Assembly (NCBI RefSeq): GCF_021028975.2
Contig: NC_059436.1
Span: 29,760,001 to 29,824,000, forward strand
Length of the DNA: 64,000 nt
From: Sphaerodactylus townsendi
Taxonomy: Eukaryota
Direction of reading: 5' to 3'
The notes beneath the pieces were generated by a model, which saw only the letters and a program-made list of their open reading frames with translations, did no database searches and was not told the DNA's origin. The translations under genes were made by a program, and so were the position numbers. Shown piece by piece: positions 1-64,000 of this stretch (position 1 is the stretch's first letter; each line of letters starts with the position of its first letter).

Positions 1-144
1 AAATCAGGCTAAGGCTGAGACAGACAGTAATTCAAGAGAGCTGAATCTGAGCTCGGAGCAGTGTTGCTCTCTGTCACCCACACACCTATTCCCTTGTCCC
101 ACTGCTGCCTTTATATATAAACAGGTTTTGTGATTTTTTTTGCA

Positions 145-720
145 ATGTATTTATTTTATTTTATTTAACTTAATATCCCACCCTCCCCAGCCAAACCTGG
201 GCTCAGGGTGGCTAACACACATTTCAAAACAACAAATCTTAAAACTCCACACAGTAAATAAGAGTTAAAAACATTTTAATATGAAATATACAGAAACTGA
301 ATATATAAATTACAAAGTGTAGTAGTGCACTGCCGACCCAGCAGTGCCGTAGTAGAACGTTGGGTGGGGGGGGGGGTCTCCCGCTGCTGGCGATCTCCAC
401 CAGATGTTATCTCCGCGTCTCGTCTCGTTCTTACGCTGACCGCGTGGGTCGACTACAACAAAGATGGTGCATTACTATAAATCACCACCTTTTATCCATA
501 TATAATCCTCACTCTCTTCAGTGGAACGTTTTGGTCTTACGGGCCCTGCTGAATTGATTTCTATCCCACAGGGTCCTAATGTCTGCTGGGAAAGAGTTCT
601 ACCAAACAGGAACCAGTGCCAAAAAAGCTCTGGCTCTTATGGAAGTCAATCAGTAGAAAACTCTATACATCCTGTTTACCAGAGGCAAAATCAGTATACA
701 TGTACATAAGATCTTTGTAA
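145..720 (-). mobile_element. Decayed LINE (L2-like) 3' end fragment
   Basis: (TTTTA)n tail at ~150-170 followed by sequence resembling the reverse complement of the L2-like 3' end at 8090-8695 (GGGCTCAGGG, GTCTTAC.GGCCCT). Boundaries approximate. Confidence 0.5.
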
Positions 721-1942
721 GCTGACTTGAACTCTTAGCAAAACAAAAATAACTCTGAATCCCCAAGCCTCTGGACATCTTTGCACAGTTCCTGAATCCC
801 TGGCTCATCCATGATTGATCACTGAATTTTTATGGTTTGGCCTGTCTCAGCTAAGGAAACGTTCTGAAAAATAGCAGCGGAGACATCATCGTATGTTGAA
901 AACTACTGTTTTCAGGCAGCTTCCGCCACATCCGACTACACATCTGGATTTAACGGTATGGCCACTACGTAAAAAGGGTGGAATGTGAAGATCTGTTATG
1001 TTCCACCACTTGCGGCCTCCAAAAATGAGAGCTGTCATTCATCTTCAAAGACTTCCCCTGGGATGCTTTCCACTCAGATGTCTGACCATCTGAACCTCCC
1101 CCCGCCCCAGCCCTGTTTTAATATGACATGCTAGAATAATTCCATATCTATAAAAGACAGGAAGGTGTTGGCAGATCTTAGGCAGCTGAATTAACAAGAT
1201 TTGGATCAGCCTCCCATGGGTATGTTCCATGCCCTCACAGTCGCCAGCATCTTCTGCTATGCTCAGAAACTAGCAAGATTTCTGTAACTGATGGAGTACT
1301 GGTCTACCATGGTACCCATCAATTTCACATGAGTCCAAATGCATATGGCAGCCAACTAGTTAAGGCTGTTTCCATGTTTGCACTTTCAGTTATTCCATTT
1401 CTGCAATCAGCTGCAAGCAGAATTGAAACTTGTTCCACACAACACTTAACATAGCATTAGATTTCTAAGAAAAATCCAGCACTGCCCAGCCCTAAAGACA
1501 AGATGTCACTACATGTTCATTCAGGAGTACATTTTGTCTTCTGAAATCTGCCCTTTATTCCTTGTTTTACACTCCACTCTATAACTTTCTACATTCTTAT
1601 GGCCAGAATGTTCATGAGTGGTTAATTACCTTGTGGTAGTAGTGCTAGAAAATCACAGTCATTTCAAAAACCTTAAGATTAGCAAAATTAGGGAGCTACA
1701 CTTGTCTCTCAGGAGTCACCTGGCTTGGATTCATTGAGCAGCAATGATTATCAGTTTCATTTCACTTATTGTCTTCTCTGGCACTATGATCAGTTTGCAG
1801 ACTTGTAGCACTAGGGGCTGTTCAGCTGGGCTTGCTCCTGAGCCATGTCAGCCTCCCAGGCTGCTCCTAGTAATCCTGCAAACTTTTCAGGGCAGTTTGG
1901 TGATGGGTTTACTTCAATCTGTAAAGTGTTATGTACCTTAAT

Positions 1943-2159
1943 TAGGGTTGCAAACTTCCAGGTAGTGACTGGAGATCTCCTGCTGTAACAACGGATCTCC
2001 TGGCAACAGAGGTCAGTTCACCTGGAGAAAATGGCTGCTTAGGAAGGTAGGTTCTATGTCATTATGCCCCAGTGAAGCCCCTCCCCCCAAATCCCACCCA
2101 TTCCAGACCCCACCCCTAAAACCTCCAAGTATTTTCCCATCCCAGAACTGGCAACCGCA
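1943..2159. mobile_element. hAT-type MITE (TAGGGTTGCCA...TGGCAACCCTA family), degenerate
   Basis: Ends TAGGGTTGCAA and TGGCAACCGCA; internal sequence matches the copy at 58071-58266 and the fragment at ~48593-48720. Confidence 0.7.
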
Positions 2160-5134
2160 AAAAGGATGGCCGTATTTAAAATTATTTTGACAGCTATTAT
2201 TGTGTTTATTAACAATAATGATCATTCTAATAAATGAATAGGTTGAATATTAAGAGGAAAGGCCCAATGGCCTTCACAGAGTACATAGCTATACTGGGCT
2301 GGAGATCTGTACAGTTAGAATTTTGCAGGCAACCCATCAGAAATATTAGCAGCTATGAGAAAAACATACATTCTGTTGAAAGCATGGGAGCACACACATA
2401 GCATGGCCTTCTGTGGAAAGCATTTGGAAGGTAGACACAGATTTAGGAGTGGGAAAATATGAAGGCTAAACTAGAAAGAATCTGAGAGCTGGGTAAGGCT
2501 CTGGGCCTGACAGGGTGATTCATATGGTTTTGGACACTCCCTTGTCTGTTTTTCCTTCCAGCTTATTTCATATGAACCAGGAACCAAAATGTTTCCTAGA
2601 AAGAGGAAATTTCCCTCACGGTGCTAGAGCTTAGGCTGCTGATATAATATTTCACAAGAAATACAGGAACTTTCCATATTATTTAAGGCTTATACGCACC
2701 CAAATTACATCAATATGTCCTTGGGGCATCTCCCTCCTTCCAGGGAAGACTGCACTTAATCATGAGGAAATGTGTTTTTCCCCTTTGGTATCAGATTCCT
2801 TTTATGGATATAGGAGGGGTAACAATGACCTCACTATGGTTTGACATCAGTTTCCCAAATTGGGGGCAAAGAAGGGGGAGGGAGAACAGGGACTTATCAT
2901 GATGTGCAGTCCAAATAACCTCCTTACTATAGATTTCATAATCAACAACTTTAACAGCAGGAAAATCACACTGTTGACATCTAAATTATCCTGACAGGAG
3001 CCCAGCCCAGAATCCTAGTCTTATGAACTAATGTTCTGCTCTTGCTTTTTTTTAACAAAAAAGGATTTTAGGGAGCATAAATATGGGCAACAATCTTTAT
3101 TTCAGTGCCACCCATATTTCAGTGCCACGAATTACTTTGCACACAACTACTATGCCTAATTTTTTAAAAAAACACAAATTCTGCATTTCAATAACACACA
3201 TTTCATGCAGAGCAAAGCACCATTGTGCAATCTAAACAAAGAGTATAAATTGACCTATATAAATCTGCATAATGGGCAGTTGTGGAAATTGTCATATTGA
3301 GGGGCAAGACTAGCCACTATTTTGCCCATCCACCTCCTTTATGGCTGCTGCTACTTCGGGTAAAATACAGCCCCCCTTTCTCTCAGCATGGTTGGTGAAG
3401 TCAACCTCACAGGATTATTACTCATTAGCAGGCCAGGGAGCCAGGCAGGTGGGTAAGGTCTTGTGCAGATTCTCTCAAGTTAAAGGAAACTTTATTTCTA
3501 TGAGGCATACACTCAGGGTATTGCAGAGGATAGGGTTTAGGTAAACTATGGAAAATAAACCAAAAGAAGGTTCTAACTATTGTTCGTGTAATTCATGTGA
3601 CATCAGATTTGGGTAGTTGCAGGATCTCCCCTGCCCTGGCGCATCTGCAGTGCTCTTTAGCATCATTCCCCTCTGACAGCCTTCATGGTAAAACACATGG
3701 CAAAACTCCAAAGAATTCTCAACCAAAAATCCCTCAAGAAAAGAAGGAGCCCCAAACAAAGAAACAGCTCCCCTTTCCAGGGGAGATGTGCTCTGGTGCC
3801 TTCAACCAATCTGGGTGCTAAACCTTGGAATCCCAGCCTGCCAAACCAGCACCCTCCAAACAAGAGGTGTTAACACATCAGAGGGCTGGTTGTTATCTCT
3901 GCCAGCAAGAACAAATGCTTTGTATCTGGCAAAGAGCATCTTTCCCCCTCCTTCCTAGCCACAAAGATGCTTGGACCGCATTCTATCACCATAACTGTCC
4001 AGGCTTCTCCTGCCTCACCCACCTCACCTTTCACCACATGGCCATACTTATGCAACATGAACATAGATTATTTTCCAATTTGTTGTATGTCTTGAGGCAA
4101 TGGCAAGGGCAAGGAATCATTGCAAAACACCGTCCCCTCCCAAATAAGGTAAAAAAATAGTCCATCATATCTGTGGGACTGGACCACGTATCCTTACAAA
4201 TGCATCACTTAAGAATATAAGAACCTGGATGAATCAGGTGAAGGGACCATCTAATGAAATCCTGTTTTCAACAGTTCAACCAGATGCCCCCAGGAAGCCT
4301 CCCAGTATGAAAGCACTAATCCTCCCATGTGGTTTACCCATGAAGAATTGTGAGGAGGGGGTATAGTTTGAAAAATCCATCCACCTCTCAAAATCTGCAG
4401 TGTTTGGTATGCCTTTTTTAAAAGTAGGAGGAGCTTTGGGGCATATCTGAGAATCCATGTTTTGTCTGTGTTTTGTTTTATGTCTTTCATTATCTGTACA
4501 GGGACCCCTCACTATTACACATAATAGTGAAGATATGCCACTATTTTGGAGGCTCTAAGCAGTGAATAAAACTTTCAGATGGCCAAGGATGAATATTTCC
4601 AAAATTCTTGAGGAAAGAGGTTGACTTGCAGGCTTAGCTGATTCTGTTATTTGCCCTTTTTCCTGAGCAACTCAAGGGTTCCTCTTTTTCCTCAGTCAGC
4701 TGTGGAAGAGCATTGATGTAATTTTCCAATTTGAACCAGTTAATGACATGACCAAAATTCAGAGGAGAGCTTAGCTTATGGTGCCCCTGCCACCTACTGG
4801 TAAATGAAAGTATTTACAGACTAATCATGGGGGTGGGAGAATAACTCAGCCTAACAGTATGGTGCACCAGATAATAGTTTTTGTTTGCTGTATAAAAAGA
4901 AGGAATGTTAGGAATGTACTGTTATATGGGGAGTTCCAGTTGCTCCTTTTGAGGACTGACACCTTGGAGTTTTCGGCTTCACATTGATTGTCTATGTAAT
5001 ACATCCCTTTCTAAAGGTACTTCTTCTGAAAAATTGTTTGTAAACACTGGAAGCTGAAAGAGAAACAAATCACTTAACTAAACCATTGAACATAAAAGGA
5101 TCAGCATATTTTCACAAGTTGGCAGTGGATGCCT

Positions 5135-5885
5135 TTCAGAGGAACTGCAATTCTGCTTTTTCTGTGATTGTCCCCAAGCTCTGGAATAGTCTGCGCTCGG
5201 AGATACTATATGTGCCTTTGTGGGTTTAGGCGCATGGCAAAGTGTTGGGTACATATATCAGCAGAGTAGAACAGAAGAGAAAGATTCTCAGTTGCTTTTC
5301 ATACATGAGTTACAACTATAAGAGAGGGCTATATGGAGATAAAATAAGAAATCCTTTCTTTCCTGTTGCACATCTACATTATTGTATGTTTGGTTACATC
5401 TTGCTACCTATCTGCTGTCTCACATGTTGTCTTCTACCTCGTGTCTGGCGTTGTGTCTGTTCAAACAAAGAAACAGAGTTAATTTTATGACTTCAGATGT
5501 ACGTGCTCACTAACATGTAAGCAATGGTTATCTGATTGATCAATAGCTAATCAATAGATCAGGTCATAAACAGTGACTTCAGCAACTTGTTCACAACCCT
5601 TTTATAACTGAGTTGTGACAGACGCTTGCAAAATCCCAACACAAATACCATCCTCTTCACCCAGGCCTTTGGTTAGCCTCTCTGGAAACCCCCTCTACCA
5701 CTGCTGGTCTGGGGAGGGGGTGGAGGGGTGTGTGTGGGGTGTGTGTGTGTGTGTGTGTATGTTATTTTAATGTGATTTTTATTACAGGTTTCAATGTTAT
5801 TTTATTTATGATGTTTTTAATGTAGTTTTAATTTTTTTATTTTTGTAAGCTGTTTAGAAATGCCAGTATGAGGTGGGGTATAAAT
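5135..5885 (+). mobile_element. L2-like LINE 3' fragment interrupted by a solo LTR
   Basis: 'TTCTGTGATTGTCCCCAAGCTCTGGAATAGTCTGC...GGCAAAG' resumes after the insertion as 'ACCATCCTCTTCACCCAGGCCTTTGG', then a (GT)n/T-rich 3' region ending GAGGTGGGGTATAAAT. Confidence 0.55.
5243..5641. mobile_element. Solo LTR (Copia/BEL-like termini)
   Basis: 399 bp bounded by TGTTGGG...CCCAACA and flanked by CAAAG/CAAAT (5-bp TSD with one mismatch). Confidence 0.65.
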
Positions 5886-6599
5886 CTAATTAATGTGGTT
5901 TTTACTGTTTTTTAATCTTTGTAAGATGCTGAGATGCCAGTTTGAGGTGGAGTATAAAATCTCATAAATAAATAATAAAAATGACCCATTTGTTAGAAGG
6001 CCGCTGCTGTCTTTAAGAGCTCCTTTTACATTCCTGCTTACAGGACTAAAAACCAAGGATGAGTAGTGGAATTTCACAGCACCTGCCAATCCAAAATGCC
6101 CCCTAGCTAAAGCTTTACCAGTTGCCCTTCCAAGCTTTTTTGGGCCCAGCACCTGCATTACCTAGCTGGTTTGCCTAGAATAAGCAACTTTTGGAGGATA
6201 TACCCCCTTTGCAATTTGCACGGTTCCTTGATTTATGGAATTTATGAAGCTCTGTCCCATGTCCCTGGATTTTAGGATTGCAGCTGGAGTTAGCCCTAAG
6301 CCCACTGCGGAAGAGGCTTGCTTCTCAGACTCAAAAGAAAAACATAATGGAAATGAATAGAGCTAAACCAATGTATTGAATAAACTTTACTGAGGCAGCC
6401 ATAAAACAACCACATGTTCTCATACACATGAGCTTGTTTCCAGGCCGGCTTTGGCTCCTGCTTGGCTTGAGCACGTGGGGGAACCCGGAAACAGTGTCAT
6501 CAGAGTTGCTTCTAATTGAGGCAGAGCAGAGAAAGCAAAAACCCTGTGCCTACCAGGGCGTAAGGAGTAGGCTCTTCCCACGTGGGTACCCCTAATATG

Positions 6600-6960
6600 A
6601 AAAAGCACGGGGGGGGGGGGGGGGGCCGGAGAAACTCAAGCGACCAGTCAGCCCCTTGAATCTCGTCCGGCGCCGCCCGGCTTGCAGTGCCACGCTCTGG
6701 ACGCAGGAGGCCGCTGTTGCGTTGCAAAGATGGAACTGCGGCCCCTCGGAAGTGCGGCCAAACTAACCCTGGAAGTGAACCGGGAGGGAGGCGGGGGCAG
6801 GTGTCCTGCGGGCTGAGAGATCGCCCTCCATGTGGAGTTCTGGCGGAGGAATCCGGCATGGCTGAGGTCCAGCAGGTCCGCGTGCAAGAGGCCATCGACG
6901 GCATGGTGCAAGGTCTCGAAAGAGAGACCATCCGGAAGATGCAGGTCAGGGAAGGTGCTC
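6600..6960 (+). promoter_or_regulatory. CpG-island promoter of FAM136A
   Basis: GC/CpG-rich; ETS-type CGGAAGTG (~6748) and GGAAGTG (~6771); GC box GGGAGGGAGGCGGGG upstream of the ATG at 6858. Confidence 0.75.
6858..6944 (+). CDS. FAM136A: FAM136A exon 1 (mitochondrial intermembrane-space twin CX3C protein)
   Basis: GGCATGG Kozak; MAEVQQVRVQEAIDGMVQGLERETIRKMQ; donor CAG|gtcagg; phase 0. Confidence 0.95.
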
Positions 6961-7747
6961 TGCACGCATATGGGAAGAGGTCAATGAATGAATCAGTGTA
7001 GACGTCGTTTTCACAACTTTCCCTTTCGTTTGTTGATTCGAGAGGAAGCGCGACACAGTTGCTGTTAGTGTTTGCTGGCCTTGCTGCTGTGCTACGGAGA
7101 CCTGGGTTCAAATCCCATCGCAGCCCTGAAGCTGGCTGAAGTGATGCTGGGGTTGCATGCCCTCCCACCCATAGTGGGATAATCCCGGTTATGCAGCCCC
7201 TCTCACGGGGGTTAAGGGAGGGGGTTAAAATATGATACACAACAAAAATAGTGAATCTTCTAGTTATGTATAAAGAAGACAACTTGGGGAAAATGCTACA
7301 AGCAGTATATTTGCCCTTATTCTTGTAGTGTCAGGTAATTCATGCCCTGCTCGTCCCATAGATGGCAGGTACTAATTCACAATTCAGTTTGCAGTTTTTG
7401 CAACGGCCTTTCCATTCAGAAAAAAGAACTGACCTGCAGACAAAATCAATTACAATTGATTTCCCCTTCTGCTCTAGGCAGAGGCAACCTCTTGAAACAC
7501 AGGTCTGTTGTAGATGTTAACTCTGATAGTCAAATGGAATCTCAGTCTACAAGAACAGGTTATCTCTCAATAGCAGCTGTAGGAGACAGGCTGCCATTGA
7601 GGGCTGATGGCTTCATGCTCAGTTGGATTGGCTGCACGAAGTCATCCAGCTTACCATGACTGGGAACAGAATGGACCAGGCGAGCCTGTGGTTTTTCTGA
7701 ATGTGTCCTCTGAATGTGTCCTCTTATTGACATCCAGCTTTTTGCAG

Positions 7748-7888
7748 GGAATCATGTTCAGGTGCAGTGCTGCCTGTTGTGAGAATCCCAAAGCTTCCAT
7801 GCAGCAAGTGCACCAGTGCATCGAACGCTGTCACACTCCCCTGGCACAAGCACAAGCTGTTGTCACCCAGGAGCTGGAGAGATTTCAG
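7748..7888 (+). CDS. FAM136A: FAM136A exon 2
   Basis: tttgcag|[47 protein letters not shown]|gtgagg; 141 nt; CX3C motifs. Confidence 0.95.
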
Positions 7889-8089
7889 GTGAGGAGAACA
7901 AAAAAAGCTCAGGTCTGTGTTTGCCTTTGAACCTGGCTAGAATTGCCCCATTCCTCTGGTTGGTTTCTATTTTTTCAACAAGGCCAAAGTCTCAATGGAG
8001 CAAGGGTCAAAGAGTTAACAGCGCTGATTCCCTCCCAAAAGAGGCAAAGGGCTCATTTATTCTCTCTCCCCTCTTGTAAATAGTAACAG

Positions 8090-8695
8090 AACTGGTTGTC
8101 GGTTGAATTCCGTTTGGAGTCAAGGTTTTGATATTGATCTTTAAGGCCTTGAGCAGTCTGGGACCCTTGTATCTTTGTGACTGCATCTCCTCATATTGCC
8201 CACAGAGGGTGCTTTGCTTCTCCAGTAGTAATTTCCTGGGAGTCTGTGGCCCCAAGGACATTCAATTAGCCTCAACTGGTAGAGCTCTCTCATCAACTGA
8301 CATCATGGCCCTGTGAGACCTTAACCAATTCCATAGGGCCTGTAAGACAGAAATGTTTCATCAGGTTTTTGGTTGAGGCTATCATATGTCTGCTCCATCT
8401 TGCTGGCCTCGCAATCCTTTCCCCATCTTTTCCTGGTCCCAGTAAATAATTGGCTATAAAAAGGGATGAGGTTGATGATGAATTTTAGGCTATACGGGGG
8501 TCCTTATGGATACCCATTGTAAACGTTTTATTGTGTTTTAAATGTTTAACATTTTTAGTTATCATATTGAATTGTATGTTGAATGTTTATATATGTAGGT
8601 TGCCCTGAGCCCAGCTTTGACTGGGAAAGGATGGGGTAGTAAGCATAATATAATTAAAATAGTTATAAATAAAATAAATTGGCAGTACACAACAA
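8090..8695 (+). mobile_element. L2-like LINE 3' end in FAM136A intron 2
   Basis: Encodes a remnant 'LILIFKALSSLGPLYL' typical of the L2/CR1 ORF2 C-terminus; A-rich (AAAT)n tail at ~8645-8680. Confidence 0.65.
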
Positions 8696-8915
8696 AGAAA
8701 TAAAAAGCCTCCAAACCTATCAGGGCAAATTCAAAACAAAAAGAAAGAACAAAGAAAGAAATGTTTCCACTTATTGCATACATTTGGTTTTACAGCTTCA
8801 ACAAGATTTAACAGGTTTTAAGCCTTTCTTGTCAACCACTGAATTTGATTAATGCAATGGGTTTTTACTTAAAGTCTTGTCAGCTGCTTACTTCTCTCTG
8901 TTCTCCCACGCACAG

Positions 8916-9104
8916 GATCGCCTCTCTCGCTGCACAATGTACTGCAATGACAAAGCTAAAGACTCTATGGATTCGGGAAGTAAAGAACAGCAGGTCAAGG
9001 CGCATCTGGAAAGCTGTGTGACAAAGTGCGTGGATGACCATGTCCAGCTCATCCCCAGCATGACCAAGAAAATGAAGGAGACTTTGGCAGCCATTGATCA
9101 GTAG
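8916..9104 (+). CDS. FAM136A: FAM136A exon 3 (terminal)
   Basis: cacag|DRLSRCTMYCNDKAKD...CVTKCVDDH...AAIDQ*; total 138 aa. Confidence 0.95.
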   Translation, partial: DRLSRCTMYCNDKAKDSMDSGSKEQQVKAHLESCVTKCVDDHVQLIPSMTKKMKETLAAIDQ

Positions 9105-10020
9105 ACTTACTGACATTGCAGGAGGTGGTCAGAGGGTCACCCATAAACAAAACAAAAAACTTGAGATGGGTGCAGCAACTGGGGATTTAGTAATGAAGGG
9201 TTGGGTGCATCCAGTATGACTCAGAGCTTGGAGGCCTCGTGTTGGTAAGGAGGCTGCATGGTGTGAGAATGAGAAGACAAGTTCATACATTTGCAGTCTC
9301 CTTGGTCTCAGTAATATGTATGCGCAGACAACTCTTGATAGCAGTGTCTTCTGACTTTTGAAAGGGCAGGAAAATCTGTGGCAAATTTGGGGGAGGGTTG
9401 GAAACTTCACATGTGCTATATGTGTGTCTCTGGATAAGTGTTGCCCCTTTTCAGCACTGTCTCTGCCTACTTTTATTAGGTTGTCTTGCAGATATGTCTT
9501 TGACATGCCCTGGAAGGAGCTGAGATGCTGCAACCTCTCTTCCTATGATGAGATTATATTTTAGTAGCAGACATGGCAGTGTTGAAACCAAATCATGCAC
9601 AGATGTGAATTCCTCAGAGCTGAGGACCTGTTTATGCTGTTGACAGAATCAAGTGATGAAGTGCTTTCTGGACTCTAGCAGTTGGTGTACTTACATGTTT
9701 AAATGTTTCCTTGTGGAGGAAAAACACTCATTGTACATTGAAAAATCAGGCAGAAAGCTAGGCTGAACTCTTCTTGGCATGTTTTCCACATGCAGGGTGT
9801 GAATATGTTTCCCATGAGAAGTACCCTATTGCTGTCTACCAAGCTGAACTGATACAGTCCACAAAATCTTTATTACTTGAATGGCTAGAGGATTAAAACA
9901 GGTTTCCAGTATTTTATGTTTGGTTTGATTTTGGTGAAATTCTTGGATTTTGTCATTGATATAGGAATACTGCATTGCCATATTCCTCTGGTAATGCCTA
10001 AAAGTCATTCCAAATTCAAC

Positions 10021-10037
10021 AATAAAAAATAAATAAA
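10021..10037 (+). terminator. Clustered AATAAA polyadenylation signals of FAM136A
   Basis: Three AATAAA (10021, 10028, 10032) ~0.9 kb after the stop codon, followed by T-rich sequence. Confidence 0.65.
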
Positions 10038-11434
10038 AATCTTCTATTTTTCAACCTCTTTTGAATTCTCATTATTTGTATTGAAGTGTTTTCCAAATTC
10101 ATTTCAGCAGTAGGGAATTCTGCATTGGTCATGAAATTCACATGATCGTCCAGTATGGCTTCACTCTTGCAGTCTTTTAGTGACAGTGAGAAACGCTTAT
10201 CAGGAGGAATATTCATCATGTCAAGCATATCAGAAGAGGGTGCCATTTTCATGATGGTTAAATAAATGGATTTTGTGTGATGGGAGCAGTATGCTTACTG
10301 AACTTGAAGGAGGGAGGAGGCATAAGCAGGTCTACTCAGAATTCTGCTCCAGTTTATTCAGTGGGCCTTACTACTTAGAAGGTGATGAATTATGAAAAAA
10401 GGAATTGTTTTTTGAAAGGAAATAGTCTAGGCTGCTTGGTGCCCTGTAACTTGTGATAGAACTCTTTTACTTTTCTTTTAAAAGAAAAGGTTACACGTTT
10501 TTAAAATAATATAACACACAGTTTCGACTGTAATGGCTGCAAATGTATATTGAGGTAAAACAGATTAGGCACATGACTGCAATGATGGTTGGATCCAAAA
10601 ACAAAAGCCAAGTAATGGCTGCTACTGAGTCAAAACAAAGTTATGCCTAACAGTGTTTATAACGACTCCACATTTTCTTTGGTATGGGACCTGTATGTTT
10701 TGTTTGCTGTTAATTTAATGAACCACTGACCCTTCTTAGCAGAAGGCTGGAAGAACAACCAGATAATAGCCCAATCTAATGATCTTGAAAGCTTGCATGC
10801 TGTTATTTCACCTAATCTTTAAAAAAAGTTATTACACAGTTTTAATTTTTTTTGTTGTGGATCAACATAGCTACCTGCATTTTCATCAGAATTGTTGGGA
10901 TAGTGCGACAACACTAAGGAAACCCAAAACTGAAGCTTTGTAGATATTCTTGGTTGAGAGATACCTTGAAGAACTGAAGCCATGCTTGTTAAGCAAGCTT
11001 AAGTCTGCAGTGTGGCTATGCCTTTGTAGCCCCCACCCCCCTTGGCATCTGTTACTTTTAAAAGTCCAGAAAAGAGCAATTTGTGGCTTCCTCTGACGGA
11101 GGATTGTATTTAGCTGCTTGCTACATCAATTCCAGCTGTAAGACAGTGAAAAACAGGATGGGATGGATAGATTGGATTGTGAAACTACATTCTGTCAGAA
11201 TGCTGAATTTAGATCTAGAGGTGACAATTTTTTGGAAAGGTGGGCAACACAATATTTCAGATATAAGATGTAGCTTCCCTCTTCAAAGCTAATAATGAAT
11301 TTCCTTGCCCTTTAAAAAGAAAGCACATACTTTTGTATAAATTAACCTCTCCGCTGAAATCAGTGAATGTATTGTTGAACTATTGTGTTGCCCAATGTAT
11401 TGTTGAAGGCTTTCAGAACTGGTATCAACTAGTT

Positions 11435-11952
11435 CAGTGGTGGCGAACCTATGGCACGGGTGCCAGAGGTGGCACTCAGAGCCCTCTCTGTGGGCACGCG
11501 CAAACAGAATCCCCCCCCCCCCCACACACACACACACATCTAGGCTGGCCTGGACCACTGGGCTCGATTATTAGCATTAAACCTAGGTTTTGGGGAAGCA
11601 GTGTAGGTAACCCTGTTAAGCACTGTTAAACCCCACTGATTTTCACGAGAAGAACTAAAGCACTATCCTTTACCTGGGAGTAAGCTCGGTTGCTGGCAAT
11701 GGGGCTTGCTTCTGAGTAAACCCTCCTAGGGTCGTGATTCACCCGTTGAAAGAGTTGCACGGTTGCTTCAAAGCAAAGCCACCGACTACCACCAAGCTGA
11801 CTCCCGAGTAACGCACGCCTCGGAGCCAACCGTTTTTTCCAAACGAAAACCTCAGTATTCAAGTTAAATTGCCGTGTTGGCATTTTGCGATAAATAAGTG
11901 GGTTCTGGGTTGCAGTTTGGGCACTCGGTCTCGAAAAGGTTCGCCATCACTG
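11435..11952. mobile_element. Non-autonomous hAT (Charlie-like) transposon
   Basis: TIRs CAGTGGTGGCGAACCT / AGGTTCGCCATCACTG; perfect 8-bp TSD AACTAGTT on both sides. Confidence 0.92.
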
Positions 11953-12149
11953 AACTAGTTATTGTGGGTTTTCCAAGATGGCTGGCATCTTCAAAGGCAT
12001 ATCACAGTAAGTTGTGTTCCCACATGTGGAATGAACGTGTAGTGGGGTACATGTTTTGTTCGCCTTACCAATGGGGGAGATGAGGCATAACTGCAAATTC
12101 ACAGGCTTTCTACGGAGCCAAGTTTCCAAGTTGGCTCTTTTACTTTGAC

Positions 12150-12660
12150 AAAAAGAGAATCTGATTGGCCATCCTGGGAATCTTAGGGCGGGCGATAACT
12201 TCAGCCTAGCGGTGATTGGTTGCTAGGGTTGGCTGATTACGCTGCGCTGACGCTGGGCCACTTCTCCCCTAACGCGTGCAGATGTGTGTGAGTGCGCCTG
12301 CGCCGCAGAGTCCGTTCTATTGGTGAAGACTCGCGCGTATTGACGTACAGCGTCCAAGAAACGGCTCGCGGGAGAGAAGAGCTGGTGGTGGGACCTACGT
12401 CTGAGATTACAAAATGAGTAAAGCGCACCCCCCGGAGTTGAAAAAGTGAGTTTTTGATGGGCGGCGGATGCTGGTCGGTTTGGGGACCGGTCTGGGAATC
12501 GTCGTAACGGGGGGTAGGTGGCATGTGGTGGACGAGAGCAGAGCGGCCGCTTTCCCAGCATGCTCAGCGAGGCGCCTGCGCACCAAGTCTCATCTGGCTG
12601 AATGGGAATGACGAACGCAGTGATGGCCAACCTTGTAGGGAGTCACGCCAGCTGGCGTGT
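12150..12660 (+). promoter_or_regulatory. CpG-island promoter of SNRPG
   Basis: Several inverted CCAAT boxes (ATTGG ~12164, 12215, 12319), GGGCGG, NRF1-like TGCGCCTGCGC (~12293), CRE-like TGACGTA (12341), ZNF143-like TTTCCCAGCATGCTC in intron 1 (~12551). Confidence 0.8.
12414..12445 (+). CDS. SNRPG: SNRPG exon 1 (Sm protein G)
   Basis: MSKAHPPELK(K); donor AA|gtgagt; 32 nt. Confidence 0.95.
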
Positions 12661-13328
12661 GCTTTGGCCTTGCTTTTTGGGATAGGAGAGAGTAGGTGGT
12701 GTTTTCCTTTCTGGAACATCCGTGTTAAGAAAGGGTGACCATACTGAAGATCACCCCGCGGGTTTTAAAGAGCAGAAATTTATCCCGCAGCTTCTAGGGA
12801 GGGGGTGGTCCACAGTCAATGGAGCCTCGGGGTACTTGTTGCATCTTTTCAATTGTTAGAAGTGGGTGTGATTTGTTAATCGGAAACGTATCTTGAGGAC
12901 AGGTAATTGTATTGTATCTGGAATGAAGGAGCTAATATTGCTGAGTGCAATAGAAGAGATACCTGCTGTCAGAGTGGCCTTATAAGAAGAATGCAAAGCT
13001 GGAGTCGTGAATCACACAGCGAAGCCATGAATATGGGTTTTGATTTGTTGAGGCTTCTGATTTTTTTGTTTCACTCAATTGCGTACTACTGCCTGTAGGT
13101 AATGTATCATTCCTAAAGGCTGAGGGGCCATCAGGTTTCTTAGCTTTCTCATGAATGGGCTGACAAAGGCTCCCCTGTCTCCCACTATAAATCCTCAAGA
13201 TGTTATACCTGGGTTTATTGACCAGATTAATGTACATGTTCTCTAAAGAGGGGACTGGTTTTTGGGGGATGAACTCTTAAGCACTGATCTGATTGTTAAT
13301 GTGAGCTTGCTTTTGTTTTAAATTTCAG

Positions 13329-13351
13329 ATTTATGGATAAGAAGCTGTCAT
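13329..13351 (+). CDS. SNRPG: SNRPG exon 2 (23-nt microexon)
   Basis: tttcag|A TTT ATG GAT AAG AAG CTG TCA T|gtaagt = (K)FMDKKLS(L). Confidence 0.95.
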
Positions 13352-13594
13352 GTAAGTAAAATAGTTATTTCTCAATTTGTTGTATTTTAGTAGGCTGTGC
13401 AGTTTGTCCCAAGAACAGCAGCTGCTTAGCTGTGCAATTCTATGGCAAGAGACATCTTGACTTCTTGCTACTTGTTGTTGATTAAGGAAATGCAGCTCAA
13501 GCATCTCAGTTCTGCACTGATCATTTGGGAACAACTGAGTAGAGAAGGGCCATCTCTACAGAATATAGGGGAGGGCGAAAGAAAACCTGGCAAT

Positions 13595-13868
13595 AAGAAG
13601 AGAAGAGTTTAGATTTATATTTCCCCTTTCTCTCCTGTAAGGAGACTCAAAGGGGCTTACAATCTCCTTCCCCCCCCCCCCCAACAAACACCCTTTGAGG
13701 TGGGTGGGGCTGAGAGAGCTCGGAAGAACTGTGACTAGCCCAAGGCCACCCAGCTGGCGTGTGTTGGTTCACCAGATAAACCTCCACAGCTCAAGTGGCA
13801 GAATGGGGAATCAAACCCAGTTCTCCAGATTAGAGTGCATCTGCTCTTAACCACTGCACCACGCTGGC
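13595..13868 (-). mobile_element. tRNA-derived SINE (Squam3/MIR-like)
   Basis: Reverse complement of the family at 54860-55165 and 57684-57981: A/B-box head and (TCT)n-like tail. Confidence 0.85.
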
Positions 13869-14225
13869 ACAGTAATAACTTTACTGAGAACAGGGTTTTG
13901 GTTGTGAGTAATGCATTACTGTATTGTTAATGACTTAGACCACTCAGACAGCATTAGTTCTTGAAGATAATAAATGCCTGATCTTGCATACTCTTAGGAT
14001 TTTGTGTTTCCTCATGATGGGGTGGGATAGAAATACATTTTTGTTTTCACAAAAAAAAACCCCAATTTCTATCAATAGCTTATTTATTTGCTTATGGGAA
14101 ATGACTTAAAGATAACATTTACTGCAGATTTAGTCCTATAGCTTCCAGTGACTTCTGATGTAATAAAACTGCTTATCCATTTAAAACTGTTAAATCCATA
14201 ATGCTTTCCCTAAGTTCTGTTGTAG

Positions 14226-14405
<180 letters not shown>

Positions 14406-15199
14406 TAATTTAAATTTTAAGACAGTGGTTTCAACAGTTTAATTTATTCAGTTAAGCTGATATGTCTCTAATCTCTTTATTTTAACTTTATTTACTTTTC
14501 ATCTTTCTTATAAGGAATCAAGGTGGTTACAGGATATAAATAGTCAGACAGCACAAGACAACCAAGGACCAATGCAATAGGATTAGAATTAATTGTTTAT
14601 AAGGCATTTTCTAATCAAGTCCCTCATGTTACGAAGACTGAAAGTGAATTCATATCAGTGACTTATTAGGGCAGAACTTCATATTTTCTACTGCTGGTTT
14701 AGGCAGAATCAGAATATGAATCCCTTGCATTCAGCTTGCAATCATATTGGTTAACCATTAAGACATAAATGATTCTAAAAGTTATTGAGTTTGCACATCT
14801 CTTCTGAGCACAAGTATTTGCAGAATAGTCAATTTTGTCAATTTCTCTTAATCTACCCAAAGCAGACACTGCCATTTGATGCTGTATGGAGAACCAAAAG
14901 CACTATGCTAGTTGATCTTTTCCCCATTTTAGCTGTATCTGTAGAAGTTTCTGAATTGTCTTTTGCAGTTTGGTTCCCATTTTTTTCTGTGGGTTGTTTC
15001 TGACATTTTCCTGCCCTAATAGCTTAATTATGTATAAATGCAAGGGTATTGTAGCTAAATTTAAAGATGCTAACAGTTTTTGTTTGAAGCCTTGTGAAGT
15101 GAATTAGTTGCCCACTACTCACTTACTGTGTTGCACCGTCTGGAATCTTCAGAATTGTATATAACTAAGAACTGAAACATGATGATTGATGATGGGGAT

Positions 15200-15542
15200 T
15201 TAGCATTCCAACGGCCCGATCTGCCAGGGGGCTGGGGGGCTGGGATTGGTTTAAGGATTTGGCATGGACTTGTGTTGGCAGATTTACCCTCCCTGGGGTA
15301 CTTACCCCACTCGAGGGGCAGAAATACTGGTGGGCAGCCACCGCGGTTCCCTGGGCTGTCTGGTCACAGTGCCCAGCTGGGGCTTGGACTTACACCATCC
15401 TTTGGGGTAATGTTAAGTCCATTAAGCCCTGTGGAGGGTTTTCTGGTGGTTGGATTTTTTGGGTTTTCTCCCTCCCCGTGCCACCAGAAAGCCATCTGGA
15501 AGCGCCAGGGTGGTGCTGTACCTTGTCTGGATTGGGCTGTCC
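15200..15542. mobile_element. GC-rich interspersed repeat (MITE-like, ends GGATTGGGCTGT)
   Basis: Its end is the reverse complement of the ACAGCCCAATCC start of the element at 46975; similar internal segments also at ~19940-20286. Family not identified. Confidence 0.5.
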
Positions 15543-15605
15543 AAGACTGAGGCTTGTTTTGTGGGGTGTGTAACATATAACTGATTCCTGTACTTTGATT
15601 TGCAG

Positions 15606-15656
15606 GTAATTCGAGGAAACAGCATCATTATGTTGGAAGCCTTGGAACGAGTATAA
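15606..15656 (+). CDS. SNRPG: SNRPG exon 4 (terminal)
   Basis: ttgcag|VIRGNSIIMLEALERV*; Sm2 motif; total 76 aa; AATAAA at 15737-15742. Confidence 0.96.
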   Translation, partial: VIRGNSIIMLEALERV

Positions 15657-16644
15657 ATTAACTGTAAACTGCAGTGTTATTTTTTTTTTCAATTTGTGAT
15701 TTATTCTACAGGAAATGTTTATTCCTTGTTTTTTAAAATAAATTTGTAATGGACTACTTACTGATTTTGAATATCATTTTGTGCAGCTGACTTGTCCAAT
15801 GCAGTACAAAATTCTATCTGTAACAGAATTTCTCCTTATGGTGCATCTGGATTTGAAGGTAGCTTTCAGCTGCTAAGCAGACCAGCACAATCATGGATAA
15901 ATTCCATGTTAGCCTGTCGTAGTCAAAACAACAAATTCTTATGGCACCTTATTGACCCACTGACTTAGCTGGAGAAGGGAATTGTGCTAGTTAGTATACC
16001 CTTTCTCACCAAAAGATCTCAGGAGATTTTTCAATTCATCTGCCACTTCCTGAACCTCCTTATAGAAGAGGGAATTCTGGTAGATGTAGTTTTTTGTTCA
16101 GTTTTTCCATCTCAAGCTTGCCATTGCTCTTCTACTGGACCTGACAACAGCCATCCCTCTTTTCCACCCAGCCCAAACACCAAGCCAGGCCTCCTGCCTA
16201 CTCTCCCCAACTCACCACTTGCTCGCCTGATAATAGCCCTTTGGGACTACTTTCTACTGTGGAAGCATGCATTTCTGCTGCAACATGAATGACTGCATTG
16301 TGTTCTTTTGGTGAGACAAAGTATAGTACAAAAACTTCTGGCAGTAAGGATTATAAACTAATGCTAGTTATCCCTCAAAGACTATACCAGGATACAGACA
16401 GAATTCCTGTAGATTATCTTTTAGAGTAAAAAATACTACCAGAACACAGTCATATTATCCACTTTAATAGGAAAAGAGCAGTACTCATTTTTGTAATATG
16501 TTTTGCTGAACTTATCACAATACAGTTTTGCCTGAATATCAGTAGTGAACAAAATAAATGAAAGTCTTGTGTCAGAATTCACAGAACCAGATGATTGGCT
16601 GTCCAGGCATTTAAGATAATTCTGTTGCTGATTTTAATAGAGTC

Positions 16645-16772
16645 TGTAAGCACTTAGAAGGGAATGCTGTGATCACTAAAAGTCAACAGGGGTTTCTCAA
16701 AAACAAATCATGACATTCTAATCTTATCTCCTTGATTTCAGTAAGGCCTTTGACAAGGTCCCCAATGACATT
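16645..16772 (+). mobile_element. CR1 LINE reverse-transcriptase fragment in the PCYOX1 3' region
   Basis: Remnants 'HLEGNAVITKSQQGFLKNKS' and 'LDFSKAFDKVP' of the CR1 RT with an internal deletion. Confidence 0.7.
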
Positions 16773-17867
16773 TTTAAAGTCACTGTTGGTTGCTGTTTTT
16801 GGCAAATGGCTTATCTTGAACCACTGTAAGTAGAAATTCACAAGTGTTCTGCACCTGAAGTGTGTTATATGTGCATATTTCAGTTGCTGAACAGGGACTA
16901 AAGTTGTGTGTTAGAGAACAAAATTACCTACTTTGTAAAGCAGTAATGTTGCTGCTGCTAAATTCTCCCTTATCACAATATAATGGCTGTCAAGTTTTGT
17001 GGTAATAAAGAATACAGCTGCACTTCAATATAACCTGTCATTTAGCAAAAGGGAGACTGAATCCATAAGCAATCTTTTGTGTAGAATATCAGGCATAATT
17101 CTTATTTTTAGTTGCTGCCTTTTCCTTGAACTTCCTGTTGTTTGTGGCTTTTCTCCCACCGTCTTTCAAGATTTAGGAGGAAAGCCAAGCTAACATGCAT
17201 AGCATGTGCAGTTGTTGCCTTCCATTTCTCTCAACTAGGTGTCTAGTCTTCTTACCTTTCATAAATGTTACTTAAGCATGCTTTCAATAGATGTCACACT
17301 GCTGCAAGACACATTTTACCAAATACTACTCCTGCACACCTTATCCCTCCACGTATTTTAATGGGGATTATTCCAGAGTACAGCATTATGGCTTGCACCT
17401 GGAAAGCTACTTGAAGAGCACAGCCTGTGATACTGCTAGGAATAGTTAGATTTACAAGCCATAAGTTGACACTAAGAGTTCACACAGGTTCTTAATTTCA
17501 TTTGTGCATGTAGACCAATTAAATGAAATTGAATGACTTTATAATCCAGTGAGGCCGAATTATATTCAGTATTCTCTGATAGGCTTAAGAAGCATTAAGT
17601 CTTTATGCAGAACAGCAGTGGTAGGCAGGATATAGGGTACATTCAAGTAGTGGCAAACTCCTTTCCATATTCAGAAGAAATAGAAATATTTCTGGAGATC
17701 CTGACTTCTTTGTATAAGCAAAATTACACCTTTGTCTTCCTCAGTGGCCAAGTGCTCTTTCAGGTTTTCCCTCCAGGGCAAGGCAATGTACAGCCTTTAA
17801 GTTTCATTGTAAGTTTCACTAATACCACGAATCTTAAGACATTTTTTCCAGCAATGTGGATTCCAAC

Positions 17868-18529
17868 TCAGAGCTCTGTTTTGAGTCTTTCATGCAAATC
17901 TTCCTGATCAATCATGTCCATGTTTTCATACCAACGGTGGTAAGCCAGCAGAGCAGCATTTTTGGCTGAAACAGCACTCATTTCCATGGCGCTAGCAGCC
18001 CACTCTATGCCGTTGAGGTAGTACATTCTACTGTGGAGGATGATAGGTGGGAATTTATCTGGGGGGCTGTAGTGGGGGTAAGCTTGCCATATTTTTACTG
18101 TATTGGAATCATAGGATAGGAAAAGCAATTTTATTTGCTCTTTGGTGAGAGGTTGAGGTGAGAAAATTTTCCATACTCGAGGGCTTAGTAATGGGTTCAG
18201 TACAGTTTTTCTGTTCTTAACTGGTGATACAGTACCCATGCTGTTGATAAATAACTTGGGATTCTCTATTGTGAAAATGTCGGTTAACTGGAAGTGGGAA
18301 GGGTCCTTGTAGCCAAAGAAAGAGGCATTGATGTGCCCGTGGACAAACGTTACTACAGTCTGATGATAGGGATTGGAGAACTCAGAAATGGGTGGACTGA
18401 AGTTGAGGAATGTTATGTTGGCATTCTTACGGACCAAGGGGGCTGCAATGAGAACGATGTCGTATGCATCTCTCTGTAATCCTGATGTAGAATTGTAGGT
18501 GACTTCATACAGCTTCACAGCACCACCAC
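17868..18529 (-). CDS. PCYOX1: PCYOX1 exon 6 (terminal), prenylcysteine oxidase 1
   Basis: tttaaaag|GGGAVKLYEVTY...YYLNGIEWAASAMEMSAVSAKNAALLAYHRW...ERLKTEL*; C-terminal KTEL; total 507 aa. Confidence 0.96.
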
Positions 18530-18650
18530 CTTTTAAAAATAAACAAGAAGCTATTCCTTCAGAATTATTACAAGTTTGACTGTTTTACAAACATTTTGAC
18601 AATACTGTTAAGGTTAAGTTGGTCTAAAGTCACCAGTAAGCTTCATAGTA

Positions 18651-18916
18651 GAGGAAGAGTTTGGATTTATACCCCACCTTTTTCTCCTGCGAGGAGACTC
18701 AAGGTGGCTTACAAGCTCCTTTTTCCCCTTCCTCTCCCCACAACGGACACCTTGTGAGGTAGGTGGGGCTGAGAGAGTTCCGAAGAACTGTGACTAGCCC
18801 AAGGTAATCCAGCAGGAATGTAGGAGTGCGGAAACACATCTGGTTCACCAGATAAGCCTCTTCCTACACAGGTGCAGAAGTGGGGAATCAAACCCAGTTC
18901 TCCAGATTAGAATCAC
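18651..18916 (-). mobile_element. tRNA-derived SINE (Squam3/MIR-like), 5'-truncated
   Basis: Same family as 57684-57981, reverse orientation. Confidence 0.85.
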
Positions 18917-18967
18917 ATGTGAAACATTTATAAACTATTTCCATAGGGATGAATGTTGAGACCTCAC

Positions 18968-19123
18968 CTGAACGTCCCTTTTCCCTTGTCTTCTCCTCTA
19001 TAGAAATAACTGCACCAGAAATCAGCTGTGCTTTAGAAGCATACAGAAGGCCAGTGCATACCAGTTTGTTGCCACCTTCTACTGACCAAAGTCCAGAATC
19101 AGCACCTGCTAAAGATACAGCAC
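18968..19123 (-). CDS. PCYOX1: PCYOX1 exon 5
   Basis: ctggcag|GAVSLAGADSGLWSVEGGNKLVC...EKGRS(G)|gtgagg; 156 nt, phase 1-1. Confidence 0.95.
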
Positions 19124-19460
19124 CTGCCAGGGAGCAGGAAAAAATCAAATTTAAAGAACAGAAAATTGTCCTAGTCATAAAAAAAGTGCAAAGGGGAAAC
19201 TGGTCTACAGATAGTTAAACTGTAAACTGAATACTGGAATATGTGGGCTTTACAGCCCCTGCTACAGAGATTACCTGTCTGTTTCCTAACATTTGGTGGA
19301 AGACAGCCGATCAGCCTTCTGAACAGTGCGGAGCATGAACATTCTTGAATCTAGAAAGCTAATGCTATTCAGTAGAGAATGCCTCAACTGGAAAAACTGC
19401 CCATGTAAGGGAAAGTAATGGTTTCATGACAGTGCAAAATTTCAGTGCGTTCAGTATATA

Positions 19461-19690
19461 CCGTGTTTCCCCAAATATAAGACAGTCTTATATTAATTTT
19501 TGCTCACAAAGATGCGCTATGTCTTATTTTCAGGGGATGTCTTATATTTCTGTATTCTGTTCGTCAGGCATGCTTCCAAACAAAAACTTTGCTACGTCTT
19601 ACTTTTGGGGGATGCCTTATATTTCACACTTCAGCAAAACCTCTACTACGTCTTATTTTCCGGGGATGTCTTATATTCAGGGAAACAGGG
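19461..19690. mobile_element. Tc1/mariner-superfamily (Tc2-like) MITE
   Basis: TA flanks; TIRs CCGTGTTTCCCCAAATATAAGACA / TGTCTTATATTCAGGGAAACAGGG; three internal repeats resembling CTAYGTCTTATTTT..GGGGATGTCTTATATT. Confidence 0.88.
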
Positions 19691-21117
19691 TATGTAGGAC
19701 CTTTTTGCATGCTAAAAGATACATTGTGAAGATAAAATGAAGAATAGCATGGTAAGTCACTTTGGGTCCCCACTGGGGAGAAAGGTTTCATATAAATGAA
19801 GTAAGCTCAAGGAATATCAGGCTAATTATTAATTCTGACCACCATCAGTGGGCCATTCGGGTAAAGGTATAGTGGAGTGTCACAGTATACAAGTATACTA
19901 GGTATAGTATACAGTATATAAGGTAAAGTGGAGACCAGGACTGCAAAGGCCTTTGCTGGGACAGGAGACACGAGCCAGCTCTGGCACAATGGGGATACCT
20001 GCCTCACAGGCCATGATTGCTGGATTGAATGCCACACCAGCATCCCGGTGCCATCGCTGGCATAGCAAAGGTGGGCCGGGAAGGAGCCAACATTGTTTGG
20101 CTCCCTCCTCGCCTTGGCTGGCGTTATGCCGTGGGCTGCAGTTGGGACTCAGGCCAGCCTTTTGGCTGGCATAAGTCCATTGTGGCCCACAGAGGCTTCT
20201 TGGCAATGGGGAGGCTTTTGCACTTTCAGGGGCTTCCCACGCCACCGGGAAGCCTCTTTGGGTAACGCCTCCAGTGTGGGCTGCCCTTTTTTATTTCTTA
20301 AAGATAGAAATTAGCCAAACGAAAAAAAAAACCCCTATCAAGTCATAGCCAGTTAGTTCTAAAGACTAAGGGATGAAACCATATTATACATATAATATTA
20401 TATAAAAATAAACCAGTTACCCATTATGGCTATTCTTAATATAAATTCAATAATTCAAAGTACATAAAGAACACCGATAAATGACTTCTATTATAACTTT
20501 TCTCATAAAATAAAAGGCATGTGCAGAAAGCCTTAGATCATTTTCACAGCCAAGGACTCATAAATGATACTCATAAATGGTAGGACTCTATTGAAATCAT
20601 TCCACCTTGCCACAGGTTTGAAGAAAAATCTGAAATCTAAAAAAATTACATTGGGTGAGTTAAACCCCCAAATTAATAAAAGAAGTGCCTGCAGCATTAA
20701 GGAACAGAAGTTCTCAGTGTCCGCTGCCAGGCAACCATTGGATTCTTCTTTCTGTAAAAGATGGGGGAATGTGGTCAGGCTCTTTCCAGATCTGTTTTGG
20801 CCTTTGCAAAAGGTGAGGGTACAGGGCAAAGTGATGTGTGACATCCTCCCAAAGTCTTTGAGGGTTCCCTACTATGCTAGTGGGCTTTGCCCAGCAGTCG
20901 GAACTGCACAACAAGGCCATGGTTTTCCTAAGTAGAAGAGGGGTGGGCGGGAGACATGGAATCAAAAACAGCAGGACAGCTAAAGGTAAATTGGGAAAGA
21001 GAAAAGGGAGCAGGAGAAGGGGCTTTCAGGAAAGGGAATAAGGAAATAGAGAGGGGGAAATGAGGTGTGTCCTGCAGGTCAAAATCCAAAATTTTATAAT
21101 CAAAAAGAATCACTTAC

Positions 21118-21329
21118 CTACAAAGCCATTGATAGTGATACCTTGGCCATAATTTACTCTCATGACAGCAGTTACTATCTCATTGATGAACTTCTGAGAA
21201 AAGCCAGACTTTAGCATGGACTCCTCAATGGTCTCATTCAGAATTTGAAGGAATTCAGCCCCTCCAAGGGCATGAAGCAAATCCTCAGTGCTGCTGAAGG
21301 CATAGTCATGAGCCTGATACCGATAAATA
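21118..21329 (-). CDS. PCYOX1: PCYOX1 exon 4
   Basis: ttaaag|(S)[23 protein letters not shown]...[16 protein letters not shown](G)|gtaagt; 212 nt. Confidence 0.93.
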
Positions 21330-22162
21330 CTTTAACCAAAAGGGGGAAAGAACCATTAAGAAAGGGGACAATTAAGACTATGCAATATTTGCAAAAGGGT
21401 AGGAGGAATAGGAGGTTAGGGATGTATATTTTAGAACTGTATAGTATAAGAGTGTTCTGGTATTGAAGTAGCTGTTTTTAAGAAATGTTGCCATTAACAA
21501 AGATTCACAATTCATTCTTGTGATCTAAATGTTCAAATTCTTAATGTTAGTACTTTGATTTGATTGCACCTTATTTAAAAGTACGAGTGGCAATTGAAGA
21601 GCATATGTCTGGAAACACCACCTTTCTTTTGCCAGTGCTTCTAGATGATTGGTTAGGCATCTATGTGACACCCTGGTAGAATATTCTTTTCTTCTTTGTT
21701 TATAGGAAGAAAGCAGATCTTGCCAGTTACAATGCTGATATGCAACTGAGATGCAGGCCTACAGGGTTAAAGGCAAGCATGTTTTTAACATGTTGAGGGA
21801 GACAATGGAGTCTAAAAACACTACAAATTTACTCTTCATTCTTGGTATGAACCTAACTAATTTTCCTTATGTTAGACGTAGAATCCTCAGCAGAATTTGT
21901 CTAGCTGTCCAACAAGATATTCAAGTTGCCATGTAAACTGGTTTTCTTTTAGGCCATGATAGAGCTTCAGGAGAAGAAACTTGATTATAGCATCAGTTTT
22001 GGGGGTTTTTTTGCATAGAGCTGGCAAAATGGTATTTCTTTAGCATTTCATTATGGTACTCTGAAAAAATCTTATTCTTTTCAGTCATCCTGTGGCCTGA
22101 CTTCCCACCAGGTAATTAAGTCTTTCTGGTTTAGAAGTAGATTCTGCTTTGTGCATTATTAC

Positions 22163-22337
22163 CTCATAAACTTGTCCAGAATTTCCTCTACCCACATGTA
22201 CATTCGCAAGGGATTCAGTCCATAGTGCCAGAGGAGCTTGATAAAATTCCAGATATACCAGCTACTCTCCTCAAAGACAAACTCATCTCCATTGTAAATG
22301 CCCATAAGGCCACCTTGGCTTTTAGGTACAGAAAGTC
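22163..22337 (-). CDS. PCYOX1: PCYOX1 exon 3
   Basis: ttgcag|[27 protein letters not shown]...EEILDKFM|gtaata; 175 nt. Confidence 0.95.
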
Positions 22338-22419
22338 CTGCAAATGTGAGAATGTGAACCTGTGAGCTAGCGAGGGCTGTTAGACATATAAAGAACAATT
22401 GTATAATTTACTGACTTAA

Positions 22420-22632
22420 TTTATATCCTGGCCTTTCCCCCCCCTCCCCACCCCAGGGGAACCTAAAGCAGCTTACACTGTTCTCCTCACCTCCATTTTA
22501 TCCTCACAACAACCCTGAGGTTAAGACTGTGTGAGTGGCCCAAGGTCATCAAGCAAGTTGCCATGGCAGCGTGGCAATTCAAACCTAAGTTTCCCAGAGC
22601 CCAGTCTGACATTGTAACCCCTATACTACACT
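22420..22632 (-). mobile_element. Older MIR-like/tRNA-derived SINE
   Basis: CTCCATTTTATCCTCACAACAACCCT...GGCCCAAGGTCA core segments. Confidence 0.7.
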
Positions 22633-22924
22633 AATTGTATGATGTATTTTATTGCTCTTTTCAAGAGATGGGACTGACATATATAAACCACACATTCTGA
22701 TAGTTCCTGGGTTAGATCCAGATTAAATTTACCATTAGCAGAATGAACTTTCCTGACTCCTCTTTCTCAATGCAGTCCACTGAACTCCACAAGTGCTGCA
22801 CCTGGGTGACAGGGAATCTTGAGGAACAACACGGGCAGAGAAAATCTTGAAGCTGGGACGATGGTCAGAAGAAATATCCCATTTACTATGGATCTTCCCT
22901 TCTGACATTAAAGACAAGAGAGAG

Positions 22925-23480
22925 AAGCCTCAACTTTGGCCACAGTGATCCATACTCTGATCACACCCAAGTTGCAATGAGTTTTATGTGGGGCTACCTT
23001 TGAAGACTGCCTACAAACTTCAAAATGCAACGGTCAAGGTGCTGAGGGGAGGGGGGGAATAGGGATCACCTCTTTCCTGTGCTGAAAGGTGTGCAATGGT
23101 TGCCTGTTATCAAGAACAGTTCAAAGGGTTGGTTCTTATCTTAGAGCCCTTAAATAGATAAGGAACAGGGTACTGAAAGCACTGCCCCCCCCACCTGGCT
23201 GCCCAGGTTGCCAATTAAGGTAATTACTTAAAGCAATATGCTTGATGTTCCAAGTGGGGGGGGGGGACACTAGTGATGGGGACTTCTCAGTATTCGTGTC
23301 CTGTCTAAAGAATGTCCTCAAAGTTCTCCTGGTACCTACTAGTAGTTCTTCAGACACCAACCCCAAATATTTTTGTTCAATCAAGTTTTTCTCTGAATTT
23401 TGATCTCAATGTTTTCTTTTCTCTTGGATTTAAGTGCATTTTATGCTGGTTATATGTTACTTGCTTGCCTATTCTTTTAG
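22925..23480 (+). mobile_element. Decayed L2-like LINE fragment
   Basis: Degenerate ORF2 C-terminal motifs (ATVIHTLIT..., 'TGGTTGCCTGT...TTCAAAGGGTTGGTTCTTATC'); boundaries approximate. Confidence 0.5.
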
Positions 23481-24121
23481 TTTGTTTCAAGAGTTACTTG
23501 AAAAAATTATTTTAAATTGTATTTTTATTATTTTCTGTTGGCCAATTTGGGCAGATTCTGAAATCCTGTGGATATAAATCTTGTAAGTAAAAGGAGGTAT
23601 GAAAAAACTGGGGAATGCTCTGAGATTCAGTAGAATGATTGCGCTCAGAACTTATGTAGGAACGTCTGCATTGATCTGGACGGCCTGTGTTTTTGCCAAA
23701 ATAATTGCCGCTTGACACTACAATTTTAGAAGTGACTGCTCAAGAATGTCTTCCTGTTATTTTCATGTCCTGCAACCTCCTTGTCTAATCACAGAGCTTG
23801 CAAAAGTTAGATACATGATATCTGTATGCTTGCTGTCACTTGTCTAGCATGGCAGTTATCACTGTATGCAGTGTCATTAATGTAATAACAGCAAAGAACC
23901 AAGCCCCATGCTACTGTCCCTAAAATTTGCAGACAGCAAAGAATAAACTGGTATAATAACAACAATAAGAAGTGTGAATATACACACACATTGTGGAATG
24001 ATAAAGCTGAAAAAAGGGAGCAGTTGCAAGGTGTAGAAACAAAACCACTATAATTACCATTACAATATAACTAAGCAGGGAAGGTATCCCAAGTTGCTTT
24101 GTAGGCAAAAGAGGGTCATAC

Positions 24122-24328
24122 CTAATTCTTTGACAAAATGCTTCATGTGCAGGTTAAGAGGGTGGATGACAGATCCTCCTGCTTCATAGTCTTCTCCTTC
24201 CAGGTTGACTGTAGCCAAACGGCCACCCACAACCCCTCTTTCATATACATCAATCGGGACATCTTTTCCAAACTTCTGGCGCAGAAAATAGGCTGCGGAC
24301 GTGCCCCCAATGCCAGCTCCAATCACAG
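24122..24328 (-). CDS. PCYOX1: PCYOX1 exon 2 (FAD-binding GxGxxG)
   Basis: tttcag|[16 protein letters not shown]...[22 protein letters not shown](G)|gtatga; 207 nt. Confidence 0.96.
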
Positions 24329-25765
24329 CTGAAAGGGTTGTAAAAATATTTTACTTCCACAAACTGAAAGAGATACCAGCCAACTCTTCCCTTATGCATA
24401 TGAAATCAAGATAATGAAGGGTGTTTCAGCATAGCTTTAATTATGTGGATCATAATCCTCAATTTTTCTGGGTGGTGGCTGAGACCTTCAAAAGTACCTG
24501 AAACTTTTGCTCTGGAGTAATGGTAGAAATTCTCAGTGAAACTACTTTGGCAAATGTCTGAAAACATAAACCATTTTGTCAAGGACTTGTGGCAAATGTT
24601 ATGAGGAGAGGTGGAAGAAACTGGACACTTTACTTTTGCTGAACAAACATTAAAGTGGGAAAGGATGTGTTCTAATAATTTCCAAAAACTCAAAAGGATA
24701 TCAACAATGAGGACAGCATATCCCAGTAGCATACCACATAATATTTTTCATTCTGTATTTAAGAACCTTATTATTCATAACTTAAGTGCCATTCAACATG
24801 CAGATTTGTGAATTAATATGCCAAATTGCATCCCAGGCCAGAAAGAAAGCAAGTGTCCAAAGAACTGCAAAGATCTGTACCAAGCATTAATCATCTCATC
24901 AAGTGTGGCACAGGTGAGCTACACCTGGACTCCTCCTTTGGATTTCTCCAAGACAGAGGCATTCTCTCACACTCACGGTTTATAGCCAACTGGTCCTGCA
25001 TCCACAAAATTATTTGAATCTTTTTGTCTCTAAGCACTGCTTTAAAAAGCACCTGTGAGAGGAATACACCATTTTGCTATTCTTATTTAGCCAATATTTA
25101 TCTAACCATGTTTCCAATTAAGGGCAAAAGGCAGGTTACAGAACTTAAGTAAACTTCTACAGCTAATGAAACCAGGCAATTAAACAATTCGGTAAAACAG
25201 GGGAAAAAATGGGGCTACAATTCTATGAACAGGTTTTCTCTGAACTCAGCCTTGCACAACTTATGTTTGCACAACTCCATATCTGCAGAAGCACTTTTTC
25301 TGCAAGTTTCCTGGAAATGGTTTTGGTTGCTGCTTCTACCTACTGCAGAAGGTAAGGGGAAATGTGTGAATGTAGGTCACATTCACATCTTTTGACCACA
25401 GACTAAATGCTGCCTGGGCCCAGAATGAACCTACCCTCCACCTTAATTATTTAAATAAAAAGGGCAAAGTGCTTCTGAGCTTGTGCAGCTTGCCATGAAG
25501 TAACAAGAAGAGTGTTTTAAAAAGTTATAAAAACGGAGGACACTTGAGCACGTGCAGAGGGCGCTCCCCTAAAAAGCCCACTCCTTCCTTCCTTCCTTCC
25601 ACTAAGGCTACGGCACACGCAAGCAGGCGGGTTTTAAAAAGAGAATGAACGACGACCTACTCTAAAGTCCAGTTTTAACTACAAGGGAGTCTGCTCCGAT
25701 GCTGTGTCCTCCTCGGATGCCCTTTGCCCGTCGCCAGCAAGGCCTGCTTTCGGTTCCGCCCCTAC

Positions 25766-25877
25766 CTATTCGGTTGGGCGGGTAGCGCAACTCCTGGGTC
25801 CCCGACGAAAGCCCCCGGCGGCACATCCATGCCAAGAGCACAAGGAGGCGAGCAGAGCCCAGCGAAGGCACCCTCAT
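25766..25877 (-). CDS. PCYOX1: PCYOX1 exon 1 (signal peptide)
   Basis: MRVPSLGSARLLVLLAWMCRRGLSSGTQELRYPPNRI then G|gtaggg; 112 nt; within a CpG island. Confidence 0.9.
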
Positions 25878-26123
25878 GACGGCTGAGGAGGAGAGAGCGC
25901 GAGACAGGCCGACGCGCTGAGGCCCAGGACGGGTCCGACACTCTCTCGCCCGACGCTCCTCCCTGCCGCCTTAGTCGTCAGGGGGCGGGCAGGGGCTGTC
26001 TGGAGGCGGGGAAGGCCTCTGTCGGAGCCTGGGCCCAGGAGGGTGGAAAGTAAAGGCCGCTCGCCCAAAGGCCAGCTCGCTGCCTCACGGAAAGCCGCGA
26101 CTGGGACGTTGCCTCTGTGATTA

Positions 26124-26215
26124 CCCTCTGGAGATGCCAGCCACAGATGCAGGCGAAACGTTAGGAACAAGATCCACCAGACCACGGCCACACAGCCCGG
26201 AAAACCCACCACTTC
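26124..26215 (+). mobile_element. Penelope-like element terminal fragment
   Basis: CCTCTGGAGATGCCAGCCACAGATGCAGGCGAAACGTTAGG...CCCGGAAAACCCAC; related to both arms of 28886-29078. Family assignment from recall of squamate Penelope ends. Confidence 0.65.
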
Positions 26216-26986
26216 CACCACCTTGTTCCCCAATACATGGGAACTAGAACTCTTATTTCCAGCTGTTGTGATCTGGATCACAATTGCCCCCAAGAGTGGG
26301 TCAAATAAATGTGGGGTATTCCCTGTTCTGTTATTCAGCACAGCTGTTGTCGGTGCTAATAGCCTTTGAAAGAGCCAGCTGTCCCCAAAGAGTTTGTAGG
26401 TTATGCCTATGCTCCTATGCATTTATTTCACTGGGAAGTAAGTAGGCAGCCTGGGCAGGGGTTGCAGCCTATTCACACAATTCATTGCCGTCAACTGATG
26501 GCCATCTTGATAGAGTAATCTGCACAGGACACCACTAATTTGTTATATTTTAAGGATTTTATTTTCAAGCATGTGTCAAAATTTTTAAATTATTAATGTC
26601 GTATGTTCAAGCTGCAATCCTCAGGAGAAGATTGCAAGATTAAGGGGTCTTCTTAACTAGTGTACATAGAAACACCTCCTTACTCTCTTGGGAGCCCAGA
26701 AAAAGTCAACAGGACTTGCTTCCAGCCTTATTTATTTACTTTATAGTCCATTTCCTCCTGAGATTCATACAAAAATTAGACACACAGCAAAAACTATCAT
26801 GTGTGAGAAAGAAAATTATAGTAATGCAAAGCATAACAGAAATGTTGATTTAGGAACATGCATCCCTTCAAAATGTACATCTTTGTTAGTGAGAGAGAAA
26901 TATGATGACAAATTATAATTCAGGCTACGAAACCGTGAGACTTCTAGTTCTCTCTAAATGGCTCTTGCCGACCACTGTTTCTACCC

Positions 26987-27057
26987 GCGCCGCTGGTGTA
27001 GTGGTATCATGCAAGATTCCCATTCTTGCGACCCGGGTTCGATTCCCGGGCGGCGCA
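26987..27057 (+). tRNA. tRNA-Gly-CCC: tRNA-Gly, anticodon CCC
   Basis: 71-nt cloverleaf: GCGCCGC/GCGGCGC acceptor stem, GCAAGA-TTCCCAT-TCTTGC anticodon arm, GGTTCGATTCC B box; T7 Pol III terminator at 27066-27072. Confidence 0.97.
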
Positions 27058-27199
27058 CTGAATCCTTTTTTTAATTATGCGTGTACATCTGATAAAATTT
27101 TCTGGGGTCAACCGAAATATCTATTTCCCCACTCAATGCCGAAGAGGCCTAAAACAGAAACCGCATTTTTAAAAAATAAAAGCAACATAAAAGTGTTTG

Positions 27200-27800
27200 A
27201 AAGGAATCACTTAATACGCATGCGCGCATCCGACTCTCGCGAGATCTGGTCACCCGGCATCAGGAGAAAAAGAAACCGCATAGAGGCCGGCGTAGGATTG
27301 GATCTAGCGCCAACGCGGACGGGTGTAAGAACCGCGGCGCATGCGCAGTCGCCCCCTTCCTTCGGCCGGCTCGGGCCTCTCTACCCGCCAGCGCCATCTT
27401 GAGAGGACAAGCGGGGACGGGGGGGCCTTGTTGTCCGCCGCGGATCCCCGAGGCTCGGGATCTCCCTTGCGCGCGGACTCGACCCGCGGGTCGGTGCCGT
27501 GACTGGACCTGGACGGGCGGCGCTGAGGAGAACGAGCCGCCGCCATGGAGGACGAAATGCCCAAGACCCTGTGAGTCTCCTAGGCGGTGAGGCCTCTTGG
27601 GCCGGAGGGGGAGGGGTTGAGCCACGTTGTCCCCTCTTCGCCCTCCCCCCGGCCAGGAATAGTTGTTACTTCGCTTCTCTGTCAAAAAAAGCTCCATTTA
27701 CCTTTCACTTTCCGAGGTTGTTGGTAAAAGCAGGGAAGGGAGAGGCACAGTGGGGAGGCCTGCCACGCACACATGGCGTCGTGTGAGGCATAATACAAAG
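27200..27800 (+). promoter_or_regulatory. CpG-island promoter of TIA1
   Basis: Perfect TCTCGCGAGA palindrome (27235-27244), NRF1-like GCGCATGCGCA (~27337) and CGCATGCGCGCA (~27217), YY1-like GCCATCTT (~27393). Confidence 0.85.
27545..27570 (+). CDS. TIA1: TIA1 exon 1 (RRM RNA-binding protein, stress-granule nucleator)
   Basis: GCCGCCGCCATGG; MEDEMPKT(L); CT|gtgagt; 26 nt. Confidence 0.96.
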
Positions 27801-28045
27801 TGGGTTGTACCGCTTCAGTCGAAGCAGCGCCTTCCTGTGTGCTTCCTTTTGCAAAGAGTTCGTGGAACGGGGAAGAGCTTTCCTCCCTGACGTTCTATGT
27901 TTCTGCTTGCAGGGAGCTTTCTATATGGAGGAACCTTAGCCAAAGGCTTTCTGCAGCTGTAGCTACAAGTGCTACCACCTGTCCTTGCTGCTAGGCCCAA
28001 CTTTCTCTTCTTCTCTTCCTCCTCCTCCTTGCTTCTGAGACTAGT

Positions 28046-28178
28046 AGTGATTCTGCACAGCATATTTATAACGAGTTGCAGTCGTTATAAATGAATTCAT
28101 TTTCCATTCATGAAAAGGGAAAACGAGTTCATTTATAATGATTTTAACTCATTATAAAAATGCAGTGTGGAATCCACT
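28046..28178. repeat. Foldback palindrome (MITE-like)
   Basis: GATTCTGCACAGCATATTTATAACGAGTT... pairs with ...AACTCATTATAAAAATGCAGTGTGGAATC over ~55 bp per arm. Confidence 0.75.
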
Positions 28179-28885
28179 TAGAAAAGATTAAGTTTCTGGG
28201 AGGACAAGCACTTTGCTTTTAATATTTGAGTATTCCCCAGAAGGAATCTGGGGGGTCCGTGATAGCAGATCTGTGCCTCAGTTATTGTTTCTGTTGCCTT
28301 ATTTGGAACTGCAATACTATTCAGCTCTCTGTGTATTCAAAATATTTTAGATTTATTGTGATACACTGAAGCTATCTAGACTATAAATGCAGTAAACATA
28401 CATGAATACTAAAGCTGGCCTACTTCCGAGGGTCGTTGTAAACCTCAGGATTTAGCACACTTTGAGCACTTAAGCCAACCATTGAGTATTTGTGAGTATT
28501 TTTCAGTGACTTATCCTCTTTATGTAGCCAAGTTTCGTGCAATTAGAGGAGGATTAGGGGAAGCTTCTTGTTTGTCACTTTCTCTTTTATGAAAGGATGT
28601 GTGTGGTGAGGACTGTCAGTTTTTTGTATGCAAACTTGTGGGGGTAGAAGAAGCCACTGAAATAGAGGAAGCCTGATACATGCATCTATGTTTTGTCTTC
28701 CCAAAGGCATTTGGTGGCAATAATATTGATTCCTTCCCCCCTCCCCCAAGTAGTTGGCAGAGCAGAGATCTCTTGGAGGTATTAGGTATTGAGAAAAGGC
28801 TGAGTATATCCTTTTCTCATAATTTATTGTGGGGGAATGGCTTTCTGAATGTATTATCAGGGGTTTTGTGGCCGGAATCAATTGA

Positions 28886-29078
28886 CTGTTGTAGGTTTTC
28901 TGGGCTGTATGGCCGTGGTCTGGTGTTTTTTTTTGTTTCTATTGTTTTGTCTACACCCATGGCTGGCATCTTCAGTGATATAATATTCCTTTAAAGATGC
29001 CAGCCATAGATGCAGACAAAAAGTTAGGAGCTAAAACTACCAGATGGCCACACAGCCTGGGAAACCCAAAATAACCAG
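28886..29078. mobile_element. Inverted pair of Penelope-like terminal fragments
   Basis: Left arm (~28886-28977) is the reverse complement of the right arm (~28990-29078); both resemble 26124-26215. Confidence 0.7.
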
Positions 29079-30204
29079 CTTTCTGAATGAATGACATAGA
29101 ACATTGGAAAGAAGGAATGTACCAATAAATGGGGAAGTTATAAGGTACTCCCAAAATTAGTGTTGTGGACTATGTTCAGTCACCATTATAAGGCTGGAAA
29201 ATAAAAAGGCTGTCTTAAAAAATAGAACAGTTATTTACCATGCTTGAACAAGGCTTGCCTTTTTTTCCTTTGGAGCTCCTGTTTTAGTAACTTTTCTTGC
29301 CTATCCATTCATATCAATGGCCTTTCATTGTACTGGCATTGGAAAGTACACAAAAAATTCACACTGGGGAATGGGTATCAATCATCATGGACAGACATCT
29401 ACATTTTATGTGATTATATCCTGTTTCTTCATGAAACTTGGTTGGAGTCTCCCCAATTATATTTTAGTGAATAGGGTAATGTGTATACGATAATGAGAAG
29501 ATGTCTCTTGCACTTTTTCATGTTTTGGGCATTGAAACAGAAAACATCTCTATAGTGTCAATCCCCCTCACAGTGATGATCACATGCAGAGGTTAAGCAG
29601 ATAACTTTGATCAGCTTAACTGTCTATGTTTGCCCAATTTGTTTATGCTCATTATTGGCTCTCTGGAGACTTTCATTTAAGTATATTGTACTCATACTAA
29701 TCTATCATTTCACAACAGTGACGCTGCAGTTGGAAAGTTTGCAAGGATTTGAATTGGTGAATGATGGCAATCAATAATTGTTAGTTTTAGCATTTTACAG
29801 TGTACAGAGCCCTACACAATGTATGTTTTGTTTAGCCACCTAAAGTATATATAGAAGGTAGACAGATCAAGCTATCAGTTCATATGTTTAAATAACTAAA
29901 AATCATATGGGCATGATCCAGCTAAAGTTTAGAGTCTCTAAAGTGCCTCCCACAGATTTCTAGGGCAGAGATTTACAGTACAGTTTCACACCTAAGTCCT
30001 CTGAGCTCTGGGTTTATAAAGCTGTAATTTCTTATGTTTGCACTGTTAATCAAATGCTTATTCTTAATATGTGAGCCAGTAGTGAATTGGGCTACAGTAA
30101 AAACCCAAAGAGACAGTTTGATTGTAGTTGCCAACCACCTGGAGAAAAAATGAATGAGATGTTATTGGTCAGGTGGTGGTATTTACCTCCACACCATTAA
30201 AATG

Positions 30205-30812
30205 GTTTATTTACATTATTTATAGTTCACCTTTCTCACGGGGACTCGAAGTAGATTACACATAGCGAGTCACTATAATCAACTAAATGGGAGAACATTT
30301 AGTAACCAATGCATTATGATTTTTGAAGTCTGGAACTACCAGAAAGAACTGAACTAGAGCAGGTGTATTAACATAAACTAAAACAGGTGTATTAACATAA
30401 ACAAAAATACATAATGGAATTTTATTTGCAATAAACTGTACACAGCACTATAGATCACAGCACTATAGATTAATCATTTATCCAAGTTAGTTTAAGAACC
30501 ATTTTCTACAGTGCAACTTCTCTATTATGTGCACAGAAAACCCCTCTTGAATAATTTGGTTTTGCATAATTTGCAGAAGGCCAGAAGAGTGGGAGCTTTT
30601 CTCACCTCATCAGGCAAGCTATTCCATAATGAGGGCACCACAAAGGAGAAAGCACATCTAGGGGCAGTTGTTGATTTTGCATATTTGCAAGCTGGCACCC
30701 TCAAAAGCCCCTGTTGACATGAGCAAAATTGTTATGGTGGAGCATAGGAGGAGAGGCGGTCCTGCAAATAAGAGGAGCCAATGCCATGAAGGGTTTTTTC
30801 CGCAATAGCCAG
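30205..30812 (-). mobile_element. L2-like LINE 3' fragment
   Basis: TTTATTT tail at ~30205 and antisense L2-like motifs (GGCAAGCTATTCCATAATGAGGGCACCACAAAGGAGAAAGC). Confidence 0.6.
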
Positions 30813-31566
30813 TACATTGTTTCTCAAGTGATACACAAATGGAGACTGAGGAATTGTTCTGTCATTCTTCAGAACTGGCAAGTAAAACACACCAGTATTC
30901 TCTTCAATTCAGCTTCTGATATGTGTTTTTATTGTGTAAGCAAAATGTGAATAAATGATTATATAGGCAAGGCCCAAGTTTGTAGAGCACTGATTTGTAG
31001 ATTTTGGCTCAAGGGTGTCTTTTCAGCACAAGAAAAAATTGTTCCACTAGTTTTTGACAGTATCTTTTTCTAATAATTTGGAGAGAGGGAAAAAAGGGTG
31101 AAGTACGTACCTAGGAAGAGTAACTGCTGACAGTAGTAAGGTATTCTTTAGGAAGTATTCTGTGGAGGGATTTAAATGGCGATAAGGTCACTAATAGAAA
31201 CTTTCAAGATCAATGGGATTTAATTTGCTAATATGTGTGGCAGAAACTTTTGTTAGTACCCCTTCAGTGTTAACACCTGTAAGTTGCCTCTGGTTTTAAC
31301 AACACTGGGAAAATGTATGTAGAAGAAATGTTCAATTGCAAAGTTGATTCCCCCCCCCCCCCCGGCCCCGGGTCAAGTCTTGCCTGTTGACACAGCTTTT
31401 CCTCTATTAGCTTCCTCTTTTTTGAGCATCCTGTTCTTGAAAATAAGCATTGACAGTTTATTCTATCAAACTTCTAGAAAGTACACTTGGTTCCCTCCTC
31501 CTCTTTAATTGAAGAATGTGTGTTTTGGCAGTTGATGAGACAACATTTTAAAGGAACTAAAATTGA

Positions 31567-31683
<117 letters not shown>

Positions 31684-33493
31684 TGATCCAGTTACTGATA
31701 TCCTTGTTTCAAACAATGAGATCATAATTTTACTTCACTCTTTGTATGATTTGCAGAACAATCAATGTAAAATTAAATTGCATTAAAATATGAAAACAGC
31801 AGTGAAGTAGACTAAAAAAATTCCAAATGCATGAAAATACACACAACAATTTAAACATTAAAATTGGTTTGAACTGAGTAACAGAATAGAATAAAACAGT
31901 ATGATACCCTTGGCACAGAAATAGGAGCACTTTGCAGACAGCTCATAACCCTGTTGGTAGATGCTGGCCATAGGAAAAAAAAATCATAGCCCCAAAAACC
32001 CCAACCCCAAGTGGTTGAGAGCATAGCAACTGCACCAGTGTACAAACAATTCTCAGAGCAGACACTGTTCATGAAGATTCTGCAAACACATCTGCTGCTC
32101 ATAGGAGCATCCCTGTCATCTCTCAAATAGCTTGCGTTTGGGATACAGGAGATAAATTTGATCCCATCAAAGGAAAAGTTGTGACTAAGGCAAAGTTCAG
32201 TGTTTTACCAGCAGCAGAATGGAAGAGGCAGAACTCTCACATCCTCAAATATAAAGCGTATATTTAACTACCCAACTGACAGGGAAAAGGCATTTTATGA
32301 GTAATCTGGAAACTTCCATTGGTCCTAATGTTGGCATGAAAGATTGTAGAGAAAGAATGTCATAATGTCTTGGAACAGCAATGCAGCTGGACCCTCGGTT
32401 CAAGGACTAGTCTGGAAGGAGTCTGAGACAGAGCTGAGATTTTGCACCATTAGACCTAATTACTGCGAATGCGCTTCTGATTCTGACTTGTTGCCCTAGG
32501 TATTGGTAACTTTGTTTAGCACATTGCCATATAGCCAACCCTCCCCTTTATTAATGAGGTTAGTTACAGCAAGCTACTGCTAAGCATCCAAGCAGCCTAT
32601 GTTCTCAGTCTCTCCACTGCACTTTGAAGCCTGTAGGGTTTATCACACGCCATCAATAGTAAGGGATATTGTGAACTTGGAAGTCTACTCCTGTCCTTTG
32701 CTGTTGGGCAACAGTGCAGTACCCTCCCAGAGTGCGTCACTTGAGGGAGACTACTAAAATTATTGACAAGCAGGTAGTGATTGTCATAGGTCTTTGTCTG
32801 CCTTTAAAGCAGACAGCTATGTTTGAGTGTTATCACTCATTGAACAATATCAGGAGTGAAAGCAAGATGGATAGGGTTGCCAGCTGCCTTGGTGTAGTAA
32901 GGCTCTTGTGTACTGTTGCACTGCATGCATATGCTGGGTGCAACTGTGTTGATCAAACAGCTACAAAGCATCTTACAGAGATGCAGGAACCTGACCAGTA
33001 TAAGAGACTTTTCAACCACACAAAACAGCCAGACGCATACTAATCACTTCAGATGTTGATCATGTTGTCACCTGGGAACATAATTGGCAGTATCAATGTG
33101 GATAGCCTTGCATTTACCCCTGTTAAAAGACTGCCAAGAAAAGAGATGCAAGGACAGTAAGTAGTATTAGTGTTTAGCAATAGCAACAACAGTGTATGGG
33201 CTCAAGGGCACTTCACTGCTGGTAGCTGCATATTTCAGAGTGGGACATTGAGATACTTTTCCTCCAATTCCCATACATTAAGAGTTGTCTGTTTGGAAGA
33301 TAATGTCATTGCTGAGCCAGTCCTCATGCCCTATAGGAAGTTTGCAGTTTCCTGGTGGAGACTCCACAGGATTGCGATTTTCCAAGGCAAAAAGATGTAT
33401 GCGTATTCCAATAGTAGTGGCAATGGTTGTAAAGAATTCAGAAATGTGACTATAGTCACTGTTTTCCCTGTTTGCATTTAGGTTATACTAGTG

Positions 33494-33673
33494 CAGCGGT
33501 TCTCAACCTGTGGGTCGCGACCCCTTTGGCGGTTGAATGACCCTTTCACAGCGGTCGCCTAAGACTCTCTGCATCAGTGTTCTGTAAAATGGATAAATAT
33601 TAGGGTTGGGGATCACCACAACATGAGGAACTGTATTAAAGGGTCGCGGCTTTAGGAAGGTTGAGAACCACTG
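33494..33673. mobile_element. SPIN (Space Invaders)/URR1-like hAT MITE
   Basis: TIRs CAGCGGTTCTCAACCT / AGGTTGAGAACCACTG; diagnostic internal GGGTCGCGACCCCTTTGG and CACCACAACATGAGGAACTGTATTAAAGGGTCGC. Confidence 0.88.
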
Positions 33674-34900
33674 TTCTATCAAGATATTGCTCTGTCGTGG
33701 TGATATTTTTGCCAACCTATTCCAAAATGCAACTCGCTGTAAATAGTTAGCCTTGTTTAGAGGAGGCTGCTAGCTGCTGTTGTGTGAGTTTGTTGAGTTA
33801 GTAAACAGTAGGCTCATGCTGTGAAGGAAGTTGAGGAAGAGATTTGCAGCAGTCAGTTTGAGGGAGGGGTCCTCTACCTTTGTGAAAGCATAGCCCAATT
33901 GGAAGTGTAGAAGATCTTGGTAACTTCCCTGTGTCTTAAGGTAAAGTACTTGGATGAACTTTGAGCAGAGCAGTGTTAGCACTGCGCTGTAACAATGCAC
34001 CTCCTTGGTGTTTGTGTGAAGTATATTTTCTCTAGGATTTGAGTTACCCAAATCCCCCATGTGTTTAAGTTTACATGTAGTGAGACCACAGAGGCATAGA
34101 TCCATGTACTGTCATCTAAAAAATGAATATCCTGGCTGGGTTTTGTATACTTCAGTGACAAACACAGTCTCAAAAGCCACATGTTGTTCTAAGCACTGTT
34201 CCCCAATATGGCACATTCCAGAAAAGTGGGCAAGTCTGCTCCCCAGTAGGGCTTGTGACTGGCAGTTTATTCTTGAAACAGCTTGAAACAGCTGTAGCCC
34301 AAGACAGTGGAAAGTAAGGAGCCTGTCCTGTACAACATCTCAGCCTTCTCCGCTGGCTCTGTGCTGTCACCCTGAGTGGTTGCTGAGAGGAGAGCAGTCT
34401 GGGTTCAGAGAAGAGGGAGTAAGATCACCACCGTGACAGCCACTCTGACAAAGAGAAAGCTGGCCACAGTGAGGCACTGCTAGTTTTATTCCCCTTTTAC
34501 CAGGGTCAGCTTGCTCCCCCTTGGGTGCCTGGCACTCTCATTCTTTTGTTTGAGCTGCTGTGTTCAGGAGAGAGAGTGAACAGGTCATTGCAAATGTTAT
34601 AATTATAAATTATACATTAATATTTACTATTATTTTGTGTGTGGGGGTGCTTAGCTGCTGTCTAAGCAGTTCGGACTGTCTTTAGGATTGTGTTGTAAAA
34701 ACGTAGCCTGGATCCAAGCCACTTTCATTAAGGATGTTCCCACTTACTGCAGTGGAGCTTTGTTTTCTGCTATCCCTAGTCTAGAATCACAACTTAAAAT
34801 CACGACTAGTTTGTCTGACCATATTAGAAAAACAAAGCTACGAGGGATTTGAGAGTTCTCAGGATTGGTCTCTGACAGCTTTTATCCCTGTGTTAAACAG

Positions 34901-34999
34901 ACGGCTGGAAATGATCCATATTGTTTTGTGGAGTTCTATGAGCATCGTCATGCAGCTGCAGCTTTAGCTGCTATGAATGGACGGAAGATAATGGGTAAG
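34901..34999 (+). CDS. TIA1: TIA1 exon 3
   Basis: aaacag|[33 protein letters not shown]|gtaagt; 99 nt. Confidence 0.96.
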
Positions 35000-35418
35000 G
35001 TAAGTTTTCGCGTTTAAAGAGCGAGTGGGAGAAGAAGTTTGTATTTGGGTATGTGGATGAAACTACTTTACCAAAAAAAAAGTAAAGGTAAAGATTTTTA
35101 ATCTGTTCTTTATCCGTAGCAACGCTTTGAACTTAAAACATTTTTTTAAAGAAAACTGCGTAACAGAATAAAAGAGCAATGAATTTTCATCTTCAAATTT
35201 GTAATTATGGTGGGTTTGCAAACGAAATAGTTTGGCAAAATAATAAAATGTAACCTGAATGGTTATTTTAAGGGTTGCCTGGTGCTGATCTTTAGTACAG
35301 GGGGAATTGCCATGCAGATTTGTGTGGGTTTTTTTCCTTTACTTTTTAAAAAACAAACTGCTGTGCGTACTTTGCTAGATTTGTCCTTGAATATAATTTT
35401 AGCAAATATTCTTTGTAG

Positions 35419-35473
35419 GAAGTCAAAGTGAACTGGGCAACAACCCCCAGCAGCCAGAAGAAAGATACCAGCA
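35419..35473 (+). CDS. TIA1: TIA1 exon 4
   Basis: ttgtag|EVKVNWATTPSSQKKDTS + A|gtaagt; 55 nt. Confidence 0.96.
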
Positions 35474-35644
35474 GTAAGTCCCTTCTTATTCAAGCTATTA
35501 CTTTTTATTTCTCAAAAGTGTTTTTAATGTTAAGCGATAAGCAACATGCAAATGTTTGCCCTATTGTTTTGATCATTATCCTAAGATATTATTTAATGTG
35601 TTTGTGTTAATAAACTTAAGAACAAATCTAATCTTTGTCATCAG

Positions 35645-35677
35645 GTAGTACCGTTGTCAACACACTGCGTTCACAAG
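35645..35677 (+). CDS. TIA1: TIA1 exon 5 (33-nt cassette exon; TIA1a vs TIA1b)
   Basis: catcag|GTAGTACCGTTGTCAACACACTGCGTTCACAAG|gtaatt = SSTVVNTLRSQ; frame-preserving. Confidence 0.92.
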
Positions 35678-36843
35678 GTAATTGTATCTTCTTAAACATA
35701 AAATGAAATCTCTCAGGGGTATTCACTAACCGCCTGAAGCTATTTTGGGTGGGTGTTCTGTTGTGACAAGATTTCTCCCTCCTTGCAAATGGATCAGGAT
35801 GTGGACTGTTGCTGACTCCTTAAGCCCTTTGACCCTGTTAAGCCTCTCTGAGGGCAACATAACCAGCTTCCTTCAGGGCTGCTGTCAGCGCTGCACCATG
35901 AAATGCCTTTGTGGTGTATCAGTTTTTATTACATTTGGACTCCTTTCCCCTTTTTGCTTGTTGGCAACCCAGTGTGTTGTCTGGCCTTAGAACTTGTAGA
36001 ACACGGGGGAGGTTTTGACCAGTCTCTTGCCAAGTCGTAAAGTGTCATGTGTGTGCTCCGAAAAACCAGTTAATGGTAGTGATAATTAAAATGGGCTTTA
36101 TGTGACTGTGAAGGAAGATATGAGATCATTGTGTCACTCGTTCTTATGTAAATGGCTCTAACATAAATTGTGAAGGGATTACTGTTTCCGTTCTGTTGCC
36201 TTCAGTCTTACTTCACTTGCTCATGGATTTGACATACTTTGAATTCACTTGGATTCACATGGTGTAAAGGCTGGGCAACCAAAACTGTTGGCTTTTCAGA
36301 AAACTGTCAAATACTTTAACATCAAACTGTTGAAATGCCAGGTATCTTTTTGACTGTTCTTCACAAAATATGAATAAAATTGAGCTGTTTATAGCATGTG
36401 CTGTCCATGCTGGTTTGTGTAACTCTTACCCTATTTTGCTAACTGAACCAGTAAATATTTTAGCTCAATTTTTTAAAAAAGGAAAACTATGTATAAATAA
36501 ACTTTAATGATAGCATTACAATTTTATGAATGTAAGACTTCAGTGTAATTGTTTGGCTTTGAAAATAGCTCTCAAGGAAATATAGTCACCTGTTAATTAC
36601 AAATCTAACTTGTTATGCAAAGACTACAAAAAGTTCTAGATATGTATAGTTTAATGTTCTTGTGTACTACTTTCTCTATCAATGGCTATAAAACAATAAT
36701 GCATTTTGTTATCTGATAGATAAAAGATTCTAGTTCTCATGTAGTTTCCAGATATGTGGAAATTGATACAAGATTTAAAAACCATACCCTGCATTTCCAT
36801 GAGTACTCTGCAAACTTGTAAATTTTTTTCTTTTTCTTGATAA

Positions 36844-36933
<90 letters not shown>

Positions 36934-37506
36934 TAAGTAATGTCTTATTCTGGATAATGGGGACAATAAACTAGCTTTAAACTGGTGAAAAGTTTCAACA
37001 TGTTGGAGGATATATCCTTTAAAGAGCTGTATTTTTTTGTAGTTGCCTGGGAAACATCAAACAGTTCATCTTGCTTTATTCAATATTTTTCTTTATCTTT
37101 TTTCTAGTATTTAAAAAATTTCCACATTTTCATGACATACAGTAACTTGTTTTTAAATCTGTGTATTCATTGAATTCATCATTAAATGACTGAGCAGTTT
37201 AGAGTGGATTTTCTAAGGCAACACTAAGATAAAAGAGATTTATACCAATAGAAAATACACTGCAGCCCATTAAAAGCAGCTTTAATACTGATCAGATTTC
37301 ATTAAAGTTATGTCCTGTAAGATTTTGGCTTTTTGTGAAATGGGTGCTCTATTAAATAAAATAAACTAGAAACTGATCTTTATTGTCACTTTCAGCATAA
37401 ATTGTTGAAGTTTGAAGGCATTTTAAAGTGTTCCTAGTAGACTGGTGAGCCAGCTGTATCATCATTAGTGTGAAATATTTTTTAACTTCAGGAATGAGTG
37501 TTTGAG

Positions 37507-37798
37507 GGCTGGCACGGTGTACTGGTTAAGAGCAGGTAAACTCTAATCTGGAGAATCAGGTTGGATACCCACTCCTCCACATGAGCTGCCAAGTCTTATC
37601 TGGTAAACAAGACTTTTTCCCCACTCCTACATTCATGCTGGGTGAGCTGGGGCCAGTCACAGTTCTTCAGAACTCTCTCAGCCCCACCTACTTCACAAGG
37701 TGTCTGTCACAGGAAGAGGAAAAGAAGGAGGTTATGAACCCCTTTGAGTCTCCTTACAACAGGGAAAGGGAGGGGGGAGATTAATCCAAACTCTTCTT
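37507..37798 (+). mobile_element. tRNA-derived SINE (Squam3/MIR-like)
   Basis: Same family as 57684-57981; ends AATCCAAACTCTTCTT. Confidence 0.85.
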
Positions 37799-39467
37799 TT
37801 TTGCTATCGATATGGATAGTTAGACATAGTGGCTGTGTAACTTGATTTCTGTCGTGAAGTTGTTTGTTGGAAGAGTTTCTTGATACATATAATGTAATGG
37901 TCTTCTGCCAGTTGTTACTACAGCTCAAAAATATAATATTTATTTGATAGTTAAAATTTCTAAATGTATTCATTGTTTCGGTATCACACAGGTCTGAAGC
38001 AGAAAGAAAATGTTTTATTTTGTTTGGCTACAAGTATTTTGTAGCGTGTAGAAATGAAACAGTAAAAATTAACAGGGAAGAAATTTCAAGACTGATAACA
38101 TAGAGTAATTGTCACCTGTAATGTATAAGTTACCTCAATACTTGTATGGATGGTTAAAAAGGTTGAAGACAGGATGTATGCCTTTAGTAGAGGCTCTTTA
38201 TCCAAACTCTCTCCTCCCCCCCCCCATCAAAAAAAGTGTGAATGTGGCAAACTCATCTTTCTTCCTCCTAAACTCTCAGACTGACTTGTGCTGGCATTCA
38301 ACCTTCATGATTGTCTTGGCAGCCCGAGCCAGTTGAAGAAGAGATCGGAGTCAGTTTTGTTGGCTTTTCCTAGCCCTGGCTTGACCTGTCTTTCCTGTAC
38401 AGAAGGAGAGAGAAAGAAGAACTTCATTGTGCTTCAGGGCTTTCGGGGCTCGGTTCTGCTCCGCAGTAGCTTCTGAATCCTCCTGCTCTGTGGTTTACAA
38501 GAGCCAGTGTCACTATTCAGGGTTCATACAGACTGTGGAAGAGGAGATGTTGATGTTTCTGTAGTTAATTAAGTAGGACATAACTTACCAGGATAACAAA
38601 CTAACACATCTACTACTACTATCAAAATAATAAAATAACAGTGCAACCCTGTTTCTACTCCTCAATTTACTCATGCTGCCCTTTCTTTCCTTTTCTCTCT
38701 CCCTGGCTGTCGTTTTCCAGTTGTTTCTCTCCTCCCTTGATCTCAATTTACAGCATTTAGAGTAATGAGTGATAAGAGGGTTATTAGAAGGGTAGAGCCA
38801 GAAGCAGAGAAGGAAAGAGATGACATGTGGAGAGATTACCAGTTTGGCGCAGAAGAAAATCTCAGAAGTAATGGAAGAGTAGCAAAGGGTAGAGGTGATT
38901 ATTTCGATGGTGTAGTAGTATTTTACATAATTCTTTCCAGATATTATCTCTTCCTCTAAATCATATTCCCCTGTATCGAAGTACATTAAACCTGCATAGG
39001 AAGTGGTGTCATGTTGGTATTTCATCTCATCCTTATTTTTGATGTTGCAACGAAGATCTCTGCCTGACAGGTCATGGCCCAATGAATGCTTTCTGTTGTC
39101 CTCTGCATTCTTTACTAGTCAGGGATGGTGTGGCAAAAAATCTGAGTTATCGTGGTCCTTTCCTCCTCCTCACCTCTGTGTGTAGCACCTTTTAGCTGAC
39201 ATCAACATTCCTATTTTTTTAACCTTTCTGGATGTTAATGTAAATACAATATAGCTTTTCAGATTCTTCAACAAAGAACATACTAATTGTGGTGCAGTGC
39301 CTGAGAAATTAAGCATCCAAGGAAACCCAAAGTAATAATACATAGACAGTGGAGTAAACACAGTAGAACATGAGGGGAGGGCAGAGTCATCTCCCAAAGG
39401 CCCTCCCTCTAGTTTCCTTCTAAGTTCTCATGGTAGATTGAGACAAATTCTCAAGACAAATTCTACC

Positions 39468-39535
39468 GGAGACAAATTCCTTGTGTGTCCAATCACACTT
39501 GGCCAATAAAGATTCTATTCTATTCTATTCTATTC
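39468..39535 (+). mobile_element. 3' tip of a non-LTR retrotransposon with (ATTCT)n tail (Rex1-like)
   Basis: GACAAATTCCTTGTGTGTCCAATCACACTTGGCCAATAAAG followed by (ATTCT)4-5. Confidence 0.55.
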
Positions 39536-39959
39536 ATTTTTTTTTCTCTTGGCTGTCTCTTTGGCTTTCCAGTCCTGTCCTTGATGCCACTTATCCCGCT
39601 TCAGGTTTTGCATAGAATCTTTAGGTGAAAGAAGCAGTGGTATTGTTTGTTTCTTTATTTAAAATAATGTTAAATAGAACATAACTGAACAGGCTAACGT
39701 ATCTGCTGCTACTAAAGATCAAAGATGGTAGGTAAAGAAGTCCTAGCCATGAACATGCAAAGTAATTCAGGAGCGATTGGGGGTATACACTAACTGTAGG
39801 TGGATAGCAACCTTATTCAGGAAATTATATGCAAACTGTTAATTATCTGCGGCGTCATGGTTCTGTTTTTTAAATGTTCTATCTGGAGAGCTGGTGCTGC
39901 ACCTGGCATCCAGACTTTTATTTCAGTTTCTGTAGGTTTTTTGAGACATTTGTAATTAA

Positions 39960-40410
39960 TTAACAACCAAGCCCTTATTGGCATGTAGGACGATACAGAT
40001 AGGATCCAAAAAACAAATTTAAAACAATCCCCAAAGAAAATAATAATAGAGAATCTCTTAATAACAGAGTGACACTACAAAATTAAGAAGAGCAGAGCTA
40101 TCCTTTAGAGTGTATAATTCTAGGAAAAACTTGGCCACCAATTCACAAACTACAAGAATTATTTAGCAAGTGTAAGATCTTTTAAGTATCTGATATTCTG
40201 TTCAAGAGAAGAACATTTGCATATTTTCCCCTCATTCCCTCATATTCAGTGCAGTGGAAGAGGGAATGGGCTAAAGATTCCAGTTGATTTGAATTACAGG
40301 AGCAGAATCTCTTCACACCCTGTCTTTTAAAAAATCTACCATATAGCAGCGTTGAAGGCAGAGCATTAAGCTTAGCCATTGATCTGGTTCTCCTAAGGCT
40401 AGGGTTCAGC
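39960..40410 (-). mobile_element. Non-LTR retrotransposon 3' fragment with CCHC knuckle
   Basis: Antisense translation 'AKLNALPSTLLYGRF...RFCSCNSNQLESLAHSLFHCTEY' is a C-C-H-C knuckle typical of non-LTR ORF2 C-termini. Confidence 0.6.
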
Positions 40411-40968
40411 ATTATCACTTGTGTGCAGATTTCCTGTTACTCATGCAGAAGAATTATAGCATGCCAGATGCGTGCTTGCAAGCATCTTCTTCCACTCTCC
40501 CTTCCCTTCTCCATCAGAGTATGTTGTCAGCTGGTCACTTCCTTGGCCAAAAGAGGGAAGCAAACATCCCAGTCTAAATGTATGACTAGAGCTCACTTCA
40601 TCATTCGTCTGTTGGTGGGAAGGGACTCTCCAGTGCAGACAACAAACATAGTACAGGAAGGATTTTGCCAAATTCTTTTAGTAAGGGCTTCAGAAGGTAC
40701 AGGCAAGTAGCTAAGATTTCCTGTCTTCAGGGAACTGAAATCTGCTTTGCTGGTCTCTCTATGAATAGCTATCCATATAGTTTTGAATAGGACTCTGCAC
40801 ACATGTTTCCTTAAAACCTTTCTTGCAAGACTTGACATTTTCAGGGTTTTAGTTGTCGACTTGTATACAGAAAAAGTACAAAGGAGTTTGTAGAATGTAT
40901 GTGTTCTGACTAGCTAGGACACAGGCTTGCTTTAGTCTCATGACTTTAACGTCAGTGTGTGGAAAATT

Positions 40969-41107
40969 GGCAACTCTAACATACTTGGTGAAACAACTGC
41001 CAAATATGGCAACTCTAACACACTTGGTGGAACAACTGCCAAATTCTTGGTGAAACAACTGCCAAAATATGGCAACTCTAACATACTTGGTGAAACAACT
41101 GCCAAAT
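40969..41107. repeat. Minisatellite, ~39-bp unit, ~3.7 copies
   Basis: GGCAACTCTAACATACTTGGTGAAACAACTGCCAAATAT repeated, third copy partial. Confidence 0.9.
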
Positions 41108-42523
41108 GCTTTGTTTCATTGCTGGATTTCTGCTGAGTTTCTGTAGTATTAGAAAAGTGAATCCCCTGTGTGCATCGAGAGCCCTGGCCAGGGAGGGAAG
41201 GAAGAATAATAGCCTTGCTGGAAAATATTGAGGACTACATCTGATCATAAACCCTGGCTTCAGCCATGAGTAGTATGTGCCTACTATTTACCCTTGGGAA
41301 TGCCTGTGCAGCAGTCTAGTCACTGGCAGGAAGATTGACCTTGAGGTGACCCTGAGGTGGCCTCAGAAGGGAGAATAAAATTTCCCTTAATTCAGAAGCA
41401 ACTGCTGGGAAAAGGAGACACATGACACAACTTTTTTAGCGGGACACATTTTGGAATATGTAGTATATCACTGATAACTTGTTGAAGGAATGCTTGAATT
41501 TGACCAAATACAGGAAAAATATTTTACTGATTCAACAATTAAAACTTCGGGGTTTTTTGCATACAAGGACTTGAATATTAAAATAGTTTCAAGCCCTTAA
41601 TTAGTTGTGGAATTTTTAAAAAACCCAAACTTTGTATTAAGCATAAGGTAGGCTAAATTTATTCTATGTTTTTAGGAGCTGGTTATTAATTTTTTGGTGA
41701 AAAGAGCTTCTGAAGTGAAATTAATCTAGGGGCTGACTTTGTAAGCACAATGGATACTGATTAAATAATATCATCTTAACTTTAATTTGTTTCTTTTAAT
41801 AAAAAATTTAATTGCCTGTTACCTGAATCTCAGTAGTTACAAATTTGAATGTAAGGCCATTCACCTGAAGGTGTTTTGCTTTACATTAAAATGTTTTTTG
41901 GGGTCCTAATTTTCCAAGGTGACAGTTGAGGTAAGTATAGAGGGCTTCCTTTTCCATAGAGAACCATCCATACAGTCATAAAAATAACTGTTCCCAGGCA
42001 AATCGTAGCACAGGTATAATTCCGACTAATAATTCTAAAGCATGTGACTTTAAAATATAGCATTTTCCATGAAGTAACATCTTAATACGGTGTTGGATTC
42101 CAACTGGATCTTTCAGTTGTCTAAAATTATTTAGCTCATTTCTAAAATCATGTTTCTTAATGAAAGAGTTCAGTAACTGAATATGCTAAAACTGTTTTGG
42201 GCATCTAGCACAAGGAAACCTCTTAGGCTTGATGTATGGGTCTGTCTTTTTAGTTACAGTGCATAATTTTCATGCTAGGTTTATTCTGTGGCTGCTTATG
42301 TGTGTTGAAAATGCCTGATTTGGGGCGGGGGGGGGGGGGTGGGGAGGGAAAACTAGGCCTGTGTATTTGAGATGTTCTTGACAGTTCACTCTTCTCAGAA
42401 ATTGCCTGAGAAGCAATTGGTTAATAAAAAGGACTTTCCACCAGTGGGGTTTAGCTATTGTAGCTGGGTCTTTGTCTTTTTATTAACTCACTCTCAAATA
42501 ATAGGGCTCTGGTTATTTTGCAG

Positions 42524-42589
42524 AATGTCTCTGAAGAATGGACAGCATTGCCATGGCTAACTACAAGCTACAGTTCACAGTGGACAAAC
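42524..42589 (+). other. TIA1: TIA1 alternative PTC-containing (poison) exon in intron 6
   Basis: ttattttgcag acceptor; reads (S)MSLKNGQHCHG* in frame with exon 6; weak donor AAC|gttgta followed by a long U-rich tract. Confidence 0.75.
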
Positions 42590-43302
42590 GTTGTAGTTTT
42601 CTATTTACTTTTATAATTTTTTTTACTTTTATATATTTTGTAGTTTTCAATCAGTCCTGTATGATTGTTAATTACGAATGCCGTTTTTTAAAAGATTTAA
42701 TAGTGTGTAGTTAAAAAAAACATGTTAGTGTTTATTTTCTTCCATAATGCAACCATTTCTGAAAATGTCAATTTCTCAAAATTTACAGCTGCCCAAGTCC
42801 AAAAAGGGGGTAACGAATTGACCTGAGAAAATTAAAGAATTCAGTTAACAGGCGACGTATGCCTTTTAATTCCTATTTTTTCATTTTTTCTATTTTCTAT
42901 TTCTAATAAGTAGGTAGTATGTGTTGGCCAGTAGTAAGTTTATAAATTGCATGGTTAAAGTGACCCATTGGCTAATATGCTAGTCAGTTACATGACCCCA
43001 GTTATTCCTTGGAATAGCTGCTTTGACCATGCGTAGTGTTTTTAACAATATGTAAGAGCATTTTGAACTGTGGACCAACGACTGTAAAATATTTGTTTTT
43101 AAAAAAGCTATTGATTTGCATGTTTACAAAATTAAGTTTAATTTTGCTACCATGTGATAAAGCCTTTAGTAAAATGGAAAAATTGCTTTGTCTGTATATT
43201 GCTGGTGCATTTAAGAGATTCACTTTATTAAAGGTGAAACATGACAAAATGAGCTGCGTGTGAAAAACGTTTTTATTTGGATTTGGTTCTGTCGATGCTT
43301 AG

Positions 43303-43419
<117 letters not shown>

Positions 43420-44746
43420 TAACCAGCTTTGTGCACTGGAGAACGTTTAGCAGAATTAGCAGGTCTTTATTGCTCATGGCATTGACAAATTTAAATTATG
43501 CTTCTCAAATTAAATGGAGCTCTAGGCAAATAGTGTTCTTTTCATCTTTTTACTAGAAAGCCCCCCGTATCAACTATCCATTGTACAAAATAAAAGACAG
43601 ACCATGCAATCCTTAGATCTACTATCCTTAGGTCTACAGTCTAAAAGGCTGCAGAGAGTAATGGAGGGGAAATGTAAAGTAAGTCATTCCATTTAGCAGT
43701 GCAGATAGGCTGATGATGATCTTATCTCTCTTAGGCTCTTTCTGGGAGGGAGATAGTGCAACTTCTGTGGCCTTTGGTTCTCTGGCTAATGTCAAGAATT
43801 GACTTCCCTTTCATGATGCAACTGACACGTGGCCTTCTAGTTTAGAATAATGGTGTTCAATCATTTATGAAAGGAGAACAAACATTGCACCTCTGCTGAA
43901 TAAGAGTCTTGTTAATTGCTTTTCCATTAATTGATCACATAATTACTTAACCATAAAAAAACCACTGAAGTCCAAATGTGGTGAAGGCATTACTCTTTTA
44001 CAAATATAATCACTGCTGTGGGAAACAACCTACACTAAAATTTCCAGTGGTCTGGAAATCTTGTGCACCAATTTTGTTTGAGGCAAAACTGCTCTAACTT
44101 GCCTTGTTAATATAGCTTAATGAAGGAATCTGTATATATAAATAGTGGCCTATTTTGTGGTCTTGAAGAGGTGTTATCTCTTTCAGTCAGTAGCTGCAGC
44201 ACCTCAATAGTAGTATTCAAAATCTCTGAAAGTGACCAACTCCGTCTGTACTGAATAGTTTTGCATTAGGCAGCAGTACAATTCTGGCTTCCTAACCTTC
44301 TAATGGGTTTAATCTCATCGAATGAATGCCTTGACACCATGGAAGGTCACTTATGTCTTCCTGGACTGTGGTGTCAGGACAAAATCGGTTTTTCCCAGCA
44401 AGTTAAAAATTCAGATTAACAGTTGCATCAATGACCTTATCAATCGCCAGATAAAAATATGTTTTTAGTGACTAAATGCAGCTTTTTTATTGGCTTTTAC
44501 TTGCTAGTTCATATTTCCTTGCATAATGTGGGGGGAAAATGGACAAGCAGCAGTCCAAAAATATGCCTGTTGCAAATGCAGTTCTGTTTAAATTTGGAAC
44601 CAATTCTGTAAGCATCTAGATCAGATGCTTTAGAGCTGTATAGTAAAAAAAAGACAACAAAAGAAGACTTAGCATTGACTACACTCGTGATTTAAAAAAA
44701 TACCTATTGTTCAACCACTTCTGAAAGTATTCTCTTGTGTGGATAG

Positions 44747-44855
44747 GATGCCGAAAACGCTATTCAGCAGATGGGTGGACAGTGGCTTGGTGGAAGACAA
44801 ATAAGGACTAACTGGGCAACACGCAAACCTCCAGCTCCAAAGAATACATATGAGT
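44747..44855 (+). CDS. TIA1: TIA1 exon 8
   Basis: ggatag|[36 protein letters not shown] + T|gtaagt; 109 nt. Confidence 0.96.
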
Positions 44856-45173
44856 GTAAGTGTGTAAACTTCTGTTTTGGTCAGTAGTCATAACATATGG
44901 GTTTTTTCCTGTTTAGCCTGTAGAAGTAAGCTTTTGTGCAATAACAGGACATGTTAGGGACCAATTAATGCTCTGTCTCTAGACCAAGGGGATGAACTTT
45001 CTGAAAGGAATTTGGTTTTAATATTTCTTAAAAGGCTTACATTGCAAGCTGTTAGGGGGATACTTAGAAATACCTAGAAGTCCATGGGCTAGGACATGGG
45101 TTAGAAATTAAAGCAGAAATACTATACAAGAGATATTTCTGGTAATATCCACAACAAGAAAGCGAACAGTTAG

Positions 45174-45371
<198 letters not shown>

Positions 45372-45374
45372 TGA

Positions 45375-45467
<93 letters not shown>

Positions 45468-46163
45468 TAAGACACTGATTTGTATATTTGTATTTTTATG
45501 AGACCTGATAAACTAGATAGCTTAAGGTGCTGCAAGTCTTTGCCATCCCGTTTTGAAACTGCCTCATACAGCCTGTGGTATTGTTTGTCCCTTCAGTCGT
45601 TCCTTCAGGCATCTACTACTTCTGAGTAAATCCACCCTCTGTGGTTGCTAGCCAAACTGCTGCTTTATCTACTGGTGCGTCATTTTGATCTGCTCACCAC
45701 AGCTGAAAATCAGGCAGTTCCGATCACATTTTCAGGTGTGCATTTTTAGTTATACATGCAGAACTTTGTGTGATGCTTTCACCTGACATCTAGTGCAGGA
45801 CCGAATGACAGATGGAAACTTTGGGCCTCTGCCCCACTTTCAGTATTTTGCCAAGATCTAAGAAAGGCACTCTTCCTCATGGGCATTGTGGAGTCCACAT
45901 GCCTTGCACATACTGTATTTGCCTGAAGGAAGACAACCTGAGTGTAAGATGACTCTTCGACCTAAGGAGAGGTAATAAATAAACTTTATTGCTGTACAAA
46001 CCTGTAATTTTTAATGTGAATTTAAGATGCCTCCCTCTTTTTTGACAGTACACCAGGAAAAAAAATGCTAGTTTTCCTTGCAGGAAAATAAGATAGTTCT
46101 GAATAATAATGTTCTTACGAGGTGAAGAAGTTCCTGCATGTCATGCTCTGCAGTATATGATAG

Positions 46164-46394
<231 letters not shown>

Positions 46395-46974
46395 TAATGA
46401 ATAGATCATTAATGTATAGCCTCATGCAGGATTCCTAATGTGACATACAGGGAAAAATGAGCTAGATGTGGAGGCATGTGCGCATGAAATATATGCAGGG
46501 TTTTGTTTCTTCTTGGAAATGTGTTGCTTATTCTTCATCTGCTGTGCTCACCTTTGTTGTACAGCTCTTAGATTACTAGTACATGCTTGAATTAAACAAT
46601 TACAGACCATTGTATGGCATGTTGGGCAGGACAAGTGCCTGAGCACCATACAGTGACTATCTTTGGTGGATGCAGTATGGGGAGGGAGAGCACAGGGGCA
46701 AAACTGCCCAGTGAAAGAGGCTGCAGATTATCACTTGATACAGGACATATTATCAGTTTGCTACATGTAGTACCTGGTTGTCACTGCATTGTTTTCTGTT
46801 GATGTAATACCATTTTTCTGCATTGTATCCGCACTCTGTATCATGTCTCATATACTATGCTTATTCATGTTTCTGGAATCTTAGAATGTTGTTTTTTAGG
46901 TATCATTTACATATCATAGTATCAATTTATACTACGTAATCCGCTTTGAATCTTGGTGAGAAAGGCACACTATA

Positions 46975-47383
46975 ACAGCCCAATCCAGATATTGGGGGGC
47001 GGAGGCTGAACTGCCATAAAAGACGGCACAAATTCATGCCACCACATTTGTCCTCCCGGCTGGTGCAAGTGTCACGCCAGCTGGGAGGGCTCCACAGCAC
47101 CCAACCCACCTCCAGATGCCACTTCCAGAGCTGTGTTGGCCTAACATGTAGGTCAGCGCAACTGGGGGTGTCCCGAGGGCATTCCCAGTAGCGGAGTCAA
47201 CATTAGTCAACTCCCACTGGGCTTTCGCCCCAGGAGCATCAGTGGTGGGGAGGACAAACCTCCATTTTCCCCCTATGCAGTGCTTTTGGGTGGCTAGGGA
47301 GATTGTTTGTTTCTTCTGCCTCCCCACTCCACCTGAAAGCCCTCTGGAGGCAGTGGGGAAGCGTGGGATCTGGATAGCGCTCT
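46975..47383. mobile_element. GC-rich MITE-like repeat (ACAGCCCAATCCAGAT ... ATCTGGATAGCGCTCT)
   Basis: Imperfect terminal inverted repeats; related to the element ending at 15542. Confidence 0.55.
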
Positions 47384-47835
47384 AAATGTAGAAAATAAAG
47401 TACTAGCACCACATCCTGAGGTTTGTGTACTGTTCCCATAGTACTGGCACAATTTTTTCTTGGAGAAGGTGCTGGGTGAATGGTAGAAATACAAATGAGA
47501 GGAAAACTACTGTCATGGCAGGCATTACTGGGGAAGATGGACCAATGTCTTGTCTCTGTATAAGGCTGCATTATACATAATACAAGTTACCTGTTAGCAT
47601 CCCTAACATTAGTGCTTTATATTTTGTAAAGAGATTTCACCATAGTATTCAAGTCTCTTGATTCAAAATGCTGTAAGACATATCATAGCACTGACTGACT
47701 AAAAAAATCCCCTTCTGATTATCTTAATTATACGTTCTTTAGGTATGTTCATTATATTTAACTCTCTGTAATTAACTGCTGCCTTTTGTCACATCTGTAC
47801 AGTGTAAGCTAACATTGATTTGTTTAATCTTTAAG

Positions 47836-47978
47836 CAAAATCAAGTGGGATATCCACCCCCTTATGGGCAGTGGGGCCAATGGTATGGAAATGCGCAACA
47901 GATTGGTCAGTACATGCCTAATGGATGGCAAGTCCCTGCATACGGAATGTATGGACAAGCATGGAATCAGGGATTTAG
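47836..47978 (+). CDS. TIA1: TIA1 exon 12 (Q/G/Y-rich prion-like domain)
   Basis: tttaag|[47 protein letters not shown] + AG|gtaggt; 143 nt. Confidence 0.95.
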
Positions 47979-49311
47979 GTAGGTCTCTGCTCAGAAGTCT
48001 TTTTCAGAATGAATTGAATTAAAGTACTTATACATGTGACCTGCACACCTCCTTGACGGACTTTGATAGAAATGATTCTCCAGATTTGTGTATCTGATAT
48101 TTTAAGCATGGAGATTTTTCTGAAATGGGAGCAGCTCTTTTTGAAATTAATCTGTACATACCTTAAACTCTGTAATTGACTAAGGGTTTGGAACAGCCGA
48201 CAACAAACCCTCAACCAGTGGGCGCTCATGACTGTCCTACATTCCCACTGGTTCAGCTTCAGTCGTCGGACACCCCCCCCCCACATTCACACACTGCCCC
48301 CTCCCAAACCCCAGCCCAAGCAACCACCCTTCTGAACCCCCAGCATGCCTAACCCCTCCCACACAAAGAAAACCTAGCCTGCCGATGACAAACACCCCAA
48401 TCCCCCATAGGTTCTTCCTTTCCTCCTCTCCCCCAAAGAACAAGCAGACCAAAAAAACCCACCCCACAATACTTAGCAACAGACTCCTCAACACTCAGCA
48501 ACGCCAGTTGCTCCCAGAGGTGAACATTGATTCTCCCAAATTTCTTCTCTTCAGCAGCATTAACATATGTGAAAAAGCCAATCAAAACTTGCCTTGCCAA
48601 CCTCCAGGTGGGGCCTAGAGATTTGGAATTACAACTGATCTCCAAACCACCGAAAACCCTGGAGAAAATGACTCCTTTGGAGGGTGGACTTTACAGAGTC
48701 CTTGAAGATGGCAACCTTACTCCCCAGATCTCCAACAGTTACTTAGGGAAAATTACCTCACTCTCTTTCCCCCGCTGCCTTATCAAATTTGGTTGTTCAG
48801 ACTGTTTCCGCTCCCTTTACACATTAGAAAACATTCAGTACCAAGCTTGCCAATCTCCATGATGTATGTACAAATTTCATGTGAATAACTTAGTTGAAGC
48901 AATTTTATTTGTATGTTTACAGCCGTTTTGGTAATTTAGATGGTACAATTGACTTGTGATATAAACAGTTCACATTAGTGATACAATTACAAGTTGAATC
49001 AAAACGTGTTTCCAAGGTAACACTTTCCAGAGAACCTTGTGCACTTGGTGCCGAGCAGCTTGGTTCCTAACTGTTTTAAGGAGATGCTGCCTTGCTTCTG
49101 TGCCCTCCAACAACAGCTGTCTAGAGCCTGTTATATTCAGCACAACAGGCTTTACTGCTAGTTCAGACATGATTGGGAACGGGTGTTGGGTTTGATAACA
49201 AAAGGAGTATTTTTAATTAGTCATCCTCTGCCTGTCCTCTTGATGCCATCGTGTTAATTTTAAAAGAATGTTTGGTAAGCTTAATCTGATCTTCCTTCCT
49301 CTTCAATCTAG

Positions 49312-49459
49312 TCAGACACAGTCTTCTGCAGCATGGATGGGTGCAAGCTATGGCGTACCACCACCTCCACCACCCCCTCCACCCCCTCCCCAAGGACAGA
49401 ATGGAAGTGTTTTAACTAGTCAAACTGGATATCGGATGGCAGGTTTTGAAACGCAGTGA
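49312..49459 (+). CDS. TIA1: TIA1 exon 13 (terminal)
   Basis: atctag|(S)[15 protein letters not shown](P)11[22 protein letters not shown]; total 392 aa with exon 5. Confidence 0.95.
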
Positions 49460-52250
49460 AAGAGACTGACTCCGTAATAGAAACAACTGGTGGCTCTGAG
49501 GCTATATGGAGCATTGTAAATCCTTTGTTTACTTTAAAAAAATCTATCCAATCAAGTCAGTGCAAATGTCCGAAACAGTATTTATTTTTAATCATGAAAC
49601 TTTTGTCCACATTTTTTTAAAAACACACACACAACCGGAAATACTAGATGCTGGATATCTGCCAACTTTTGCCTTCTTTTCCTCTTTTGAGATGTGTTTC
49701 TTAAGATCCTTGTTTGAAACACAACTAATGCAGGGATTTCTGCCTCTTTTAGATTGGGGCAGAAAATTGCACAATATCAAACTTTTTTTTCCACTGAAGT
49801 AGCGTGCAGTTCTAGTTTTCATTCCTAGTATGATTTAAAAATGTGTATATGAAAGCAGTTAATACAAAAACCCACGCCAAAACTGTGTGAATTCTGAAGA
49901 TTTATTGTGATCTTCAGCTTGTGCACAATTCTGTTTTAAAGAGAGCCTATTGTATAAAGTGTCCATCTCCTCACTTTTGTTATACTGGGGTTCAAATATA
50001 ACTTATTGGTTTACATTATTTTGTATCTAGACATTTTTCAAAAAGTGGTTTTTTGCCTTACTGTCAGCTATTAAATTATTAAATGGGGGTGGGGGCAGGG
50101 AATTGATCAACAAAGTTAGTTGAGCAGGACGCTCTGATGGATCCAATTCTTCATGTTGTTAACTGTTTCGTTGTTAAACTTGAGAAGGTGCCTGGGAAAT
50201 CCCTGTTGGATTTGCTTCAAGATCTTTTATCTTCATTGATGAATTTCAGCCCAGTTTCAAATACTGCTAAAAATGTGACATTCTTATGAACCAGCTTTTT
50301 AAAAAAATTGTCAGTTTTTACATTTAACATGTATCCTTTCTCATGTAAACTATTTTAGCAAATTAATATTTTTCACAAAAGTTGTTCAACTTTTGTATGT
50401 CTCCTTCTTTGAAAGGGTAAAAAGGCAGAGCTCTTTGTGTGACTTATGAGTACAGTTGAAAACTTTGGTTCTTGCATGTGAATATCAGATACATTTAGTT
50501 TTTGAATACACAGGCCTCTTTTCAGAGACATGTAGAGAAGTCATCAGTCTTATTGTTAGCAGTTTTTTTCTCACATGGAGTAAGTTTGACTTCATTTCAG
50601 CATATACAAGGAGAGCTGTGGAATCTTTTAGCATTGTGTAAATCAGACCAGAGTACAAGAAATGCTCCAGTGAAGTCTGAAGGACCAGCCAGATAAATCA
50701 TTTTGAACTGTTAGAGGTCCAAAAACTGCCCAGATTTATCCTACCTCTTTTAGCCTTCAGAGTGCAACTCTCCTCCCCCCCCCCCCAAGAAAACCAGCCA
50801 CCCAACAACAAAAAGAAAACCCGTAGTTCAATATTTGTTTATATTAATTTTGGAGTACTGGCTATTTTTGTTCTGCCTCTGTTGCACTGAAGCAACTTAT
50901 AAAAGCCTGAGTGTTTTTTGTGGAAAGAAGTAATACTAAGACAAAGTGGGGGTTGACTTGGTGGCTGTTCTGCTTGTCTTGATTTCAACCCCCTTGTTTG
51001 TCTTTGAGAAATTTATTCATGAAAGAGGAATTTTGAGAAGGTGTTCTGAGAGTATACAAGGTTTTTTTTTATTATTTTGTAGTGGGTGGTGGAGAACAAG
51101 CGAGAAAGTGCAGCCTAGAATGAATGTAGAGAAAGTTTGTAATCCATGACTGTATTCACAACTGGCATTTAACAAAGAGCGAGAAGGGCCAGAAACGGCA
51201 TGACTATCTACAGAGTAATTCAGTACAGCTCTGCTTAAAATTTACAGCTCTGTAAAGAGCTGAACACAAATCTGTCAGAAAATAAACTAACCTTGTAGAC
51301 AAGACTGACCCCCAATTCAAAACAAAGTATATTGAAGAGACACGTTTAACTCTGTAGTGATGCCTGTTCAGATTTGCATAAATTTGTGGTTATCACCTCT
51401 GCCTGGACAATTCTTTCAAAAGAGGACATTTTAGTAGATCTGAGGTGAGTTTGATGCATTGGAATTTTCTGTATTTGTGTGTTTTCAGCAATAGAACTGC
51501 CCAGATTTGGTCTACTTAAATAAAATTCCTGTCACTAACATGGATTTAAGACACTTTTGCCCGGTTCTTAAAAAAAAATAAGGGGGAAAGCTTCTTGTAT
51601 CTTGTCAGTGCTGGTTTTTCTCTATTTTGAACACATAGGAAGAAATTTAAGACAGGTTCTCTTGTTAGCCACAATCAGACCTGTAATGCATCTCAAAAGA
51701 ATGAATCATTCAAAGCGGTAAAATAGTGATCTTAAAAATAAAGTTCTAAAGTGTTCTCAATTACATTTCAAAATTCTACTAAGAATGAACTGAGGCCCTC
51801 AAAGAATAGGTGTACTGCTTAGCTGGTATTCTGTACATAAGACAGAGGCTGAATCTTGCCAGATGTAATTCCAAAGTTCTTTTCTGTCTGCTGTAACCAG
51901 TTTATAGTAACCTGAAGGCAAATAAGTTGACAGTGGTTTGAGTCCATTTCTTCCTCACACAATCACCCTTGGTTCAAGCATGTGTACATGTGCCTGTGTG
52001 TTTACAAAGCGAGTTTTCTTGATGTGAAACTCATAAATGGAACGGTACCCCATATAGATAGTGAAGGAAAATGAAGCAATCTGGGGGGTTTAGTAGAGCC
52101 CATTTTTATGTTTGTATGAACATTAAACGCCTCATTTGAATTAATGTATTTTGATACTTTGTGTTTAGAAGTTCGAGTTCTTTACTACAGAAGCTGTGAC
52201 TTTTGAAAGCCATTGAGGGTGTAAATAAAAGATGTGAGCTTGCATATTTT
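49460..52250 (+). other. Probable long AU-rich 3' UTR of TIA1 with tandem poly(A) signals
   Basis: Repeat-poor, U-rich 2.8 kb; AATAAA at 51281, 51519, 51737 and 52224. Confidence 0.55.
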
Positions 52251-52554
52251 ACCCTTTGTTTACTTTACTACTAAGATTTCAGTACAGGTCAAGTCCTCAA
52301 TCAACAGTTATCTAGGCCCTAGGAGTTGGAGCGTGAATTTTGTAGAGCTACCCTGAACTATTCTACTGAGCTTGGTCATCATCTGTTGTAAATGTAACAA
52401 GTTGGCATGATCCCAGGGAATTGCATCTCATGTCTGCTAATGCTGGAGAAATTGTAGAGTTGCAAAGATGCTTGAAGGAGAGGCTACTACTGTACATGTT
52501 CTATAACAATGAATGCTTAACAAAAATCATGTGCTAAGCGCCAACGTGGAATTG

Positions 52555-52725
52555 TTGCCAGTGTGGCATGGTGATAAATTGTCAGACAAATTATCTGGGA
52601 GACCCAGTTATCCCCAATTGTGCTATGGTATGAACTCCACTAGTAACATTCTCTCAACCTAACCTACCTCACAGGGTTGTTGTGAGGATAAAATGGAGAG
52701 AAGAATTATGTAAAGGTGGGGTATT
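52555..52725 (+). mobile_element. Old MIR-like SINE
   Basis: CCTAACCTACCTCACAGGGTTGTTGTGAGGATAAAATGGAG core. Confidence 0.7.
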
Positions 52726-53019
52726 GAATGGTTGAAAGAAGTTTGCTTCTCAACCATGCCTCCAATTCAGAAGCATGTTACTTTGCAGTAGCTGCAGTGC
52801 TCGAGAACCCTTGGAAAGGACATTTTAAACTTGCACAAGACCAGAGTTTATTCAAATAGCATAGGGTAGGTAAAGGAGAAGCAGGGGAAAAGGTAAAGTA
52901 AAATAGTCGTGAGTAGACAAGTGGAGGAATAAATGCCTTAAGAGAGCTACAAATACCCAAACATCTCGATGAGGCCTGATTCGAAGGAGCCCAGCCCTGT
53001 TTCTTCCCACAGGATGACA

Positions 53020-53520
53020 AGCGTTCTACAACTCTCCAGCGATTCCTTCCACTTCCAGCATGGCCAGTTAAAGGGCTACAGAACTACGTTTCCCAGCATG
53101 CCGAGGCCTTGCGCTCATGGTTCGGACGGGCCAATCAAAAGTGTCGTTACAGACAGGGCTCGTACTCCGTTTGTAAGGAGCCATGGTGGAGGATCTACGC
53201 CGACTCCCCTCGCGGGCCGCCGGGCTGGAACCCGATGCTGACGAGGCCGCCCAGGTAAGGGCGATGCAGCAGGACCTCCGGCTTGGTCGGAAAGGGGAGG
53301 GGTCTTGCCGGAGGCCCGCAGCTGGAAGCGGCAGGAAATTACGTCAGGCCGCGTAGAGGCCTTTTAGTCCGCACCTATAACGTTCCCCGCCTTGGAGCGT
53401 TGCCAGGCGACCGAACCGGGTTTATAGCGTCATTTCATATCACGCACAAATATTTCTTCACGTCAGGCGTGAACTGCTGCCGTGACGCCGTATAAAACGT
53501 GGGCATCTGTTTCCGTCCCT
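53020..53520 (+). promoter_or_regulatory. CpG-island promoter and first exon of C2orf42
   Basis: ZNF143/SBS-type ACTACGTTTCCCAGCATGC (53083-53101), CCAAT (53131), strong donor CAG|gtaagg after 53254, CRE-like ACGTCA sites in intron 1. Confidence 0.8.
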
Positions 53521-54859
53521 GTGGGATGCTTGAGCCAGCATGAAATGGTCACTCGGGTGCCTCTGAGCGTGTGCAGAGTCCGACTGCATTGAAAGGACCC
53601 CTGAGAGGGGAAGCTGAGCTGCCTGCATTCGCACGGAGACTCACCACCGGTTTCCGGGCTGTGTGTTCCCCGTGTTTGGCAGGTGGCCAAATGGTTAATA
53701 TTCTGGGCTGGCCAGTGCAGTTCCAAGTGGACTAGGTTGCCACCTTTTTCCTGCCCTTGTTCCTGTGTATGTAATATCGCAAATGAAGGACTTACTGTCA
53801 CAAAATAAAATGAAGGTGAATTACTTAAATTCTATTAAAGGCACAGATCACGACCACTTAAAAAAGAGAGTCCCTGGTCATATTATAGACATGTGGGATA
53901 TACCATTCTATATTAAAGCTCAGTGACGTTTGTGTGTCTCTTGATACTTTAGTTATGCTTGTTGCAGTGGGCACTGTGGTTGTGCAAGTTCTTCATACAA
54001 TACTGGTTTGCCTTAATGATCTCAGGTTGAGGGGTTAAAATATTTATCAATAAACACTTATATCCAACTTACACAAACACTGTAGTGAACTGTGGGATGA
54101 TATAACAATTTATAATCAGAAATGCAAGACATTCTTTATAATGACAAGTAGACTGGAAAAAGTGGTATGAACATTGCCAGACATGTTTCACTTCTTCTAA
54201 ATGGAGAGAAGTTGGCTTTGGTAAGCATTGATCTAAGCAAATTCCTTCTCCAGTAGCTGCTACAGACTCCCAGAGAAACAGTGAGAAAGCAGACCCCCAC
54301 TTGTCTTTCAGAAGTAGCACTCATTCCCAAACTCCCAATATTCTCATGATCTCCTAGCACTCGCAATGACGGCTTGAGAAATCAGACATGAGTGTCAGCA
54401 TTCTGCGCATCTTGGTTATTGTGACTTCACTGGAGTGTTATAACACAGCATCTCAATGCAAAATGGCTTTGTTACATACTGCTGGCTTGACTGTCTGTGT
54501 TCTGGCTAGAATTCTGGGCGTGTTCATGGCATCATCAAATCTCATAATTTTTCTTACTATCCTCAGTTCTTGGGCTACTTAAAACAGACGTCTCGCACTG
54601 TACTCACGGCCTGTTGCCGTAACCTGACTGAATTGCTGGCAGTACTAGATAATGATACTCTGCTGTGTTTTGGGGAAGGGAGACATGAAGCTGGTATGTT
54701 TGTTACTGAACATCAGGTTGTTTAGGCTATCTTGTTCCTTGGATGCTTTTGCTAATTTGTTTGCACAACAACTCCGGGAGGAAGGACTTTTATTATTCCC
54801 ATTGTATCGATGGCAAACTGAGGATCTGATTACCATAATGGAGCAGCAGTGGCGTAGGA

Positions 54860-55165
54860 TGGAGCAGCAGTGGCGTAGGAGGTTAAGAGCTCGTGTATCT
54901 AATCTGGAGGAACCGGGTTTGATTCCCCACTCTGCCGCCTGAGCTGTGGAGGCTTATCTGGGGAATTCAGATTAGCCTGTACACTCCCACACACGCCAGC
55001 TGGGTGACCTTGGGCTAGTCACAGCTTCTCGGAGCTCTCTCAGCCCCACCTACCTCACAGGGTGTTTGTTGTGAAGGGGGAAGGGAAAGGAGATTGTAAG
55101 CCCCTTTGAGTCTCCTGCAGGAGAGAAAGGGGGGATATAAATCCAAACTCTTCTTCTTCTTCTTC
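54860..55165 (+). mobile_element. Young full-length tRNA-derived SINE (Squam3-like)
   Basis: A box TGGCGTAGGAGG, B box GGTTTGATTCC, MIR-like core, (TCT)n tail; CpGs intact. Confidence 0.9.
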
Positions 55166-56407
55166 TAATATAGGTTTTACTTTCTTTTCCCACACTTTTC
55201 TTGCTTGACATTAGGAATGAGCTTTTGAAGCAGTTCTCTTTAATCCAGTCCTCCTTGTGGGAAGGTTCAGTGTGGAACAGTTCTTCAAGTCTCAGACTGG
55301 AACTAGGTGAACCCGGGTTCAAATTCTCTCTCACCCTGACCTACATTACAGAGTTATTATGAGGTTAAATAGAGGAAGGAGAGGACAATGTTCTTCAAGC
55401 TGTACTCTTTGGAACTGATCGGCCACCTCAAAATTATTCCACCTCAAAATACAATGATTGTATGATCATCAGGCTGAGGATGTTTTGAACTCAGCTCAGA
55501 TGTTAACAGAGTTTGTTTGCTTTTTTTTTGGCACAGAATAATTCTTCTAACATATTTTCCTGGTCATGTTTTTATAATACAGGGATGCAGACCAAAATGG
55601 CTCAAATTATGTATTTTCAGAAGGTGGGAAATGTCAAACCTGCATCAGAGGGCAGCTATAGAGCATAATTTCTCTCTTTACTCCTCTCCTCAAAACCTTC
55701 CCTTTCCTAAACTGTTGTAGTTTGTTTTTCCACTGAATAAGTCTAAGGATGTGTAACTAGTACAACTGCTTGCTTTTATTACTTGCTTCTCTGGCCTTTT
55801 CCTACTTTCCTTTCAAGTTAGATTGCACATGTCTGAGGGCAGGGTGTCTTTCTCTTTTGCCATGCACGGTGATGGCGTTCTCTGTAAATAATGAGTTCCA
55901 GAGAAGCTTCCAAAATGGCACTGTGAAGATAATGCTTCTCCAGAGGTAGCCCACCCAAGAGGCAAGGTGAGGTGGCCTGCTGCCTCGAGCAGTGGACTTG
56001 TGCGCTTAAACAGCGAAAGAGTAGAAGAAAAATGCATCTGTTGCAGGGGGCACAATCTACTGGGAAATGTGGCATGCAAACCTCATTGAAATAAACGGGC
56101 TGCACAAGAATACCACCATGCACTTCATTTCAATGGGGCTTGTGCATCTCCTGTGCAGTGAGATGGGGTGGAGATGCCATTTGGAATGGCTTAGACTGGC
56201 CTCATGCATCTAGCTTTATTACTGGTACTTTTCTTCAGAAATCCTTAAAACCTGAGCAAGGAATAGAAACATTCAGGGAACAGCTTTGGAAGCTTTTTTG
56301 CCTGAACACTTGCCTAACTTGAAGTCCTTTGAAGGTCAAGCGGGTAGAGATTTAGAGTGATGAATCTTTTCACATCTTTCTGGGTTTTTCTGTAGGCTCT
56401 GTGAAAG

Positions 56408-57230
56408 ATGGAATCAAACCCTGTAAAGAATAAAGTCCCAGCTTTTCTGTCTGACCTGGGGAAAGCAACTCTAAGAGGCATAAGAAAATGCCCCCGCTGT
56501 GGCACCTACAACGGCACTCGTGGGCTAAGCTGCAAGAACAAGACTTGTGGCAACGTCTTCCGCTATGGTGCTTGGAAGCAGGCTGGTGTTGACGCGGTCA
56601 AAATTGTCACTGGCTCAGACCTGCAGGTCTACTCAGTGCGTCAGAGGGACAGGGGGTCGGATTATCGATGCTTCGTAGAGCTGGGAGTTTCAGAGACCAC
56701 CATCCAGACCGTAGATGGGACCATCATCACACAGCTCAGCTCTGGACGCTGCTACGTCCCATCCTGTTTGAAAGCTGCCACGCAAGGGGTGGTAGAAAAC
56801 CAATGCCAGCACATCAAACTGGCAGCAAATTGCCAGACTGAGGCCACTCCGCTGACCCTGAAAAGCTCTGTCTTAAACTCAATGCAGGCCTCGCCAGAGA
56901 TGAAGCAGACCCTCTGGCAGCTGGCCACAGAGCCCACAGGGCCTCTGGTCCAAAGGATTACCAAGAATGTTTTGGTGGTGAAGTGCAAAGCCAGCCAGAA
57001 ACACAACCTGGGCTATCTCCATGCCTCCTTTGCTCACAAAGCTGGCCCTAAGAACGTGATGGAGCACCGCTTTTTCTGCGCCTGCCAGTCCTTGAAAGCC
57101 GGCAAGGCCAGCTCAGCAAAAGCAGAGGTGGGACAAAAATGCATCCACTTCTTTGCCTGCATCAGTGCCTTTGGCAGTGACGATACTTTGGCGCAGGAGT
57201 TTGCGGATTTCCTCTGCTATGATACCAGTG
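56408..57230 (+). CDS. C2orf42: C2orf42 homolog, first coding exon (treble-clef-like Zn finger)
   Basis: [47 protein letters not shown]...; acceptor ends at 56395; donor AGTG|gtaggt gives the phase 1 needed by the next exon; 823 coding nt. Confidence 0.93.
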
Positions 57231-57683
57231 GTAGGTAAGGGAAGAGAAAAGGTGTGGGGCTGAGAGGTGGCCTGGACAAAGTATGGGTTGGCAGAATCCT
57301 CCGTCCAGGAGCATATGGAGAAAAATGAAAGGTTTTCCTTTCTCAGAGGAGTTTCCTCAGGCCTTAACTCTGGTACTTGTGGAATCATCGTGCAGAGCAA
57401 TTCTCTAGGAAGCCTGTACTCTTTTCCACCGAAAGATCTAAGTAGAATTGTTTTTACCTAACAGAACTGGGTAGGCACTAGGACCCACGTGGAGCATTCT
57501 AAAACAAGGATGGTCCAGCACATGGTAGACGAAATTACAATTCTACTTAGATCTTTCAGTGGAAAACAGTACAGTAATGTGCATGGAGGAGGGAAGCAGC
57601 AGAGCCCAAAATACATGTTGACCAATATGTTTAAAAGTATGCCATAATTTTCATAAAATAAAAACAAGTGTCTGTCAGTATCT

Positions 57684-57981
57684 GAGAGCCAGCGTGGTGT
57701 AGTGGTTAAGAGCAGGTGGATTCTAATCTGGAGAACCGGGTTTGATTCCCCACTCCTCCACCTGAGTGGCGGAGGCTTATCTGGTGAACCAGATGTGTTT
57801 CTGCACTCCTACACTTCCTACTTTGGGCTACTCATAGTTCTTTGGGACTCTCTCAGCCCCGCCTCCCTCACAAGGTGTCTGTGGGGGGTGGGGGGCGGAG
57901 AGGAAGGGAAAGGAGCTTGTAAGCCACCTTGAGTCTCCTTACAGGAGAGAAAGATGGGATATAAGTCCAAACTCTTCTTCT
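57684..57981 (+). mobile_element. tRNA-derived SINE (Squam3-like)
   Basis: GAGAGCCAGCGTGGTGTAGTGGTTAAGAGC head, B box GGTTTGATTCC, (TCT)n tail. Confidence 0.9.
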
Positions 57982-58070
57982 TTCCTGTGCCTTTCCACTC
58001 ATTGGGCAAAGCACTGAAAAGCAGGAACAAGCCCCCACACTGCCACAAAGTTGTCTGGGTAATTTTAGGC

Positions 58071-58266
58071 TAGGGTTGCCACCACCAAGTTTGGAAATTT
58101 GAGGAGATTAGGGGGTGAAGCCTAGGAAGGAAGTTCAGCAGGGTATAATCGCACATGGTCCACCCTTCAAAGCAGTCATTTTTGCCAGGGGAACTGATCT
58201 TTGTAATCTGGAGGTCATTTGTAATTCCAGAAGATCTCTACTCCCAAGTGGAGATTAGCAACCCTA
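58071..58266. mobile_element. hAT MITE (TAGGGTTGCC family) nested in an old MIR-like SINE
   Basis: TAGGGTTGCC...TAGCAACCCTA; degenerate TSD TTTTAGGC/CGTTGGGC; MIR-like core resumes at ~58290. Confidence 0.75.
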
Positions 58267-58598
58267 CGTTGGGCTGCTCTCTTGCTTTCAGTCTGTCCTA
58301 CCTCCTAGGGTTGTTGTGGGGATAAAAAGTGGAAGGGAAACCCAGATAAACTGTTCTGAGCTCCTTGGAGGAAGAGTGGGGTAAAAATGTACAGGGTAGA
58401 CAGATTGCTTCCTGAGCTGTTGGTTCAAATTATCCATGCATATCTTTGCAAATAAAATCCTGCCTGAAAAACATACTAAAAAATTAAAATTGGAAATTCA
58501 GCCTGGAAAATGCTTGTGGGAAAGTGACTCATATGGGTCTCTGCCCCTGTGGTTATAGCCCTGAAATTCTTCCACATGGAGCATAAATGAAGAGTGAT

Positions 58599-58784
58599 CA
58601 GAGGCGTAGCTCCAAGGGGACGGGGGTGGGCGCGATGCACCGGGGCGCGCCCCTGTGGGGGCATGGCGAGGGCATTCCGGGGGCATGGCGGGGTGTTCCC
58701 GGGTGGGATGGGGTGGATGTTGGCGTGGCAGGGGTGAAGGACACATCAGTGCACCGGGTGCTTTCCCCCCTTGCTACGCCTCTG
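58599..58784. mobile_element. G-rich hAT MITE
   Basis: TIRs CAGAGGCGTAGC / GCTACGCCTCTG; perfect 8-bp TSD AGAGTGAT. Confidence 0.92.
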
Positions 58785-58888
58785 AGAGTGATTCTCCTGC
58801 ATCTCAAAAACCTGATCGTTGTGTGATGATAAAATGCAGACATTTCTAAAACAGCCATTGTTTAGCCTCTTCTCTCTCCTGCCTCCAG

Positions 58889-58999
58889 GTCTGAAGCCAA
58901 TGATAGGAGCCCAGCTTGTTTGCCAGCCAGAAACTGCTCTGCACTCTGCACAGACTATTGCCCCCAAGGCAAAGAGGAGGAAGAAAGATGAAGTAGCGG
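58889..58999 (+). CDS. C2orf42: C2orf42 coding exon 2 (basic KAKRRKK, NLS-like)
   Basis: ctccag|(G)LKPMIGAQLVCQPE...PKAKRRKKDEVA + G|gtgagt; 111 nt. Confidence 0.92.
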
Positions 59000-59567
59000 G
59001 TGAGTGTCTTGCAGAGCGAGCCTGTGCAGCATTACTCCAACATAGCCTGCTGAAGTCAGTTGGACTTGCACTGTTACCAAAAAAGTGATGTCAGCTGACT
59101 GTAGGACAGGCAGTTTGTGAAGGAAACCAGAAGCCAGTGTATAAAGCCTGTTTTTATGGAGAAGCAGCACCCTATAATTCCTCAATGGTTTACTAGTTCT
59201 CAGATAAACACCCACATAGAAATATCAAACTGAGCAGATCTGTTGGTTTTTTAGTAGATAAGTTTCATTTTGAGTGACTTTTGCCACTGGGAAGGAGAAG
59301 GGCATTTTGTAAGAACGGGTAACTGTGTTAGGATTAGCACCTTGCAGTGATGTTTCCCTGAACAAGCTAATTCTCTCAAGCACGGATACAGGTTTGGTTT
59401 GGGTTTTTCCCTTTTTTTCCCCTCGCACTGATGGCCTTGTTGGCAGCATCCTGACGCCAGGGGACTGTCCGCCGTGCTTTGGATCCGTGCTCCTGCTAGT
59501 GCAGCTGGGCGGGGGGAAGCTGCTGGCCTAGACAATTTCTGAAGCTGTTTTCAAATTTGACTTTAAG

Positions 59568-59669
59568 GCACACAAGCAAGTAGTCCCCTCTCGTCTCAAG
59601 ATCTGGCAAACAGCAACCTGAGGAAGAGCAGCCTGAAGAAGCCGTCAGTTGCTTCTCTTAAAAAACAAG
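59568..59669 (+). CDS. C2orf42: C2orf42 coding exon 3
   Basis: tttaag|(G)TQASSPLSSQDLANSNLRKSSLKKPSVASLKKQ + G|gtaagt; 102 nt. Confidence 0.88.
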
Positions 59670-60010
59670 GTAAGTTTTAGCTTTATCTGGTGTTCCTCCT
59701 CATCCCCAGTGTCCTGGGAAGAAAAACACACTCTAAACGCAAAGTTGGGAATACGTCAGAGAGCAGATTCTGCAGGAGACCCTGCGCTTCACCTTCAATA
59801 TGCCACTTTTCAGGGTTTGTTTGTTTGTTTTTAAAGTTGAAAACTTGATCTAACCAATGTTTTAAGTATCTTTAGTGCTTTGTAGCCCAACCTGCCTGCA
59901 TTGTCCTTGGGTATGTTCACCTGGAAGTGGGGTGCAGGATGGAGGGGTCCATGTGTTTCTGTCCAGGTTTGAATGGTGAAGTTTCATGAAAACCTTTCCT
60001 TTTTTTGCAG

Positions 60011-60115
60011 CCAGCAATCAGGTGCTTGATGAGTCACAGGTGACCTTGTCCTTCCAGGAGTGGCTGGCCAGTGTCACTGAACGTATCCATCAAGCCATGC
60101 ATTATCAGTTTGATG
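60011..60115 (+). CDS. C2orf42: C2orf42 coding exon 4
   Basis: ttgcag|(A)[34 protein letters not shown] + G|gtaagt; 105 nt. Confidence 0.93.
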
Positions 60116-62600
60116 GTAAGTCAGGAGGCACTTGGGTCAACCTCACTGCCTTCCTTAAATGGTCATCCATATCAGAGGATTACACTCATGAGAGGGATTC
60201 TTCCTGCAGTTTAAATGCAATGATTTTTCCCAACAGGAAATGAATTATCCTCTCTATATTTTGCTTCTGAGAACCAAACTAGATACAACAGCATCTACAG
60301 GTTGAACTCTTGAATGCCCATTTTAGCAGGGTCACATCTAAAGTATGGCAGGTATGGCATGTGCCCTGGGCACCACTTGAAGGTGGGTTGCATCGCTGCC
60401 TGCCTGGCCATGCCATCCACGCACCTTGCTTTGTCTGCTGTCTGACCCCTTGGCATAACTCAATCATTGGCAGTGCTGTACATGCCCCACATCAAGCCAA
60501 GCTTTAGGGAGAGACTTTCACTGCCCTGAGCCAGCAACAGGGATTAGGAGGGTACCCAAGGGGCACGCCAGTACCACATGGGTGCTGTTTTCCATAGAAA
60601 TGGCCTCCCGTTTTAGAGAAGAATTTCTCCATTTAAAAGTGCTGACCTCCCCCCACCACCCCTGAATAGTTATGGGAGTGAGGACAAGACTCTGGGCCCT
60701 CACAGCATTTTTAAATGGCTGACCTCTTCTCCAAAACAGCATCAGCATCCACAAGTAACATCTGGTTTGGCCCTGAGACTGAAGACTGGCTTAACAGCCA
60801 AAGGTTAGTTGGGAAGCACACTTGGGGAGTTTGATTTGCATGGACCACTCCCTTTACATTGTCAGACTTTAAAGAAATTGGTCACAGAAGCCACCTCTGG
60901 CCAGTTTTAATCGCCTGGAGCTGTTTATAAATTCTTATCCTCCCCACAAGGGAGTGTTTACATGTCATATAGATTCTGTGAAACTAAAGGAGATGTTACT
61001 GATGTGTTGCCCGGTGCCGGCTCTGGCAGCAATCATTGGTGCATTTGTTGAAGTCTCCTCAGGTCTGGAATAGATTTCTTGAAAGGCAGATTCTCTCTTG
61101 TCCTTTTGCAAGGGATGTAAACTCTTCCTTTTTGAGTAGCCACTAAATTAAACATGAGGTGGTTTTTGGCTGCAAATATTTTTGTATTAGATGTTGCAGA
61201 TAGTTTTTTTTAATGAATTCTTGAACACTGCTTTGAATGTGGCAACTACGTTTGTAAACCAAATGAATAAATATAGAGTTGAAAAAAACACTTGTATTTT
61301 ACTTATAAGACATCTGTCTGCATGTACACTGCTGCCTGGAATTTTCTGGTTTAAAACCCTTCACCCTCCTATTTCAGTTACTCGAGTTCTGTATTCTTGT
61401 GAGGTTGCTGCCTTCTCTTTCTTTGGCAGTCTCAAAGCCAGTGATCATCAGTGTGCATGCAGCAAGAAGGCATAGAGCATGCCCAGTAGTAAGCAGAGAA
61501 ACACTAGTGGGTGAAATAAGTGCAGTTCTGCTTAGAGTTGCTCTGTATGTTACCAAGAGGGAAGTAGCTGCTACTTGGTTCCCAGTTGCACTTGGAGCTC
61601 CTCTTGCATTGCCAATACTATATTGACCCAACAGGAAGGTGGTTTCCACACAGAGCCAGGCTTGTGCAATTTCCCCATAGCTGGTATGACTGTTAGGTTT
61701 CCCTGCTGTGTCACTACCCAAGCAGTGATTTTTTCCCCTATCTACCTGCGCTACTGTAGTCATTTTTGTTGCAGAGGTGTGTCTTTCCTTTTATATCTTC
61801 ACAATGAAAGGGGATAGAGACTTACTTTAAAAAATGACAGCTGAAAATTCAGAGAACCTTATGCACAATTTTTTATGTTTTGTTGATATAATTATTAACT
61901 TGCCAGTTTAAAACAAACAAAATAGGATCCCAATGGAAAGGGAAAGAAACAGCCCCCACAGAGTCAGGCAAAATAGTTACCATGAGGGTGAAAAATACCT
62001 AAACTTTCCCTCTCACACAGCAGCCAGACCAGGCTTTACTACAGTCTTTTTCAAAACTTCATACCAATGCGGGTTTGGTATGAAGGAAAGCTGGGGAAAC
62101 CCTGCAAGATATACTAACACGCTGTGATGCTTTGGAGGAGCAGGAAAAACTCTTGCTTTCCAGCAGCATTAAATCTGGGTCAGATACCTCTGTGTGGAAA
62201 GTGCTAAAGATTAGGAAGGTTCCTGAACCCAGAAATTGCATGTATCTCTCCAAGTATCAAAAGTTCAACCAAGAATGCCCCTCTCCCCTTCCCTAGGTTT
62301 TGTAGGCTTTATGTAGCATGATCCCACAGAGATGGTTCCTCTCGGGATCTTGCCTTGAAAAGCCCATCCTCCTCTTTGAGGGCAGCCCATCCTCTCCTTT
62401 GATGGCATCTGTTTATTCACCCGTTATTAATATTTGCATTATCCATTAAAGCAAAGATTAATGGCTTGGTTTTCTTTGGGTTTATTTAATTCTTAGGACT
62501 TTTCATCAGTCCTTAGAAGTGGCCTTGGTCCCAGATAAAATTCTGTATGTTTTTTTTCTTCAAACCACTTCCTGTTGTATATGTGTATTATTTTGCACAG

Positions 62601-62708
62601 GCAAACCAGAACCTCTGGTATTCCACATACCCCAGTCTTTCTTTGAAGCTCTTCAGCAGAGGATTTCTGTTGGTAGCACCAAGAAGCTGCTCCCGAATTC
62701 GACCACAG
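62601..62708 (+). CDS. C2orf42: C2orf42 coding exon 5
   Basis: gcacag|(G)[35 protein letters not shown] + G|gtatct; 108 nt. Confidence 0.93.
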
Positions 62709-63010
62709 GTATCTTATAGCCCTTTCACTCTATAACCCAGTCCTGATAAAATTCGACTGCACATCATTGCCAAATCATGATGGACCAGGTGGGTTGAGAC
62801 AGCATTCCCAGTAGAGCTGCACTTGTATTATTTCAGAAAGGAACAGAGATGGGGGAGGGGAGGTGCAGATAAAAAAAGCCCCATTCCCGGGATCCTGACA
62901 ATGTACATGAAGCAGAAGCAAAACCCCTTTTCATCAAATGTTACACCATGTTTGCAAGCCATAAAAGTTAGCTTGAAAGGTAACATGCCTAAAAAGCTCA
63001 TTTCTTCCAG

Positions 63011-63111
63011 CTTTTGTCCGGAAGGATGCCTTACCTCTGGGTACCTTTTCCAAATATACATGGCACATTACCAACATCTTACAGGTCAAACAAATCTTTG
63101 ATACTCCTGAG
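63011..63111 (+). CDS. C2orf42: C2orf42 coding exon 6
   Basis: ttccag|(A)[33 protein letters not shown]|gtaaga; 101 nt. Confidence 0.93.
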
Positions 63112-63418
63112 GTAAGACTCTTTTTTTGTGCAGGACTTTACTCTGTTATTATGGTTGGAGGAGATTGATGAAGAGAGAAAAGAGGAATCCAAGGGTGTCC
63201 ATTCAAATAGGCAGTGGACTATGGACTATGGACCTAGATTTGATTGATAAGGGCCTGGCCTTGTGTGACAATCTGTGGCTCGGCATCAGCATTCTAGACT
63301 GGTCTTGTGACCGCACTCTAGAATGGTTGCACTCTGAGACTACAGGGGGTGACCAGGCACCGGAGAGCCAATTGGTTGTATCCTGTTTTCAGCCCCCGTT
63401 CTTGGTTTCTCTTTCCAG

Positions 63419-63581
63419 ATGCCCTTGGAAATTACACGCAGCTTTATTCAGAACTGGGATGGTACTTATGAGCCTTTTAGGTGTCCCAAAGTTGAGGTGG
63501 AAAGCATCCCAGAGACGTACGGACGTCTAGAGAAGCAGCCAGTTCTCCGGCCTTTGGAGCTGAAAACTTTCCTGAAAGTTG
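63419..63581 (+). CDS. C2orf42: C2orf42 coding exon 7
   Basis: ttccag|[28 protein letters not shown]...LELKTFLKV + G|gtgagt; 163 nt. Confidence 0.93.
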
Positions 63582-63693
63582 GTGAGTCCGCCATCTGATC
63601 CATTTATAGCTGGTCTACCAGAGAACCTATTTTTCCTATGTGTGATGCTGGAAGAGACCCTGTAGTGCCCCTGTCCTGCTTTCTTCTTGCCAG

Positions 63694-63902
63694 GCAACAC
63701 TTCCCCAGATCAGAAGGAACCAACACCTTTCATAATTGAGTGGATCCCTGATATCCTCCCTCAGTCCAAGATCGGAGAATTGAGGATTAAGTTTGAATAT
63801 GGCCACTACAGGAATGGCCACACCACCGAATACCAGGAGCAACGCCCATCCCTGGAACAGACTCTGGAGCTCATGCCTCTCACCACCATCACATTTCCTT
63901 AA
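63694..63902 (+). CDS. C2orf42: C2orf42 terminal coding exon
   Basis: tgccag|(G)[37 protein letters not shown]...TTITFP*; total 573 aa. Confidence 0.93.
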
Positions 63903-64000
63903 ATTTGTTGCGTTCTCGCATAGCTGGTTTGCACAGCTCCCCACTTCGCAGCTGCTCAGCCTGTGCCATTTCTGAGTAGCCAATTGACTGGAGAGATTGC

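Follow-up and report, generated by a model that had tools for sequence, protein, structure and literature searches.

Long uninterrupted proline runs at the TIA1 fibril core of squamates and marsupials: a possible brake on amyloid conversion

The fibril core of the human TIA1 prion-like domain has been placed at residues 336–360 by cryo-EM (PMC12723238) and at residues 338–357 by solid-state NMR (PMC9881004). When this core is deleted, condensates still form but fibrils do not, and the substitutions G343P or Q348L slow fibril formation (PMC12723238). The ALS variant P362L makes fibrils form faster (PMC12723238, PMC9499527) and allows a β-hairpin with 370MLP372 (PMC9499527). An earlier note on the DNA described here took prolines of this domain to restrain fibrils. 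The effect of P362L agrees with that statement, however prolines are accommodated within the core at P352 and P356, and in one NMR study neither the structure nor the time course of aged droplets was changed by P362L (PMC9881004); for TIA1 the statement is established only in part.

In huntingtin exon 1, runs of 11 and 10 prolines lie behind polyQ and its amyloid core and have polyproline II (PPII) geometry, with 3.1 Å per residue (PMC8277859). The huntingtin proline-rich domain is bound by profilin, which lowers aggregation (PMC8277859; PMC8387879, a review). Clade-restricted homopeptides are also described in regulatory or prion-like RNA-binding proteins, including lineage-specific repeats of squamates and polyproline growth in CPEB2/3 (PMC4751654, PMC11965684). 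Unlike the run described below, 80.3 % of squamate Hox repeats are not clade-common (PMC4751654). For TIA1 itself, no significant change in repetitiveness across vertebrate clades was reported, with all sauropsids pooled (PMC11965684).

The window analysed is a stretch of 64,000 nt from Sphaerodactylus townsendi (contig NC_059436.1). The TIA1 coding span occupies 27545–49459 on the forward strand and comprises 13 exons encoding three RRMs and the prion-like domain. Coding exons from 31582 to 49456 were mapped by tblastn with Gekko and Pogona TIA1, and the start codon is at 27545. Identity to Gekko TIA1 is 81–100 % per single-exon block; exon 8 is 100 % identical to Gekko japonicus and 97 % to Pogona. 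Orthology is indicated by the three RRMs, the C-terminal Q/N-rich domain and the named TIA1 proteins as best matches. A C2orf42 homolog lies 3′ of TIA1 on the same strand, at 56348–63899 (tblastn with P0129, 69–95 % identity); it is context to the finding, and matches the synteny of human, where C2orf42 is also next to TIA1. The paralog TIAL1/TIAR is a separate locus of the host genome (G000:C8), closer to TIAR-named proteins than to TIA1, and its last two exons (L004:154–279 and 1110–1229) contain no proline run. The record P0018 (Crotalus adamanteus, 699 aa) continues from the TIA1 last exon into sequence resembling an open frame at 52942–53238 of the window, and is probably a fusion of TIA1 with the downstream gene made by gene prediction.

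The prion-like domain is encoded by two exons. The first half is in exon 12 (47836–47978, forward strand), as placed by exon map, spliced reads and alignment, and the second half is in the last coding exon (49312–49459, forward strand), as placed by translation and spliced reads. The latter follows an acceptor AG at 49310–49311, is open for 48 codons and ends in a TGA at 49457–49459; it is exon 13 when the alternative exon 5 (at 35638) is counted. Closely spaced AG acceptors are present at its start (49306–49326), and several mammalian records use another frame of this exon. In RNA reads of organism B, a relative, the in-frame joint is the sole exon 12/13 junction among those listed. Intron 12 contains high-copy repeat fragments at 48594–48694 and 49100–49170, where every run compared shows spikes of depth and loose ends.

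Within exon 13, positions 49358–49390 of the forward strand are exactly 11 consecutive proline codons (5 CCA, 3 CCT, 3 CCC and no CCG), as seen by translation, six-frame scan and alignment. The tract is preceded by YGV and followed by QGQNG, with 22 codons from tract to stop, and is the longest proline run of the window in all six frames, the runner-up being 6. In the alignment to PDB 9kty (human numbering from PMC12723238 and PMC9499527) it stands in place of human 361QPP363, a net gain of 8 residues, and its flanks match human TIA1 residue for residue. A contig of run X2, which carries the same organism label and is possibly the source of this DNA, crosses 49100–49620 with no differences and no gaps. 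Organism B reads splice exon 12 to exon 13 with GT..AG ends (56 reads in X21, 18 in X22), and at a depth of about 44–47 the differences listed for these two runs include no tract indel. Read support for the tract comes from X21 and X22 of four runs, the contigs of X4 and X10 not spanning it. Orthologous contigs of organism C cross exon 13 without a gap, and those of organisms D and E carry the tract without one, the gaps in the depth table sitting in intron or UTR bins. Run X8 contributes one identical and one diverged piece. The earlier note had described an in-frame tract of mixed codons in exon 13 at the human P362 position and had asked for read support; all of this is borne out. An assembly or homopolymer artefact is ruled out by the X2 contig, the organism B reads and 17 named squamate species.

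The same gene, exon and site are thus concerned as in human TIA1, but squamates have 11 prolines for QPP and alanine where human has P352 and P356. In addition, all squamates aligned lack one glutamine of the human NQQGF motif in exon 12 (window 47961–47978). This missing glutamine, where the fibril core begins, is a second squamate-wide core change. Like huntingtin exon 1, squamate TIA1 has an amyloid core followed immediately by an unbroken P11, taking the limits of the squamate core from homology. Unlike huntingtin, the TIA1 core is of mixed Q/N/aromatic composition, with no upstream polyQ and with one run rather than two. Since TIA1 is without polyQ, the likeness, which on the TIA1 side is one of sequence, is offered only as a claim about how the run may work.

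Homolog searches and cluster look-ups returned 304 proteins, of which 252 had the last exon in frame and were kept by a pattern test. The 52 set aside, one of them C2orf42 and the others isoforms that were short or out of frame, were sorted by script with no hand check of each protein. Counts refer to isoform records rather than independent lineages, and clusters were sampled among the members listed (up to 15 each). The longest proline run in the domain was 0–4 in 229 proteins, 9 in 1, 10 in 2 and 11 in 20; the 23 long runs belong to 20 squamate and 3 marsupial sequences. Among the squamate sequences with the exon, including the window, 11 prolines are present in 19 of 20, with 9 in Rhineura, and no run is interrupted by another residue (0/20). 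The 17 named squamate species are two geckos, a skink, three lacertids, an amphisbaenian, an agamid and nine snakes. The remaining 229 vertebrate sequences, a sample without tuatara and crocodilian last exons, contain no proline run longer than 4, and in the aligned TIA1 proteins both runs are absent from placentals, turtles, birds, frogs and coelacanth. Many amniotes have PPP at the tract site. The platypus record has the exon in another frame and of human-type length (24 residues), and the platypus is taken to be free of a run.

The squamate run is at least as old as the common ancestor of geckos and snakes, which lived about 190 million years ago. This date is a minimum because tuatara, anguimorph and crocodilian last exons lie outside the sample, as do those of dibamids; the crocodilian P0296 and python P0032 are short isoforms only. 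A recent species-specific expansion is ruled out by the 11 prolines found across the sampled squamates. The suggestion of a lineage-specific expansion therefore stands in so far as the tract is not common across amniotes, however the lineage is all sampled squamates rather than one species, and a second run is present in marsupials. Other homopolymers in or near the domain are Ala6 in the last exon of the frog Pyxicephalus adspersus (P0068), Pro4 at 362 in guinea pig (P0053/P0191) and Gln8 upstream in sturgeon (P0079).

The marsupial run, of 10–11 prolines, occurs in 3/3 sequences (P10/P10/P11) from koala, Tasmanian devil and tammar wallaby (records P0131, P0140 and P0141, P0131 being on record from 8 contigs). 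It is inserted between the counterparts of human T347 and Q348, 13 residues upstream of the squamate site, at a position corresponding to 49313–49321 of the window. Both runs are pure proline, of equal length and in the same exon; the marsupial run is inside the human fibril core (336–360), whereas the squamate run begins at 361, directly after its last residue, V360. Marsupials retain QPPQ at the squamate site, and in squamates nothing is inserted where marsupials have their run. Two separate origins are the simplest reading, as judged from the differing positions and from outgroups without runs. The Tasmanian devil has two records, with 10 and 11 prolines, which may reflect polymorphism or an assembly difference.

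Length varies to some extent, with 9 prolines in Rhineura and 10 and 11 in the Tasmanian devil records. Because repeat contigs derived from elsewhere stack on 49357–49391, only differences assignable to long orthologous contigs were counted, and minor variants of X21 were excluded. Among the differences listed, 16 of the 17 in exon 13 that can be assigned to organisms B–E are synonymous; 5 of the differences listed fall in the tract, at two third-codon positions, and all are synonymous. The 11 distinct synonymous events over 35.7 sites lead to an expectation of 6.8 replacements over the 22 sites of the tract if neutral, against 0 among the differences listed (P about 0.001); in organisms C and D one C>T outside the listed differences could fall in the tract. 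For organism E alone, which is fully enumerated, P is about 0.025. Across the prion-like domain of 10 squamates, 9 of 96 columns vary, and conservation of the tract does not exceed that of its flanks; 0/11 replacements in the tract is unexceptional because the whole domain is conserved. As judged from these alignments, the tract has become as constrained as the older sequence around it. The longest pure-codon run is 2 of the 11 codons, and the fraction of 0.18 is below the mean of 0.31 for anole proline repeats (PMC4751654), which suggests an old repeat. A young slippage microsatellite was rejected on this fraction and on the 11 prolines of 19/20 squamates.

Clade-fixed homopeptides are a known phenomenon. 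For two separate runs of 10–11 prolines at the two sides of one disease-linked amyloid core, no description was found in searches for TIA1 polyproline in squamates, lizards, marsupials and reptiles, or as convergence, in a literature from which subscription journals were mostly excluded. Podarcis muralis TIA1 is among the sequences in the alignment of Figure 3 of the review PMC8836218, where the squamate run is probably visible; 'proline' is absent from the accessible part of its text. TIA1 is not named in the portion of PMC4751654 covered, although its id-based lists may include it. The supplements of PMC4751654, PMC9499527 and PMC11965684 gave no TIA1 proline run, a weak negative as the files use ids or pictures, and the available text of PMC7169965 and PMC9676014 has no mention of proline. 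The TIA1 low-complexity domain has been treated as compositionally stable across vertebrates (PMC11965684), and loss of a single proline here has been linked to ALS. Two amniote lineages with a run at or inside a solved fibril core are natural experiments on the need of TIA1 for the amyloid state, the marsupial core being interrupted. With these runs it can be asked whether flanking polyproline generally counters amyloid in proteins other than huntingtin, and whether the known stress-granule brake of profilin can act through a core nucleator. If the runs are inert, they are one more clade-specific homopeptide.

The reading favoured here, held tentatively and at somewhat less than even confidence, is that the old, fixed run of 11 prolines behind the TIA1 amyloid core may be a selected PPII segment slowing liquid-to-amyloid conversion, possibly aided by profilin. 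Both runs would have arisen separately by codon slippage and then been retained by selection. The run would form a PPII rod of about 34 Å (11 × 3.1 Å), unable to join a β-sheet. In squamates such a rod could block extension of the core towards C-terminal sticker residues, and in marsupials it could split the core just before Q348, where the marsupial run falls. A run of profilin-binding size may in addition bind profilin and keep monomers soluble, as with the huntingtin proline-rich domain, with condensate formation largely retained. A PPII brake is favoured because of the position at the core, the effects of P362L and core mutants, the huntingtin likeness and the links to profilin, together with the fixation of the run in the squamates sampled, its synonymous differences, its age and the convergent run of marsupials. 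Blocking in cis alone does not account for 10–11 prolines, since one or two break a strand. A bolder version, which we regard as unlikely, is that squamates and marsupials carry a huntingtin-like handle of 10–11 prolines that would recruit profilin, stop fibril maturation and spare stress-granule condensation, which would yield two natural aggregation-resistant TIA1s, that of marsupials having a divided core. Several observations run against a brake: the core of birds and turtles is nearly the same, is also mostly without P352/P356, and has no tract behind it; the host paralog TIAL1 is tract-free; aged droplets were unchanged by P362L in one study, and the core tolerates prolines (PMC9881004); run length varies somewhat; the tract stands out in conservation no more than the rest of the domain; the huntingtin proline-rich domain can itself entangle fibrils (PMC8277859); and the exon seems, from the frog Ala6 and the guinea pig P4, generally to tolerate homopolymers. 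That the tract compensates for the lost core prolines P352 and P356 was considered and found weak, as birds and turtles mostly lack both and are tract-free.

The run could instead be a near-neutral frozen repeat, an unlikely but substantial rival, in which slippage in repeat-tolerant lineages was halted by synonymous changes and the sole constraint is that a non-proline residue is mildly harmful in a prion-like domain. Across 7682 orthologs, 1201 amino-acid repeats are found in anole only, and polyproline in HoxC4 and HoxC10 is clade-common (PMC4751654); the tract itself holds a 9 nt unit repeated 2.2 times, the region has other homopolymers (the frog Ala6, sturgeon Gln8 and guinea pig P4), and most amniotes manage without a run. 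However, synonymous sites change and yet none of the 20 squamate or 3 marsupial sequences has an interrupting residue, and two separate runs have reached the same length of 10–11. From the anole figures and 686 proline repeats of 4953, and assuming that 10–15 % are uninterrupted runs of nine or more and that rates are uniform, the chance that a given protein gains such a run a second time over about six deep lineages is roughly 1–2 %, an estimate too low for repeat-prone regions such as this one, with its frog Ala6 and guinea pig P4. The equal length at two positions would also suit a short linear motif over a position-specific structure. On that view the run would dock a proline-binding protein and leave aggregation unaffected; one candidate is a PRPF40-type WW-domain splicing factor at the U1 snRNP, which might strengthen the way TIA1 brings U1 to weak 5′ splice sites. 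This is improbable: both runs touch the amyloid core despite a domain of about 96 residues, and the flanks are neither acidic nor basic. PPxY, the class I WW-domain ligand, is absent at the tract, where the run is followed by QGQNG. The EVH1 ligand FP4 has a Phe/Leu-type residue before PPPP and usually acidic flanks (PMC8789275); at the tract valine precedes the run (threonine in marsupials) with no acidic residue nearby, and the EVH1 docking once proposed is not upheld.

Thermal tuning of stress granules for ectothermy had also been put forward. TIA1 droplets are temperature-dependent (PMC9499527) and squamates are ectotherms, but turtles, frogs and other amphibians, coelacanth and other fishes are without the run and endothermic marsupials have one, which makes the idea very unlikely. 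Least probable of all is a translational rheostat, in which 11 proline codons 22 codons before the stop would tie TIA1 output to hypusinated eIF5A. Polyproline translation is indeed promoted by eIF5A, yet three prolines already give eIF5A dependence, many amniotes have PPP here, and nothing in the present data links this mechanism to a length of 10–11.

A part for profilin in the favoured PPII brake is compatible with the sequence of the tract. Profilin ligands are of 5–10 prolines (PMC8387879, a review), and the 11 of the tract are within a range of five to ten or more. Knock-down of PFN1 gives faster stress-granule assembly, independently of actin depolymerisation (PMC12221373). The host genome (G000) encodes a profilin-1-like protein in which the terminal aromatic residues are kept. 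In its frame, W3, Y6, W31, H133 and Y139, which we take to form the profilin polyproline groove, are all retained by comparison with PDB 1cjf; the profilin review names only terminal aromatic residues (PMC8387879). Among the five matches listed in G000 there is no intron-bearing PFN1. The profilin-1-like frame (L006:1498–1914; G000:C7:103911723–103912136) is intronless, full length and intact, and is possibly a retrocopy serving as the PFN1 gene.
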